Source of the DNA: Squalus acanthias | Lineage: Eukaryota | Reading direction: 5' to 3' | Length of the DNA: 64,000 nt | Assembly (NCBI GenBank): GCA_030390025.1 | Contig: CM059430.1 | Span: 67,704,001-67,768,000, forward strand | Shown: one piece after another, positions 1-64,000 of the stretch | How positions within the stretch are numbered: position 1 is the first letter of the stretch | Layout: every line of letters begins with the position of its first letter | Made by a program: the position numbers and the translations under genes | Notes under the pieces: model-generated | Database searches by the model: none | What the model was told of the DNA's origin: nothing | What the model saw: the letters and a program-made list of their open reading frames with translations, nothing else

Positions 1-231
1 GCGCAGCGCTGTTTGCGCCGCTCGAGAACTTAACTTGAGATTGTGCGGCGGCGCTAAAACTTACCGCTGCGACCACCTGCGCGCGCAGATTGTGACATCA
101 TTCCATGGTGCAACGCCCTTGGGGTGCCCCGGAGCGGAAATTGAGTGGCGCCCCCTGCCTTACCGCCTGGCGCTTCCAACGACGGGAAGACTGGAACGTT
201 ATCAATCGCTGTGGGGCTGGGGGGGGGGCGC

Positions 232-239
232 TATTTAAA
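232..239 (+). promoter_or_regulatory. Putative TATA box of Harbinger transposase gene
   Basis: TATTTAAA upstream of ATG 419; the same position in the second element has TATATAAA (51575-51582). Confidence 0.5.
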
Positions 240-418
240 GGGGGCCTCTTCCTGTCTTTTTCTGTGGTCGACATTTATGCACCACTCGTTCTGAGAGAGA
301 GAGAGAGAGAGAGACTTCTACATTGACTCAACGCTTTGTGAGGTAGTTTGGCCTAGTTCATCCTAACTTTGTTGCTACTTTAGTTGCTGTACCTCATTAC
401 TTTTCTGGCAAAGAGAAT

Positions 419-1579
419 ATGGGGGCTGCAATGATTGGGGGCGTCGTCCTGCTCCAGCTGAATCGGAGGATAGTGAGACGCAGACAGAGAGTGGCAATGA
501 TGGCCAGACGGAGGAGGGCCATCAGGCGCATGTACAGGAGAGCTTACCCTCCCAGGGTATATCGTGAACAGCTCTCCTACATCCATATGTCCGAGGAGCT
601 GTGTTTGCGAAGGCTGCGATTCAGCAAGGAGGTGGTCACTGAGCTCTGCCACCTGCTGCAGCCAGATCTGCAGCCTCAGCTGAGGTCCAGGACGTCTCTG
701 TCGGTGGCAGTGAAGGTCACAGTGGCTTTGAACTTCTACGCCACTGGCTCATTCCAAGCTGCTGTTGGGGACCTCGCCAATATCACCCAGTTTGCGGTGC
801 ATCACTGCATCCGGCAGGTCACCAATGCCCTCTTCAGAAGGAGACGAGACTTCATCTCTTTCCCTATGATCCCAGACAAGCAGCATGACCGTGCTCTGGG
901 CTTTGCGAGGGTAGCGGGCTTCCCCATGGTGCAGGGCGCCATTGACTGCACGCATGTGGCTTTGCGTGCTCCGCGAGAGAATGCAGAGGAGTTCCGGAAC
1001 AGAAAGGGGTTCCATTCCTTGAATGTGCAGTTGGTCTGTGACCACAGACAGGTGATTCTCGCTGTCAATGCCCACTATCAGGGCAGCTGCCACGATGCTT
1101 TCATCCTGCGCCAGACTACTGTGGCAGAACTTTTCGAGGCACCGCATCAGCCAGTTGGTTGGCTTCTGGGGGACAAGGGGTACGCATTGAGCACCTGGCT
1201 GATGACACCGCTCCGTGCGCCAAACACCCCTGCTGAGCTGCGGTACCAGGAAAGCCATCAAGCAACCAGGAACATTATTGAGCGCACAATCGGCGTGCTG
1301 AAACAACGGTTCCGCTGTCTGGACCATTCCGGAGGAGCCCTGCAGTACTCGCCTGAGCAAGTTTCGAACTTCGTAGTCGTGTGCTGCATGTTGCACAACA
1401 TGGCAATCCTCAGGACCCAGCCAATGCCACCAGGCCTTGTAGTACCACCAGAGGAGGAGGAGGAAGAGGAGGAACAGGACGAGGACGATGATCATCAGCA
1501 GCACCAAGGCAGGAGGGCGGCCCACAATGGTCAAACTGCAAGGGCCGTCCGTCAACGACTAATAGCAAGCCGCTTCTAG
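419..1579 (+). CDS. Harbinger (HARBI1-like, DDE_Tnp_4) transposase, 386 aa
   Basis: Uninterrupted ORF with GAIDCTH, NRKGFHSLNVQ, GSCHDAFIL, LLGDKGY, IERTIGVLKQRF and CCMLHN motifs, plus an acidic C-terminal tail. Confidence 0.95.
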   Translation: MGAAMIGGVVLLQLNRRIVRRRQRVAMMARRRRAIRRMYRRAYPPRVYREQLSYIHMSEELCLRRLRFSKEVVTELCHLLQPDLQPQLRSRTSLSVAVKVTVALNFYATGSFQAAVGDLANITQFAVHHCIRQVTNALFRRRRDFISFPMIPDKQHDRALGFARVAGFPMVQGAIDCTHVALRAPRENAEEFRNRKGFHSLNVQLVCDHRQVILAVNAHYQGSCHDAFILRQTTVAELFEAPHQPVGWLLGDKGYALSTWLMTPLRAPNTPAELRYQESHQATRNIIERTIGVLKQRFRCLDHSGGALQYSPEQVSNFVVVCCMLHNMAILRTQPMPPGLVVPPEEEEEEEEQDEDDDHQQHQGRRAAHNGQTARAVRQRLIASRF

Positions 1580-1873
1580 GGCCCCTGCCATTGCTACAAA
1601 CACGAATCAACCCAGCACGCAACCCCTAAGCCGGCCAAGGCACAAATAATTCCAACCACCAGCCATGTATATTTTGAATACAGAAACTTATTTATTTTAC
1701 AAACTCTGTGTGTGTCAATTCCTCATGACAAACTCATAGAAATAAACACAAAAAAACAGTCAATAACATAACTGGTTCTCACAACCTGGAGATAATGTCC
1801 AAAACACTAAACAAAAGTTGGGCCATGAACCTCGGCCTTTAATAAAAAAATGACCAGCATTTTGGCACACCTC

Positions 1874-2853
1874 CTACATTTTGCCCTTCGAGGGTGATCT
1901 CCTTCCCTTGCGCACTTCCCCCCTTCTAACCCTACTGCTCCTCCGTAATGGGACCTCAGTGGCTGCAGCAAGGCTGGTGGAAGGCTGCTGCTCGTCAGAC
2001 CCTGACACTGCAGATGCCCCTGAAGGACGGCCTCGACCACTTCTGGGCCTGGAGGGCCCGGCTGCAGACTGCACCAACTCTGCATGGGCGGCAGCAGTCT
2101 GTCCTACAGGCGGTGGCAAGTGCAGTGGAGAAGTGACAGTGTTGGCAGCAGGAATGCTGTCATCGTGAGAGAGGACAGCAACTCCCTGCTCGCCCGACAC
2201 ACTGGCACTCCCACGGGGCAGCACTTCAGCATCCGGAGCAATTTGCCGGAGAATAGATTGCTGGCCTGCTGCGGCGCGGTGACAGCCCCGGGGACATGTG
2301 CACGAACCATCGAGGATGGCAGCAGTCAGTGCTCGCGTGGCCTCAATCTGAGTCTGCATGAGAGCAGTCTCAGATGGGTTTCTGGCAGCCAGTGACTTAA
2401 TTGCAGCACTAAGCTTTAGTGTGGCATCCGCCTGTGCTACAGCGAAGTGCTCCACACTCCTTGCCAGTGCCTCAATGCATTCGGGCACCCTTCCCACTGC
2501 ACCCATGAGCTCAGTGTGCATGCCCACCGCCTGGCTGTTCATTTCTGCAATCAGCCGCTCCTCCTCTGCGTCCATTGCAGTAGGAGTGTCTGGCATACTC
2601 TCCCTCTGGGGAGAAGGCTCCCGTTCTTCCCTCCCCCCCCCATGGCGTTGCTGCAGCCCGCTGGGTCCTGGAGCTTCACCATCATCAGCCCCTTCCCCCC
2701 TGCTCCCCTCCGGGGAAGGCGTGTTCCCAGTGTGGCCATGGGCTTCCTCGGGAGAGGGTGGCACTGATGCTCCGGCTTCCTCTTCCTCCTCAGCTGCAGC
2801 ATCACTCCCAGTGGCAGCTTCAGGGCCCGTCTCCTCAGCTGGTGAATCACCAT
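1874..2853 (-). CDS. Harbinger Myb/SANT-like protein, exon 3 (spliced total 1380 nt, 459 aa)
   Basis: ctttcAG acceptor joins in frame to ORF 1874-2764; low-complexity and coiled-coil-like region; basic C-terminus. Confidence 0.78.
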
Positions 2854-3012
2854 CTGAAAGCAGGGAGGTACAAGAGTGGCTTTAGCGTGAGGACAGGGTG
2901 GCAGTAAGGGAGGAATAAGTGCAGTGAGTTAGCAAGTTGGATTGAAAGTGTCAAAGGCTGGTATTGTGAGGGACAAGTGGAAGGACAGAGGACAAAAAGG
3001 TGATGACCTTAC

Positions 3013-3175
3013 CATTGCTGTCCACAACGGGGTCGGCGTCCCCAGTGGCGACGGGACCGATCACCCGGCTTGCCACAATCCTGTGGACGCGCTCCTCCAG
3101 ATCGCTGAGGGGTTGCAGCTGAAGCCGCCCTGCACCCGTCCGTTGCTGCTGTCTCCGATTATGAGCCAGCTTAGC
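3013..3175 (-). CDS. Harbinger Myb/SANT-like protein, exon 2
   Basis: ttcttgcAG acceptor; AKLAHNRRQQQRTGAG...LSDLEERV; GTAAG donor, phase 1. Confidence 0.8.
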
Positions 3176-3206
3176 CTGCAAGAAAAAGGACAGCATCTGA
3201 GTAAAT

Positions 3207-3427
3207 ATACAGCCATGGTCCTGCCTGATGTGCCTCCCATAGGTGAATAGCCCTTACAATATGCAGCCATGGTCTTGCCTGATGTGCCTCCCACAGGTGA
3301 ATAGCCCTTACTGTATGCAGCCATGGTCTTGCCTGATGTGCCTCCCATAGGTGAATAGCCCTTACTGTATGCAGCCATGGTCTTGCCTGATGTGCCTCCC
3401 ATAGGTGAATAGCCCTTACTGTATGCA
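3207..3427. repeat. 54-bp tandem repeat, about 4 copies, in Myb gene intron 1
   Basis: Unit ATGCAGCCATGGTCTTGCCTGATGTGCCTCCCATAGGTGAATAGCCCTTACTGT starting at 3207, 3261, 3315 and 3369. Confidence 0.95.
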
Positions 3428-3567
3428 AAGTGTGGAATGTGTGTGTGTGTTTGATGAAAGGGCCATAGGTGTTGGATGAGTGTTGTGCATTGGGGTTTTA
3501 AGACCCTCTGGCCATAGAGTGAGGTTGAGATGGAGGGATGGAGAGGTATTGAGAAAAAGCCACTCAC

Positions 3568-3804
3568 CCTGACGACCCGAGTGAGGTCGTTGAATTTTTT
3601 GCGGCACTGAACATGGGTCCTGGGCACCATGCTCCTGGAGGAGACGCTCTGAGCCACCTCCCTCCACACTCTTCTGAACTCGCGTGGCAAAGGCCTCCTG
3701 CCACTCTCCGGGAACAGCATGCATCGTCTGCGCTCCACTGCGTCAACCAGAGCATCCAAGGCCCGCTCGGTGAAGCGATGAGCGCGTTCTCTCACCCTCT
3801 CCAT
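3568..3804 (-). CDS. Harbinger Myb/SANT-like DNA-binding protein, exon 1
   Basis: MERVRERAHRFTERALDALV...WREVAQSV...RTHVQCRKKFNDL (Myb/trihelix); GTGAGT donor at 3567, phase 0. Confidence 0.88.
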
Positions 3805-4552
3805 GCTTGGCAGCAAAATGGATTACAGGTCTCTCCAGGCTGAGATTCAAGGCTGCAATGAGCAGGGTGTGGCTGGGGAGCAAGTGGCCCCCCCCCGCTT
3901 TAAGAAGTGTCCGGCGCCAGTGTGTCTGTGTTCCCTCGCTAACTGGCAGCAGCTGCGCTGCACTCGCGCGCTGAGGTAGCGCCTCACTCCTAGGCCTTTG
4001 CGCCTTAAGAGAGGTGTGCAGCGCCTGCTTTGGCGCTCCACTCACCTCCCGGGGCGGTAAAAGTGAAGTTTCCTGTCAGTGCCGATAATTAGCGCCAGGT
4101 GCTAATATTTGCGCTCGGATGATATTTGCACCCCAAATGGGGCGCGACCTAATTTCTACCCCTTGGTTTTTACTTATATAATCATAGCGCACAGAAGGAG
4201 GCCATTCGGCCCATCACCCCTGTGCAGTCTGTTTGAAACAGCTATCCAATTAGTCCCACTACTCTGCGCTTTATCCGTTGCTCTGCATTTTTTTTCTTAT
4301 TTAATAAGTAAATAAATACTTGTGTATGTATATATGAACATAATCACAGGCAATTTGTTGTGTTCTTAAATGATAAACTGCACCTTATTCTCATAGGTTA
4401 TAAATGGAAATACTGACTGTTGTCTTCCGTTCAACCTTTGTTTTGATGTGGAACTGTTGAAAACAGGCAGCCTGTGAGCAGACGACTTATCTGGAAGTAC
4501 CTCCATAGTTATGCTCCAGATACATCACTTTTTTCTACATCGTACATAAAGA

Positions 4553-5030
4553 GTATAAGAACATAAGATGTAGGATCAGGAGAAAGTCTGCTCCGCCAAT
4601 CAATAAGATCATGGCTGTTCTGATCTTGGCCTCAACTCCACTTCCCTGCCCGCTCCCCATAACACTTGACTCTCTTATCGTTCGAAAACCTGTCTATCTC
4701 CACCTTAAAGATAGTCAATGACCCAGCCTCCACAGCTCTCTGGGGAAGAGAATTCCAAAGATTCACGACCCTCTGAGAGAAGAAATTACTCCTCATTTCC
4801 GATTTAAAAGGGTGCCCTTTTATTCTGAAAATATGCCCCCTCGTTCTAGATTCCCCCACGAGGGGAAACATCTTCTCTGCTTCTACCCTGTCAAGCACCT
4901 TCAGAATCTTACATGTTTCAATAAGATCCCCTCTCATTCTTCTAAACTCCAATGAATATCGGCCCAACCTGCCTAACCTTTCTTCATAAGACAACCCCTT
5001 CATCTCCGGAATCAACCTCGTGAAACTTCT
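4553..5030 (-). mobile_element. CR1 LINE 3' fragment
   Basis: LSYEERLGRLG..SLE.RRMRGDLIE..K and FFSQRVVNLWNSLP motifs, plus a CATAAGAA-type tail. Confidence 0.9.
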
Positions 5031-6059
5031 CGTAACCCAGGATCCATCCTGTCGACTTCCTCGCCCTTTGCTACAACTCAAAATATTGTCCAATTGGCCA
5101 CACTTGTTGCGCTTTCCATCCTTTGTTACAATGGGAGTTCTGTTCTCTACCCTGCCTCCTGTTCCTGAGGTGGTTAGACGGAGACATCATGATATCATTA
5201 AAGGAGAAGTACGACGCAAAATCTCCTACATGATCGCCTCCCACCTGCAGTTCGAAGGTACAACAAACTGTAACAGGAGTCAACTTTAATTTTAAGAGCA
5301 GCATTCCTCTTAAAATAGTTACTATTACGGGGAAATTCAATTAAAAAATGTTTCACTTTAGATAAATGATGTTTATGTTTTAACTAACTGGCCGGAAATT
5401 ACATTTCGGGATCCCGTATGATCAGGCGAACAGTGTTGGAGTACATGGAGACATTTCGTGGAAGGGATTCGACCAATTTCACTTTAGTGGAAGTGCAGGC
5501 GAAAAAAATAATGCGCCAGTATTTAGAATGACACACCTGCTGTTTATTCTAAATTTTGTATAAAGCCGATACATATAAAGAATGGATCAGATATAGCGTC
5601 TTCGGGCGAAGCCATTGTAAATTGTAGATGTTAAGAAATGTTACAGGGCAAATATTCAGTATAGTCGCGTTTGATTGTGAACATTACGCGCATGCGGCGC
5701 TTTCGCAGGATGTTGCAATGAACAGAGCTAAACTTAACACTTGAACTGCTGCTGTGTAGAGGTGAATTGATGAGCCACATTCTTTACTTAGCTGGAGAAC
5801 GTGATGGCTTGTGTCACTATTTCCAAACAAGTTTAAGTACTGCAAAAACCACACGGTCAAAATCTTCGTTATTTCCTTACGTTTCATCAGACTACGTGAT
5901 AAGTCGAACATACTGACATTTCACGCTGCTATGTCTGAATTGCGTTTTACTCCGCTACCGGGTTATGAAATTAATCCATACTGCAATTATATATTCTACA
6001 ATTTGAAACAATTGGGTCGGTAACCAGAGGCCATAGATTTGTGGTAAAATAATTTCCAA

Positions 6060-6325
6060 AAAAACTAGAGGGTAAATTAGGATAATTGTTTTCATAAAGA
6101 AGTTTGTTAAGATCTGGAATACCCCTCCGGAAAGGGTGGTGGAAGCAGATTCCATAGGAACTTTCAAAAGGCAATTGGAGGGGTACTTGAAGAAGTCTAA
6201 TTAGCAGGGTTATAGGAAATGACTGGAGTGCGGGATAAAATTGGACAGCTCTTTCAAAGATCCGGCACAGGCACATTGGGCCAAATAGCCTCCTTCTGTG
6301 CTGTGAAATTCTATGATTCTACGAT
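6060..6325 (+). mobile_element. Decayed CR1 LINE 3' end
   Basis: Similar to other CR1 3' ends; GGGCC.AA...CCTCCTTCTGTGCTG plus TTCTATG tail. Confidence 0.65.
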
Positions 6326-7312
6326 CTATTATTCTTATTAAGTGAGGAAATCGAATGTACAAGTAACATAACTATGGGTAGATGGCTGCTGAAAATTCAC
6401 TTCAATTTTTCGCGCTGTGTCAAAGCGGAACATTTGGTATTGCAAGTATGAGCCTTCTTGGAAATGGATATAATCATCCAACCCAGAAAATTAGGAAAAG
6501 TATTGGCCTGGAATTCGCGGTTGAAATGACGGCGAAACTGTCAGCGTCCACCTTCATTACAACTGTGAAACTGACAGCAATTTCTGGCGTTCGCATATGC
6601 GCAGTTAAACGCAGACATCTAGAAGTTGCTGTCAGTCATTGCCTGCAACTCCACAGGCTGATCTGTTGAACTCACCGCATCCGGCAATCAATTTAATTTC
6701 CATTGGTTTGTTGTCTGTGAGGAGTCTTTAATGTGATTGGATGCTTAGGCAGCTTTATGATATCAGTGTTGCTGGACAATGGAGATACCCTTGACTTGAC
6801 AACAGAATGAAATTAACGTCAGGACAGGTGAAATCCACGTCACGGAGATCACCAGATCTGAGTGGGCAGCTTTCTTCGAGGTCAGCGGCGAGCGGCATCA
6901 CTTCGCCGCTGACCACACAATCCGGGCCATTCTACTCACCTAAAATTCTGAGTAAAGCTGTGCATTCAAACGGAACCAATGGGAATACGAGGCAATCAAT
7001 TCCGATTTGGCTTTCAGTCTAGAGGACTCATTTATATGTCCAAAATCATATCTGAATTATGTTGTTTATTGAGGTCTTGGTACCACCAAACATACACATA
7101 AAATAATTTCGCCAAATCTGGAGTGGTTAAAATTGTTTTGATCTTATCCTCAGGAACAACAGCCAATTGGGGCAAAATGTTAGATCTAATTATATTTCTT
7201 TCCACCCTAATCCTTGCTGGATTTGCCGTTTGGGTTGATAACCATAGAAGACTGAATTTACTCTGTGGTCTGCGATCTGCTGTTGCAGTCACTTTGATCT
7301 GACAGCAACCGA

Positions 7313-7640
7313 GGGAGTGAAATTCAACCTTAGTGGGGGAGTAGAATGGGCTCTAGTGGATCGGCCACCGATTATACACACGGCCCGATTTTCCTTATTG
7401 CAGAAACTCAAAAATCTCCCCCAATGGTGTATTGGGGTATACATTCGTCTTGTGTGGCTGGGCAAAATGGGCGATAGTGAATCGACATTCCATTTTGCAC
7501 CCCATCCGATTATTTTCCACTAAATTGAATGCAAAGAAAAATCGGGCAGAGTGCAAAACGGGCAGCCGTTTCGCTGACGCTCGTTTTTCCGCTACCGCAC
7601 AATTAGAAATGATATGCATTAGTCCTGACTTCGATTTTCG
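7313..7640. mobile_element. MITE-like internally palindromic repeat
   Basis: Inverted motifs GCCCGATTTT / AAAATCGGGC and CATTTTGCAC / GTGCAAAACG; no ORF. Confidence 0.4.
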
Positions 7641-7684
7641 GCTGCATTTGTATTTTACCTGCAGCTTTCAAGTCGATGCAGTTT

Positions 7685-10570
7685 TTTTATTCTTTCACGG
7701 AATGTGGTTGTTGTTTACTGGGCGAGCATTTATTGCCTATCCCTAGTTGTCCTTGAGAAGGGGGTGGTGGGCCGCCTTCTAGAACCGCTGCAGTCCGTGT
7801 GGTGAAGGTACTCCCACAGTGCTGATAGAGGTGGAGTTCTAGGATTTTGACCCAGTGATAATGAAAGAACTGCAAAATGTTTCCAAGTAAGGATGGTTTG
7901 TAATTTCGAAGGGAACGTAGAGGTGGTGGAGTTCCCATGCGTTTGCTGCCCTTGTCCTTCTAGTTGGTGGAGTTTGCGGTTTTGGGATATGCTGTCTAAG
8001 AAGCATTGGTGAGTTGCTGCAGTGGATTTTGTAGATGGTACACAATGCAGCAAAGGTGGAGGGAGTGAATGAGATGGTTCTGTGTGGGGTTTGGGCTGCT
8101 TTGTCCTGCATTGGTCGAGCTTCTTGAGTGTTGTTGGATCTGCACACATCTAGACAACTGGAGTGTATTCCATCACACTCCTAACTTGTGCCTTGCAGGT
8201 GGTGGAATGTATTTTAGTAGTCAGGAGGTGAAACAGTCGTGGCAGAATACCCAGCCACTAATTGGTCTTTTAGCCACAGTATTTGTGTGGCTTGTGCAGT
8301 TAAGTTTCTGGTCAATGGTGACCCCCAGGACGTTGATGCTGGGGGATTCGCTGAAGGTGATGCCATTGAAAATCAAGGGGAGGTGGTTAGCTTCTCCCTT
8401 GTTGGAGATGGTCATTGCCTGGCACATGTTTGGCGAGAATGTTACTTGCAACTTATCAGCGCAAACCTGAATTTTCTCCAGGTCTTGCTGCATGCTTGAT
8501 TATCTGAGGAATTGTGAATGAAACTGAAGACTGTGCAATCATCAGCGATCATCCTCACTTCTAACCTTATGATGGAGGAAAGGTCATTAATGAAGCAGCA
8601 GAAGATGCTTGGGCCTAGGACAGTGGCCTGAGAATCTACTGAGCGATGTTCGGGGGATGACATGATAGGCCTCCAACAACTACAACCATCTTCCCTTGTG
8701 CTAGGTATGACTCCAGCCAGTGGAGATTTCCCCCCTAATTTCTATTGACTTCAATTTTACTAGGGCTCCTTGTTGCCACACTCGGTCAAATGATGCCTTG
8801 ATGTCAAGAGATGTCACTCTCACCTCACCTCTGCAATTGAGCTCTTTTTTCCATGTTTGGACCAAGGCTGTAATGACTTGTGGAGCTAACTGATCCTGGT
8901 GTAACCCAAACTATGCATCAATGAGCAGGTTATTGGTAAGTAAGTGCCGCTTAATAGCACTGTCGGTGATCACATCCATCACTTTGCTGATGATTGAGAG
9001 AAGGCTGGTGGGGCGCTAATTGCTGGATTGGATTTGTCCTTCTTTATATGGGCAGGAAATATATGGGCAAATTTTCCCTTTGTCAGTGTTATAGCTGTAC
9101 CGGAACAGCTTGGTTAGAGGCGTTGCTAGTTCTGGAGCACAGGTCTTCAGCACTAAAGTCAGAATGTTGTCGTGGCCCACAGCCTTTGCTGTATCCAGTG
9201 CGCTCAGCCGTTTCTTGACATTCCGAGCAGTGAATTGAATTAGATAAAGACTGGCTTCTGTGATAGTGGGGACCTCAGGAGGAGGCCGATGTGAATCATC
9301 CACTCGGCACTTCTGGCTGAAGATGGTTGCAAATGCCTGAGCCTTGTCTGTTGAATTCATGTGCTGGGCTCTGCCATCATTGACGATAGGCATGTTCACG
9401 GAGCCTCCTCCTCCTGTTAGTTGATTAATTGTCCACCAACATTCACGACTGGATGTAGCAGGACTGCAGAGCTTTGATCAGATCCGTTGATTGTGGAATC
9501 AGTTAGCGCTACCTATAGCACGCTGCTTCCGCTGTTTAGTATGCATCTAGTCCTGTGATGCAGCTTCCCCAGGTTTGCACCTCATTTTAGGTAAGCCTGG
9601 TGCTGCTCCTGGCATGCTCTTCAACGCTCCTCATTAAACCAGGACTCGTCCCTGGGCTTGATGGTATTGGTAGAGTGAGAGATATGCTGGCCATGAGGTT
9701 ACAGATTGTGATGAAATACAATTCTGCTGCTGCTGATGGCCCATAGGATTTCATGGCTGCCTAGTTTTGAGCTGCTGGATCTGTTCTGAATTTATCTCAT
9801 TTAGCACGATGATAGTGCCACACAACACGGTGGAAAGCGTCCTCGGTGTGAAGATGGGACTTCTTCTCCACAAGAACTGTGTGGTGGTCACTCCTACCAA
9901 TACATGGATAGATGCAGCTGCGACAGGTAGATTAGTGAAGACGAGGTCAAGTAGGTGTTTCCCTCGTGTTGGTTCTCTCACTACCTGCTGCAGGCCGAGA
10001 CTGGCAGTTATTTCCTTCAGGACTCGGCCAGCTCGGTCGGTAATGCTGTTACCGAGTCAATCTTGGTGATGGACTTTGAAGTCCCCCACCCTAAGTGCAT
10101 TTTGTGCCCTTGCTGCTCTTAGTCCGTCTTCCAAGTGATATTCAACATGGAGTGGCACTGATTCGTCAGCTGAGGGAGGCGGTAGATGGTAATCAGCAGG
10201 AAATTTCCTTGCCCATATTTGGCCTAGTTCCATGAGACTTCCTGGGGTCTGGAGCCAATGTTGAGAACTCCCAGGGCCACTCTCACCTGACTGTATACCT
10301 GTGTGCCTGCACCTCTCTGGGACAGGGCTGCCGGTGGGACAGGACATATGGTGATGGAGTAGTCCAGGATGTTGGCTGAAATGTATGATTCTGTGAGTAT
10401 GACTATGTCAGGCTGTTGCTTGACTTGTCTGTAGGACAGATCTCCGAATTTTGATACAAGTCTCCATGTGTTCGTGAGGAGGACATTGTAGGGTTGATGG
10501 GGCTGTGTATGCCTTTTTCATGTGCGAATCCGATGCCTATGTCAAGGCTGGGTGGTCCATCTGGTTTTAT
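7685..10570 (-). mobile_element. Decayed non-LTR retrotransposon (CR1/L2 group), EN+RT
   Basis: Fragments GDFKVH, PTRGKHLLDLVFTN, LKTCAPELA.PL.KLF, VLGP..F.CFINDL and ADDCTV; 3' tail ends GAATAAAAAAA at about 7685. Confidence 0.85.
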
Positions 10571-10731
10571 TCTAATGAAGTGTATTATAAATGTACCATA
10601 ACTGGTGACTTTGGATAATCTGTGCCACAAGGTTTGGTTGGGAGTGTGAAGTTATTCGACAGTTCCGGTCCCTTTATTCAGAAGTTGTCTTACGTGAATT
10701 TGACTCTATCAACTGGAACTTCCATAAGCAT

Positions 10732-10925
10732 TGTGGTAACACAATACAGCTTCCTGTGACTCGAACTTTATTGCATCACTTCCTGTGATTAGTCCAGGAT
10801 AAATACTGGACTGAGCAGTTGGATCCTGGAGAGGCATAGAGTAAGACCTCTTTTGTATGTAGCACCTTTTTAGTTGATTAAAGCTTACCTTAAGTTCACC
10901 ACGCGTAAGGCTCATTCTTACGACA
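10732..10925 (+). repeat. 5' LTR
   Basis: TGTGGTAAC...CTTACGACA, identical to the 3' LTR; ATTAAA at 10877-10882. Confidence 0.97.
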
Positions 10926-11003
10926 ATTTAATCAACTTTGAAAAACTTCGCACTCAAACTTTTTGGACGAACTCGGAACTAAGGATCCAGGGAATCACCC
11001 ATC

Positions 11004-14000
11004 ATGGAAAACATCCTTAAACCATCGCGTCTTGACTTGGACCCAAACACCCCAGCAGCCGGTAAGGTGTGGAAACACTGGTATCGCACGTTTGACAATT
11101 TTCTCGAATATTGCAAGGCTGATGATGACACAAAGTTGCGGATACTCATCAACTGTGTCACTCCGAATGTATTTCAGTATGTTGAGGAATGGGGCAGTTA
11201 CGAGGAGGCAATTCGGACGCTTAAAAGACTATATACTAAGACACCGAATGAGGTCTATGCCAGACATCTACTAGCTACAGCCCAACAAGGGCCGGAGGAA
11301 TCCATTGATAAATTCCTCCAAGAGCTTCGCAGACTTAGTATGGACTGTAACTTTCAGGCGGCCTCAGCTGAGCTGTACCGTGAAGAAATGATCCGTGATG
11401 CTTTCATCTGCGGGCTTGCCTCCCCATTTATACGCCAGTGTCTACTGGAAAGTAAGACACTTGAGCTTCAGAGAGCTTATGACATGGCTTGCTCTCTAGA
11501 TCTGGCAATAAGAAATGCAGACCTTTATACAGTGCCCAGACCTCGGTCTGCTGCCTTAACTACAGTCAGGCAATTTAAGAGGCCACAGGTGAACACTATT
11601 AGGGAGGACTTTATCCCTGACGATCAATCTGATGACTTCACTGATGAAGAGGATGATGACCCCACTGTGGCAGCCTCTTGGCAATCTAAGAAATGCTTCT
11701 TTTGTGGTGATGAGTTTCACCCTCGGAAATTCTGCCCTGCTCGCAATGCGTTTTGCAGTCATTGCAACAAAAAGGGTCATTTTGCAAAGGTTTGCCTATC
11801 AAGAGCCTCTACGAGGGCTTATCAAGCTAAGTCCTACCGAACTGCCCCGGTAAGGGCCTATCAAGATGTTCCGGCTAAAATCTACCGTGCTTCCTCTCGG
11901 GTTTTCTCTCGAAGAAACACACCTAGAGTTTCAGCCACTCTTTGTGCAACGACACCAATTACAGCTGCTTGTCCTCAGAACCTATTCCATGCAGCTACAA
12001 AAGCATCAATTAATGGACATACTTTAGATGCCTTAATTGACTCAGGTAGCACTGATAGTTTCATTAGGGAACAGATTGTTGCAGAGTTGAAGCTACATGT
12101 TTTCCCATCGGACCAGGCAATTGCGATGGCTCAGTCATCACTTAATACCAGAATTTCTGGCTTTTCTATGGTTGAAATAACACTTAATGGTCACAGGTAT
12201 CCCTCCACCTGGCTTTCGGTGCTCAAGGACTTATGTAGTGATCTTATCGTAGGGCTGGATTTTCAAAAGCAGCATAAGAAGCTCACCATTGAGTTCAGCG
12301 GATCCAAACCTGAACTCACTATTTCTAATATACGACCTCGATTACCGTTCTGTGCATTGTCAGCAGCTTCACTGGATGAACCCTCACTGTTTACCAGTAT
12401 CCCTCCTCGATGCAAACCGATTATAACAAAGTCACGACGTTTCAGTCAGGAAGACCAGTCTTTTATTGCGGCTGAGATTTCTCGGCTTTTAGCAGAGGAT
12501 ATCATCGAGCCTTGTTCGTCGCCATGGCGCGCCCAGGTCGTTATTGTTAAGAACCATCTACAACCTCACAAGAAACGGCTGTGCATTGACTATTCACAGA
12601 CCATCAATCAATATACGGACTTGGACGCATACCCATTGCCGCGCATCGATGATATGGTTAATAAACTGGCTGAGTACACGGTGTTCTCAACATATGATCT
12701 GAAAAGTGCCTATCATCAGGTACCCTTGACGGTCTCAGACAAGCAGTATACGGCCTTTGAAGCCAATGGACGGCTGTATCAATTTCGTCGCCTCCCCTTT
12801 GGGGTCACTAATGGAGTGGCTGTCTTCCAGCGAGCAATGGATGACCTGGTCAAACAGGAAGACTTGAACGATACGTTTCCTTATCTGGACAATATTACTG
12901 TCGCAGGTCGCAATCAGCGGGAACATGACGCCAATCTCCAACGATTTTGGGATGCACTCCAGCACCGTAATTTGACATTAAATGCGGCTAAATCCATTGA
13001 GTCACAACCAACCATCAACATCCTTGGCTATTGTGTGGGCAATGGCATCATTAAACCTGACCCTGAAAGGCTTCGCCCACTCCAAGAGCTCCCGCCACCT
13101 AAGAATCCGGCCTCCTTGCACCGGGCCCTCGGCCTGTTTGCATACTATGCTAAATGGATTCCTAACTTCTCGGACCGAATCCAACCTCTACTGAAGGCCA
13201 GCACATTCCCATTAGAGACAGCGGCTGTTGCAGCCTTTAACCTCCTGAAAAAACAGTTGGAGAAAGCGGCTCTTCACTCCATCGATGAGAGTCTTCCTTT
13301 TGTTGTTGAGTGTGATGCCTCGGAGGTGGCGATCTCGGCCACTCTGAATCAGGAAGGTCGTCCGGTGGCATTTTTGTCCAGGACTTTTCAAGGGGCTGAG
13401 CTACATTATCCTCCAGTCGAGAAAGAAGCTACAGCCATCATAGAGGCAGTACGGAAGTGGACTCATCTCCTAGCTCGCCAGCACTTTACCTTAATCACGG
13501 ACCAGCGATCGGTCGCCTTCATGCTCGATAATCGAAAACGGACCAAAATTAAAAATAATAAAATCCAGCTTTGGCGGCTGGAATTGGCCTCTTTTGGTTA
13601 CACCATCCACTATCGACCTGGCAAGGAGAATGTGGCTCTGGATACCCTCACACGAGCATTCTGCTCCGCCATGGCACCCTCTACGCTCGTAGACATCCAT
13701 GATGGGTTGTGTCATCCGGGCGTTACTCGCATGCTACAATTCGTGCGGTCCCGAAATCTCCCATTCTCTACCGGGGATGTAAAGAAGATGTGCTCGGACT
13801 GCAGAGTCTGTGCGGAATTGAAACCTCAGTTTTTCCGCCCCTCGGGTGGTATACTCATACATGCGACCCAGCCAATGCAACGACTTAGCATCGATTTTAA
13901 GGGGCCGTTGCCCTCTTCAACTCGCAACACTTATGTGTTGACCATGGTCGATGAGTATTCCCGTTTTCCGTTTGCCTTTCCCTGCCCCAATATGCTGACG

Positions 14001-14960
14001 ACCACGGTTATCAGCTGCCTTGAGCAGGTATTTGCTTTCTGTGGCATGGCATCCTATGTTCATTCGGATCGGGGCCCTTCTTTTATGTCAGGAGAACTCA
14101 AGGCCTATCTCTCGGAACGGTGTATTGCTGCCAGCAGAACGATGCCTTATCATCCGGTTGGGAATGGGCAAGTCGAGCGTTTTAACGCTATCATCTGGAA
14201 TGCGGTACGTCTGGCTTTGAGATCTCGGGGCCTACCCAACCAGCAATGGGAAGCAGTACTTCCAGACGCATTACACTCCACACGGTCCCTCCTTTCGACC
14301 GCCACAAATACGACGCCTCATGAACGGTTCTTCCGATTTCAGCGTCGCTCATCCTATGGGATATCTCTCCCGTCGTGGCTGACTGCACCGGGACCAGTGC
14401 TACTCCGAAGATATGTCCGGGCGTCTAAGAATGACCCCCTGGTAGATGAGGTTGAGCTCACTGACGTCAACCCTACCTACGCCTATATTCGGTATCCTGA
14501 CGGTCGGGAATCTACCGTGTCATTGCGGGATCTGGCTCCCTGCCCGCCGAAACATAGAGGGACACCAGGGGATGATATTGTACCAGGCACATCTCTGGGC
14601 TCGCCAGGTGCCTCTCATCACGATCTGGATCTGACGCCGGCTGGTACCTCACTCCAGCGTGCCGACCTGGGGCAGACTGACTATGAGCCCGTCGGGGCTC
14701 GCACGCGCAGCCACGATCCACCCCGTACCATACGCTCGGAAATGGATCTGCCACAGCCCTGCCCGACACCCGTTCGGGCACCAGTACACAGTCAGGATCG
14801 TCCTGACCCCTCACAGAGCGGGCTGGATCACTCGGACTCTGGTCCACGGCCCGCAGCGGGTAAACGGGCTAGGGGCCCTCTACCGCTACGAGAACCCAAA
14901 CGGGTGCGGCTCTCCCTCGTCCGGCGGCTACGAAATGGAGGGAGCATCGCGGCCTCCTAA
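11004..14960 (+). CDS. Gag-Pol polyprotein (two CCHC knuckles, protease, RT, RNase H, integrase), 1318 aa
   Basis: CFFCGDEFHPRKFC and CSHCNKKGHFAKVC knuckles; LIDSGS; DLKSAYHQ, LPFG and YLDN; CDAS, EKEA, TDQR; H..HPG..CRVC; IDFKG, HSDRG, GQVER. Gypsy domain order. Confidence 0.96.
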   Translation: MENILKPSRLDLDPNTPAAGKVWKHWYRTFDNFLEYCKADDDTKLRILINCVTPNVFQYVEEWGSYEEAIRTLKRLYTKTPNEVYARHLLATAQQGPEESIDKFLQELRRLSMDCNFQAASAELYREEMIRDAFICGLASPFIRQCLLESKTLELQRAYDMACSLDLAIRNADLYTVPRPRSAALTTVRQFKRPQVNTIREDFIPDDQSDDFTDEEDDDPTVAASWQSKKCFFCGDEFHPRKFCPARNAFCSHCNKKGHFAKVCLSRASTRAYQAKSYRTAPVRAYQDVPAKIYRASSRVFSRRNTPRVSATLCATTPITAACPQNLFHAATKASINGHTLDALIDSGSTDSFIREQIVAELKLHVFPSDQAIAMAQSSLNTRISGFSMVEITLNGHRYPSTWLSVLKDLCSDLIVGLDFQKQHKKLTIEFSGSKPELTISNIRPRLPFCALSAASLDEPSLFTSIPPRCKPIITKSRRFSQEDQSFIAAEISRLLAEDIIEPCSSPWRAQVVIVKNHLQPHKKRLCIDYSQTINQYTDLDAYPLPRIDDMVNKLAEYTVFSTYDLKSAYHQVPLTVSDKQYTAFEANGRLYQFRRLPFGVTNGVAVFQRAMDDLVKQEDLNDTFPYLDNITVAGRNQREHDANLQRFWDALQHRNLTLNAAKSIESQPTINILGYCVGNGIIKPDPERLRPLQELPPPKNPASLHRALGLFAYYAKWIPNFSDRIQPLLKASTFPLETAAVAAFNLLKKQLEKAALHSIDESLPFVVECDASEVAISATLNQEGRPVAFLSRTFQGAELHYPPVEKEATAIIEAVRKWTHLLARQHFTLITDQRSVAFMLDNRKRTKIKNNKIQLWRLELASFGYTIHYRPGKENVALDTLTRAFCSAMAPSTLVDIHDGLCHPGVTRMLQFVRSRNLPFSTGDVKKMCSDCRVCAELKPQFFRPSGGILIHATQPMQRLSIDFKGPLPSSTRNTYVLTMVDEYSRFPFAFPCPNMLTTTVISCLEQVFAFCGMASYVHSDRGPSFMSGELKAYLSERCIAASRTMPYHPVGNGQVERFNAIIWNAVRLALRSRGLPNQQWEAVLPDALHSTRSLLSTATNTTPHERFFRFQRRSSYGISLPSWLTAPGPVLLRRYVRASKNDPLVDEVELTDVNPTYAYIRYPDGRESTVSLRDLAPCPPKHRGTPGDDIVPGTSLGSPGASHHDLDLTPAGTSLQRADLGQTDYEPVGARTRSHDPPRTIRSEMDLPQPCPTPVRAPVHSQDRPDPSQSGLDHSDSGPRPAAGKRARGPLPLREPKRVRLSLVRRLRNGGSIAAS

Positions 14961-14978
14961 TCTTTTGAGGGGGGAGAA

Positions 14979-15172
14979 TGTGGTAACACAATACAGCTTC
15001 CTGTGACTCGAACTTTATTGCATCACTTCCTGTGATTAGTCCAGGATAAATACTGGACTGAGCAGTTGGATCCTGGAGAGGCATAGAGTAAGACCTCTTT
15101 TGTATGTAGCACCTTTTTAGTTGATTAAAGCTTACCTTAAGTTCACCACGCGTAAGGCTCATTCTTACGACA
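14979..15172 (+). repeat. 3' LTR
   Basis: Preceded by PPT GAGGGGGGAGAA; identical to the 5' LTR. Confidence 0.97.
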
Positions 15173-17741
15173 AGCATGACTTCGATTAATGACTGGAAGA
15201 AGGCAGCAGTATATGAAAACAAAACACAAAATGTTCCGTTTTTAATCAAATAAATTATTATCTCTATTGCATTGTGTTTTTTTATTTCAAAGAAATAGCA
15301 TCATGTCTATATCATTAAACACTAGCGGTCTCTCTGTGGCGTTGCTCATAGATTCAGAGATTCTCGAAGAAAAGGAGTCTAATGGAAGTGTTGCATTTTT
15401 AGAGTGGAATATGATTAAGTATCATTGAGGTAGCCCTGGAATCTGGGAGAATTCGGAATATTAGGCTTTTAAAGTATTCGGATGGGGTCTAGCGATATTT
15501 CCAGGGTCTCGGGGTCTGACAGCAATGAGAGTGAGCTCAAGCATTCTGAAAACACTAGAGAGCTTCTGGCAATACTGGTGCAAGACCTGTCATAATGTGA
15601 GTACTGTGAGATGGATTTTGTGGTTCACTCAAGGTCTGGCAGCAAAGGCGTCAGTTATACGATCAGGAAGCATTGCAAATGTGGTTGAAGCGTTTGGGAG
15701 CACTGAAAGAGGATCTCCACATATTAAGACTGAGATAATGACAAATGCAATGCTTGGTTTACAGAACTAAAACTAGAAATTGAGATTGGACGGTATCTAC
15801 ACCTCGGACTGATATTGACCAGGAGTGCGTCCACAGCCAATGACTCAAGCATGGTCGTTGGAGATGGAGCTCAGAGAGGAACCAACACACAGTGGACCAA
15901 CCACTACCAGGACTATATATTGGGGACAGAAAGCTTAGAAACTGTGCACTGAATGAAACCATACCAATGACTTACCAGATCCCGGAAGGGTCAGGAGTTT
16001 GTATTCAATGTTTATGTATTTGTCGGGAACCTACACTTGCAGAGGCGCGGCATATATATTTTTGGGGATGGTCTATTGATAACCACATCCCAGATATAAT
16101 GAAACCTGGGAAAATGAGAGAGAAAGAAGTACAACGAATTCCCCATTGGAGAAACAGCACTGGCATCAAGAACACTGAGGAAATATATTGGCCCCGGTTT
16201 TGGGAGCACAACGAGTGTTATTTCACGTGTTTATGTTGGACATCCTGGAGAGATGTATTTTGGACATCTTGGGAATTTAAGGGTTAACAGTCGATCTTCA
16301 TTGTATCTTGGATTAACAGGCTTTCCAATATATAAAGAGGGTGACTTTGAAGTGTTGTGAGGAGAATGCTTGACTTGTCTTCTGATATGTAAAGTGTTTG
16401 TGTAAGGAAATATGTGTAGGTAATAAAATGTAACTTTAGTTTGAGGTTAATAAAAAGGGGTAGCGAGCCCATTTGCTAAAGTTAGCAGTAGGTAAAGGAA
16501 GCCTTGTTTAAGGGGAGTGGTTTTGAAGTAAACATTTGCAAATTGTTTACATGGATATTCTGTTTTCAAATGATTTGGGAAATAGATACATCATTTTGAC
16601 ATTTTCCTTTGATGTAGTCAACATATTGTGTATGAAGAATCATGGTTTTCAACAGTACCTCAAAGTATGCTCGAAAGATACAGAAACCAGGAAAAAGTCA
16701 CTCTCTATATATAGTTAAAAGCCGATCACCTTTTACTGTGTATCAATGAAGTCTGTTCCATATACTCCACTACAAAGTATGGTGCTTACTCGAAACTATT
16801 GTTGTGAACCAGAGGAGAAAGGAGGTTGAATGCTAACAGTTTACTAAGGTCAGGAGTCAATGGCCAGTGGAATGCCTCCCACATCAATGGGGTTTGCCAC
16901 TTACACAGTCGAACGGACGGGGATAACAGTGATGCTTGCACGGCCTCCATGCCACTGTGTCAGTGCTTTCACTCAAAGTTCAGTCATTGCTGAAATATCA
17001 ACCAGTCCATCAAAATAGTTAAATTACACGTTAATAATCCGGAGCGAGCTGCACTTATGCGGGAGGGTGGAGATGACTGGTCCTTCCGTTGCAGAATCAG
17101 AACTATGTTTTGCAACCTCAAGGTAACCTAGTTAGCTGCAAGATGATTGAAGCTAGACAGGGTGGAGGCAATTAGGATGTGTACCATACCTCATTAACTG
17201 TTAGATGGCCTTCGATGGATATAATTTCGTCAACTGTTATCAACTTATCATTTGCATGCTTTGACATTTGGCTAGAGGGAAGTCACACCTAATTACAGGC
17301 AAACAACGACACATAGTCTGTGTAAGAGAATGGTTGGTTAAAACTAGATAGGGTGCAGCCAATGCGTTTCGGCTGATAATAATCAAGGCAGCATTTATTT
17401 GCAGCGGCAGATTTCTGATTGTTCCCCTTTGGAGGACAAGACCATAGTTCTGATTGTACCCCTTGGTAGATTGTCTGAAATGTGTAATTTTATTCTGCCT
17501 GCTGTAAACAACCCTGCAATGAGAAATTTGCTCCTGTCTTGCCAGACTACAGAACGTGGAAGTATAGTTAACTTTATGAAGATCCTCTGTTAATAATTTT
17601 CGGCAATTGTACTTATAGTTGTCCTTGGCTGGTAAAATATAAGTCTTTATACTGTAATAAGTGAGTAGTTAATTCTTTGGTGTTTTATGGGGTGTTTTTT
17701 TTCTTTCTGGAAGTGATAAAAAAAAATTCTGAATGACTGTT

Positions 17742-17897
17742 CCGTGTGTGTGGAGTCCGTGTGTGGAGAGTCCATGTATGGGGGGTCCGTGTAAGTGTGT
17801 TCCATGTGTGTGGCGTCCGGGTATGTGGGGGATCCATGTGTGTGTGTTTGTTCCATGTGTGTGGGGTCCATATGTGTGGGGATCATGTGTGTGGGGT
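17742..17897. repeat. Degenerate GTGTGTGG-type minisatellite
   Basis: Repeated ~15-bp CCATGTGTGTGGGG / CCGTGTGTGGAG units. Confidence 0.7.
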
Positions 17898-18144
17898 TCG
17901 TCTGTATGCATCAAAATGTTAGAAAAAAATTGTTGGAACTGCAATCCTATGTTGTGTTGGAGAAATTAGACATATTATGTATTTCTGATACATGGCTAGA
18001 TGAAAGTGACGATACAGAAATTCACCTAAAGGGCTACAAGGGTTTCACAAAGTATAGAGTAGGTCAAAGGGGAGCTGGGGGTTGCTATTTTTATCAGTGA
18101 GAATCTCAGCTAAAGAAAGACTTGATATTGCCTCATCAAGTGTA

Positions 18145-19712
18145 GAATCATAGAAAGTTACAGCACAGAAGAAGGCCATTTCGGTCCGTCGTGTCTGCGC
18201 CGGCCAACAAAGAGCTATCCATCCTAATCCCACTTCCCAGTTCTTGGTCCGTAGCCCTGCAGGTTACAGCATCCCAAATGCACATCCAAGTACTTTTTAA
18301 ATGTGATTAGGGTTTCTGCCTCTACCACCCTTTCAGGTAGTGAGTTCCAGACCCCCACAACCCCCTGGGCGAAGACATTTCACCTCAAATCCCTTCTAAA
18401 CCTTCCACCAATAACTTTAAATCTGCGCCCCCTAGTTTCTGACCCCACTGCCAAGGGAAATTGGTCCTTTCTATCCACTTTATCTATGCCCCTCATAATT
18501 ATATACACCTTAATAATGTCTCCCCTCAGCCTCCTCTGTTCCAAGGAAAACAGACCCAACCTATCCAATCTTTCCTCATAGCTAAGATTCTCTACTCCCG
18601 GCAACATCCTTGTAAATCTCCTCTGTACCCTCCCTAGTGCAATCACACCTTTCCTGTAATGTGGTGACCAGAACTGCACGCAGTACTCTAGCTGAGGCCT
18701 AACTAATGTTTTATCCAGTTGAAGCATAACCCCCCGACTCTTGTATTCTATGTAACGGCTCATAAAGGCAAGCATTCCGTATGCCTTCTTAACCACCTTA
18801 TCTACCTGGCCTGCTACCTTCAGGGATCTGTGGACATGCACTCCATGGTCCCTTAGTTCCTCTACTGTACTCAGTGTCCTACCATTTAATGTGCATTCCC
18901 TTTCCTTGTTAGCCCTCCCCAAATGCATTACCTCACACTTCTCCGGATTGAAATCCATTTGTCACTGTTCTGTCCACCTGACCAATTTATTGATATCTTC
19001 CTGCAGTCTACAGCTTCCTTCTTCAGAATCAACCACACAGCCGATTTTAGTATCATCTGCAAACTTCTTAATCATACCCCCTATATTCAAGTCTAGATCA
19101 TTGAGATATAGCACAAAAAGCAAGGGACCTAGTACTGAGCCCTGCGCAACTCCACTGGAAACAGACTTCCAGTCACAAAAACACCCTTCAAACATTACTC
19201 TCTGCTGCTTGTCTCCGAGCCAGTTTTGAATCCAACTTGCCACTTTGCCCTGGATGCCATGGGCTTTTAACTTCGTGTCCAGTCTGCCATGTGGAACCTT
19301 ATCAAAAGCCTTGCTAATGTCCATAAACACTACATCAAACGCACTACCCTCATCTACCCTCCTTGTTACCTCCTTAAAAAATCCAATCAAGTTTGTCAGA
19401 CACGACCTTCCCTCAACAAATCCATGCTGACTATACTTGATTAATTCGTGTCTTTCTAAATGAAGATTTATCCTGTCTTTCAGAATTCTTTCCAACAATT
19501 TTCCCACCACCGAGGTTAGGCTGACTGGTCTGTAATTACACCGTCTATCCTTTTCTCCCTTTTTAAACAAGGGCACCACATTAGCAGTCCTCCAGTCTCC
19601 CGGTACCACACCTGAAGCCAGAGAGGATTGAAAAATGATGGTCAGGGCCTCTGCTATTTCCTCTTTTGTTTCGCTTAATAGCGTGGGATACATTTCATCC
19701 GGGCCTGGGGAT
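18145..19712 (-). mobile_element. CR1 LINE, 5'-truncated (RT and 3' end), nested
   Basis: ORFs 18962-19693 and 18380-18958: YRPVSLTS, QHGF, KAFDKVPH, QGSVLGP, FADDTK. Confidence 0.92.
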
Positions 19713-19814
19713 TTACATCCATACAGCTGAGGCTCTCTGGGTTCAAGTATACCAAGCTCACGGGCAGGGACTATTTATCAGTAATTGTTATAGTCCCCCG
19801 GGTCAGACACCTGA

Positions 19815-21172
19815 ACATAAGATAATAAGAACAGAAAAACATAAAAAATAGAAGCAGGAATAGGGCACTTGGCCCCTCAAGCCTGCTCCGCCATTCAATA
19901 AGATCATGGCTGATCTTGGGCCCAAAGCCACTTCCCCGCCCACTCCCCATAACCCTTCACTCACTTATCTTGTAAAATTTTGTCTATCTCCACCTTAAAC
20001 GTATTTAATGACCCAGCCTCCACACCTATCTGGGGAAGAGAATTCCACAGATTTACGACCCTCTGAGAGAAGAAATTCCTCCTCATTTCAGCTCTAAAAG
20101 GGCTACCCTTTATTCTAAATCTGTACCCCCGCGTTCTAGATTTCCCCACGAGGGGAAACATCCTCTCTGCATCTAACTTGGCGTGCCCCCTCAGTATCTT
20201 ATATTTTTCAATAAGATCACCTCTCATTCTTCTAAATTCCAATGAGTATAGGCCCAGCCTGCTCAACCTTTCCTCATAAGTCAACCTCCTCATCTCTGGA
20301 ATTAACCTAGTGAATCGTCACTGAACTGATTCCAATGCAAGTATATCCTTCCTTAAATAAGGAGACCAAACCTGTACGCAGTTCTCAAGGTGTGGTCTCA
20401 TCAATACCCTGTACAGTTGTACTAGGACTTCCCTGCTTTTATACTCCAACCCCTTTGAAATAAAGGCCAACATTCCATTTACCTTTTTGATTACTTGCTG
20501 TACCTGCATGCTAACCTTTTGTGTTTCATGCACAAGGACCCCCAGGTCCCTCTCAACTGTAGCATTTTGTAATCTCTCTCCATTTAAATAATAATTAGTT
20601 TTTTTAGTTTTCCTGCCAAAGTGTATAACCTCACACTTTCCCACATTATACTCCATCTGCCAAATGTTTGCCCACTCACTTAGCCTGTCTATATCCCTTT
20701 GCAGGTTCTTTGAGTCCTCTGCAGAACTTGCTTTCCCAACCATGTTTGTATCATCCGCAAACTTGGTTACATTAAACTCGGTCCCTTCATCCAAATCATT
20801 AAAGTAGATTGTAAATAGTTGAAGCCCCAGCACCGATCCCTGTGGCACCCCACTAGTTACAGTTTGCCAAACGGAAAATGACCCATTCATCCCGACTCTC
20901 TGCTTTCTGTTAGTTAGCCAATACTCTATACATGTTAATATATTAACCCCAATTCCGTGAGCTCTTATCTTATGCAGTAACCTTTTATGTGGCACCTTAT
21001 CCAATGTCTTCTGGAAATCTAAATACACCACATCCACTGGTTCACTTTTGTCCACGCTGCTCGTTACATCCTCAAAGAACTCCAGCAAGTTTGTTAAACA
21101 TGATTTCCCTTCATAAAACCATGCTGACTCTGCTTGACTGCATTATGATTTTCCAAATGCCCTGCTACTGCT
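19815..21172 (-). mobile_element. CR1 LINE, 5'-truncated, nested
   Basis: ORFs 20318-21088 and 19961-20293 with [14 protein letters not shown] and FFSQRVVNLWN. Confidence 0.92.
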
Positions 21173-23364
21173 TAATGAGTTATTATGGAAACTGATTGAA
21201 AATGCTTTTAATATAAAATGGCACTTTTGTCTGATAAATAATTTTAATTTTCCTAGCATTCATTGGCATGATGGTTTACCTGCTGTTGTGGTGGGAAGTG
21301 CAGGTGAAAGATTTGTCGAAAATATACAAGACTGTTTCCTGACTCAACATTTTAATGAAGTAACGAGGGATAATCACAGATTGGATCTTGTGTTTAGTAG
21401 TGAGCCTGACCTCGGATCGGGCCTGCATGTGGGGGAACATCTGGCCAACAGTGACCACAAGAGTAAACGTTTCCAAATGGCGAGTAGATCTAAAGGTACT
21501 CAGAACCTTCAACTCGCACCTGCTTTCAGAAGTGCAGACTTCACCAAAATGGCAGAAGATTTGGAACAGGTAAATTTTCTAGGCCTCCTGGGTGGTGATG
21601 AGACCTATGTAGAATATAAATGAAAAGTTTTTAAGAACAAGATAAAAAAGATGGAAAACAAATTTATACCCAAAATCAAAAGAAGGAAATGTTGTAAGAA
21701 AAGCCAAGGTGGCTGATTGGTTATGTACAAAGACAAATAAGATGTAAACAAATGTTTCTCTAAATTAAAGACACTTAATACTCAACTAAACAGAGTTGAT
21801 TACAAGGAACAACTAAAGAAAACGAAGGCTACTATTAGATCAGCAAAAAGGCTAGTGAAAAAAAGGATCGTAGACAACATTGGCAGTAATGAGAAAAGCT
21901 GTTTCAGTTATGTGAAGAGTCAGAGAACTATCAAAGACTGTATTGGGCCACTGAAGGGTGTTCTAAGACAGGTTACAAAGAACTCACTGGGTATTGCGGA
22001 AATATTAAATTAGTATTTTGTCTTCACCCTTGAAACTGATGCTCAACTATTAGAATTTAATAACGTTACGAACGATATCCACCCGAGTGTCCTCAGGAAG
22101 ATGGGGCATAGGTGCGAGCCCCTAGCCTGTATTTTTAATAGTTCACTGAACTTTGGAATGGTTCCAATAGACTGGAAGGAGGCTGGTGTAGTCCTCATCT
22201 TTAAAAAGTTGACAAGATAGACCCGGGTAAGTACAGGCTCATTAGTTTAACGTCAGTAATAGGTAAGGTGCATGAAGAAATGATGAGGGATGCAATATAT
22301 GAATACATGGATAGAGAGGCACATATTAGGAACAACCAGCATGGCTTCATAAAAAGGAGGTCATGTCTTACAAATCTAATTCTATTTCTTGAAGAAGTTT
22401 CAAACTTGGTGGATGAGGGAATTCCAGTAGACTTTGTCGACTCAGATTTCCAAAAAGCTTTTGATAAGGTACCACATAAGAGACTTCTCTATAAAGACAT
22501 TAAAGATGGTGGAGATAGAAAGAGATTTGGGCATTCTAGTGCATAAATCCTTAAAGGTACAGGAGCAATGCCATATAGCCATAGCTAGAGCAAATAGGTT
22601 GTTGGGGTGTATCCATAGGACAATTGAGTACAAGACGAGGCATACTGTTTTGTCGTTGTACAAGACCTTATTCAGGCTGCACTTGGAATACTGTTTCCAG
22701 TTTTGGTCTCCTCACATGGTGGGTGATATTGAGGCTATGGAAGGGTGCAGAGGAGGGCCACTAGACTAATTCCTAGTCTAAATCATCTTAGTTATCACGA
22801 TAGGATAAAAGAGTTGGGACTCTATACCTAAGAGAAACGTAGACTTGGGGGGGAGGGGATCTGATTGAGGTTTATAAGATAACGAAGCGAATAGATTGTG
22901 TTCTAGATGACAGTTTATTTCAATTAAATAGGTTAGGCAGGACATGGGGTCAACAAAACTAAGTTTTATAAGGCTAAATCTAGGTTAGATGTCAGGAGGT
23001 GGTGCTCATGCCGTCTCATGTGGTGAATGCAGACTCACTGAATTCCTTCAAGCGAGAGCTGGATTTGTGTCTGTTTGGGGCGGGGATCACCTCTTTTATA
23101 AGCTTGGTACTGCAGGGAATTCAGGGCCAGAGTGATCTCCTGGACTCGTTTCGATCATCCAGATGGGTCGGAGAAGAATTTTCCAGATATTTTTCCATAA
23201 TTGTCCTGGGTTTCTTGTTTTTTTTGTCTCTCCCAGGGATCACATGGTTTCAGGTGGGCTGGGGTGTATATGTTCTGATACACAAGGTTTTGCAATTGTG
23301 TGGGACAGGCTCTTTGGCCAAAATGGTCTTTACCAGTCCGCCGTTGGTCGTATGTTCGTATGCA

Positions 23365-23482
23365 TCCAAACTTCTGACAGACTAGTGAGTTCAAACTGGG
23401 GAAAGGCCATTCCGTGTTTGAGAAGGGATTCACTAATTCTACCGTTTGGAAGAACATCATCCACGTCTAACAGAGGGGGAGA
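23365..23482 (+). pseudogene. C2H2 (Kruppel-type) zinc-finger relic
   Basis: SKLLTD**VQTGERPF..VFEKGFTNS matches LLTHQRVHTGERPF.C..C.KGFT.S, with stops and a small deletion. Confidence 0.7.
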
Positions 23483-23589
23483 ACGTGATCCATGTTCCCA
23501 TCTGGATCATCTTTTTGCTCTCAAGTCCCCGCTTTAGACCTGGATCACATTTTTCCCTATCCCTACTGTGCTCCCCATGCTCTAAACAC

Positions 23590-24460
23590 TGCCGCAACCG
23601 CCGCCACGCCCTCGGAGTTCCTGACCACACCCCGCCCGTGCTCCTGACCTCCGCCCGCCACACCACCCCGCCGCACACCCGAGCTCCTGACCTTCAGCGC
23701 CCCGAGTCCTGACCTTCTCCTCTGCCCCCCAGCTCGTGGCTTCTCCCCTCCCCTTCGCTCCAGACCATCACCCCGAGCTTCTGACCTTCTCTCCTCCCCC
23801 GTGCTCCCGACCTTCTCCCTGAATTCCTGACTTTCTCCGCTGTCCCAAGCTCCTGCCCTTCGCCCCACCCAGAGTTACTGACCTTCTCCCCTTCCCCCAA
23901 GCTCCTGACCATCTCTGCCCTAGTTCCTGACCTTCTCCCGCCGAGTTCCTGACCTTCTCTCCTCCTCCTGAGCCCCTGACCTTCACCCCATCCAATTCCT
24001 TACCTTCTCCCCCCCCCCCGAATTCCTAATAATCTCCACCACCCGTCTCCCCCGAGTTCCTGACCTTCTCCCTCGCCGTGAGCTGCTCTATCCCATCTCC
24101 CCTCTCCGAGTTCCTCTCTCTCTCCCTCTGCGAGCTCCGAGCTCCTCTCTCCCCTATCCCCTCCAGAGCTCCTCTCCTCTCTCTCCGAGCTACTCTATCC
24201 ACTCTCCACTCTTCGAGCTCCTCTCTCCCCACTCCAAGCTCCACTCTCCTTTTTCCCTCTCCAATCTCTTCTTTCCCCGCCTCCGAGCTCCTCTCTCCCC
24301 TCTCTGTGCTCCTCCTTCACCTCTCCCAGCTTCTCTCTCCCATCTCCCCGCTCCTCCCACCCTTCTCCGAGCTCCTCTCTGTCCCCCTCTCCGAGCTTCT
24401 CTCTCCCCCGCCTCCGAGCTCCTATCTCACCCACCCCGCTTCGAGCCCCTCTCCTCTCCA
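23590..24460. repeat. Pyrimidine-rich degenerate minisatellite (CCGAGCTCC / TCCTGACCTTCTC units)
   Basis: Many recurrences of TCCTGACCTTCTC and CCGAGCTC; strong C/T strand bias. Confidence 0.85.
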
Positions 24461-24489
24461 ACCTCATGCAATCCCTTGAACCTCTCCAC

Positions 24490-24610
24490 AGGGAGCCGAG
24501 GAAAGCTGCTGGTTGAGGCCGCGAGCCGTCAGCCGCCGCAATGTCGGGTGCGCATGTGCGACCGGATCGAGAGCGCATCCGCTTTACCAAACGGGGGCGG
24601 AAGCACAGAG
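24490..24610. promoter_or_regulatory. Small CpG-rich promoter-like element
   Basis: TGCGCATGTGCG (NRF1-like), GGGGCGG GC box overlapping CGGAAG (ETS); high CpG density. Confidence 0.45.
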
Positions 24611-26008
24611 GGACTCAGAACACCGAGGAAATAATCACTCTCAATATCCATGCACCACAGAGGCAGAAGAAAAGGGGTATATGTGCAAGAACACTAACAG
24701 AAACAAACACAGCAGATTTTGAACAAGACCTTCCATGCTGCACTGCTGACCAGAAGTTTGGGAAATACCAACCTTGAATCTGTAATTGCTGTTTAATACT
24801 GCGTGTATGATTGATACTGCTAAGTGTTACAATAAAACCTTGTTACATCCAATTAGGATTTCCAAGCAAAATCATTGGTAGGGTAAACTAGGGCCGAGCG
24901 TCGCTGACACGAGGGATTCTTACAACACATCCAAGGTCAGATCTGGCTGGACCATGTGAAGCCTTGCAGAGTCTCACTGTTCTCTGCCGCAACTGCCCAC
25001 TGCTCTGCAATTGTACTGGAGATCAATAGTAACCTACCGTTTCATTCCCCCTCTACCAACCACATATTAAAACTTTATCCACTAAGTTCACAGACCTCAT
25101 GAGTTTATTTGTCATCAAATAGAGACCTTCCGCTCAGCTACATCTACTGCTTCCTCCTTTCCCCTTGCACATCAGGCCAAATCTCGCTTCCCCGTCATAC
25201 CGTACCTCTGAATCCCTGTTTCCGTGTATTTTTCTTCCTTCTTCCCCACATGCACTCATCTAATCCACATCAAACACCTCCTGATTCATACACCTCAATC
25301 GGATTTAACCGCTGACCACCCAACTTCCTTTTCTGCCCTCCATGATAGCTAAAATTATAAATGATAAGTAGAGACTGTCCCGTTTCGTTTGGACACAGAT
25401 ATGGTCACCCATTCTCAATAAACTCACACTCGCCAGCTCTCTCCATGCAAACTGCCACCAAATCTCCAACTTCCTTTAAAACAGTGAACCTGTTGTCACC
25501 TCCCAGATGCGTGCCTAGGTCCCCACCAGTTCCTGATTTAACCTCTCCACTCAGTTTTCTACCTTTCACGCAAAACCAAAACGGCCATTAATTACAGTAA
25601 GTGTGACTGTGACCATGGTGCGTAATCTCATTTTATGTTCGTTTGAACTCTCTTTTGACGTGGTCAACCAAACCACCATTCTCCAACGCTTTTCCTCTGT
25701 ATCCAACCTGCTTAGACAGCCGTCACTTGTCAGGAAACACTCCACGAATGTTAGTAAATTCTGCACTTGAAAATCAAATATATTGCTTTACTCTTTGCTG
25801 TCTGTCACACATGTGATTCCAGCAGTCGATTTAAGTGCAGAAGTTAAAAAATCCTACTACACAAACGAAGCCGAATTTCTGAATCCGCAATTCCATGATG
25901 TTAAACGTCATTGCGACGTATCTCATTGAAAACTAACCGCAAACCATTCTTAACAGTTGCAAACTCGCAGTTACTGCAGAGAGTCATCAGTTGAATCTGT
26001 TGCTCAGA

Positions 26009-26062
26009 ATGTCGGCGACTTTGCTTTTCCTGTGCCTGAGTCTCCGGGGATTATTTACACAG
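26009..26062 (+). CDS. Copy A leader exon (phase 0, frameshifted relative to copy B)
   Basis: ATG...TTTACACAG|gt is homologous to the copy B leader; CTCC-GGGG versus CTCCTGGGG. Confidence 0.7.
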
Positions 26063-26231
26063 GTACCTCTTTATTCATTATCGCAGCTACTTTAATTTAT
26101 AAGATGATTCCGAGATAGTTTTCACACTAATTTAGTGAAATGTGCTCCCTCTATTTAGATTATTTTTCTCTCTTCCAACTCCATGACGTGTCTAATACAA
26201 TTAACCTGTACTTCACTATATTTTCTAACAG

Positions 26232-26552
26232 CAGCGGACCAGATTTCGTTCAGAGTGACTCAAGCGCCCAAACAAGCGACAGTATCCAGAGGAGGGAACA
26301 TCACCTTCTACTGCATATTCCCCATCTCCCAGGACAATTCCTGGGTAAGAGTGTATTGGTGGAAACAGGGTGAGAATGAATACCTGCGCACAGGCGCGGA
26401 TAACAGAAAACGATTTGGTCTGAAAAGTAAAGGGTGCGGGTTCTTTCAGGTGCGAAGCGCGACTTTCAAAGACTCTGGAGTCTATCAGTGCGCAGTGCTC
26501 CGTCAAGGAATAATTCGAGGAAATGGAACCGGATCACATCTAATTGTGCATA
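26232..26552 (+). CDS. Copy A Ig V domain exon with J-like motif
   Basis: VTQAP..ITFYC..VYWWKQ..DSGVYQC..GNGTGSHLIV; AG/GT boundaries, phase 1/1. Confidence 0.9.
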
Positions 26553-27604
26553 GTAAGTGTTATACACAGGAGAGCGGCACAGTCGAAAATATATCGAACA
26601 TAACAAACCGGGATGCTTTGTGATTGTTTTATTGCATCGCTTTTGGCAGTATAAACATGTCTATTGATACATTTCGCGATAAGTAAAGTTGTATGTTCGT
26701 GTGCTCTGTGCGAACTGCTAATTAGATATTCATTGTAACAGGCAGAGTATTGCAAAATTTGTCAATATTAACAAATTTGACTAAAACGCAACAATTTTTC
26801 CACCTGATGTCTAATAGCGGAAGTTCGGAACAAATTCCAAGCATATAACTGACTGAAAATCGTTTGTATTAATGCGTCTCTCCCAACATATACATCTTGG
26901 CCCACTTCTGATGCTCTGTCAGCCTCCATCGCTGTCTTTGCGGTTTAACATTCCTGAAATTAATTCTCACATAATGTTAGCGTCAGGGATTAGAAAGCCG
27001 GCGTGAAACTAACTGTTGATCAACGGCTTCACTCATCAAACTGGAGCTTGGAACACACAATGTTGTCACCTCACTAACCTCCAATAAATAAAACAATACA
27101 GAGGAACTGTGTTACCGAAACCTCCTGAGGTTCAACCGAGCATAATTTCATTCAGAAAATGTCATGCTTCGGCTGTGAGATCTGTCCGATATCTACCAAG
27201 CCCTCGTTTTATCATATACAGAATGCAGATTATACCTCACTGTCAATCTATGAGTGACAAACACGGAGGGTCTCGGCGCGCCAACTTACCCCCAGGGTTT
27301 AATTATTTAATACTTGGGACTATGAAACGCAAACATAGATTAGCAATCGTTGCGATGTCTGAGTAACTGCTGAGTAACTCAAAGTCTTGGACTTGATTGC
27401 GCAAGTAAATTTGAACAAATGCCGGAGTCTACGAGAGGTATGGATAGGGTGTGTGTAGATGGCATGCATAGCATTAACATGACAAGAGGCTGTGATTTGT
27501 AATGGTGGTATGATAATATAATGGACCGAAGGCAAATCAGAATCATATTTAATTTCTCGCAATGGTGCCCAGTAAACCAACTTTGTTTATTCTCTGCTCC
27601 GCAG

Positions 27605-27916
27605 CGGCCCCAGCCCCACTGAAGATTGTCTCCAGGACAACTGAAGGGAATTCACCTGCGTCTCTGACACTTGTGTGTGAAACGGCTGCGTTTTTTCCGG
27701 AGAATTTCACCCTCACTTGGTATAAAAATGGCGTCGAAACTGCATCAGGAATACATACCAGGAAAGTGCAGAAGACGGAGGGACTGTATGAAGTTTGCAG
27801 CTCTTTGACTGAGACGCAGCCTGTCCCGAGCAACACCAATTATACCTGTTTGGTTTCTCATGTCTCTCTCGAGACTCCAGCTGCTGTCACCTATGTTGTT
27901 TCTAAATCTAACCAAG
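27605..27916 (+). CDS. Copy A Ig C1-set domain exon
   Basis: LTLVC...FFPENFTLTWYKNG...LYEV.SSL...YTCLVSHVSL; AG/GT boundaries, phase 1/1. Confidence 0.9.
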
Positions 27917-28072
27917 GTACGAGGCCTACAGTCCAAAAAACAGCTTCTACTCAATTCGTAAAGAGATATATCGTAGAGGTTGTACATGCTAACAATCATG
28001 AAGTTAGTCCACAGAAATACCGTGGGAGATATCAACGAAAGCATTAAATACATGTTTTAATGTATCATTACA

Positions 28073-31000
28073 TAGGATTACATAGGATATACGGCACAGA
28101 AACAGGCCATTCGGCACAAACAGTCCATGCCGGCGTTTATGTTCCACTCGAGCCTCCTCCCGTCTTTCCTCAACTAACACTGTCAGCATAACCCTCTATT
28201 CCCTACTCCCTCATATGTGTATCTAGCCTCCACTTAAATGCATCTATACTATTTGCCTTAACTACTCCCTGTGGTAGCGAATTCCACGTTCTCCCCACAA
28301 GGAAACATTCTCTCTGTATCTACTCTATCAAAACCTTTCATAATTTTAAAGACCTCAATTAGTTCACCCCTCAGCCTACTTTTTTCAGGTGAAAAGAGAC
28401 CCAGCCGGTTCATCCTTTCCTGATAGGCATACCCTCGCATTTCTGGTATCATCCTTGTAAATCTTCTCTGCACCCTCTCCAGTGTCTCTATATCCTTTGT
28501 ATAATATGGTGACCAGAATTGTACGCAGTACTCCAAGTGTGGTCTAACCAAGGTTCGATACAGGTTTAGCATAACTTCCCTACTTTTCAATTCTATACGT
28601 CTAGAAATAAACCCTAGTGCCTGCTTTATTTGTTATGTTCGTGTTAACCTGTGTCGCTACTTTAAGTGATTTGTGTATTTGTACTCCGAGATCCCTTTGT
28701 TCCTCTACCCCACCCAGACTCGCACGCTCTAAGTAATAAGTGACCTACCTATTCTTCCTACCAAAATGTAACACCTCACATTTCTCTGTGCTGAATTTAA
28801 TTTGCCAATTATATGTCCCTTCTGCAAGATTATTGGGGTCTTCCTCTAATTTGTTGCCGTCCTCCTAAGTATTAACTATCAACCCAATTTGGTGTCATCC
28901 GTAAATTTAGAAATTGTGTTTTTGATTCCAAAGTCTAAATCGTTAATATAAATTGTGAACAACAGTGGTCCCAAAACTGATCCTTGTGGAACACCACTAC
29001 CAACCTTCTGCCACTGTGAATAGCTACCCTTTACCCCTACACTCTGCTTTCTGTCTTGAAGCCAGTTCGCTGTCCATTCTGCTACTTGTCACCTGACTCC
29101 GCATTCTCTGACCTTATTCATTAGTCTATTATGTGGTACCTTATAGAAGGTCTTTTGAAAATCTAGATAAATTAATTCTATTGTATTACCCTGGTCTATT
29201 CTCTCTATTAACTATTCAAAAAATTCAACGAATTTGTTCAAACAAGACTTTCCCTTTTGAAATCCATGCTGACTATTCATTATTATATTTTTGGCTTCTA
29301 GATGTTCCTCTATTTTCGCCTTTAGTAGCGATTCCATTATTTTTCCTACCATCGATGTTAAGCTGACTGATCTATAGTTCCCTGGACATGTTCTATCTAC
29401 CTTCATAAATATAGGTATCATGTTGGCTATCTGCCAGTCCTCTGGCACTACACCTTTTTTTAATGCATTATTAAATATGTGTAGTAATGCCTCTGCTATC
29501 TCTTCCCTGGATTCTTTTAAAATGCACGGATGTAATCCATCTGGACCAGGGTTATTTTCCTCTTTGAGATTCATCAGTTTATTTAATATATCTCCTCCTG
29601 TTATTTTAAATGCAGCTATTTAATTACTAATCTCATGATCCAATGTCATGGTGCTGGGAGAATGTTTCCCTTGGCTGGGGAGTCTAGAACCAGGGGCCAC
29701 AGCCTCAAAATAAAGTGTAGGCCATTCAGGACTGAGATGAGAAGAAATGTCTTCCAACAGATGGTGGTGAATCTTTGGAATTCACTACCCCAGAGGGCTG
29801 TGGAGGCTCAGTCATTGTGTATATTCAAAACAGAAGTCGATAGATTTCTGACTAGTAAGGGCATCAAGGGATATGGCGATAGGGCCGGTGAATGGAGTTG
29901 AGGCAGAAGATCAGCCATGATCTCATTGAATGGCGGAGCAAGCTCGAAGGGCCGAATGGCCTACTCCTGCTCCTATTTCTTATGTTCTTATGTTCTTATA
30001 TCCACCTGTTCTATCTCCCTGGAAAATATAGATAAAAAGTAATTATTTAATATTTCTGCCATCTCTCTATCACTGCCTGTGGTATTTCCCTTTCCATCCC
30101 TTAGTGGCCCTATTCCCATCTCGACCTTCCTTTTTATTGATGTGCCTGTAAAATATGTTATTATTTTGTTTTATGTTCCTTGAAAATTTAATGTCATAGT
30201 TCCTCTTTGTTTTTCCTTTTTTTCACTTCTCTCCTAACCTCCTTGTATGTTCCCTTATCATGCTCTCCTCTGCTGTCCATGTACTTAATGTATGCCTCTT
30301 TCCTTACGCTCAATTTTCCATTATATCTTTATTCATCCATGGTGTCTCAGTAGTGTTTAGCTTGTTCTTGTTTTTTTAGCAGAATATATTTTTCCTGGAC
30401 TCTGTTGAACACAGTTTTAAATGATTCCCATTGTTGTTTTATGTCATTGTTTGCCAATATCTTTGGCCATTTTATTTTCCCAATTTCTATTCTCAGCCCC
30501 TCAACCTCAGCTTTTCTCTACCCTATTACCATGGACTTTGTTATACTTATGTCCTTCTCAATTATTATTTTAAAGAGTATTATATCATGGTCAATATTGC
30601 CCAAATGTTCCCCTACTTTTACTTCTCTTATCTGCTCTGGTTCATTCCCCATTACTAGATCCAATAGCGAATCCTCCCTTCTTGGGCTTTTTAAATATTG
30701 GGTTAGAAAGGAGTTCTGTACACATTGTAGGAACTCCATTCCCTTATCCCCTTTACCGACCTCTTCTGTCCAATTAATATCTGGGTAGTTAAAATACCCC
30801 ATGATTATTATTCTAAGTGTTTTAATAATTTTCCTAATTTGTTTGCATATTTCATCCTCCACATCCCTTCCACTATTAGGTGGCCTGTTGACTACCCCGA
30901 TTAGTGTGATTTACCCTTCATTATCTTTTATCTCTATCCACATGCATTCTATTTCTGTCATGCTTGTAGCTGCGTCAATTTTTTCTACTGCCATTATGTT

Positions 31001-31690
31001 ATCCCAAATAAGTACAGATACTCCACCTCCCCTTTTTCCCTCTCTATCTTTTCTAAATATGTTATGCCCTGCAATCTTTTCTGTCTCAGTAATCCCTACT
31101 ATGCCTGGCTCCTCACAATGTATGATTGCCTCCAGCTCCCCTGTTTTATTACGGTCACTGTGTGCTGTCCAGACATTTTTAATAGCATTTACTTTCACTT
31201 CATTTTTAACCATCTTTTCACACACCTGTTCTATAACTCTATTTATTCCCTGGCCATCAATGTACTCCCTTACTTTATTCTTTCCTATGCTCTCATTTCC
31301 TGATTTGTTTATATTTTGGCTGGTTTCATTTCTTGTGTATCCCTCCCCCCATCTTACTAATTTAAAGCCTATGCCACGTCGCTATGCACCCTTTCTGCTA
31401 GGACACGGGTCCCATCCCGGATCAGGTGGCGCCCGTCCCATTGGTACAGCTACTTCCTGTCCCAGTACTGGTGCCAGTGTCCCATGAAAAGGAACCCTCT
31501 TTCCCACACCATCCCTTTAGCCACGTGTTAATTCCTCTAATCTGAATGCTTCTATGCCAATTTGCACGTGGCTCGAGTAATAATCCAACGGTTGTTACCC
31601 TCGATGTCCTGCATTTCAATTTAGCTCCTGACTTCAGCAGTACCTCCTACCTGTTGCTACCTATGTCGTTTGTTCCACGTGGACCAGAAC
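28073..31690 (-). mobile_element. Decayed CR1 LINE (ORF1 end, EN, RT, 3' end)
   Basis: Fragments INTWLKGWC, GGGVSVLI, FNYPDINW, LLDLVMGN, PGPDGLHP, YRSVSLTS and YCVQFWSP. Confidence 0.88.
29650..30000 (+). mobile_element. CR1 3' fragment nested in an antisense CR1
   Basis: MFPLAGESRTRGHSL..VVNLWNSLPQ; TTCTTATG tail repeats. Confidence 0.85.
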
Positions 31691-31794
31691 AACCCGATGT
31701 GTTGTAAAATGGGTTATATCGCCCGCCACACATATATTCTCAGTCAAACTTTATTTGATTGCAAATTACTCTATTTGATGTATGATAAATATAA

Positions 31795-32420
31795 GAACAT
31801 ATTAACATAAGAAGTAGGAGCAGCAGTAGTCCATACGGCCCATCGAATCTGCTCCACCATTCAATACTTCAATACCTTCTACCTCAACACCACTTTCCCA
31901 TCCTATCCCCATATCCCTTGATTCCCTTAGTGCCCAAAAATCTATCGATCTCTGTCTTGAATATTTTCATCGACTGAGCATCCATTGCCCACTGGGGTAG
32001 AGAATTTCGAAGATTCACAAAAATCTGAATGAATAAATTTCTCCTCATCTCAGTCCTATATGGCCGACCCCTTATCCTGAGATTATGACGACTAGTTCTA
32101 GATTCTCAAACCGAGGGAAACATCCTCTCAGCATCTACCCTGTCAAGCCCTCTAAGAATTTTATACATTTCAACGATATCACCTTTCATTTTTCTAAACT
32201 CCAGAGAATATAGGCCCATTCTATTCAATCGCTCCTCATAGGACAGCCCTCTCATTCCAGGAATCAAACTAATGAACCTTCGTTGCACTCCCTCTAAGGC
32301 AAGTATATACTTCCTTAGGTAAGGAGGTCAAAACGGTAAACAGTACACCGGGTGCTGTCTCACCAAATCGCAATATAATTGCAGCAAGACTTTCTTACTC
32401 TTATACACCAACCCCTTGGA
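31795..32420 (-). mobile_element. CR1 3' fragment
   Basis: LSYEERLNRMGLYSLEFRKMKGD and a CR1 3' UTR. Confidence 0.85.
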
Positions 32421-33241
32421 AACATAAGCAGCAATGTATATTTTGTCCGATTATATTTCCTCACCTTATGAATAATAATTTCCAGTTTCGTCTGTTTCCA
32501 TGTTAATAATGTTTTGTTCTTTACCATTGTCTGTTCTCCTTGCAAGACTGTTACCAAGAGCTACAGTCATGTTGTTTGCTCTGAGATTTCTCCCAATGCA
32601 GTTCCCGATCCTGACCCCACTTTCGGATACTTCAGCTAAATACCACCAAGATGTTTATCTTTGTTGCTCCATTATATTTCACATTCTGCCCGTTAATAAT
32701 CATTTTTTCTTTCTTTCCATGTTAAAATGGTTTTATTAGCTTACGTTATCTAGATTTCCTGCATCAAGTCTGTTATCAGGAGCTGCATTGAAGATGCCTG
32801 CGCCCCGGCTTCTCCCAATGCAGTTCCCGATCATGATCTCCCTTCCGGCGAACCCTCGTAAAGAGTTCTGAAATTAACCCACTGGCCAACACTTACCCCT
32901 TACCCCTCCATGGCATTGTGGGTTGGACCTGTTTCATACATTTCACTTAAGCTGTGCTAACAGCCTGGCTGCAGTACAGCCGCTTACATGGTTTTAATAA
33001 CAACTGTTTGCCTCACCAGACAATAATTCATAAACCACCCCGCGTTGATCTCCTTTACTATTTAGGGACAGACACAGATCACCACAGTAGCACCAACATT
33101 CATGCGATAATGGAGATTATATGGTTGGCTGACTCTAGTCGTGTATTGTAGCTCAGGTTGTTTGTGTGTTATTCTGATGAGCAGCAGCAAAGAAACTGGC
33201 AAACCGACCCATAAACATTCCTTCCATACACGGATTTACCG

Positions 33242-33316
33242 AACAAACAAGTGACTTACGCGACGCTAGAATTGTCAGGCTCCAAAAAATCGAGGAAACC
33301 CAAAAATAACAAATGA
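33242..33316 (+). pseudogene. Copy A relic of the last cytoplasmic exon (ITIM VTYATL)
   Basis: NKQVTYATLELSGSKKSRKPKNNK* is homologous to copy B GTYATLELSGPEKAGKSKNNK; flanking intron and UTR are also homologous. Confidence 0.8.
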
Positions 33317-34814
33317 AAACAGAGTAACTAATTTCAGTACTATATCATAGAATGTAGGTGTAATTGTTTGTTATTACTTAAATATTTGAGGAATTTTCAT
33401 TTAAATACTTGTAATAAAATGAACCTTGCTTGTACATTTTTGATCAATCTGTAGTACTTAATAGATGACAAATATCAGCAATGATACGCTAATTGTTTTG
33501 CTGTACCGAGTTAGCCTCAAATATCAATTCAATAAAAATAAAGATTATTAGATCTCTCTTATCAATCAACCATCCGTGATTTTCTTTGCGAGTAAAGTTT
33601 TGTGTGTTTTGATTTGTGTGTTCCGTTACTGCGTCCTGACTTCAAGTGCAGGCGATTCTCCTGATTTGGACCAATCCATAAACCCTCTGAACACAGCGTG
33701 CAGATGATGGAGGATGAGATGCCTTTCTCTAAATTCTGTATGACTATCCATTCCTATTTGAAGCGATGCGCCCAGACAATTTCAAGTTGCTACCAAAGGA
33801 ATAGCCTCGATTGTTCTCATTAGATTTTGTCTTCAAAAGGATAGTGCTTCTAGAGAGTTCCCAGACGAGCAACAATTATGAATCCGGGATATAGTACTGA
33901 ACTTGTAAGAAAATCCCTACAGAGCTGAATGCATTTTTGTTGGGGAAAGGACCGAATTAACGGTGATGCAGGATTTAAAAAGTTCAAAGCCGTGGAAAAT
34001 GTCGATATTAGCAGATTGTAAGGTTTGTGAGGTTGCCTCAAGAAAGAGAATAGAACTACAACGATTTATCTATTGTAGCGTGGCTGCCTCGTCAGCTGAA
34101 GATTGACTAGCCATTTCCACGATTAAACTGTGAGTATTGAGGAAGTAGATCACTTGAATGATAGGGATAGAACATTTACGGCTAGTTACTGGAAGAAAGG
34201 CAGTCCAACAGTTCCAGTGACTAAGCCTTTAGCTCCAAATTTAAAGATAATACAAGACGAAGTGAAACCGCTGCCTCTTGCTCGGCCTAACTGTTCTGGT
34301 TTGATGTCTGTGTGCATTAACAAGCAATTTAGAATCCTAGAATGTTACAGCACAGATTCAGATCACGCGTCTCTAAAATCTGTACCTTTTTTATCCCCAT
34401 ATGAAATAATTAGGGAGTTCCATTTTCCTTTTAGATTTCTAATATCTATAATATTCCTCTTTTTCAAGCAACTAATTCACTTCTAAAAGAATTCCTGGGC
34501 AGTGATGCAACAATGTTTTGTGGCAGAGAACGTCCACCGCTCATATTCTAACCAGCCTCTGTGCAAAGAGTATTTTACCTCTTCATTTTTTGCGATTGTG
34601 TTAAAGTTATGCTCACGCGGAACCGTCTACTGGTCATTGGAAATATTCTATCACTATTTGCTTATCATAACGCCTCATAATGTTGAAAACCTTTATCAGG
34701 TCACTCATCAATTTTTTCAGCTCCAGTTAAAAAAGTCCGTGCATCTCTAATAGTAACTCTCCATTCTTGGCCATTTAGACGGACCGTTGTAATTTGCTTT
34801 TGTATTCTTTCATA

Positions 34815-37800
34815 GTATCGAGTCTGAGCGAGCGGACCTGCGGGAGGAACGGAGTCGGAGACCGGGGATAAAGGTAAGGCGGAGCAGAGATCTGGGAGTC
34901 TGAGCGAGCGGACCTGCGGCAGGAACGGAGTCCGCGACCGGGGATAAAGGCAGCGCGATGCAGAGAGAGACTGAGCCAGCGGACTACCTGCGAGGGAAAC
35001 AGTTGGCATCGACAAAACGAAAGAGTGACGTCAGAATTCAAAAGGTGTCGCTGGCACAAGGGAGCTGAGAGGTGAGTATAGGGAAAGTATTTGTGGTAAG
35101 TGTTGTTGTTCTGTTTTCAGTATATTTCTGCTAAGTAGTTCATAGCATATCTAAAGATGGAGGTGCTGATTGGTGGGAAGCTGTTGAGTGTTTCTTCTTA
35201 AGATTATTTCTGCTAAATTACCTCCATAGTCTGGTAAATAGAGGCATGGCAGGGCAACCCAGTCCCATGATTTGCACATCCTGTGCAATGTGGGATATCC
35301 TGGACGCTTCTTGCGGCCTGGATGACCACGTGTGCAGGAAGTGTCGCCAACTGCAGCAACTCGAGCTCCGGGTTTTGGAGATTGAGTGGCAGCTGGATTC
35401 ACTACAGTGCATCCACGAGGCTGAGAAATACTTGGAAAGCATGTTTCTATAAGTGGTCACCCTGCAGCCTCAGAATGTGCACGTAGAGAGGGAATCGGTG
35501 ACCACCAGACATGGAAAGAGGTCCAGGCAGGTAGGGCAGGAATCCCCAGAGTGCATCTCCCTCGCTAACTGGTTCGGAGTTCTGGGAACTGGTGGGGTGA
35601 TGGCTCCTCTGGGGAGAGCAGCCAGAGCCAAGGCCACGGCACCATGGGTGGCTCAGCTGCAGGGGGGGGGGGGGAAGAAGAGTGGAAGAGCAATAGTGAT
35701 AGGGGATTAATTGGTTAGGGGAACAGATAGGCATTTCTGCTGACGCAGACGTGACTCCGGAATGCTATGTTGCCTCCCTGGTGCCAGGGTCAAGGATGTC
35801 ACTGAGCAGCTGCAGGACACTCTGAGGTGGGAGGCTAAACAGCCAGAGGTAGTTGTCCATATTGGTACCAACGACATAGGCAGAGAGAGGGATGAGGTAC
35901 TGCAGGCAGACTATAGGGAGTTAGGGAAGAGATTAAAAAGCACGACCTCAAAGGTAGTAATCTCTGGATTACTCCCGGTGCCACGTGCTAGTGAATACAG
36001 GAATAGGAGGATAGAACAGATGAATGCGTGGCTGGAGAGATGGTGCAGGGAGGAGGGCTTTAGATTCCTGAGGCATTGGAACCATTTCTGGGGAAGGTGG
36101 GACCTGGAAAAGCCAGACGGGTTACACCTCAACAGAGCCGGGACCAATATTCTCACGGGGAGGTTTGCTAGTGCTGTTGGGGAGGGTTTAAACTAGCTTG
36201 GCAGGGGGATGGGCACAAGCATGTAGGAGTGGAGGGGAGGAATGCGGTGCATGGAAGAGTGAGTGTGTTGGATGGTACTGGAGCGGAAGGTAGTGCTGGA
36301 GGCGGAAGTAATATCATTTTAGAAAGGAGCACACTAAGAAAGACTACGAATTTTTTTTTAATGTGTTTACAATGCATGTACATAAACGCTCAAAATGTGG
36401 TGAAAAAGGTTGGTGAGCTACAACCACAATTAGTCGTGTGGCAATCTGATGTTGTGGCAATAACGGAAAGGTGGCTTAAAAACGGTGAGGACTGGGCACT
36501 TAATATTTAAGGCCATGATGTGGAGATGTCGGTGTTGAACTGTGGTGGACAAATGTGAGAAGTCGCACAACACCAGGTTATAGTCCAACAGGTTTATTTG
36601 AAATCACAAGCTTTCGGAGCGCTGATTTTAAGGGTACATGGTGTTCAGAAAAGATCGGGAATGAATAAAGGGAGGTGAGTTGGCAGTGCGGATTAAGGAA
36701 GACATTGTAATGTTGGAAAGGAAGGATGTTCTTGAGGGGACAAGGACATAATTCATTTGGTTAGAGTTGAGGAGCAAAGAGGGTATGATCAGGCTATTGT
36801 GGGTATTCTACAGGCCTCCAAATAGTGAGAGGGAGGTAGAGGAGGAAATCTGCAGGGAAATCGCAGAGACATGCAAGAGCTATAGAGTGATGATATTGGG
36901 GGACTTTAATACCCAAATATCGATTGGGATAATGCTAGAGTAAAGGGAAAGAAGGAGGAGGAATTTCTGAAATGTGTTCAGGAGAATTTCCTTGACCAGT
37001 ATGCTCTTGGCCCAAGTAGGAAGCAGGCATTGCTGGATCTGTTGCTGGGGAATGAGTTGGACCAGGTCGACCAAGTGTCTGTGGGAGAACACTTGAGTAC
37101 GAGTGATCATCATATCATAACATTTAGATTAGCAATGGAGAGGAGCAAGGAACAATCCAGAGTGGAACTTCTAACCTGGAATAGGGCTAACTTCAATGGG
37201 ACGCGAAAGGATCTAACCAGGGTAAAATGGAACTGAAGACTGCCAGGACAAACTGTAACGGAACAGTGGGTGATCTTTAAGAGGAGATGTTCCAAGTACA
37301 GTCCAGGTACATTCCAACAAGAGTGAAGCGGAAGGGAACCAAAGCAAGGGCTCCTTGGATGACGAGGGAGATTGAGAAGATGATGAAACAAAAAAAGAAG
37401 GTGTATGGTGAATGTCAGGTGAATTCTTCGAGGGAGAACCAGACCAAATACAAAAAGTTGAGAGGGGAAGTGATGACGAAAATAAGATTGGCAAAGAGAG
37501 AATATGAGAGTAGAATGGCGGTTAAAATAAAAGGGAACCCAAAAATCTTCTCTAAACAGTAAGCGGGTAGAAAGATGTGGGTTGGGGCCTATTAAGGACA
37601 AAGAAGGTGATATATGCTTAGAGGCACAGGGCAAGGCTAGAGTAATCAATGAATACTTTGTATCGTTGTTTACTAAGGAGATGGATGCTGACAAAATATC
37701 GGCAGAAGTGGAACAAGTAGAAGCAATGAAAGTGGTGTAAATTGATCGACAGGATGTACTAGAAAGACTCGGTATGCTTAGAGTGGAAAAGTCGCCTGGT

Positions 37801-39350
37801 CCAGATGGCTTCCATCCCAGGTTGTTAAGGGAATTTAGGAAGGAGATAGCAGAAGGGCTTGCCATAATTTTCCAATTTTCCCTAGATGCGGGGTAGGTGT
37901 CTGAGGATTGGAAAGTGGCAAATATGACACCATTGTTCAAGAAAGGGTGTACGGACAATCCTAGTAACTGCAGGCCAGTCAGTTTAACATCAGTGGTGGG
38001 TAAAGTTTTGGAAACAATAATCAAGGAAAAAATGAACGGGCACTTGGAGAGGTTTAAGCTAATTAAGGAGAGCCAATATGGATTCGTAAAAAGCAGATCG
38101 TGTTTGACTAATCTAATTGAATTTTTTGATGAAATAACAGGGAGGATTGATGAAGGGAATGCAATGGATGTTGTCTACATGGATTTTAGGAAGGCGTTTG
38201 ACAAAGTACCACATAGAAGGCTATTTAACAAAATTGAGGATCATGGAATAGGTGGGTCAGTGGCAGCTTGGATAAGGAATTCGCTTAAGGACAGAAAACA
38301 GCGAGTTGTGGTAAATTGCTGTTTTTCAGGTTGGAGGATGGTAGATAATGGTGTTCCTCAAGGTTCAGTGCTGGGGCCACTGCTTTTTTTGTGATATATA
38401 TAAATGACCTGGATATTGGAATACTGAGTAGAATTTCTAAATTTGCCAATGACACCAAACTTGGGGGTGTGGCAAACAGTGAGGATGATACCAATCGACT
38501 ACAATAGGACATAGAAAGGCTAGCAGAATGGGCAGACAAGTGGCAGATGGAATTTAATACAGAGACGTGTGAGGTGATGCATTTTGGCAGAAGGAACAGG
38601 GAGAGGCAATATACACTTAATATTACAGTTTTAAAGAGTGTGCAGGGACAGTGGGACCTGGGAGTTAATATGCATAGGTCCCTAAAAGTGGCAGGGCAGA
38701 TTGAGAGAGTTGTTAGCAAATCATATGGGATCTTGGGCTTCAGTAATAGAGGTATTGAGTACAAAAGTAGAAAAGTTATGCTGGACCTTTATATAGCGCT
38801 GGTTAGGCCAGAACTGGACTATTGTGTCCAGTTCTGGTCACCACCCTTTAGAAAGGATGTGAGCACTTGAGAGGGTGCAGAGGAGGTTTAGCAGAATGGT
38901 TCCGGAGATGGCGGATCTTAGCGACAAGGACAGGTTGGAGAAACTGACTTTCTTTTCATTAGAACAAAGGAGGTTGATGCGTGATTTGATACAGGTATAC
39001 AAATTATGACGGGTTTGGATTGGCTAGACGGGGAAAGGCTGTTCCCACTAGTTGATGGCACAAGAACTAGTGGAAACAGATCTAAGGTTTTGGGCAAGAG
39101 ATACAGGGGGGATGTGAGTAAACACTTTTTTACGCAGCGAGTAGTGATGACCTGGAACTCTCTGCTACGGGAGTTGTGGAGCGGAGACACTCAATGTTTT
39201 CTAGGGGAGACTGGATAGACACTTGAGGGAAATAAACTTGCAGGGCTACGGGGATAGACCGGGGGAATGGGACTGACTGAATTACTCTACAGAGAGCTGG
39301 CACGGACTGGATGGGCCGAATGGCCTCCTTCTATGTTGTTATGACTCTTA
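34815..39350 (+). mobile_element. Near full-length but disrupted CR1 LINE (repeat-containing 5' UTR, Zn-finger/esterase ORF1, EN-RT ORF2)
   Basis: ORF1 CTSC..CRKC, AIVIGD, HIGTND, DGLHL (SGNH esterase); ORF2 YINAQ, VVAITE.W, PGPDG, QGSVLGP; stops and frameshifts present. Confidence 0.92.
36513..36626. mobile_element. Short Penelope-like fragment inserted in CR1
   Basis: CACAACACCAGGTTATAGTCCAACAGGTTTATT...GCTTTCGGAGCGCTG flanked by direct repeat TTTAAGG; family assigned from recall. Confidence 0.55.
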
Positions 39351-39399
39351 CATCAGTTGGGCATTACCTCTTGCTGCTGTATGCTATACCACCAAAGAC

Positions 39400-40070
39400 T
39401 AAACCAAGACATTCCCTTTACACTTTTATTGCATAATAAACTGATGTTGCCATCATTCATTTAGGTCTCTCTGCTCCTCTGCATCATTAAAAATCCTACC
39501 ATTTATGATGAATTTCCTGTTCCTACTTTTACCTCCAAAATGTACTAGTTCTCATTTCCCTGCATTTGACATCAAACTTCCACCTGCCATTCGAGCTAAT
39601 TATCGATGTCGCCTGCACCAATTCTGGATCTGCATCATAATTGCCTTCCCGACTCCCCTTTAGTTATCATCTGCAAATTTTAATGTTGCTCTCTCAATTT
39701 CCCAACAAGATCATTGATGTTTAAAGTAAATAAAAGCAGCCTAACACAGTGTCTGTGGGACACCACTCGGTACATCATGCCACTACTGGAAACGTCCTTT
39801 TATCCTTAAACTTTTTTGCTTTATCTCTTCCAAACATCTCACTATCCATCTGGCCACGGAGCACTTACTTCCGTGTGATTTTATCGTCGGTGGTACCGTA
39901 GCAAAAGCGTTTTGATAATCCACATGGTTTGCATCTGCTGCATTTCATTTATCTCTTCCCTCTGTTATTTCCTCAGTGAATTCTGTAATTGAAGCACGAG
40001 CTGCCTTTTAGAAATTCGTGCTGACTGAGCTTGATTAGTTCAGCATTCTGCCAGAGATTAGCAGTTTTAT
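39400..40070 (-). mobile_element. Old CR1 RT fragment
   Basis: Antisense resemblance to CR1 RT (TCATCTGCAAATTT = K-F-A-D-D; CAAAAGCGTTTTG). Confidence 0.55.
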
Positions 40071-41485
40071 GACGAAGGACCTGCGAGATGCAATTAAATG
40101 TGCAACTGTTTATCTAGCATTATGTTGTAATCTATGTCACATGCTATTTTCTCATCTAATACCAATTCGTTAGCTTCGAGATGGAGATTAAATCAACGTG
40201 GTGTAGATTATTTTGGTAATTACGTAAACGAAAGTAACACATTCACGGACAGCAGTAAAAACATGAATATATGGCCATCCTATCAGTCCTGGAATCTGAT
40301 AGAATGTAAAGTATCAACGGAAGCATTGACCAATCTTTTTTTAGCTGCACGAGACGTTTTGCTAAATATTGAGACGAGCGTATCGCTTTTGGAGCTAAGT
40401 AAACAACATGGGTCAGTAGCTCAGCTCGAAGCACCAACTGTTCAAAGTTTAAATTTAGCTTTGTGAATTGCAACATCATGAAAACGCATTGAGTGTCGAA
40501 TAATGGTGGTTATTAATGTAATTGCAACAACATATGATATTCAGATCTAACAGCGATTCAATTTCATATTTGTCTTTGTAACATCTCAACATCACCAATG
40601 AAACAGTCTGCAATATTTATTCGATCCGCTTTAAGGCGCCTATACGTGTTCCATTGTTTCCATTTCCATATAATATATTAAGTGCAAGGCAAGCCGCAGA
40701 AATTATTCTTGAATGCATTTTCTGGCGTTTTATTTATACGTCCACATAGAAGTTCTGCTCACTCAAATTGGTTAAATCGCTGCAATTCGATGCAATTTCT
40801 TTATGCATTACAATAGTATAATATTGATGACATTGGCTCCCAAATTGCAGTTGTGTATATTGTCCAAAATATAAATAGAGAAATATGCAATGATGCGCAT
40901 GTTATTTAATCGCTCCATAATTGTAAGCATTTTTAGAGGAATGTTACTTGCAAAGCATTTCTAATGCAGCATCCGTGGGACTAAATTCTCCAGGTTAGTT
41001 TATGACTTAGATTCATGCTGCACGTTTTATTTATTCACCAACATACAATATCAATACGGTAACACTGGTTAAATCCCTGAAACTCGATGTAATTTCTTCA
41101 TGTACTAGAATACTGCAGCATTGATTACAGCGGCTCAGAAAACTGTAGGTTCTGGACAAATGTCTAAATTCCAAAAGAGTTCGACCAGTGAAGCAGAAAT
41201 TTCTCCATAATTGTAACCATTTGTGCTTTACTCTCCGAAATCTGTTGGATTTTAGACATTTGTCAAGAACCTACAATTTTGTGAGGAATGTTACTAATTC
41301 AAGACGTTCCTGTCACAGTGTTTTACATCTCAGAACTAAAAGTTGGAGGCGAACAAGGAGTAGATTTTACAAAGCATTTCTAATGCGGCATCAAGCCGTC
41401 CGGCTTCAACCACATCAGGACAGTGGGCAGAGGCAAGACACCATCATTCGGGATGTCACAGGAGGGGCACTTTCAGACGGAAATC

Positions 41486-42676
41486 TGTAGGCTTCGCAAA
41501 ATCCCCCAGAAACTCGAACAGAGCACTAAAGGGAGTGATTTTTGGACTTTTCATACAAACTTGGGATGATGAGGCCTAAGTGAAGTGATTTGATGTATAA
41601 ACCTAAAGATCAGGGAAGAAAAAACCTGAGGAAACTGACTTTTTTTGAATCTTACTGTTGGGAGAGACACCTTTCACAAACACAAGCTGCGAGGGGCGTG
41701 GCCGGGCAGTGAACAAATCAAGCTGTCTGGGAATTGTTTACACTACAAATCCTACCCAGGTGCAAGAGACAAAGCAAAAACTCACAAACACATTCAAATA
41801 TGAATCCCCAGGGGCAAACAAGATGCTGGAAATCTAAAAACGATTCAATGACAACAAAACTTCGATCACACGGTTTCATAGCCATTATCCGATCAAAAAA
41901 AACAATCAACCAGGTATCCACAGAACAGATTTAAAAGCCTGCCAACAGACCTAGGACAATAGGGTGGAGATTTGGCACGTAGATAAGGCTGTGTTTATGT
42001 CGGAAAACGATCAAGACATGTTTAACACTGAGCAAAAACCATCAGAACTGGCAAGCCCGCCAAAACTAGACAATTGGACTAAGCAAGGTTCATTTGCAAC
42101 CAAAAGGAATCCATTTTAGTAGGGGTTTTTTTGGCGCGAAAAGGAAACAGTACAATTTGAAAGCCTGTGCCATAATCTCTCTTTTTTTCAGACTGGCTGA
42201 CGACGCGGACACAGCTCTCTCCCTGCTCCAGCAAAACCTTCCACAAGCCACGAGGAAGAAGGCCAGAAGACCAGCACGCAAGAAGAAACCAGAGCGACTG
42301 CCTCAGTGACCATCGGACACCTCGCAGCAACAAGGGCCTTACGGAGTCTTTTTAAACAAAAGACTCCAATATCCTGTCAAGGATTCGTTGGTGAGCATTA
42401 TCCCTGATCTTCTGAAACGACAAACCTAGCCAGATAGTGGGATCTTTGGGAGGGATAAGGTTTTGTTTGATATATTGTCATTTCCCTCGCTTGTACCGTG
42501 TGCTCCCCAAATCTGTGTTTAAGTAATAAGTGTGTTTCAAGTTTGTTACCTTTTTCTTTTAATAAAGTAAAATTCTTTCATCAGAACCTGTTTACTGCAA
42601 TTTTGTTCACAATCCCTAAATAAGTCCAAAGTCTAGGAACCGGAGGGGTGTGGGAGCGATTAAGATACCCCTTACA
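41486..42676 (+). mobile_element. Solo LTR (about 1.19 kb)
   Basis: TGTAGG...CCTTACA termini, 4-bp TSD AATC on both sides, AATAAA at 42561, no ORF. Confidence 0.75.
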
Positions 42677-42789
42677 AATCCTGCTCCCAGGCTGCCTGTA
42701 ACCAGCAGTTCAGCATCATAACAAGAGTGACTGGCAGACGGTAGTAAGTGGACAGGTATTCCCCGTTGTACCATTGAAGGAATAAAGAT

Positions 42790-42978
42790 AAGGAAAGTGC
42801 TGAAAAACACTCAGCACGCCAGGCAGCATCTATGGAGAGAAGCCCAGAGTTAACGTTTCAGGTCGATGACCATTCATCAGTTCTGTTTCCCTCGCTACAG
42901 ATTCTGCCTGCCCTGCTGAGGGTTTTACAGCATTTTCTGTTTTTATTTCAGATTTCCAGCATCCGCAGTGTTTTGCTT
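42790..42978. mobile_element. Palindromic Penelope-derived short repeat with hammerhead-like core
   Basis: Inverted arms CTCAGCA..CAGGCAGCATCT / AGATTCTGCCTG..TGCTGAG; minus strand CTGATGA-stem-GAAAC. Confidence 0.65.
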
Positions 42979-43239
42979 TTGTTGAATGAATACAGGACAG
43001 GTCAGAAGATTGCGCTTCTTCTTACTGAAAACACTGTCTGCGATTATATACAAGATGGTTGAACTGTTCATATGCACGACCCAAATTTATAGTGGCTGTG
43101 AGAGGACCGCTTGGCTTTCTCCGTCCTGGTAGATTTGCAGATATTTTTTTTTTGCTGCTGGCGCAATGCTCAATAATCATTGCGGCAATTAAACAGTTTC
43201 GCTTTATATTACAATGAACACATAATAAAAGTAAGGACG

Positions 43240-43370
43240 AAGTCTGGTAATATGTTGATAGGGTTAGATGAAGTAGGGTGGGAGGAGGTTAGTACGGAGC
43301 ATAAACATCGGCATAGAACGCTTGGGTCGAATGGACTGTTTCTGTGCTGTAAATTCTGTGTATTTCTATG
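43240..43370 (+). mobile_element. Short CR1-like 3' end
   Basis: TGGGTCGAATGG.CTGTTTCTGTGCTGTAAATTCT tail, as in other copies. Confidence 0.55.
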
Positions 43371-44619
43371 AAATAATGCGTGTATAAGAATGGATAATCC
43401 ACTTAACGGGCTCAAACAGATTGAAATTATTTCCATGGTCTCTATAGTAACTCTGTGGCAACACGTTTTATACTTTCTCACCCCAACCACCCCCCCCCCC
43501 CCACCCACCCCACTCAGAATGGTATTTAATTCGCCGATTCTGTATTAATCGCTTACTGCACATTATCGTTAAAATTCTGAGTCGGGAAAATTTACCTTTC
43601 ATTATATCCAGCAAATGGTTTCCACAGTTTACAATCGGGACCTCGGACCCCACACAAGCAATTGGCTTCGTTGATGTAGTTGATTTCGCCGCAGTAACCA
43701 ATCAACGGGATAACCAAGTTTGTAGCGAGCTCCGTAGGATGTACCATTCTATATTCATAACACACTATTTAAACAGTGCTCAGTTTTAAAACAATAGGAG
43801 CATGGTAACAGTAGCTGTGGACATGCATGTGCTCAATTTATTTATACAAATGTAAAAATAAAGATACCTAGACAAGATTCAAAGACACGCCATTATCCAT
43901 ACTTTCCTAGTTCAAATACTTCGAATTAACCCCTATTCTTAGCTTTCTATGACCAAGCCATCTCTCTATCGATTCCATTTGATACAGAAGGATCTAATTT
44001 TCAGACTTCATGCTTCCAATTATGGAGCTTTAACCAAAGACTGGGCAAATCAAAAACTTCAACATGTGTAGTCCATGCTTTTTATCCATTAACATGATTT
44101 GGCTAGTAATTGGTAGCATCCCATCACAATAGTTGCACCGAGCGGGTAAGGTTCTGGGTTCAGCTCAGTTACTTATCCTGTTTTACTGCCCGTCACCGAA
44201 ACTAGCACTACATCCTTCCGTTTGGGACTCGCAAACGAAACAGTATAGGGTGGATTCTAAGAAATTCTACCTACCTTGAACGGAAACTATTGTTTGCACC
44301 CAGGCTACCTCTGAGTAGTTCATGTCGCCTATTATGTACTGTTAACCTCTCCACATTATCTAGAATTGCCATTTTCCTGAATTTTCTGTCGATCTGTAAG
44401 TGAAGGCGGGAAACCGGATAAACCCCGAGCAGAACTTCGGGGTCAACATCTTGATGAATCAAAAAAAATCACCAGGAATAAAAAAGGGATTCAATTAAAG
44501 TTCTTATTTGAACCCCAATCAAAGTCTGCACCCCAGTATTATCCATTAATGTCCAGTTATGCTCCAAATTTATGCGTTTTAAGGCGTTCGCATCATTTCT
44601 CAATGAATTCTGCCACATT

Positions 44620-44930
44620 AACAACAACTTTATATAGAGCCTTTTATGTAGTTAAAAGTCCCAAGTGGCTTCGCAGGAGTGCTATCAAACAAAACTTGAT
44701 AAACAAACATATAAGGAGATATTACAACAGATGACCAAAAGCTTAGTCAAAGTGATAGGTTATATATCTTAAAGGGGGAGAGAGGGGTAGAGAGGCAGAG
44801 AGGTTTAGGGATTGAATTCCAGAGTTTAGGGCATAGGCAGCTTAATCCACGGGTGCACAAGGGGACGGAATTGAAGGAACGCAGAGTTCTCGGAGGGTTG
44901 TAGGGCTGGAAGAGGTGACAGAGATTGTGA
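44620..44930 (-). mobile_element. L2 LINE 3' fragment
   Basis: Homologous to 48146-48500; PKLWNSIPKPL.LS on the minus strand. Confidence 0.75.
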
Positions 44931-47900
44931 TATCCTGCCGAAGTTAGGTCTGGAGATTTGGAGATCCCCCGCAGAAATTCTACGAAGCATTTCCCGATAT
45001 TCCAGGCACTAACACCAGTGCAGCACGCCACACTGGTTGGAGACGCTGGAATCCCCAGAGAATAAATTCATTGGGGCTGCCATCGTTCTCTCGCCAGCGA
45101 CTAGTTGGTGCACCGCGGAATTACAGGGCAATTAATCTGGATTCGGAGATACGAAGTTAATGGATTTCCACCAGGGCGTGATGACTAACCCATTGACAAC
45201 CAATCAAGAGCAAGTTTGGGACATGTCTTCAATATCTGAGTTAGAAGAAACAGAATCAGTGGAGTTGATACACGGTCTAACATTGTACTGGGCAATTTCA
45301 AAAAGTAAGTGTCAGTGAGGGGTTATCAAAATAAATGATTGGACAATGCCTATGTTGTATCAATATTAATTTTTTCCCATTTACATCCAGTTTTATCACA
45401 CGGTCACAGCTGGAAGTTACTGTACAGGCCAGATCATTTTAAGTGTTTTATTATGAATTATAAAATCTTCCTATAATCGGTGTATCTAGTAGCATTGTGA
45501 ATGCGCAAGACGTTAAGAGGACATTAAGGCGTGATTTATAGTAACAGCCTATATTCATTGTAATTTCACCTCTGAATCCAGAACCAGCATAGCAGAATAC
45601 AGACAGTTACGTATTAATGATACAAATACACTTTAGTAACCTGATTTCGATTTTACCTCGTCTGTTCCACAATTCTATTCAAACTTGAAAGTGAGTTGCA
45701 CCATGGCCCTTGGATCTTAGTTTCTCATACGGGACAACATCGGTTCCACCACATACTCAATACCTGGACCAAATTCACTCAGAACTGACAGAAACACGAG
45801 CGCGTTGGTCAATTCCAGAATTTAACAAATTCTCAGCCTGTCGGTTTAAAGACTATGGGAATTTAAAACCTCACCATTCTGGTGGGAGAATGCCAACACA
45901 CGCAATCTCGAAGATTGCATCGCTGTATAAAACTAACATCTGACGGGCTTAAATTAGGTTTTCATTTCTAAAAAGCAACAAATATTACAAATTAAATAAA
46001 GAGGAAACAATCAAATTACTCGATTATTTGAAAATCATTTGTTTTTCGTTTCACCATTAAGCTGAGGTTTACAGCTGGAAACAAGGCTTGCAAAATCCGA
46101 ATTCCAAAATTAAAGAAGAAAACATTTAACCCAATTGATACAATAGAATTTTCTGTGTTTTCATCAGATTCTGAGAACATTTTACGACGGAAGTTTGCAC
46201 CTATCTAAGAAGCCCCAGCTTACAGTGTAAGGGCTTTTTAGCGATATCACCCTGTCAGCGGAAAACAAGCCCAAGAATGCAGTTGCCGACAGCTCCCAAC
46301 ATGCACCACTGTGCCTGCCCATAATAGTCTGTGTAGAGAATAACGAGAATGCACTTACTGCTGCTCGTTTCTGAGTTCAGTGAACACAACCTTTCTCAGA
46401 AGACACCAGATATGGTGTTTTGTAAAAAAACAATCCCCCCTCCCCCCACCCCCACCCCCGTCACCCACACTGTACAACAAAAAAAGAGACATTGCTGAGC
46501 AATCATGACAACAGAAAGGTAAATAAGCCTTTATTTACCTCATTGAATACGTTAACTTTGGCTGCAGTTTTTTGCATGGAACATTAAAGCAATGTAAAGA
46601 ATGAAGTTTTGAACAGTTTTGTCCTTAAGGAACAATATTCAATCGGCTAGTGATTTATGTAACCACAGATATTTCTTACACTTATTTAATGATTTATGTT
46701 ACTGTGCTATGTGATTGAAACAACGTGATTTATTTATATCCCCCGCAGTTGGTGAGAAAAACGCCATTTGATTGATTGATTAATTTGTTAGTTCAATTAA
46801 TCATGTTCAGAAACCAATTAAAACATTGCTTCAAAAGCTCTCACGAAATTTCTTGCAATTCCGTTCAGTGGCAACGTGCACTTCTGTGGCATTGAAATTT
46901 AATGGCAGAGGTTATTTTCATCCTGACAGTAAACGTCCGAAATAGGCTTGGCCTGTTCCTGCTTGGCATGGGTCACAGAACAAAATCGACCAGTTTGGAA
47001 TTAATTGTCACTCTCACTGAGAGAAACCACAGGATAATTAGTATGGGAGTGAAAAACATCTACTGGTCTACATGCCTGATTTCTACTCAGGTTGGGGTTG
47101 AGCCATATGGTGAACTCATGCCTGCCTTGCTTCAGGGTCGTGCTGACATCATGAAATTGCCTCTCTATTAATGTAACAAAATTGCAAACCTATTCGTTAA
47201 AAACGGGTCCGGAATTCTGTTATGCATAGCACACAGCCGACAACTACATAAGTAAAGCAGGAAATCGTCCCACTCCTCAGCCCTCACACCATTCACCGCG
47301 ATTAATGCAAAATTCACGCAACCGATTTGTGAAAGGAGGAAATGGAGTTTGAAGTTAAGTTATACTAAAATCAGAAATATTCAAAATCAGGTTATATTTC
47401 GATTGTCACTTCATGTGTTGAGTATAAGTAGACACAGAAACAACTGTTGATATAATTTAGCGATGTGCAGATATTAACTGCGGCGTCATATGTTCAATAA
47501 CACTGAATAAACCGCGCGCAAACACCAAATAAGTTGAATGACCTGTTAATTTTCGAAGGTTTGCTAATGAGGAAACTGGGAGAACGGAGCGTTCATCTGA
47601 AAAATGCCATGGGATATTTTAATTCTACCTAAACAGGCAGATGCGTCCTTAGTTAATCTTAAAGACAGCACTTAAAACAGTGCAAAATTCCCTCAGTACG
47701 ATATATTATATCCGTGCATACTACCTGTCAACTTTACCATTATCAATTCATTTAGCCGCATTTAAATGGCAATTCCTTCTGTCAGTTTGTCAAGCTGTAA
47801 TTACGCCCTCCACGCATTAGACTCATTGCAGCGCCGTCACTGGATGGAGAGCGTAATTGCAGCCTAACTGGTTTAAGACGGGAAATGTACATTATAAAAT

Positions 47901-48145
47901 AAATTCACAGGACAGAATCTATATGACTTTAAATGGGTATCGAGATAGGTATGGACGGACTAGTCCATATATCACCCAGCCTCTAACCTTGCTACACCTG
48001 ATGACTACACTTCAGTTTGACTCGCCTTGTGCAGCACTATGGGAGATTGACTATATTTTATAACATTTACCTTAACTTTAAAAAAATGGTTGATGCAGAC
48101 GTACATAATATAAGCAGAGCCAGTGACTTATGATACGATGCGCTA

Positions 48146-50015
48146 CAACAACAACAATTTTTACTTATATAGCGCCTTTAACGTAGTAAAACGTCCCAAG
48201 GCGCTTCACAGGAGTATTATAATACAAAAAATTTGACACGGAGCCACATAAATTGAAATTAGGGCAGGTGACCAAAAGCTTGGTCAAAGAGGTCGGTCTT
48301 AAGGATCATCTTAAAGGAGGAAAGAGAGGTAGAGAGGCGGAGGGGTTTCGGCAGGGAATTCCAGAGCTTAGGGCCTAGGCAACAGAAGGAACAACCACCA
48401 ATGGTTGAGCGATTATAAACAGGGATGCTCAAAAAGGCAGAATTAAGAGGAGCTCAGATGTCTAGGGGGGTTGTGGGGCTGGAGGAGATTTCAGAGATTG
48501 GGAGGGGCGAGGCCTTGGAGGGATTTGAAAACAAGGATGAGAATTTTAAAATCGAGGCGTTGCTTAACTGGGAACCAATGGAGGGCAATGAGCACAATGG
48601 TGATGGTTGAACAGGACTCTTTGCGAGTTAGGACATGGGCAGCCGAGTTTTGGATGACCTCAAGTTTAGGTAGGGTAGAATGTGGGAGGCCAGCCAAGAC
48701 GGCGTTGGAATATTCAAGCCAGAGATAACAAAGGCATGGATGAGGGTTTCAGCAGCAGATGAGTTGAGGCAGGGGTGGTTACGTGCAATGTTACGGAGTT
48801 GGAAATAGGTGATCTTAGTTATGCCATGGATATGTGGTTGGAAGCTCATTTCATGGTCAAATATAACACCAAGGTTATGAACAGTGTGGTTCAGCCTCAG
48901 ACAGATGTTAGGGAGAGGGATGGAGTCAGTGGCTAAGGAACGGGGATTTTGACGGGGACCAAAAACAATAGCTTCAGTCTTCCAAATATTTAATTGGAGA
49001 CAATTTCTGCTCATCCAGAACTGGATTCCGGACAAGTAGTCTGAACATTTAGAGAACGTGGAGGTGTCGAGAGAAGTGGGAGTGAGGTAGAGCTGGGTGT
49101 CATCAGCGTATAGGTGGAAACTGATGCTGTGTTTTCCAATGATGTCGTCAAGGGGCCGCATGTAGATGAAAAATCAGAGGGGACTAACGATAGATCCTTG
49201 GGAGACATCAGGGGTAACGATGCGGGAGCAGGAAGAGAAGCCATTGCAGGTGATTCTTTGGCTACGATTATATAGATAAGAATGGAACCAGGGGAGTGCA
49301 GTCCCACCCAGCTAGACGATTGCGGAGAAGGATGGAGTTGTAAACCGTGTCAAAGTCTGCAGACAAGCCAAGAAGGACGAGAAGGGATAGTCTACCTTTG
49401 TCACAGTCACAGTCACAAACGATGTAATTTGTGACTTTGATGAGAGCTGTTTCGGTACTGTGGCAGGAGCGGAAACCTGATTGGAGGCATTCAAACATGA
49501 AGTTATGGGAAAGAGGGGCACGGATTTCGGAGACAACATGTTGAAGGGCTTTGGAGAGGAAAGGGAGGTTGGCGATGGGACGGTAGTTTGCAAGGACTGA
49601 GGTTTCAAGGGTTGGTTTTTCGAGGAGAGGGATGATTTGAAGGGGATGGGGAGAGTACCTGAGTAGAGTGAACCGTTAACAATGTCAGCTTACATGGGAG
49701 TCGGAAAAGGAATTTGGGAGGTCATCAGTTTGCTGGAAATAGGGTCGAGGGAGCAGAAGTGAGATTCATGAAGAAGATGAGCGCGGAGAGGTCATGAGGG
49801 GAGATCGGAGAGAAAGTAGAGAAAGATGTGAGTTCAGGACTAGGACAGGGGGAACCTCAGAGGAAGCTTGACCTGGTAGTCTAGGGGAAGGAAGGATAGT
49901 GGCAGAAGCAGCTCAACAGATGGTCTCAATCTTAGAAACAATGCAGTCCATGAGCTCCTCACACGTGTTGTCGGAGGTGAGGGTGGAGGAGACAGGGGAG
50001 AGGGGTTTAAGAAGA
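48146..50015 (-). mobile_element. L2 LINE, 5'-truncated (RT and 3' end)
   Basis: QSGFR..HSTETAL, LS.DFDTV, HLYADDTQLY, LHWFPVKQR.DFKIL; (TTG)n tail. Confidence 0.9.
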
Positions 50016-51762
50016 TTAGCAGTTGTCACCGGTGAAGGCAGTACTTCAGCAGTTAGCAGAGGAGAATATAACCCAGGGTTTATCTTTGCATTCCAGATAC
50101 AAGATAGTAAGTAGTTCATCGTAAACAAGGTTAAATCATTCTGTGGAATATTTCAGCAGTTTCAGTTGCTGGACTTTATTTATCCTACAAATAAAATAAC
50201 GAGGACGGGAATTCAAGTTACATTAAAACAAATTAAAAGGGACAATTTTCCTCTTCTTGTATTGGGCAAGAGCATTGGGACTTCCCATCTAGTGCTTCCC
50301 GACCATTTGACCAAAGCTTACCCTACTCCACCCCAAAATATACTGCGAAATACTACCACACCAATCATGTACTTCACACCTTGGTCCATTTCCCAGTGTG
50401 TCCTGATCCTGTGACTGGCCCGAATGCTGACATGATTCAATGGGAGAACAAAGTAATAAATCTAACAGCGTTGCGCATGTCATGTTACCGTCAACTATTA
50501 TAAAATTATACCTCCACGTGATTATTGGAAATTGACAAAATAAACTTGTCACATGTCGGCACACCTTGTCACCAGTGAAGGCCATGATTAGCAGGACGGT
50601 GTAATTAGAGCTTGACAAGTTTACCTCGGCAGTGCAGTTTGCAGTATAAATGTGGGTACAGGAATTTCTGTTGGGAAAACAGAAAACTTACGACGGAATG
50701 TATGACTTTAAAAGGTGACTGATTCCCACTTCTTTGTCCAAGATTTAGGTCGCACGTGGTAGTGTTTCTTTCTTTGTTTCAACGTCCATTTTATTCCGAA
50801 TTTGCCGAGACTCTTGGGACGTTTTCTTCTATATTAAAGGCGCTATAAACTACAGATTGTTCTTGTTGTTCGATCCTATGGGGGGTTTTGGTTTTGATTG
50901 GCGGCATTCACTACTCTCCATACTTGGCCAAATCCCTCAGATAAACTGATGAGTGAGTGATTACTTATATCAATCGGGAGGGTATAGGTAATAATTTGTG
51001 ACGTAACGCACAAAGCCTTACCTACATTTTAAAGTATGGCGTCCGTAGACACGTGCAATATTAGGGCACTTTAGAATACCCTTCAAATCACAGTGAAACC
51101 TTCCATGCACTCGAATGAGAAGATTACCGCTCACTTTTCTTCACATATTTTTGCCGATTAAGCTCTTGATCTGGAAGCTCATTAGATGCACTTTTTTATC
51201 TAGCTAAGATATCCGCTATCAAACCAATTTGCACAGTTTAATCATGGTTTCCACTATTTGGCTCCAATTGGGAGAAATTTATTGCATTAGCGCCTCGCGT
51301 TAGCGCCTCCGGGGGGCACGAATGGGGCGCAACCGGTGGCGGCGATAGTACGGACGCCCGCCAAATTCAGGTGGAGGTTTGCGGCGGCAGTAGCCAATAG
51401 CGCCACAATCTCCTGCGCTCTGAGATCATGATGTCAACTGGGTGTGCAGCACCCCGGTAGCACCCCGGTAGTGCCCCAGCTCTGAAATTCACTCTCGCCC
51501 CCTGCCTGAGCACCTGACGGTAGCAAGGACAGGTAGTGGAGTCGGTATGCAGTCGGATGAGCGCTGGAGGAGCCTATATAAAGGCGTCAACCTCAGTTTT
51601 TTTTTTAGTCGGCAAAGAATGCTGCCTTGTAAGTATGACATAGGCAAACAGGCGTTTTGAGCGAATTCAGCGTTTTCCACTTGAAGGAGTCTTCTGCCTC
51701 GGGAGAATACTTTATCAATTCCATTTCGGTGAGATTTAAAAGTGCAACATTTCCCTAATTTA

Positions 51763-52900
51763 ATGGAGGCTGTTCTGCCACTGGACCTCGATCTCCAGCG
51801 TCAATGTAGGAGGCAGCGGAGGCAGAGAGAAAGATTGCAAAATGTGGCCAGAGGGAGGAGGGCCAACAGGGCTCTAAACAGGAGGACTTACCCTCCCAGG
51901 GTGCTCTGGCAGCATTTCTCCTACATCAATATAACTGAGGAGCAGTGCCTTAGAATGCTCCGCTTCACCAAGGGCCTGGTCACGGATCTCTGTCACCTCC
52001 TGCCGCCTGACCTTGAGCCTCAATTCAGGACCACCACGGCTTTCTCAGTGGCAGTCAAGGTGACCATCGCCCTCAATTTCTACACCAGCAGATCATTCCA
52101 GTGTGCAACAGGAGACATATCTAACATAGCACAGTTTGCCATCCATTGCTGCATCTGCGAGTTCACAGACGCTCTCTACAGAAGGAGAAGGGATTACATT
52201 TCCTTTCCCAGGACCAGAGAGAAGCAGCATGAGCATTCATGTGGCTTTTCCAGGATAGCGGGCTTCCCCATGGTGTAGGGCACAATTGACTGAACCCACG
52301 TTGCTTTGTGGGCACCTCATAACAATCCTGAGTTATTCTGTAACCGTAAAGGCTACCACTCACACAATGTGCAGTTCGTGTGTGACCACACACAGCGCAT
52401 ACTCACCATCAATGCCCTCTATCCTGGCAACAGCCACGATGCCTTCATCCCATGCCTGCTCTGTTCCAGACACCACATCAAGTTTACGGATGGCTGCTGG
52501 GAAACAAGGGCTATCCGCTCTCCACCTGGCGCATGACTCCCCACCGCAACCCCAAAACTCGTGCTCATTACTCACACAGTGAGCCAGGCTGCCACCAGGA
52601 ACATAATTGAGCAGACCATGGGAGTGCTCAAGCAATGGTTCTGCTGCCTTCCCCGCTCAGGAGGAGCCCTCCAATACTCGGCTGAATTGTTGTCACTTTT
52701 CGTCGTCGTCTGCTGCATGCTGCACAACTTGGCCATCCTAAGGGCGCAGCCATTACCACCAGGCATAGCCGCAGCACCTCAGGAAGAGGAAGAGGGAGAC
52801 GAGGAGGAGCAGGACGAGAAGGACGAGGAGGTACAGGAGCACGAACAGCAGCGATGTAGGAGCCAGCCAATTCATCAGCCTTGTGGAAGGGCGATCCGTG
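51763..52900 (+). pseudogene. Harbinger transposase pseudogene
   Basis: Homologous to 419-1579; TAG at 52276 and frameshifts; NRKGYHS.NVQ and CCMLHN retained. Confidence 0.9.
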
Positions 52901-53081
52901 ACTTCGGTTCCAATGAATTCAATGCCACTTCCCAGCTGCTCATCCAATCCCTATCATTCCATCAATTTCTCATTCCATACCACACCCCAAAGCTGAAATG
53001 TGACACAGCAGCATCTCTGTGAGATGTCAATAATAAATGTATCCAAAGTCAATAACCACATATATAAAACAACAATATTAA

Positions 53082-54943
53082 TTAAAGACCCTTGTGCAAA
53101 CCCTTATTTGCCCTCTTCACAATGCCTTTCCCTAATCTGCTGCTCCTACGTAGTGTCTCCCCAATAGTTGCTGCAGGGCTGGTGGAAGGCTGCTGAGTGT
53201 CGGTGCCAGAGACTACAGGTGGCCTTGCAGGAGGTCCTCGGCCAGCTCTGGGCCTGGAAGGGCCAGCTGTACACTGCACCACTTCAGGATGGGCGACGTC
53301 AGGCTAGCCTGGCTTGATGACAGGCAGCAGCAAGGGCAATGGCGGAATCGCAGAGATGGGAGCAGGAAGGCTGCCATCCTGAGAGAGGGCAGCAGGTCCC
53401 TGCTCCACTGACACACACCCAGTGTAGCACCTGAGCATCCCTATCAATCTGCTGCAACGCAAATTACTGGGCAGCTGCGAAACCGTGAAATCCCCTGTGG
53501 ACTGAGATGGACCCAGCGATGTTAGCAGCAGTCAGACTGCATGAGAGCAGTTTGAGAATCGATGGCATCAACCATTGACTGCATTACAGCAATACAACGT
53601 GGCGTGGCTTCCACCTGTGCTGCAATGGATGCTGCCACATCGCCCATGACATGCAGTATGATGTCTGGGTCTCCATGATCTCTCAGGGGGTCCACCATCA
53701 TTTGCAGACTGCCAAGGATGTGCTCCATGGTGTGCGCAAAGCTCTGTGTAATGATAGAGGCGGACTGCTCGACGCTCCTTACCATTGCCGACAGCCTCTC
53801 ATCACCTATCATCTCGGTGTGCATGCCCATCAGCCTTCTTGTGATCGCCTCCCCATCGATGTCCTCATCTGAGTCCTGCACAGCAGCACTCACACAAGAC
53901 CTCGCCCTCCGGGGAGATGGCTCCCAGGCTAACCTTTTCCCCTGGCCTTGCTGCAGCCCGCTCTTCCCCGGTGCATCACCCAGTGCAGACCCCTCTACTA
54001 AACATGCCTCTAAAGATCGCGTAGTGCCAGTATCTGAGTTGGTGCCTGCAGCTGAGAGATGCAGTGATGCGCTGCTTTATTTCTCCTGCTCATCTCCTTC
54101 CTCACTCTCAGTGGAAGGCTCAGGGACAGGCTGGTCATCTGGCTGCTGATTATCTGAAAGCATAAAGGCACAAGACTCGCTTTAAGGTGAGGGCAGTGGG
54201 GCAGGAAGGGAACAAGGAATGCAGACAGTATCAGGAGCTGGAAATTCGGAAAGGCTTGATGTGCAAGGGAGAAGTGGGATGAGACAAGGAGAGGGGATGA
54301 ACATACGGTGCTTGCCCCCAAGGGGTTTGATTTTGCCGAGGGCCATGGAGCCCACGACCTGCTGCCCATTGAGTCGCAGCACTCGCACCTCCAGGTCTGA
54401 AAGCTGCTGCAGCTGCACAGCACCCATGACTGTTCACTTGTACTCCCTCCTATTTTGGGCCATCTTAGCTTGCAAATAAACGAATGTGTGTGAGTCAGAG
54501 TCCAGCTACGTGTTTGGTAGATATGACTGTCGTAGTTGAATAGCTGTGATTGTAGTCAAGGCATGAGATGTGGATGTGAGTTTAAGTAGGTACAGATGCT
54601 TGGTGGGTGAGTGGTGAGGGTGTGGTGGTTTGTGCTGTGCGGTGTGTACAGACTGAGGTAGAGATGCTGGCATGTAGGACCTTTTGAAACATCTACTCAC
54701 CTTGAGCACCCGAGTTGGGTCGTTGAATTTCTTCAGGCACTGTTTCAGGCTGTGGGTGACCACACTACTGGCCGAGAGTTCCTGGGCGACTTCACTTCTC
54801 AATGCCCTGAAGATCTGGGACAATTGCTTCCTTCCAGTGTTCGGGAACAGCACTGCCCTCCATTGCTCCACTCCCACGATCAATGCTTCCAATGCTTCTT
54901 CCGTGATGTGATGTGCTCTCTCCCTGGGAGTGGGATCAGCCAT
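53082..54943 (-). pseudogene. Harbinger Myb/SANT gene pseudogene
   Basis: Exon 1 54943-54701 (RERAHH...QCLKKFND); exon 2 acceptor mutated (CAA); exon 3 frameshifted; AGPSRPR..QQPSTS tail homologous. Confidence 0.82.
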
Positions 54944-56076
54944 CAGGATCAGGGGATTGATTTGCTTGAAGTTCGCCCTCACAACCAGCACTGCTGATAA
55001 TGAGGATCTGCACAATGATGCAATCGCCCTTTTCAGAGCTGGAAGGAGCCAGTGTGAACTATCATTCCCGATTGTACTGCACCTGAAATTCATTATCGAA
55101 CTGCTGGTAGCGCCCCTGTAGCGTCCTACTGAGGTCATTAGCGCTTGAGTTCGCGCTCCAGCTCTTTCATGGAGAGCTAAAAGCCAATTTAGGGAAATCT
55201 CAAAATCATTAGCACCTGGAGCTAATTTTTCACGATTTCAAAATTAGCGCCCCAAACGGGGCAATAACGATTTTCTTCCCCCAATTATTTTAGTCTGAAC
55301 CCGCTTAAAGCAGGAAATTGTATTTGCATAGATACCCTGGCCCGAAGCACATATCGGCACCTCTCTAATGGGATATCACTCCCTATTCCCTAAATGTTCA
55401 ACATGGTTATTATAATGTAAAAATAAACCAAACGTTATGACACCGTTCAGATTCAGGTCACTGTGTTCGGAATAACATCAGGTCTCCCGAGATATAACAC
55501 GTCACAATGAATACGATCTCCCCAGTATCCCGTGGAATGTGCAGCGAATTATAGTAGGACATTCTCCATACAGACAACTGCTGGCTTAATCAGCTATTTT
55601 CTTACCTTAAGTCTTTCTCATAAAATATTGCTGCTGTTATTCAAGAACTAATTATAAAAAATCGATAAATGTTCCCAGTTTGTTCAGATTTTACATTTCT
55701 AATATATTGTGTGACGTTAACAGTAGCGTACAACCGAAGGGAAGTGCAAGAATATTTGCCTCAGGAAATTCACTACAAGGAATGTGCACATCTCACATCT
55801 TAAACTAAGATAAACCAATTCAGCGATTGATGGTAAATTCTCCATTTGAAATGCGGACAATATTTTATTCTAATACTTTGTTGATCGTGATGGCTGCCAA
55901 AGAGCAGAACCGTCATCAAATGTCACTTCACAAACGAAAGCTACTTTGTGAACCAACAGTCACAGGACGTCAAACGTCACTGTGGCGCATTTCAGGTTAA
56001 ACAATTAGCAAGCCCTGCTTTCAGTGGTAAACACACGGTCTGTGCAGTCAGTGATCAGTTGAATCTTTTGCTCGGA

Positions 56077-56137
56077 ATGTTGTCGACTGTAATGTTTCCT
56101 TCCCTTTTCCTGTCTCTCCTGGGGATCATTTACACAG
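56077..56137 (+). CDS. IgSF VJ-C1 receptor copy B (SIRP-like), exon 1, signal peptide
   Basis: MLSTVMFPSLFLSLLGIIYT-G|gtaact; hydrophobic leader, phase 1. Confidence 0.85.
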
Positions 56138-56326
56138 GTAACTGTTTATTCTCTATCCCAACCGTCGCGATAAAAAATCTGAAGCAGATACCACACAAAA
56201 TGAATGGGTAAAGTTAGTCCGTCTGTATTCTTCTTTCTCATTTTCATTTCCTTGTAGAAATGCATTTTAAAGTGTTTTATTCCGCATAGAATACAATTAA
56301 CCAAACTTTGAATATATTTTCAACAG

Positions 56327-56647
56327 CTGCTGCGCGTACTTCGATCAGCGTGTCTCAAACTCCCGAACAAGTAATTAAATTAAGGGGGACAGACATAACC
56401 TTCCATTGCGTAATCCCCCTTTCTCATGACAATTCAGGGGTAGAAGTGCGCTGGTGGAAACATGATGAGAATGAATATCTGCAAACAGGAGCCGATAACA
56501 GAAAACGATTTGTTCTGAAAAAAAAAGGAGGCGGTTTCTTTGAGTTACTGAACGTGACTTTCCAGGACTCTGGAATCTATCACTGCGCAGTGATCCGTCA
56601 GGGAAGAATTATTGGAAATGGAACAGGATCACATCTAACTGTGTGCG
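56327..56647 (+). CDS. Copy B exon 2, Ig V domain with J-like motif
   Basis: VSQTP..ITFHC..WWKH..DSGIYHC..GNGTGSHLTV; AG/GT boundaries, phase 1/1. Confidence 0.92.
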
Positions 56648-56873
56648 GTAAGTGACCGGAATGAGCGGGAACGTCCAATTGTATCAAATGTAGCGAGATT
56701 GATGTTTTGTCATTGTTTAATTGCACCGTCTTTGATATTATAAAACAATTATATTAAGACATTTACACTGAAACTCTGCTCACAACTGCTAATTATACGG
56801 CACAATATGACGTATCATTTGCTTAGTTGTGTAAAATGCCATCAAAATAAACAGAATAATTAACATGTTACTC

Positions 56874-57001
56874 AGTCAAAATACTGCGGATGTTGGAAAT
56901 CTGAAACATAAACAGAAAATGTTGGAAATACTCAGCAGTTCAGGCAGCAGCTGTGGAGAAAGGAGCAGAGTCAACGCTTCAGGTCGATGACCTGTCGCAA
57001 G
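56874..57001. mobile_element. Penelope-derived short repeat in copy B intron 2
   Basis: Same family as 42790-42978; 13-bp TSD TAACATGTTACTC; absent from the copy A intron. Confidence 0.75.
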
Positions 57002-57597
57002 TAACATGTTACTCGATTCATCTCAATATTTATTTTTACATCGGACTTCTGATGATGGAAGTTGGGGACCAAATTCCAAATATATTGATAACTGACTGAA
57101 AATCTTTTCTGTTAATGCCCCACTCCCGTCATATACACGTTACTTGCTCCATTTTAGATATTCTGTTTGTCCCTGTCGCTGTAAATCAGGTTTAACAGTC
57201 TCTCTTATGAAATTAATGCTCACATACTGACAGGCTGATTCGGGTGGCGGACTTCAGATCAGTTTAATTTAACTGCTGATCAATGGATTCACTCAACAAA
57301 GCGGACCACGAACAGTAATTTTGCAGCTCTTTCGCCTCCAATAAATAAAACATTCACCAGCGACTGTTGTTGCAGCCTTTTGAGGTTGAATGGAAAATAA
57401 TTTCGCTCAGCCGTTCTCATGCTCCGGCTGTGTGAGCTGTCCGATATCCTCTTCGGCCCTGCTTTATTATCGGTAATGGACAGATTATTAATTTCTCTCT
57501 TGGGGAGACAGACAGACAGACCTAGGGTTACTAACAAACTTATCTTATGTTTACTATCTCCCCAGTAACCTGATTTTCCCCATGGTCTGTTCCGCAG

Positions 57598-57909
57598 CTG
57601 CCCCAACTCCAGTGAAGATTGTCTCCAGGACACCCGAGAGCAATTCAGCTGCGTCTCTGACTCTTGTGTGTGAAACGGCTGAGTTTTACCCGGGCGAATT
57701 AACCCTCGTTTGGTATAAAAATGGCGTCGAAACCGCAACTGGGATAAATTCCACTAAACGGCAGAACACTGAGGGACTGTATGAAGTTTCCAGCTCTTTG
57801 GAAGAGACGCAGCCTGTGCCGAATGGGGCTGTTTACATCTGTTTGGTATCTCATGTCTCCCTCGGTACTCCCGCCATTGCCATCCACACAGTTGCTAATT
57901 CCGACCCAG
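57598..57909 (+). CDS. Copy B exon 3, Ig C1-set domain
   Basis: LTLVC..FYPGELTLVWYKNG..LYEVSSSL..YICLVSHVSL; phase 1/1. Confidence 0.92.
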
Positions 57910-59066
57910 GTACGAGGCCAAAAGGCCTAGAACTGAGGTCAACTACTGTTATATTCTGAAAGGCTATTTCATAGAGTTTTTTTATATTGATAACCATGAA
58001 GATAGAAACAAGCTCCCAGGAAATATCAAAGCAAAGAGAAAATCAATGTTTTAATGTAAAAAATTATTGACCCGAACCTGTTGTAAAACCGAGAGTCATA
58101 TTATCGCCCTCCATCCAGAAACTGCGTTTTAAAACTCCGTAGCTTCCAAATTGTAAAAAAAAATGAGCAGGTGGTGTAGCTCTTCCATCCAATTATTTTA
58201 CATCTCTTGCTTATTATTAAACATTCAAATTTGTACTCTTGTGAGATTGATTTTATTCTTTCCCATTATCTGGTTTCCTTCCATGAGTTTCACAACTAGA
58301 AGCGGCAGTTCTTTTTTCTGGCCTCGCATGTCTCCCAGTGCGGCTCATGATTCCGGCCGCTGTTGGGCAATTCACTCTGAATTGGTCAGGAATTAGCATG
58401 TGGTCTGGCCGTAACACAACCGCTCCGTGATAAAGAGGTTTGGAGCGGGAACCCGTTTCATACATTTCATTCAGACTGTGAACCAGATGTGTTTGCACTG
58501 CAATTGGTTGCAAGATGTCGGTTTATTCACACCTATTTCTCTGTAATTAACAAACAACCGTGTGCGAGTTTCCTTTCTTATTCAGTGAAAGTTTTACTTC
58601 AGTAAAAACACTGCAGAGAATTGAATTTGCATTTAAACCCAATTGATACAATCCGCCTTTTCCTTCGGCAATAGCGAGTCACGTGTCACTGAATTGCCGC
58701 GATTTCACAAACAATAGTTTAAGTGCAAAAGAAAAGTCAAGTACAAGAACAAGCCTTTCTGTCCATCGAAAATTATTCAGCTGGAATTCTAACTCTCCTA
58801 AACTCTAACACTCAGAGCATCCTAAACTAATAGCCTCCCTCGCAGATTATTCCGGCCGTGTATCACCCTTTTGTGAGAAGTTTCTTTTGATATCAAATCT
58901 AAAAAGATAAAGTATGGTTATTTTCAAAATGAACATCTTCTCTTGCTATACTGCGTAGTTGCTGTAAATATGAGCAGCAGTTTAGCCAACAAATTATCCC
59001 GATGTCTCTTTTCAGGTAACGGCAGCCACAAATTAGAAATCAGTATCTATCATTTTACTCTTCCAG

Positions 59067-59177
59067 AATCTGATGGTAAATATCGTTATATCTGGGGTCT
59101 TGGATGTCGGTTGGGTGGATTGGCGTTTCTGGTGCTCATGATCATCATTGGGACGAGATGCAGTTTGAAGAATAAAG
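59067..59177 (+). CDS. Copy B exon 4, transmembrane segment
   Basis: cttccAG acceptor; ESDGKYRYIWGLGCRLGGLAFLVLMIIIGTRCSLKNK; G|gtaggt, phase 1/1. Confidence 0.82.
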
Positions 59178-59844
59178 GTAGGTATTGCGTTAATCGTTTG
59201 ATTTAATACAAATTTTTAGAGGGATAGAGAGAGCGTCATGGGCGGCACAGCAGGAGAGCAGCGCAATTATTACTTAAAGGTTCAGGTTATGATATCTGAT
59301 GCCACATGAACAGAAATCGCGTGTTGCAAATTGCACTGAATTCAGCATCTTATAATGAAAGAATTATCACAGAATGAGACTCTAAAGGATCTGATCATCT
59401 TGATTTTAACAACGAAAATTTCCACTTTGTGGCAGATGATAAGTGCAATTTGATCGATTGTTTCATCACTTTGGGGGCCTGTGACTAGTTTGGGTAAAGT
59501 GGGGTCAGTGTCCAGTTGCGAGTCGATGTACACGACTGTAGATGGCTACATTGATTCGGATTTTCAAAACAGCCCGGAAAATGTAATACCACAAAATAAC
59601 TGCTGATGAGGAAGGTCATTTGGTCCATCCCGACAGATGGACTGTTTCCCCAGTGTTGAATCCAGATGTTTGCTAAGGGATCTCAGGTCGTTTGCCTCAT
59701 TTTCTGTATGTGGAACTTTGTTCCTCATGTTGATCTCTCTGTAAAGAAGAATTTCCTGACATCATGTCTAAAATTCTCATTTGCTAGTTTTTTTTTTACC
59801 AGAGTCCCCGAGTTCAGGCCTCGCAGTTAAATATCTGATACTAA

Positions 59845-60257
59845 ACGGGTACGATAGTGTAGTGCTTATGTTACTGAACTGGTAATCCAAAGGTCTGGTT
59901 TTGTAATCCCGAGAAGGTGGGTAAACCCATCCAAGGCATTTTGAGAATTTAGATGCAGTTTAAAAAATTTGTAAATAAAAAGCTGGTATCAGTAAAATAC
60001 AAGTGACTATGAGGCTGTCGGGTTGTCATAAAATGCTAAGTAATTCATTAATGTCCTTTAGAAACGGAAACTTGCCATTTTTAACCGATCAGGCCTATAT
60101 GTCACATCAGTTCCATACCAATATGGTTAACACTTAACTGCCCTCTGAAGTGATCTTGCAAACCGTTCGGTTGTCTGTAATTAAGGGCAACTAAAGATGG
60201 GCAATAAATGCTGCCCTTGTCAGCGACACCAACGTCCTGAGAATCAATGAAATAAAA
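59845..60257 (+). mobile_element. SINE (tRNA-like head, LINE-related 3' tail)
   Basis: A-box-like TAGTGTAGTG head; tail GGGCAATAAATGCTG..CAGCGAC matches the 3' end of the LINE at 7685-7760. Confidence 0.7.
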
Positions 60258-60760
60258 CTGTGGATTAACATTTTCTATACGCTTAGCTATCTTATATGTT
60301 TCCATAAGATCATAGCTGAGACGCCTCCTTTCCAGTCTAAAAGATCACGTTTATTCAGAGTTTCCTCATAGCTCAGTCCACTGACCCTGGGAAACCAGCC
60401 TGGTGGCTCTTCTCTGCACTGGCACTAGCGCTTGACCATTAGTGATCTAAATTGGTCACACTATTCATTGGTCCGTGTGACAAGAGCACTTTACAGTTTG
60501 ATCGTTCCCTCCTCTGATTTTCATTCTATTGCTTTGCCTATGTTGTTCATCAGCCTATTGGCTTTGTCCATTGCTGCTATGCATTGGATGGACAAGTTTA
60601 GCGTCCAGTCTACTAAACCCCTAGGTCTCTTTCAGTTCCATCTTTAGCTATTTTAATACAATCCATGAACTACATGTGTAGTTTATTTTTTTCTTCCTAG
60701 CGGTAGCGCTCTACTCTTCACTGCGTTGAATTTCATCTGCCATTGCTCTGTCAACCTATA
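60258..60760 (-). mobile_element. Old CR1 fragment
   Basis: METYKI..R.E.V; antisense LSYEE.L and W.M.FN motifs. Confidence 0.6.
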
Positions 60761-60875
60761 TATCTAAAGTCATGTTAAGCTTTTCATTGACTGCAAAATA
60801 CTTTTGAAAGTGCAAACATTGAAACTGAATAAACATTTTAATCATTGAATGTAATTAAATTCCATTCATTTGCAG

Positions 60876-60919
60876 GTAAACAGGAAAGTATAACAATACT
60901 AGACCCTCATGAAGAGCTG
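60876..60919 (+). CDS. Copy B exon 5, short cytoplasmic exon
   Basis: tttgcAG..CTG|gtaggt; GKQESITILDPHEEL; phase 1/0 links exons 4 and 6 in frame. Confidence 0.7.
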
Positions 60920-61436
60920 GTAGGTTCATATTATTAATCCAGGAAAAGTGTTCCAGTATAAATAAATATTCTTATGATGGGGATATTTCCTCAAAATCTA
61001 TTTCACAAAAGTATTTGTCCCTCTTTGATGGGTCATTCAAATCGTGTTTTCACACTTGTTGCGATGCAGATGTAAGTGATTAACGAAAGAGAAAAATGAA
61101 ATCCGTAGCTTCATTCAACATATAACTAGGTATTGGTTATGTGTACATCCACCTAAACGTTGCTTCTGGAATCTGATATGATGCTGAAACTACCTCTTGT
61201 TTAAACATATCTGTAATACTGTATTGTACTGAAAATCGACAGGTTGAAATGTAAGTTACAATGGGCACACTATTTACCGGCCTTAATATTCGCAAATCTT
61301 TAAATATATTAGCTGTGGTTTCTGCATTTTATTTGTAGCCCAGGTCATTCTGTTTATTGTTTGGTCAGCAGTCTGTAAATTTTTGAAGGCAATGAACAAG
61401 CCACATAACAAAACATTTTCTTTCTGGCTCATGCAG

Positions 61437-61532
61437 GGAGCCAATGACGAGATCGTGGCTTATGCTGCAGTCGACTTGAGCAAAGCCAGGAAAACTCCAA
61501 GATTTAAACGTGAAGAGGAGAGCTCAGCGTAA
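61437..61532 (+). CDS. Copy B exon 6, ITIM (VAYAAV), ending in premature TAA; exon donor at 61538
   Basis: atgcAG acceptor; GANDEIVAYAAVDLSKARKTPRFKREEESSA*TQ|gt. Confidence 0.75.
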   Translation, partial: GANDEIVAYAAVDLSKARKTPRFKREEESSA

Positions 61533-61745
61533 ACTCAGGTGGGGCTGAAAAGCAGATAAGAGAAACACAGATCACCCGTGGAGCACCAAAATTATTGTAA
61601 TAGCGGAGTATTTGGGGCTGTTCTGACTTTCACCGTGTGTTGTATCTAAAGCGTTTTGTGTGTTATTCTGCCGGCTGCCTTGAGCAGCAAACCACAAACT
61701 GGTAAAACGATCAATCAACAATATTTCCAAACATTGGCTTTTCAG

Positions 61746-61919
61746 ATAAAACAAGGGACAGCCCGGGACAAGGGGACGTACGCGACTCTAGAATTGTCTG
61801 GACCCGAGAAAGCGGGAAAATCTAAAAATAATAAAATAAGCGCAGAATATGCCGAGATACAGACGAAAACTCCAAGAAGAGTAACAAAGGCCGTCTACAC
61901 AGATGCAAGAACGAAATAG
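61746..61919 (+). CDS. Copy B exon 7, tyrosine motifs GTYATL / AEYAEI / AVYTDA (coding only if the upstream TAA is absent)
   Basis: ttttcAG acceptor, phase 0; open to TAG at 61917-61919; AATAAA at 62005 and 62216. Confidence 0.72.
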   Translation: MKQGTARDKGTYATLELSGPEKAGKSKNNKISAEYAEIQTKTPRRVTKAVYTDARTK

Positions 61920-63039
61920 AGATGCAATCTTGGACACATTAATCAGTTTATTGTTGTATATTGATTCATCCCGCAGCCATATGAACTCACTGATTTCAAT
62001 GGAAAATAAAACCTGGCACTTTCTATAATGGGGCCGAAGATCTGATGGGGTAGTTTACCGCCCAAGCAGTGAAAGTGTTAATTATCTCCATCTGCAGGTA
62101 TATCCGTGTTCTCCAATCCCCAAGATGTAATACATTCTAGTATCATAGTATATAATGCAGCTATGCTAATTGTTTCATTATTTGGAGATTATTCGTCAGA
62201 AATATAAATGCTTGTAATAAAAATAATTTTCAAGTTAAATCGGTATTATTTAATATATGACGATCCTATACTATTTCAATTAGAATGATAGGCTAACTGA
62301 CATGCTGTAAATATTTATCACCATGTATACAAATGGATGTCTTACATCTCCCGTTTAAAATTCAACGATAACACATATGATAATTTCTTCTGGGAACAAA
62401 ACGGAAAAAATGGGTGCTGACTTCAGGGTTTGTGTCACTGTAGTCAACTCCTATTCCAGGTCATGCTCTTGGAGTGGAGGACAGGAAGTTTCAATCCCTG
62501 GCCTCATCCATAAACTCTCTGAACTCAACTTACGATTGACGGTACAAGGGACACTCTTGCCTGAACTTTGTGATGGCTACCAATTTCTTTCGTGTTAGAA
62601 AAGATTGAATGAACTACGATCTAGGTATTTAAAAGGTTGCGCGGCCTCGTCAAGGGAGATATAAGCAGGCTGTTTGATTTAGACCCTTAACATGAAATAG
62701 AGGTTCGACTTTAACAAGCCTAAATGAAGAAGGGAATTGAACTGCAAACACTCACTCCTTTTAGAGTGGTTCCCGCATCAGGAAAGGATAACTCGTGGTT
62801 TAAAATGTTAAATTGAGATGTATTTGGGAAGTAGATCAACTAAATTAAAGGATTAGAACATTGTGCAACTGATACTAGAAGAATGGTAGCCCAGCAGTTC
62901 CAGTGACTAAGTGTTTGACTCCGAATCTAAAGACCATATAAGAAGTGAATTAGTTGCCTCTTGCTTCGTGCAACTATCATGGTTGGTTGACTGTCTGCAT
63001 TATCAAGCAGGAGCATAGACACAGTACCAAGTATATTAG

Positions 63040-63950
63040 AATCCTAGAATGTTAGAGAATAGAAACCGGTTATACGGCTCATAGAGTCTGCAACATTGTT
63101 TTTCTCCACTTGAACCATATAGTTAATTCTATACTCCTCTTCGCTCTTCACAAACTTACATTTTACCCTTTTTCATGCTACTCCTTCCCAATGAAAAAGA
63201 TGATCTGCTTCAACAACGGAATGCGGCAGACAACTCCAAATCCGCAAACTACTATGGTCTATGTAAAGAGTATGTTGCATCTCCATTTTGCGATTATGTG
63301 AACTTGGCGCCCACTTGTTACCGTCCACCGGCCAGTAGTAATAATTCAACAATCCTTCACAAACTTGAAAACCATTACATGCGCACCCCTTAAGCTTCTC
63401 AGTTGCGTTGATGAACGCCCCAGCTTTTCAAGTCTCTCCATAACTTTAACCTCACATTCCTGGTAACATAGCAGTTAATCTATGCTGCACGCTTTCCATG
63501 CTTTATCTATCCTTCTTGTAATGGGATGATCATACCAAAACACATCAATTAGAGTCTAACTAATGTCAAGTGCAACATTACCTCTAGGTTTTTATATTTT
63601 ATACAGCTAGACAGAAACTCAAAGGACTCTGTTCGGCCATTTATTGTATCACCATTAACGACTTGTGCATCTGCACGCCAAGTTTACTGCTCCTCTGCAC
63701 CATTTCAAATCCAACTATTCAAGGAGTGTTTTGTTTCTCCGCTTTTTTCTCCAAAATGTATTACTATAACTTTCACTGCCTTCTACATCTGTTGTTTAAT
63801 TGCCCATCCACCGATAACTATCAGTGTTCCCCTGCAGGATTCCAGAAGCTCGATCCTAATTCTCCTACCCTCTTTTCCCATTAGGTGTCATCTACAACAT
63901 TAGAAATGAATCCCTCAATTCCCACGGACAGATAATTTATGTGTGTAGTA
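63040..63950 (-). mobile_element. Old CR1 fragment
   Basis: TAGAA..TAGAA tail; antisense CR1 RT similarity (GTGTCATCTACAA = VDDT). Confidence 0.55.
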
Positions 63951-64000
63951 AAGAAAAACAGCGCCATACTCAGGCACCTGTGAAAAAGCATTCGATAAGT

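Follow-up and report, generated by a model that had tools for sequence, protein, structure and literature searches.

How is reverse transcription primed in a retrotransposon whose 5' LTR is followed, in place of the TGG of a tRNA primer-binding site, by a sequence complementary to the LTR itself? The question is raised by an element in the 64,000 nucleotides of Squalus acanthias DNA analysed here, which we call the window (GCA_030390025.1, contig CM059430.1, positions 67,704,001 to 67,768,000 of the forward strand). The element is complete at 10732-15172 of the window (4.4 kb), and its two LTRs of 194 bp are identical. It is a Ty3/Gypsy LTR retrotransposon: namely, the LTRs run TG...CA, a target-site duplication and a polypurine tract are present, and the domain order is gag-PR-RT-RNase H-IN as in Ty3/Gypsy, with env absent from the element. 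Its features are as follows.

10727..10731, + strand: target-site duplication AGCAT, left copy (from the sequence)
10732..10925, + strand: 5' LTR, 194 bp, TG...CA (from identity with the 3' LTR)
10872..10882, + strand: candidate self-primer segment AGTTGATTAAA and predicted start of R (complement of 10927-10937; covaries in relatives)
10877..10882, + strand: ATTAAA, likely poly(A) signal, which is the 3' half of the primer segment (sole such hexamer in the LTR)
10881..10882, + strand: tentative RNA cut site between 10881 and 10882 (junction copies resume at 10882; weakened by controls)
10883..10925, + strand: remaining R and U5, with a short stem predicted directly 3' of the primer segment (folding; RCCT...AGGY recurrence)
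10926..10937, + strand: one-base spacer (A, 10926) and primer-binding site TTTAATCAACT, with no TGG
11004..14960, + strand: gag-pol in a single frame of 1318 aa, with gag, protease, RT, RNase H and integrase (Pfam)
11694..11795, + strand: twin CCHC zinc knuckles of gag (motif)
14967..14978, + strand: polypurine tract, ending AA, before the 3' LTR (from the sequence)
14979..15172, + strand: 3' LTR (from identity with the 5' LTR)
15173..15177, + strand: target-site duplication AGCAT, right copy (from the sequence)

The twin zinc knuckles described for the gag in an earlier, sequence-only reading are present, each as C-X2-C-X4-H-X4-C, and its remark that no chromodomain is visible agrees with a Pfam search of the gag-pol frame, in which neither a chromodomain nor SH3_Tf2-1 was among the 10 matches at E<=0.1. 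The gag falls in generic CCHC/retrotransposon gag clusters of the ESM Atlas, and the best solved relative of the RT is Ty3 RT. In its own genome the family is young and abundant; namely, a 369-base query gave 848 candidates in 3.7 Gb, with 40 out of 40 scored being ~100% identical, and an exact LTR 24-mer, which matches every LTR and informs on copy count only, occurs 3,932 times. A second family was also found in this genome at 82% RT-RNase H identity (hereafter, family 2).

Several other repeats were noted in and beyond the window. Broken LINE-like (RT/endonuclease) frames, so labelled from the look of their translations, flank the element at 9016-10407 and 18380-21142, and a GT-rich tandem repeat with a 15-base period lies at 17729-17896. 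At one locus (L134, G000:C1:565000-574999) the element is repeated in tandem with a period of 4,247 bp and shared LTRs, an arrangement in which read-through would place U3 before the primer segment. Also observed were LTR-only insertions of palindromic form, having either two U3-type ends or three pieces of LTR (L140, L284/L285), tiny TRIM-resembling elements having 64-bp U3-less LTRs and target duplications (L167/L168, with a 232-bp unit, and L165), and, in the own genome, retrovirus-like elements with a second RNase H domain and a long frame past the integrase (L141-L145).

The sequence after the 5' LTR had been read as an A plus an 11-mer instead of TGG, and these coordinates proved exact. 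Indeed, TTTAATCAACT (10927-10937) is the exact reverse complement of AGTTGATTAAA (10872-10882) inside the LTR, and the 11 bp are bounded by a mismatch at each end. Pairing of at least 11 bp arose in 11 of 20,000 dinucleotide shuffles of the LTR and at 12 of 20,000 random window positions; the complement claimed within the LTR is thus confirmed and lies beyond chance in both nulls. As had also been stated, the LTR arm contains ATTAAA (10877-10882), which is the only AATAAA/ATTAAA hexamer of the LTR and has two TGTA motifs upstream. Both pairing arms were unchanged in 30 of 30 sister copies, and in silico folding of the RNA 10872-10945 gave pair probabilities of 0.43-1.0. The intervening U5, for which a CTTAC/GTAAG stem had been proposed, is predicted to fold in rough agreement with that proposal, but not in the form described: two hairpins (10883-10895 and 10903-10921) are predicted.

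A TGG site 2-6 bases past the LTR was found in other Gypsy elements of the own genome (5 of 20 stretches gave such an LTR pair). When the primer site was compared with host tRNA, the best match was 4 nt in the two genes compared (63 of ~369,000 candidates were scored, and the 12 loci scanned were all Lys or Cys). A search of Rfam gave one weak match (E 0.66), which was taken as chance. With regard to a start of the RNA, TTAGTT at 10872 is presumably initiator-like by the usual consensus, and TATA-like words lie at -73 from 10872 here and at -92 in family 2, with none at -30. In U3, inverted repeats at 10786-10829 flank the TATA-like ATAAAT, 73 bases before 10872, and two misbuilt copies (L182, L185) turn back within this region. 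Among the listed contigs of seven sequencing runs, which are not recorded as RNA, neither transcript starts nor loose poly(A) ends were seen, a result that weighs in neither direction. In these contigs (runs X2-X7), a sister subfamily diverges in U3 up to ~10871 and keeps the primer segment.

If the pairing matters to the element, it would be expected to recur in relatives. An RT alignment gave 89 loci, namely the best 80 of 268 metagenome loci and 9 MAG loci (those of L111-L119 are Gypsy elements of animal type from contigs deposited as bacterial MAGs, where host contamination is probable); a gag match was missing in 46 and upstream DNA was too short in 5, leaving 38 testable. For each, we took the best inverted repeat anywhere within 340 bases around the gag start, and stretches inside gag served as controls. 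Pairing of 11-18 bp was found in 29 of the 38 relatives and in 0 of 38 controls, where the maximum was 9. The nine negatives pair over 7-9 bp, and all nine have stop codons in RT-RNase H, a feature checked in the negatives alone; in two of them (L064, L092) the same primer site is present with mismatches.

The two arms also change together. For this comparison we used 22 rows: the positives minus nine near-duplicates, plus the window element and family 2. These families were preselected for pairing, so that the unbiased figure is 29/38, while the register was unselected. In all 22 families, the site is preceded by CA and one base (CAA 18, CAT 2, CAG 2), and 16 different 11-mers occur. Over the inner 11 pairs, 241 of 242 cells are paired (99.6%) vs 70.9% with swapped partners, and 8 of these 11 pairs vary on both sides, i.e., by compensatory change. 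Both-side changes over 16 pairs amount to 74 cells vs 21.2 in shuffles (0/500), and slid controls pair at 30-51% vs 92% in the true register. Pairs 12-16 are paired in 72% vs 37% when swapped, which leaves the outer edge unfixed. The conserved, covarying pairing of the two 11-mers that the sequence-only reading had called for was hence found in relatives. Since the 11-mers differ by family with compensatory change, no single tRNA fits; since the site begins where a primer must end and tracks the element's own LTR, priming by its own RNA is very likely. As for the stem after the LTR arm, AGGY was found in 13 of 15 loops starting RCCT (2.65 expected), and the inner stem was no longer than in shuffles (4.4 vs 4.1).

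These results bear on a reading in which the inverted repeat has no RNA role and arises by chance or as a DNA-level by-product, for example of template switching. The segment is AT-rich, the pairing is missing in 9 of 38 loci, and copying between the arms could keep a match without selection. Set against this are the rarity of such pairing in the nulls (11-12/20,000), the retention of the register down to ~41% RT identity, the lack of any visible alternative primer site, and the stop codons of the nine negatives. We regard this reading as highly improbable, because it is largely refuted by the covariation.

Somewhat less remote, and still improbable, is that the duplex only masks the 5' LTR's poly(A) signal, or serves as another RNA switch, while a host RNA such as a tRNA fragment acts as the primer. 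AATAAA or ATTAAA ends the LTR arm in 13 of 22 families and the pairing partner exists only after the 5' LTR, both as this reading would have it; furthermore, the host tRNA comparison spans two isotypes. The pairing is nonetheless kept in the 9 of 22 families without a canonical hexamer, a conserved host RNA cannot track 16 different 11-mers, and the site always lies one base past CA, where a primer must end. Also, fold-back copies, described below, reveal that DNA ends at the primer site.

The relatives further place the element within the Gypsy group. An RT-RNase H tree of 81 rows was built under LG+G4 with SH-aLRT support only and a midpoint root, leaving out chromoviruses as well as L057, L084 and L103, whose matches were shorter than 300 aa. 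In this tree, one clade (SH-aLRT 100) unites 34 rows, among them all 19 that self-pair, and stands apart from the K02A2.6-like/TGG group; members of the clade reach down to ~41% RT identity. The rows nearest to the window element are family 2 and a metagenome locus, followed by rows that include soft coral and prawn proteins, and elasmobranch proteins lie in a different subclade. The named relatives belong to crustaceans (shrimps, a mantis shrimp and a copepod), corals and anemones, a nematode, a tunicate and three elasmobranchs, with RT-RNase H identity of 59-70% for those of shrimps, corals, anemones, copepod and tunicate. The lineage had been called a vertebrate one, and this is not supported, as its relatives span many animal phyla and the elasmobranch ones belong to another subclade. 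The nearest named relatives, of crustacean and coral origin, reach ~70% identity and the elasmobranch ones 59-60%; horizontal transfer between marine animals is conceivable.

The element had also been described as Mag-like. We take K02A2.6-like, as a protein name, to be a label of Mag and twin CCHC to be a Mag trait. The twin CCHC part of the description stands, and with the Mag lineage (A/B/C clades, SURL) the element shares its compactness, short LTRs and twin CCHC gag. The RT placement does not: unlike Mag-type (K02A2.6-like) elements, it lies on a separate RT branch at 28-31% identity, and the TGG primer site, found in 5 copies of Mag-type elements of the own genome, is absent in it. Its description as a non-chromovirus is supported by domain content and by low similarity to Ty3, the tree being one without chromoviruses. 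Indeed, neither a chromodomain nor SH3_Tf2-1 was found among the precomputed domains of the 120 best relatives. The RT-RNase H of the window element scored 172 bits with Ty3, and that of a Mag-type element 192 bits; this lower score argues against special kinship with the Ty3 branch, a score being no phylogeny. The SH3_Tf2-1 matches of the own genome are retrovirus-like. A chromovirus search by three gag families gave no match, and one by protein gave pseudoscorpion proteins only; no relatives were found in viral contigs.

From the fixed register, the covariation and the fold-back copies, which together lend good support to the tRNA-independent priming first suggested for this element, we conclude that the element's own RNA very probably primes through this duplex and, with less assurance, that it probably does so with its 5' end, as in Tf1. 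The RNA would then start at or just before 10872, and its 5' segment would fold onto 10927-10937. A cut near the 10881/10882 boundary, made perhaps by the element's RNase H by analogy with Tf1, would yield a primer of 10 or 11 nt. RT would extend this primer back to 10882, and the resulting cDNA end, CA-AT, would mirror AA-TG at the polypurine side; in LTR positions, which are window coordinates minus 10731, a primer ending at 150 would leave a 2-base AT at the right end, matching the AA at the left. Only ~17-20 nt of R would remain for the first strand transfer, and transfer might hence sometimes be misplaced. At the 5' end of the RNA, ATTAAA would be sequestered in the duplex, while at the 3' end it would be free, and hiding of the poly(A) signal is likely as a side function. 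A primer of exactly 11 nt is less certain, for relatives pair over 11-18 nt and junction copies point to a cut one base sooner; the variable outer edge fits a longer primer equally.

The junctions in question are found in misbuilt copies. A search for changes just 5' of LTR position 152 gave 26 matches, half of them point variants and the other 13 junctions; the latter represent 8 insertions of three types, which resume at LTR position 151-155 (window 10882 on). In four insertions, U3 position ~21 is joined to AGCTT at 151-155 in both LTRs; in two, position ~132 is joined to AGC at 151-153, again in both LTRs; and in the remaining two, an inverted LTR end plus TT is joined to 151 exactly, without homology. 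The TT of these end-joins indicates that the left cDNA end carries two overhanging bases, AA. Target duplications are perfect at 5 bp in six of the eight, match at 4/5 in one and are ambiguous in one; with six perfect duplications, most of the eight were integrated as cDNA. Common descent is possible for the four copies of one deletion type, and RT slippage is another potential source of deletions in both LTRs. [quoted passage not shown]

Several controls limit how firmly a cut can be placed there. A gap search over resume positions 129-159 returned just the two homology-free end-joins. In the interval 146-160, all 8 non-local matches (of 24) resume at 151. A U3 control interval (100-114) gave 19 matches, comprising 10 small indels, 2 chance matches and 7 non-local ones at scattered positions, among which is an end-join at 115, while in a U5 control interval (160-174) the 4 real matches out of 5 all resume at 167-168. 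Family 2 did not replicate the cut position: two of its eight matches are non-local, and they resume 4-6 nt further 3'. Because the control intervals also hold junctions and family 2 failed to replicate, a cut near 10881/10882, with a primer of ~10 nt, is proposed only tentatively from these copies. One truncated copy starts at 140/141, which lends weak support because others start at 110 and 168. No substitution hotspot was found at position 150 (13 point variants, vs 13 at 149, 12 at 146 and 9 at 156), and the primer site is normal in three insertions whose two LTRs share one primer-segment substitution. At position 151 (window 10882) itself, 1 copy is non-A vs 9-13 at four other A positions. 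The second cluster of junctions (L272-L274, L276) is at window 10898-10899, after a CA 16 bases past ATTAAA; the cluster, at 167-168, may mark the poly(A) site and the R/U5 border. From the misbuilt copies one would predict that the RNA has a processed 5' end at 10882, that the cDNA ends in CA-AT, and that R meets U5 near 10898.

Another kind of misbuilt copy consists of the LTR, the A, the primer site and an inverted U3, and four such fold-back copies were found in all. In the own family, 3 of the 6 copies lacking the usual T after the primer site continue as inverted U3. The fourth is in family 2 (1 of 15 matches), has a perfect target duplication, and runs through the polypurine tract into internal sequence. 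Two of the three own-family fold-backs have LTRs of their own without most of U3 and the primer segment; put differently, fold-backs account for 2 of the 4 insertions that have U3-less LTRs, vs 1 among the normal copies (~3,900 LTR matches). A 3' LTR that leads into a leftover 11-nt copy of the primer and then host DNA was seen in 0 of 6 matches, and a search for a poly(A)-tailed retrocopy gave 0 matches.

It is these fold-backs that speak against the 5'-end version, for they carry long U3 stretches, as a primer from the 3' end predicts directly. The duplex and a similar cut would then be the same, but the primer would be the segment's copy at the RNA 3' end, whether in the same molecule or a co-packaged one, or else a long leader from an upstream start, in either case carrying U3. 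We consider this unlikely yet worth keeping in view. Besides the inverted U3 of the fold-backs, with polypurine tract and internal sequence in one of them, and their excess among insertions with U3-less LTRs, it has in its favour the TATA-like words, which are missing at -30 from 10872 and lie at -73 (-92 in family 2), and the pairing of 12-18 nt in most relatives, which is expected if the plus strand copies further into the primer. The same products, however, would result if a transfer went wrong and plus-strand strong-stop DNA then annealed to remaining U3 RNA. A matching primer-site change was found in 0 of the 3 copies with substitutions in both LTRs, a 3' cut removes the R that is needed as acceptor in the same molecule, and a single cut in the 5' leader accounts for the primer and also for strong-stop DNA ending at 151. 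More doubtful again is the fuller proposal in which the primer end is the poly(A) hexamer, the primer is drawn either from the genomic RNA at its far 3' end or from another RNA packaged alongside, and the tRNA-free priming of this animal-wide clade is independent of chromoviruses. If the primer were so drawn, one short sequence would toggle the end of transcription and the start of reverse transcription, and misbuilt genomic copies would record the cut to the base.

Priming by the 5' end, the form we prefer, has its closest parallel in Tf1, where, according to passages of PMC7175516, the PBS is paired with the first 11 bases and cleavage by RNase H falls between 11 and 12. The Tf1/sushi group are chromoviruses, and a 'pretzel' of three duplexes around the primer site is described in portions of PMC10085805. 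With Tf1/Tf2 of Schizosaccharomyces pombe, Tj1, Tosmo and Tf1/sushi elements, the present element has in common the Ty3/Gypsy domain order and no tRNA site. It also shares with the Tf1/sushi group a post-LTR site complementary to ~11 nt in the LTR and extra structure adjoining the duplex, as far as sections of PMC7175516, PMC10085805 and PMC4600332 describe these. Unlike that group, it has a twin CCHC gag and no chromodomain or SH3_Tf2-1, its primer segment overlaps the poly(A) hexamer, pairing in its clade spans 11-18 nt, and the hosts belong to many animal phyla; unlike the 'pretzel' of Tf1, the inner stems predicted here are local hairpins.

Self-priming has been proposed outside Tf1/sushi before, on the basis of predictions for TAR copia and Tcn1. 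Namely, for the TAR/Houba/Osr-1 copia elements and the Tcn1 chromoviruses of plants, it was predicted from an LTR-complementary site (in parts of PMC6317226); unlike the element examined here, those are copia or chromovirus and have plant hosts. The Cigr-1 and MolGy clades of molluscs and annelids are, like the present one, non-chromovirus Gypsy elements of marine animals (excerpts of PMC6238403, PMC8556966), and one Cigr-1/MolGy clade may be the present clade. Cigr-1 is listed under Mag in a portion of the supplement of PMC6238403, and the passages seen of the main texts of PMC6238403 and PMC8556966 mention neither PBS nor tRNA. Further background is given in parts of PMC5341516, PMC5371799, PMC2864245, PMC5445492, PMC6934838 and PMC2774666. 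We found no report of self-priming in animal Gypsy elements outside Tf1/sushi, in a literature search whose scope mostly excluded subscription papers and Repbase reports.

In conclusion, on current evidence, a clade-wide feature would work like the self-priming of Tf1, in elements that have no chromodomain and whose RT lies apart from Mag. Self-priming has been experimentally shown in the Tf1 group of fission yeast, is treated as a mark of Tf1/sushi, and is predicted in some plant elements. If self-priming, PBS-based annotation tools would miss the present clade. If true, self-priming in a chromodomain-less animal clade, which in this genome numbers near-identical LTRs by the thousand, would imply that tRNA-free priming either arose independently here or has a far more ancient ancestry, and would bear on whether tRNA priming arose late in the evolution of LTR elements, a view stated in part of PMC3601003.

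What the first reader, a model, noticed from the sequence alone, without database searches (positions are those of the whole stretch)
56077..61919. Non-rearranging VJ-C1 immune receptor with a SIRP-alpha-like signalling tail
Seen: seven phase-compatible exons give leader, V, C1, TM and cytoplasmic tail (374 aa if the internal TAA is read as a codon). The V exon already contains a J-like G strand (GNGTGSHLTV) with no RSS or intron, and is followed by one C1-set domain. Established: C1 domains occur mainly in Ig/TCR/MHC, tapasin, SIRP and some B7-family proteins; germline VJ-C1 is the architecture proposed for the pre-RAG antigen-receptor ancestor; mammalian SIRP-alpha is V-C1-C1. Inference: a diversified SIRP/NKp30-related receptor family with a one-chain TCR/IgL-like ectodomain in a probable cartilaginous fish, possibly uncharacterised.
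Basis: partly seen in the sequence, partly recalled or inferred. Interest (0 to 1): 0.82.

Follow-up and report, generated by a model that had tools for sequence, protein, structure and literature searches.

The report
Shark VJ-C1 receptor gene, truncated tail
This is a real seven-exon shark gene for a surface receptor built like one chain of a T-cell receptor but needing no gene rearrangement; it belongs to a large, unnamed family in sharks, rays and chimaeras, and this copy has a premature stop in its signalling tail.

Summary
On the + strand at 56077-61919 there are seven exons. All six introns are GT-AG and all phases are compatible. They encode a leader, a germline-joined V(J) domain (Pfam V-set, 8e-11), one C1-set domain (2.5e-13), a transmembrane segment and a tyrosine-motif tail. 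No RSS and no second C1 exon were found.

The gene belongs to a multigene family seen in 17 cartilaginous-fish species. NCBI gives its members inconsistent automatic names: SIRP-alpha-like, SIRP-beta-like, tapasin-related, CD276, NCR3LG1-like, Ig-lambda-like. Neither the V nor the C1 domain is specifically SIRP-like or NKp30-like. Only the tail resembles SIRP-alpha, in its motifs and their spacing.

The family has two forms. One has an uncharged TM and a long ITIM tail. The other has a basic TM residue and a short tail.

In this copy TAA replaces a tyrosine that is present in all four relatives inspected. The predicted product is therefore 314 aa with one ITIM. It also has an unusual TM arginine.

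Its upstream tandem neighbour is a pseudogene. No transcript of this exact gene was seen; only spliced contigs of 92-96% relatives were found.

Ten literature searches found no description of the family, but key papers were not held. First readers noted similar genes elsewhere in this genome; those notes are unchecked.

The parts
56077..56137 (+). Exon 1: start codon and most of the leader (20 codons + 1 nt, phase 1)
   Evidence: Translation; donor GT. A contig of run X1 (92.5% alike) ends at 56137 and continues into exon 2.
56327..56647 (+). Exon 2: end of the leader plus a V domain whose J-like G strand lies in the same exon (germline VJ); 321 nt, phase 1-1
   Evidence: Pfam V-set 8.2e-11. 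No RSS. AF2 pLDDT 89.2. A contig of X3 ends at 56647.
57598..57909 (+). Exon 3: a single C1-set domain, 312 nt, phase 1-1
   Evidence: Pfam C1-set 2.5e-13. AF2 pLDDT 88.1. Structural matches are IgNAR C, Ig CL, TCR C-beta, MHC II beta2 and SIRP-gamma d3, Z 13.4-14.2. A contig of X2 covers 57599-57909 with unlike letters on both sides.
59067..59177 (+). Exon 4: short stalk, transmembrane segment and the start of the tail; 111 nt, phase 1-1
   Evidence: 83% identical over 35 aa to Heterodontus francisci P0198.
59108..59110 (+). CGG arginine codon in the outer third of the TM segment, at a position where the family consensus has alanine
   Evidence: Consensus GCAxGGL in alignment A2. No family model listed has a basic residue at this exact position.
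60876..60919 (+). Exon 5: 44-nt cytoplasmic exon, phase 1-0
   Evidence: 71% identical over 14 aa to P0198.
61437..61538 (+). Exon 6: 102-nt phase 0-0 cassette holding the first ITIM (VAYAAV) and the in-frame stop
   Evidence: 75% identical over 28 aa to Heptranchias P0178. The equivalent cassette is skipped in RefSeq isoform P0175.
61530..61532 (+). TAA at the place of the conserved tyrosine of the second tail motif
   Evidence: Relatives P0198, P0178, P0161 and P0011 have Tyr here, 4 of 4 inspected. Family consensus TxYAQxKQ.
61746..61919 (+). Exon 7: last exon, still an open frame, with a SIRP-alpha-like tyrosine pair (TYATLEL, then EYAEIQT 23 residues on), a further tyrosine and TAG. It lies downstream of the TAA, so it is translated only if exon 6 is skipped or the TAA is not real.
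   Evidence: 61-64% identical over 56-57 aa to P0198, P0161 and P0178. SIRP-alpha peptide as printed in PMC5589908.
62005..62010 (+). First AATAAA after the TAG; candidate polyadenylation signal
   Evidence: sequence only; no reads cover it.

Best explanation
Shown: this is a structurally intact gene of a multigene family found across cartilaginous fish. Members are type I membrane receptors. Their ectodomain is one non-rearranging VJ domain followed by one C1-set domain, the layout of a single TCR or Ig light chain.

Shown: the family has two forms.
- One has an uncharged TM and a long tail of ITIM/ITSM-like tyrosine motifs.
- The other has a basic residue at the outer end of the TM and a short tail without motifs.

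Inferred: these are inhibitory and activating partners, as in SIRP, KIR and other paired receptors.

Shown: this gene descends from the long-tail type. It sits in a subfamily shared with Heterodontus, Scyliorhinus and Chiloscyllium (V and C1 trees) and Pristis (C1 tree).

Shown: in this assembly a TAA replaces the conserved tyrosine of the second tail motif. The predicted product is therefore a 314-aa precursor with V, C1, a TM carrying an unusual arginine, and a tail of about 55 residues that keeps one ITIM.

Inferred mechanism: the V domain binds an unknown ligand through its CDR-like loops. A Src-family kinase phosphorylates the ITIM tyrosine, which recruits SHP-1 or SHP-2 and dampens activation. 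With one ITIM this would be a weakened inhibitor. Skipping the phase 0-0 exon 6 would bypass the stop and restore the paired-tyrosine module of exon 7. The alternative is that the gene is a young pseudogene, like its tandem neighbour.
For: Gene structure.

Family size and range:
- The V exon finds 201 proteins at E <= 1e-3 and 84 at E <= 1e-10 among 1.84 billion representatives. The best is 81% identical.
- Of 30 hits looked up by name, 25 are chondrichthyan, 4 are reptilian multi-V proteins and 1 is unnamed.
- A profile of 20 members finds 59 proteins. 58 are chondrichthyan at E <= 2e-54, then there is a gap to 1.6e-5. Raising the limit to E 10 adds one weak hit.

Two forms: among 74 distinct family models with a TM, the counts are basic TM with short motif-less tail 17, basic TM with other tail 2, no basic residue with short tail 8, and no basic residue with long tail 47. 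Fisher p = 6e-9. The rows are related, so they are not independent.

Subfamily placement:
- In the V tree (118 rows) the gene falls in a 5-row clade with SH-aLRT 98.
- In the C1 tree (97 rows) it falls in a 6-row clade with SH-aLRT 97.

Stop at a conserved tyrosine.

Exon-6-type cassette skipping and C1-exon skipping in RefSeq isoforms.

Transcription: spliced contigs of 92-96% relatives use the same exon ends.

The SHP-binding reading of paired tyrosines rests on the SIRP-alpha literature: PMC5589908 passage and PMC2785349 introduction.
Against: - No contig at 99% or more lies on any exon, and none at 90% or more lies on exons 4-7. The three runs are small and only guessed to be RNA. Expression of this copy is therefore unshown.
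- The TAA could not be checked against reads.
- The tandem neighbour is clearly dead, so this copy may be decaying too.
- In exon 7 the residues at -2 of the two tyrosines are G and A, where relatives mostly have L and T. This fits relaxed constraint.
- Ligand, cell type, phosphatase binding and adaptor pairing are all inferred.
- The TM/tail classes come from a crude script on gene models. Some models are partial, and two rows (P0072, P0203) are evident mis-picks.
Confidence: 0.7

Rival explanations
1. It is the cartilaginous-fish orthologue (co-orthologue) of the SIRP family, in a form with one C1 domain. It would work like SIRP-alpha, with the basic-TM members working like SIRP-beta.
For: - NCBI's pipeline names many members 'tyrosine-protein phosphatase non-receptor type substrate 1-like' or 'SIRP beta-1-like'.
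- V-then-C1 topology, paired inhibitory and activating forms in a gene cluster, and a tail with SIRP-alpha-like motif pairs at nearly the same spacing (PMC3716694 passage).
- One skate model has two C1 domains (P0047).
- SIRP C1 domains are among the C1 matches: 2wng 7.8e-11 and SIRP-gamma d3 Z 13.4.
Against: - The same pipeline gives other members five other names, so there is no stable best hit.
- The V domain is no closer to SIRP V (20% identity, Foldseek rank 35) than to many other V domains.
- The C1 domain is closer to MHC II beta2 (28-32%) than to SIRP C1 (21%).
- The two C1 domains of P0047 are near-identical repeats. That points to a recent exon duplication, not SIRP d2 and d3.
- Paired ITIM/ITSM tails occur in many unrelated receptors (recalled), so the tail may be convergent.
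- Synteny was not tested.
Confidence: 0.15
2. It is a member of the shark NCR3 (NKp30) gene family already described by Kinlein et al. 2021. In that case it is already known.
For: - NKp30 is a non-rearranging VJ receptor with a TM arginine (recalled).
- Some family models lack the C1 exon and so have NKp30's layout (P0006, P0040, P0049, P0061).
- NKp30 is a structural match of the V model: Z 13.0, rmsd 2.6, 101 aligned, 23% identity.
Against: - NKp30 is tied with dozens of other V domains and is absent from the best 60 sequence matches.
- None of the 30 names looked up, and none of the 59 named hits, is an NCR3 receptor name.
[quoted passage not shown] The white-shark member lies on a 193.5-Mb record, while that species' MHC is on chromosome 19 (PMC10751288, Fig. 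2 legend). That these differ is my inference.
- An unchecked scan note places NKp30-like single-V genes on another piece of this genome.
- The Kinlein text itself could not be read.
Confidence: 0.1
3. It is a shark orthologue of the PRARP genes. [quoted passage not shown]
For: Same general design as I recall it: VJ, a C-type domain, TM and ITIM. PMC10751288 lists PRARP with NKp30 as VJ genes in the MHC.
Against: - No PRARP sequence or text was available (the PRARP search found only the citation).
- The profile search found no bony-vertebrate relative above E 1e-5.
- The genes here are tandem on one strand. As I recall it, PRARP genes form an oppositely oriented pair.
Confidence: 0.08
4. This copy is a non-functional pseudogene. 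The stop is the first lesion of a gene that is being lost by birth-and-death turnover.
For: - A nonsense codon sits at a conserved tyrosine.
- The -2 positions of the exon 7 motifs are degenerate.
- The tandem neighbour is dead.
- No contig of this exact copy was found.
- The window is otherwise filled with transposon ORFs.
Against: - All 12 splice sites, the start codon and every exon frame are intact.
- Exon 7 is still open over 57 codons with its motifs, so any loss is recent.
- The truncated product keeps the ectodomain, the TM and one ITIM.
- Several RefSeq models of the family also end shortly after the TM exon.
Confidence: 0.3
5. The gene is caught in conversion from an inhibitory to an activating (or hybrid) receptor. 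It has gained a TM arginine for adaptor pairing and has lost most of its inhibitory tail.
For: - Both changes occur together here.
- In the family, a basic TM residue goes with a short tail in 17 of 19 models.
- Scyliorhinus canicula models carry an Arg one or two residues away in the same inhibitory-type TM and end right after the TM exon: P0163 in this subfamily and P0005 in the neighbour's subfamily.
- Recurrent origin of activating from inhibitory receptors is established for KIR and Ly49 (recalled).
Against: - One ITIM remains.
- The arginine is at a position where no other listed model has one.
- No adaptor is known.
- Two coincident lesions in a decaying gene would explain the data equally well.
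Confidence: 0.2
6. The TAA is an assembly or sequencing error, or a rare allele. The normal gene would then encode the full 374-aa receptor with all tail motifs.
For: A single third-base change separates TAA from a tyrosine codon. Everything downstream is intact.
Against: Nothing in the data suggests an error. The window has no N. No reads cover the site, so this stays untested.
Confidence: 0.12

Closest known systems
SIRP family (SIRP-alpha, -beta, -gamma)
   Same: - N-terminal V domain with a J-like strand, followed by C1-set domains.
- A clustered family with inhibitory (ITIM tail) and activating (basic TM, short tail) members.
- Tail motif pairs of the same type and spacing (PMC2785349 abstract and section 16; PMC3716694 passage).
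   Different: - One C1 domain, not two.
- V and C1 are no closer to SIRP than to other V and C1 domains.
- The ligand is unknown.
- The basic TM residue is an Arg at the outer end. SIRP-beta's is a Lys for DAP12 (the Lys is recalled).
- Orthology and synteny were not tested.
NKp30 / NCR3 and the shark NCR3 family (Kinlein 2021; text not seen)
   Same: A non-rearranging VJ exon. C1-less isoforms or genes of the family have NKp30's V-stalk-TM layout. This copy has a TM arginine.
   Different: - A C1 domain is present.
- The tail is long and carries ITIMs.
- There is no specific V similarity.
- The family is probably not MHC-linked (inference).
UrIg and UrIg2 (shark non-rearranging VJ genes)
   Same: A single-exon VJ with a split leader, followed by C1-type domains, in cartilaginous fish (PMC12227049). 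UrIg2 is among the C1 matches: 9dmx at 8.5e-13 summed over three domains and Z 12.9.
   Different: - UrIg has three C1 domains and is secreted by the liver.
- UrIg2 has nine to eleven C domains.
- The paper describes each as a single paralogue (UrIg, UrIg2), not a multigene family.
- Neither is described there with an ITIM tail; 'ITIM' occurs 0 times in that paper.
- Here there is one C1, a TM, ITIMs and a large family.
PRARP (chicken and other non-mammalian non-rearranging VJ receptors; recalled, text not held)
   Same: The VJ - C domain - TM - ITIM design, and its proposed link to the antigen-receptor precursor.
   Different: Could not be compared. No bony-vertebrate relative was detected by the profile search. 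The arrangement here is a tandem array, not an opposed pair.
TCR and Ig light chains
   Same: V(J)-C1 ectodomain. The V model matches VNAR, TCR V and antibody V domains. The C1 model matches Ig CL, IgNAR C and TCR C-beta.
   Different: - No RSS and no separate J segment.
- The receptor has its own tyrosine-motif tail.
- There is no evidence of a partner chain.
MHC class II beta chain (beta2 domain)
   Same: Highest sequence identity of the C1 exon to any solved domain, 28-32% with TM-score about 0.8. The best single-stretch phmmer score is 43.8 bits.
   Different: There is no peptide-binding domain. The similarity is that of one C1-set domain.

Membership tests
Non-rearranging VJ-C1 IgSF receptors (general kind) | V domain with the J-like G strand encoded in the same exon, with no RSS | tested here: met
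   Translation; V-set 8.2e-11; no RSS-like site.
Non-rearranging VJ-C1 IgSF receptors (general kind) | A C1-set domain directly after the V domain | tested here: met
   C1-set 2.5e-13, 50.6 bits against cut-off 21. Structural matches are all C1-set, Z 12-14.
Chondrichthyan VJ-C1 paired-receptor family (unnamed; RefSeq 'PTPNS1-like' and other names) | V and C1 exons group inside the family with support | tested here: met
   V tree: 5-row clade, SH-aLRT 98, inside a 48-row clade at 99. C1 tree: 6-row clade at 97. 81% and 73.5% identity to H. francisci P0001.
Chondrichthyan VJ-C1 paired-receptor family (unnamed; RefSeq 'PTPNS1-like' and other names) | TM exon and tail cassettes homologous to those of family members | tested here: met
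   TM 83%, exon 5 71%, exon 6 65-75% and exon 7 61-64% identity to P0198, P0178 or P0161.
SIRP | Ectodomain of V plus two C1-set domains | tested here: not met
   One C1 exon only. The SIRP definition is from the PMC2785349 abstract.
SIRP | V and C1 domains closer to SIRP than to other IgSF families | tested here: not met
   SIRP is not in the best 60 V matches. SIRP-alpha V is rank 35 at 20% identity. SIRP C1 is 21% against 28-32% for MHC II beta2. No tree with SIRP sequences could be built.
SIRP | Cytoplasmic tail with paired tyrosine motifs that bind SHP-1/2 | tested here: inconclusive
   Motif type and spacing match: 23 against 24 residues. In this copy the motifs lie after the stop. Binding was not tested, and convergence is not excluded.
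SIRP | Binding of CD47; synteny with the tetrapod SIRP cluster | not testable with these tools
No annotated shark genome was on hand.
NKp30 / NCR3 | Single VJ domain, stalk, TM arginine, short tail, no C domain | tested here: not met
   A C1 exon is present and the tail has ITIMs. A TM Arg is present. The definition is recalled.
NKp30 / NCR3 | MHC linkage | tested here: inconclusive
   The white-shark member is on a 193.5-Mb record, and that species' MHC is on chromosome 19 (PMC10751288). That these are different chromosomes is inferred, not checked.
UrIg / UrIg2 | VJ followed by three (UrIg) or nine or more (UrIg2) C1-type domains | tested here: not met
   One C1 exon. The definitions are from PMC12227049.
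Rearranging antigen receptors (TCR, Ig) | Separate V and J segments flanked by RSS | tested here: not met
   V and J are in one exon and there is no RSS.
PRARP | Orthology to chicken PRARP-A/B; opposed gene pair | not testable with these tools
   The paper and its sequences are not held. The genes in the window are tandem on one strand.
ITIM-bearing inhibitory receptors (functional class) | At least one (S/I/V/L)xYxx(I/V/L) motif in the translated tail | tested here: met
   VAYAAV in exon 6, upstream of the stop. The consensus is recalled. Phosphorylation and SHP binding were not tested.

The most novel reading that the evidence does not exclude
The family is an undescribed lineage found only in cartilaginous fish so far. 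Its members are membrane-bound, single-chain VJ-C1 receptors with their own inhibitory and activating signalling. That is the layout postulated for the antigen receptor before the RAG transposon split a VJ exon, or equally the primordial one-C1 form of the SIRP lineage. It appears to lie outside the MHC. If so, it gives a living, expressible model of a pre-rearrangement receptor. Its ligands, cell types and possible C1-mediated pairing could be tested directly.
Probability: 0.15. Interest if true: 0.85.

Novelty: new variant of a known kind. Interest (0 to 1): 0.55.

Why it matters
C1-set domains are almost confined to antigen receptors, MHC molecules and a few associates. SIRP has been argued to be related to the precursor of antigen receptors (PMC2785349). 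Shark non-rearranging VJ genes (UrIg, UrIg2, NCR3) are now central to that debate (PMC12227049, PMC10751288).

The family found here is large and spans chimaeras, sharks and rays. It has the minimal VJ-C1-TM design and built-in paired signalling. That would add a membrane-receptor candidate to a discussion so far built on secreted or many-domain molecules. It would also push a SIRP-like signalling module back to the oldest jawed vertebrates.

For this particular copy the interest is smaller. It shows birth-and-death turnover: a dead neighbour, a fresh stop on a signalling tyrosine, and a new TM arginine. It may be a snapshot of how inhibitory receptors turn into activating ones.

Tried and rejected
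Rejected readings and checks
- A rearranging V gene: no RSS.
- A second C1 exon or further family exons in the window. Only the two genes were found. Other tblastn hits (9-20 kb, 38 kb) come from transposon-derived parts of mispredicted models.
- The alternative acceptor at 59016. It is in frame but relatives do not support it; they go straight from the C1 end to the stalk.
- A TM exon for the upstream paralogue. The only hydrophobic stretch found lies in repeat sequence.

Searches that did not discriminate
- The PDB profile search with V alignment A1 was swamped by multi-Ig proteins.
- The ESM Atlas gave only generic V-set clusters.
- Pfam found nothing in the TM or tail exons.
- The search for homologous proteins with P0010 found 11 proteins, all chondrichthyan by name.
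- Repeating the profile search at E 10 added one weak hit.
- The search of earlier findings by sequence and by one word set returned nothing.

Reads and transcripts
- The look-up of sequencing runs listed no run that holds the stretch. It gave three runs of the same species label with next to none of the words.
- Laid on the gene, these gave only contigs of relatives and repeats.

Literature
- All ten searches found no paper on a shark SIRP-like or VJ-C1 ITIM family.
- Not held: Kinlein 2021, Flajnik 2012, the UrIg 2023 paper and Fu 2019. For Kinlein and Fu I saw only reference-list entries. What I say of NKp30 and PRARP design is recalled.
- Supplementary files were not asked for. The supplementary gene tables of PMC10751288 and PMC12227049 may list these genes or their linkage.

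Not done
Every search and fold was exon by exon, and the product lengths are sums of exon lengths.

Full report
WHAT IS THERE

The + strand between 56077 and 61919 holds seven exons:
- exon 1: 56077-56137
- exon 2: 56327-56647
- exon 3: 57598-57909
- exon 4: 59067-59177
- exon 5: 60876-60919
- exon 6: 61437-61538
- exon 7: 61746-61919

I fixed these limits by locating them in the sequence and translating each exon by itself. All six introns begin with GT and end with AG after a pyrimidine tract. The phases (1,1,1,1,0,0) fit. All searches, folds and trees were done exon by exon.

Exon 2 is a V-set domain (8.2e-11) and exon 3 a C1-set domain (2.5e-13). Both fold with confidence, pLDDT 89.2 and 88.1. 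The G strand with its J-like glycine motif is part of the V exon, and nothing like an RSS follows it. There is one C1 exon only. Exon 4 encodes a short stalk and a TM segment. Exons 5-7 encode a cytoplasmic tail. Exon 6 contains an in-frame TAA at 61530-61532.

THE FAMILY

Searching the V exon against 1.84 billion representative proteins gave 201 hits at E <= 1e-3 and 84 at E <= 1e-10. The best is 81% identical.

I looked up 30 of the hits by name:
- 25 come from cartilaginous fish
- 4 are reptile proteins with several V domains
- 1 has no name

A profile of 20 full-length members found 59 proteins. Of these, 58 are chondrichthyan at E <= 2e-54, and then nothing until 1.6e-5. Raising the limit to E 10 added one hit. 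That tool scores only the 8000 candidates that share the most words. The gap therefore shows a compact family. It does not prove that distant bony-fish or tetrapod relatives are absent.

Named members come from 17 species:
- a chimaera: Callorhinchus
- nine sharks: Heterodontus, Heptranchias, two Scyliorhinus, Mustelus, two Chiloscyllium, Cetorhinus and Carcharodon
- seven batoids: Amblyraja, two Mobula, Hemitrygon, Hypanus, Pristis and Narcine

In H. francisci, 19 protein clusters lie on one 99.65-Mb record. Isoforms were not separated in that count.

NCBI's automatic names are inconsistent. They include SIRP-alpha-like (PTPNS1-like), SIRP-beta-1-like, tapasin-related, CD276 homologue, NCR3LG1-like, Ig lambda-like, MHC class II beta-like and 'uncharacterized'. 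I read this as the absence of any stable named orthologue.

Most models are VJ, one C1, TM and tail. Some lack the C1 exon, and at least one of these is an isoform of a gene that has it (P0061 against P0174). One skate model has two nearly identical C1 domains (P0047).

TWO SIGNALLING FORMS

A script over the family models found 74 distinct models with a TM segment. It sorted them as follows:

| TM | Short tail, no motif | Other tail |
|---|---|---|
| basic residue at the outer end | 17 | 2 |
| no basic residue | 8 | 47 |

The Fisher test gives p = 6e-9 (raw lists). Three cautions apply. The rows are related proteins and some are isoforms or partial models. The classifier is crude, and two rows are evident mis-picks. 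The p-value is therefore descriptive only.

The pattern is that of paired inhibitory and activating receptors. Many basic-TM members share a distinct TM type with an Arg near the outer end and a 'VDH' end. The adaptor they would use is unknown.

THIS COPY

In trees of the V exon (118 rows) and the C1 exon (97 rows), the gene falls in a small supported clade (SH-aLRT 98 and 97). Both trees place Heterodontus, Scyliorhinus and Chiloscyllium members there. The C1 tree adds a Pristis member. These were 'quick' trees on about 105 columns, and many deeper forks are unresolved. Rows covering fewer than 90 residues (V) or 85 residues (C1) of the domain, and identical duplicates, were left out.

The TM and tail exons are 61-83% identical to H. 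francisci and Heptranchias proteins.

Where this gene has TAA, the four relatives I inspected (P0198, P0178, P0161, P0011) all have tyrosine. The motif around it (TxYAQxKQ) is the family consensus. The stop thus removes a conserved signalling tyrosine and everything after it.

What remains is 314 codons by exon arithmetic, with one ITIM (VAYAAV). Exon 7 is still an open frame. It holds a tyrosine pair 23 residues apart whose sequence resembles the SIRP-alpha peptide printed in PMC5589908, where the spacing is 24. However, the residues at -2 of its two tyrosines differ from most relatives.

Exon 6 is a phase 0-0 cassette. A RefSeq isoform of another family gene skips exactly this cassette (P0175 against P0174). 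Skipping it here would bypass the stop. This is an inference.

The TM has an arginine (CGG, 59108-59110) where the consensus has alanine. No listed model has a basic residue at that position. Scyliorhinus models P0163 (this subfamily) and P0005 (the neighbour's subfamily) have an Arg one or two residues away together with a tail that ends just after the TM exon.

EXPRESSION

No public run was found to hold the stretch. The three runs offered have the same species label, are kept as contigs, and are only guessed to be RNA. They gave contigs 92-96% alike that stop exactly at the ends of exons 1, 2 and 3. One of them joins exon 1 to exon 2. Close relatives are therefore transcribed and spliced as predicted.

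No contig matches this copy at 99% on an exon. Nothing at 90% or more lies on exons 4-7. Whether this copy is expressed is open.

WHAT IT IS NOT

SIRP or NKp30. By sequence, the V exon's best solved relatives are multi-Ig adhesion proteins (summed scores), shark VNAR and TCR beta. SIRP and NKp30 are not in the best 60, with either the single sequence or a 14-row V profile. By structure, VNAR, NCAM d1, CD79b, antibody and TCR V domains, NKp30 (Z 13.0, 23% identity) and SIRP-alpha V (20% identity) are all tied.

The C1 exon. It matches Ig lambda C, UrIg2, SIRP-alpha and MHC II beta by sequence. The best single-domain score and the highest identity (28-32%) go to MHC class II beta2. By structure all C1-set domains are tied.

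Membership. The gene fails the definition of SIRP (two C1 domains), of NKp30 (no C domain, short tail), of UrIg and UrIg2 (three, or nine or more, C domains) and of rearranging receptors.

PRARP could not be tested. It resembles the gene here in design, as far as I recall.

MHC linkage. [quoted passage not shown] The white-shark member of this family lies on a 193.5-Mb record, while that species' MHC is on chromosome 19 (PMC10751288). This suggests that the family is not MHC-linked, but it does not prove it.

HOW IT MOST LIKELY WORKS

Shown: the architecture, family membership, the two TM/tail classes, and the stop at a conserved tyrosine.

Inferred: the V domain binds a ligand. The tail tyrosines are phosphorylated and bind SHP-1 or SHP-2, so long-tail members inhibit. 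Basic-TM members pair with an ITAM adaptor and activate.

For this copy there are three readings:
- a weakened inhibitor with one ITIM
- a step toward an activating form
- a young pseudogene

I put 0.7 on the family and architecture reading as a whole. Within it, I put about 0.3 on 'already non-functional'.

NOVELTY

VJ-C1 receptors and paired ITIM/activating families are known kinds, and gene models of this family are public. I could not find any description of the family in ten literature searches. Four key papers from the field were not held, and supplements were not seen, so prior description cannot be excluded.

First readers of this scan noted similar VJ-C1-TM-ITIM genes 10.6 kb beyond this window and on other pieces of this genome. 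These notes are unchecked and count as leads only.

I rate the finding a new variant of a known kind, with interest 0.55. The family is worth a specialist's look. This single copy is an ordinary member with a fresh lesion.

Noticed in passing
window 26009-33316 (+): leader 26009-26062, V exon 26232-26552, C1 exon 27605-27916, last-exon remnant about 33245-33316: This is a tandem paralogue about 30 kb upstream, from a different and also widely shared subfamily (V 62% and C1 68% identical to the studied gene). It is a pseudogene:
- The leader exon is 54 nt and ends in phase 0, while the V exon needs phase 1. It has a 1-nt gap relative to the studied gene, and no other ATG fits.
- No TM or middle tail exons were found.
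- The last exon lacks its acceptor and stops early.
- The intron at 28.1-32.4 kb is full of repeats.
   Followed up: yes
window 10983-14957 (+): An open 1325-aa frame has aspartyl protease, reverse transcriptase, RNase H and integrase domains (Pfam). It looks like an LTR-retrotransposon pol-type ORF. It is only described here.
   Followed up: partly
window 347-1576 (+) and 51733-52275 (+): The first is a 410-aa frame with a DDE_Tnp_4 transposase domain (4.4e-38). The second is a shorter, similar-looking frame with no Pfam match. Many other reverse-transcriptase-like frames fill 4-50 kb.
   Followed up: partly
window 56877-56938 and about 59800-60400 (introns 2 and 4 of the gene): These short stretches are covered by hundreds of contigs at 90-95% identity with summed depths in the thousands to tens of thousands in all three runs. 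They are interspersed repeats, probably SINE-like, not part of the gene's message.
   Followed up: no
window 59016-59066: A second AG acceptor lies 51 nt upstream of exon 4. Using it would keep the frame open and add 17 residues to the stalk. Relatives show no such insert.
   Followed up: partly
family proteins P0018, P0024, P0065, P0103, P0160, P0207: These share a distinct TM type: an Arg near the outer end, a 'VDH' or similar end, and tails of 5-37 residues. It recurs in chimaera, sharks and rays and looks like a dedicated activating-type TM exon.
   Followed up: partly
proteins P0003, P0020, P0028, P0034, P0059: The nearest V domains outside cartilaginous fish belong to turtle and snake proteins. 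These have 3-6 tandem VJ-like domains, each ending in a similar GNG-type J motif, and ITIM-type tails. They are auto-named PIGR-like, NCAM2 or otk. In the V tree they form a separate long-branched clade.
   Followed up: no
window 56644-56646 (last full codon of the V exon): A cysteine sits right at the V-C1 junction. It is shared by some relatives (P0001, P0004, P0009, P0010, P0023) but not by the neighbour's subfamily. It could form an inter-chain disulphide; this was not tested.
   Followed up: no

Follow-up and report, generated by a model that had tools for sequence, protein, structure and literature searches.

A premature stop and a transmembrane arginine in a V-C1 receptor gene of Squalus acanthias: a possible conversion from inhibitory to activating or dual signaling

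Results

A receptor gene of Squalus acanthias encoding a V-set domain, a C1-set domain, a predicted transmembrane (TM) segment, and a tyrosine-bearing cytoplasmic tail carries a stop codon in the column of a conserved tail tyrosine, together with an arginine inside the predicted TM segment. It lies on the + strand of the 64-kb stretch of DNA analyzed here (the window). The stop, the arginine codon, the intact V and C1 domains and splice signals, and a family-wide pairing of TM arginine with short tail are all seen directly in the sequence. We tentatively propose, at somewhat short of an even chance, that they record a real conversion of an inhibitory receptor into an activating or dual one that keeps one ITIM. 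The first-pass annotation of this DNA had suggested a signaling switch from the stop; Arg246 lends that idea independent support, although one ITIM is retained and the conversion is something we infer.

Gene model and domain organization

The seven-exon model was built from splice signals and homology, not from transcripts. Its six introns are all GT-AG, with phases 1, 1, 1, 1, 0, and 0. The features are as follows, with identities counted against the horn shark protein P0025.

56077..56137, + strand: exon 1, leader, phase 1, ATG at 56077; 14/20 residues identical
56327..56647, + strand: exon 2, V-set with a J-like G strand (GNGTGSHLTV), both Cys and the Trp present; Pfam V-set E = 8e-11; 85/107 identical
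57598..57909, + strand: exon 3, C1-set; Pfam C1-set E = 2.5e-13; 70/104 identical
59067..59177, + strand: exon 4, predicted TM segment (best 21-mer, residues 240-260), of the long-tailed type by sequence
59108..59110, + strand: Arg246, codon CGG, inside the predicted TM segment; 15 uncharged residues follow, then Arg262
60876..60919, + strand: exon 5, where the cytoplasmic tail begins, phase 1 to 0; 11/15 identical
61437..61538, + strand: exon 6, 102 nt, phase 0/0, with the kept ITIM VAYAAV (Tyr292) and the premature stop (...EEESSA-stop-TQ); 21/33 identical
61530..61532, + strand: premature TAA stop at codon 315, aligned with a conserved Tyr; the donor at 61539 follows after 6 nt
61746..61919, + strand: exon 7, with an open frame of 57 codons and three tyrosines (in GTYATL, AEYAEI, and AVYTDA), translated only if exon 6 is skipped; 36/57 identical
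62005..62010, + strand: AATAAA, candidate polyadenylation signal, which would give a 3' UTR of ~286 nt past the premature stop

Every one of the 12 splice sites is intact, as are the four Ig cysteines and the two tryptophans. The V domain and its J-like strand (residues 117-126) share one unsplit exon, which is followed by C1. Read through the stop, the frame has 374 codons, the same length as its best full-length match, the 374-aa H. francisci protein XP_067905827 (P0025), which has TAYAQI in the stop column. Exons 6 and 7 resemble repeats of one two-tyrosine module, with a tyrosine spacing of 23 in each, and relatives carry from none to three or more such modules (e.g., P0024, P0045, and P0094).

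Family placement

All named matches come from cartilaginous fish. In a tree of V plus C1 sequences (37 rows), the gene falls into a 10-row clade (support, 100/99) that also includes proteins from horn shark, bamboo shark, catshark, and smooth-hound, among them catshark P0002 and P0022 and smooth-hound P0003 and P0024. The V-exon search gave no protein more than 80% identical among 90 candidates, and exon 7 alone, searched against longer proteins, gave 23 candidates, none at an E value of 0.1 or better. The database names of the relatives (SIRP-beta-like, SHPS-1-like, tapasin-related) are automatic. Sharks' proteins named signal-regulatory protein beta-1-like or SHPS-1-like (XP_067905827 of H. 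francisci, XP_038662970 and XP_038662022 of S. canicula, and XP_078067246 and XP_078067247 of M. asterias) share with the gene its clade, the V-C1-TM layout, tail blocks matching exons 5 to 7, and repeated tail trimming. None of them, however, has a stop at this tyrosine or an arginine in column 246, and their Arg forms have the arginine in column 244 and no ITIM.

Like mammalian SIRP-alpha, -beta, and -gamma, the gene combines V with C1, has a joined VJ-type V exon, and encodes a multi-tyrosine inhibitory tail. The SIRP ectodomain contains two C1 domains (V-C1-C1), whereas here one C1 exon stands between V and TM, and a search of the window for family sequences revealed no other. With P0025 as the query, a solved-structure search ranked SIRP best (E = 2e-14 and 6e-13), barely above Ig heavy chains (E = 7.5e-13); an ESM Atlas search returned SIRP-alpha-like and generic V/C1 clusters at 0.96, adding nothing to the structure matches. 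Because of its one C1 domain and its weak SIRP similarity, we regard the gene as SIRP-like in layout rather than as a SIRP. Non-rearranging VJ-C1 genes (PRARP, UrIg, and NKp30-type) are likewise described as having V and a GxG-type J strand in one undivided exon ahead of C1, whereas UrIg2 differs in its extra constant domains, V-C1-C2-C3 (PMC10751288, PMC11599192).

A broken paralogue and mobile elements share the window with the receptor gene.

26009..33316, + strand: broken paralogue A, with V (26232-26552) and C1 (27605-27916) open and an exon-7 remnant (33245-33316) that has no acceptor
347-3822: Harbinger-type DNA transposon, with an open 410-aa DDE_Tnp_4 transposase on the + strand and a Myb/SANT-like frame on the - strand
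10732-15173, + strand: LTR retrotransposon of the Gypsy type, whose single open gag-pol frame of 1325 aa includes protease, RT, RNase H, and integrase
about 18200-23000, 28200-31500, and 35700-38900, both strands: many decayed LINE-type fragments, of which the frame at 18965-19774 (- strand) scores as reverse transcriptase
about 51700-55250: a further Harbinger-like copy, decayed and sharing 66-70% identity with the first one, whose end is <1 kb upstream of the receptor ATG

Paralogue A, from a sister clade of the family, matches the receptor gene at 65/106 residues in V and 69/103 in C1. Its 54-nt leader exon is one base short and out of phase, with no upstream ATG to rescue it, and about 3 kb, including TM and exons 5 and 6, is missing. 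The family search detected no near-identical inhibitory twin of the receptor gene within the 64-kb window, and no unrelated host gene or flanking marker gene was found there. The two 195-nt LTRs of the Gypsy-type element are identical at 195/195 bases, which marks a very young insertion. The decayed Harbinger-like copy may affect the receptor promoter.

The stop codon and the tyrosine motifs of the tail

Everything that the first-pass annotation had seen at the stop was confirmed. Bases 61530-61532 read TAA in exon 6, at codon 315, giving a 314-aa product instead of one of 374 aa, and a single base separates this codon from TAC or TAT. The VAYAAV tyrosine is residue 292, 23 before the stop codon; the distance from the stop to the last junction is the same 6 nt in the predicted exon model; and the frame of exon 7 (61746-61919) stays open over 57 codons. 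The stop had been taken to replace a tyrosine. Exon 6 is covered by 27 of the 84 rows, and at the stop column 21 of these have Tyr, 3 have His, 2 have Phe, and 1 is gapped, so that the second tyrosine is replaced or deleted in 6/27 relatives.

The four to five tyrosine motifs credited to the full tail proved to be five tyrosines and four YxxI/V/L motifs, but only two fit the ITIM consensus, (S/I/V/L)xYxx(I/V/L) (PMC12151841): the kept VAYAAV and the one lost to the stop. Two looser YxxL/I motifs and one tyrosine without a motif make up the remainder, GTYATL and AEYAEI missing the consensus at position -2 and AVYTDA at +3. In P0025 and P0022 the motif of the second tyrosine is TAYAQI, which fits the ITSM consensus, TxYxx(V/I) (PMC12151841); the S. 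acanthias version with Tyr would fit ITIM. The 314-aa form does retain the one ITIM claimed for it (VAYAAV, residues 290-295). It lacks the tandem tyrosine pair, spaced by ~23-25 residues, that would engage SHP-1/2 through both SH2 domains, since the second tyrosine is the stop; tandem binding of this kind is described for the PD-1 ITIM-ITSM pair (PMC12151841).

The stop lands exactly on an ITIM tyrosine, as had been emphasized, but this is little above chance, with 10/150 single-base stop routes hitting one of the five tyrosines of the tail. The stretch from the first ITIM to codon 315 holds 12 such routes, 2 of them at codon 315, and any of the 12 would act alike on the tail. The implied rarity was likewise overstated: the catshark and smooth-hound relatives have lost exon 7 coding too, and in horn shark it is damaged. 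The tails of P0022 from catshark and P0024 from smooth-hound stop after nine exon-7 residues, and the first tyrosine of that exon is missing from P0025 of the horn shark. In a shifted frame, exon 7 of the window begins T-R at the point where P0022 and P0024 end; comparison at the protein level suggests that a one-base frameshift ended the smooth-hound tail in exon 7. Another predicted protein, P0008 (H. francisci XP_067906051), lacks seven residues around the same second tyrosine, a gap that could reflect either a genuine deletion or a gene prediction that avoids a stop. The stop itself is associated with no repeat and no hairpin, and Rfam gave 0 matches within the 64-kb window. Because this shark family often trims its tails and tyrosine codons are one base from stops, the stop taken alone is ordinary.

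An arginine in the predicted TM segment

Arg246, which the first reading of the sequence overlooked, is specific to this lineage (A246R); the long-tailed relatives have Ala or Thr. It lies inside the best 19-, 21-, and 23-residue hydrophobic windows, its burial depth being a prediction. Being only 6-7 residues into the predicted helix, it could reach the membrane surface without binding anything. A basic residue occurs in this exact column in 0/68 relatives, with Arg two columns earlier in 15. The TM exon is identical to those of long-tailed P0025, P0022, and P0024 at 30, 28, and 26 of 37 residues, compared with 23 and 19 of 37 for the Arg forms P0002 and P0003. Since the TM exon is of the long-tailed type and the arginine occupies a column that relatives do not use, Arg246 most likely arose de novo. 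Gene conversion by a TM exon of the Arg type was considered and rejected, as the TM exon is nearer to the long-tailed relatives and the Arg column differs.

Changes specific to this lineage are found near the stop (T313S, A316T) as well as in TM (A246R, V247L). In the ectodomain they amount to 6/107 in V and 7/104 in C1, against 13 and 22 for the horn shark, making this branch the shorter of the two and giving no sign of decay beyond the tail.

TM basic residues and short tails are paired across the family

A profile search added many more relatives, and of the 173 proteins collected the strongest 96 were used; 5 long multi-domain chains and 72 weak matches were excluded. Removal of 12 near-duplicates left 84 rows for counts, 68 of them with a callable TM. 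A basic residue falls in TM columns 242-247 in 17/68 relatives: 15 of them have it as Arg in column 244, one in 245, and one in 247. At least two YxxI/V/L motifs are present in 1/17 relatives with a TM basic residue and in 32/51 without (Fisher p = 4e-5); all of these relatives are gene predictions, and many of their short tails may be incomplete ones. An alignment-free count covering 54/85 rows points in the same direction (1/12 versus 24/42; p = 0.003). Among 14 independent pairs drawn on the ectodomain tree, on average 9.4 show the same direction, 0 the opposite, and 4.6 are ties (median sign-test p = 0.004). If one Arg exon spread by recombination, the 14 pairs do not represent separate origins; the association itself still holds.

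Fewer than two motifs are found in 16/17 relatives with a TM basic residue and also in 19/51 without one, and because of the latter, a short tail by itself does not imply activation. One-motif tails with no TM arginine are seen in P0047, P0006, and P0018. P0087 has an arginine in another shifted column and a 23-residue tail, while its twin, P0064, is long-tailed.

The pairing is sharpest between near-identical proteins of one species. Catshark (S. canicula) P0002 and P0022 are identical at 196/200 residues outside the cell, as are smooth-hound (M. asterias) P0003 and P0024 at 195/200, and in each pair the first has the arginine and a short tail and the second no arginine and ITIMs. Catshark P0023, like P0002, is 97-98% identical to P0022 outside the cell and differs from it in the same way. 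The tails of the Arg forms in these pairs are 7-10 residues long. To judge from their sequences, the catshark and smooth-hound twins follow the pattern of paired receptors, apparently activating and inhibitory. A literature search, short on subscription journals, found no publication describing the shark V-C1 family or these twins as paired receptors.

Transcript fate, splicing, and age of the stop

As had been claimed, the mRNA is likely to escape nonsense-mediated decay (NMD), because the last predicted junction follows the stop after 6 nt and a candidate poly(A) signal begins at 62005. TAA-A is not known to be a leaky stop context that would favor read-through. In zebrafish, 3.5-8% of genes with an intron <50 nt past the stop rose upon EJC or Upf1 impairment; the effect in human cells was strongest at 36 nt or more between stop and intron, and a TCR-beta reporter cited there was sensitive at 10 nt (PMC7310861).

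Skipping of exon 6 (phase 0/0), a possibility the first-pass annotation missed, would leave an open 340-aa frame with exon 7 retained. The exon 6 acceptor has 13/17 pyrimidines, and its donor scores 7.0 in a rough U1 match versus 7-8 for the other five. Internal exon-6 donors that avoid the stop were rejected as the main route: in-frame combinations exist, yet they score <=5 against 7 for the canonical donor on the same rough match.

The stop had also been called a recent allele. This is not established, as our simulation of exon-7 survival allows an old fixed change. The simulation of neutral decay used an indel ratio of 0.088 per substitution, measured between the two paralogues, with the transition bias and the frameshift share of indels assumed; a neutral exon 7 and its splice sites stayed intact with frequencies of 0.79, 0.50, 0.10, and 0.035 at 0.01, 0.03, 0.10, and 0.15 substitutions/site, respectively. 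The open exon 7 would thus date the stop loosely, at under about 0.1-0.15 substitutions/site. The receptor gene and paralogue A differ by ~0.39 in non-coding DNA, and since survival of a neutral exon 7 is low at larger distances, the model places the stop after the duplication and, probably, later than most of the terminal branch. Lineage-specific changes are in no excess in exon 7 (6/57, versus 8/85 in TM plus exons 5-6; p = 1.0).

Discussion

A proposed path from inhibition to activation or dual function

In the conversion that we propose, the mRNA would escape NMD, with the stop 6 nt from the last junction, and the 314-aa protein would reach the cell surface. Loss of the partner tyrosine 23 residues past the first ITIM would remove two-point binding of SHP-1/SHP-2, by analogy with the PD-1 ITIM-ITSM pair (PMC12151841). 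Arg246 would recruit an ITAM adaptor with an acidic TM segment, and the single ITIM VAYAAV would be retained beside adaptor docking through Arg246. Of the two orders, it is more likely that the arginine preceded the stop, since going from Ala to Arg takes two base changes and exon 7 is still undecayed. A purely activating receptor would have no ITIM in its tail, and one is left here; a TM basic residue and a kept inhibitory motif in one chain, the mark of a bifunctional receptor, are both present as Arg246 and VAYAAV. Speaking against conversion are the column of Arg246, unused in 68 relatives, its shallow position in the predicted helix, the short tails that also occur in relatives without a TM basic residue, the absence of a near-identical inhibitory twin from the window, and the ITIM that is kept. 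As to adaptors, a 2014 survey reports the FcR-gamma chain as absent from the shark genomes of that time (PMC4016189), and six adaptor and SIRP names gave no match in one elephant-shark supplement (PMC3964593).

Alternative explanations

The stop may be real and the protein made while Arg246 is idle, in which case the product would be a weakened one-ITIM inhibitor or a near-silent decoy, another tail-length variant. We consider this possible though unlikely. Such variation is common in the family, where six of the 27 informative relatives have the second tyrosine replaced or deleted, P0047, P0006, and P0018 have one-motif tails without the arginine, P0022 and P0024 have lost exon 7 coding, and P0025 has lost the first exon-7 tyrosine; the column of Arg246 is, moreover, unique and fairly shallow. 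However, a TM basic residue is found in only 1/33 rows with at least two motifs, so that both changes arising on one branch by coincidence is less expected. Alternatively, the stop and the arginine may both be neutral lesions in a decaying copy freed from selection. Paralogue A, 30 kb away, with its out-of-phase leader and no TM to exon 6, shows that state; the lineage-specific changes cluster near the stop and in TM, and a Harbinger-like element ends within 1 kb of the ATG. Decay is nonetheless improbable given the intact splice sites, Ig cysteines, and tryptophans, a branch shorter than that of the horn shark in V and C1, and a sole stop that sits in the tail although 97/150 single-base stop routes fall in the ectodomain plus TM.

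The main transcript might instead skip exon 6 and encode the 340-aa receptor, without VAYAAV and the stop but with the exon-7 tyrosines. Exon 7 would then be open because it is translated, with no need for a young stop. The 0/0 phase of exon 6 and the open skip product allow this, P0018, P0011, and P0043 lack exon 6 but have exon 7, and exon 7 has no excess of lineage-specific changes. We nevertheless rank exon skipping low, as quite improbable, because the splice signals of exon 6 look normal, with a good acceptor, a donor on par with the other five, and internal donors at <=5; in addition, GTYATL in exon 7 lacks the hydrophobic -2 residue present in most relatives. Least probable, by a shade, is that the TAA is a base-call or consensus error in a gene for an ordinary 374-aa receptor. 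That TAA is one base from a Tyr codon and that exon 7 is intact fit an error, as does, weakly, the base missing from a short homopolymer in the leader of paralogue A, a long-read type of error. The exon length is normal, however, so a substitution error would be required, and the 3978-nt Gypsy frame, the 1233-nt transposase frame, and the two perfectly matching LTRs speak for accurate sequence. With assumed priors, the rough posterior for a sequence error is 0.2-8% at QV40-50 and 15-47% at QV30.

Comparison with known receptor switches

Activating KIR arose via a TM charge and a stop in the ITIM (Abi-Rached & Parham 2005, PMC2213150). According to the same source, rat Ly49s3 acquired the charge first, whereas in KIR both changes map to one branch and their order is unreadable. 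KIR2DS/3DS and activating Ly49 thus resemble the shark gene in having gained a basic TM residue and lost ITIMs by a stop inside an ITIM, and the near-identical ectodomains that paired KIR and Ly49 receptors retain (PMC2213150) have a parallel in the catshark and smooth-hound twins. They differ in that KIR uses Lys (with DAP12) and has its stop in the membrane-proximal ITIM, with none left (PMC2213150), whereas the shark gene has Arg, with its stop in the second motif and one ITIM left; the shark ectodomain, V-C1, is not related to theirs by descent.

The combination of TM Arg with a kept inhibitory motif is reported for chicken CHIR2C/CHIR1C and for KIR2DL4 (Laun et al. 2006, PMC1458963). In CHIR2C the TM Arg is in a shifted position and is thought to be independently gained, as proposed for Arg246, and the CHIR cluster contains many pseudogenes (PMC1458963). 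CHIR and KIR2DL4 have C2-type domains and belong to the leukocyte receptor complex (PMC1458963), unlike the V(J)-C1 shark gene. Bifunctional receptors are a functional class, not a family of common descent. By analogy, the gene resembles the KIR/Ly49 switch and CHIR2C/KIR2DL4 bifunctionality, but it belongs to none of those families.

Implications for cartilaginous fish

The stop gains weight from the TM arginine and the paired-receptor pattern, not from the stop alone. If Arg246 does nothing, the stop amounts to an unremarkable nonsense change in an immune cluster with fast turnover. More broadly, and a little more tentatively than for the conversion itself, the data may point to an undescribed family of paired shark receptors with V-C1 ectodomains, where activating forms with a TM arginine arise repeatedly from ITIM-bearing ones. 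The gene would then be a transition state like KIR2DL4, with a new TM arginine, a young stop, the silenced exon intact, and one ITIM, reached independently in cartilaginous fish. The inhibitory-to-activating switch has so far been documented in primate KIR, rodent Ly49, and chicken CHIR. If our proposal is true, the TM charge, fresh stop, and intact silenced exon would make each switch step testable in one molecule, the question would arise which adaptor a shark TM-arginine receptor uses, and paired-receptor dynamics would extend to a V-C1 family of cartilaginous fish.
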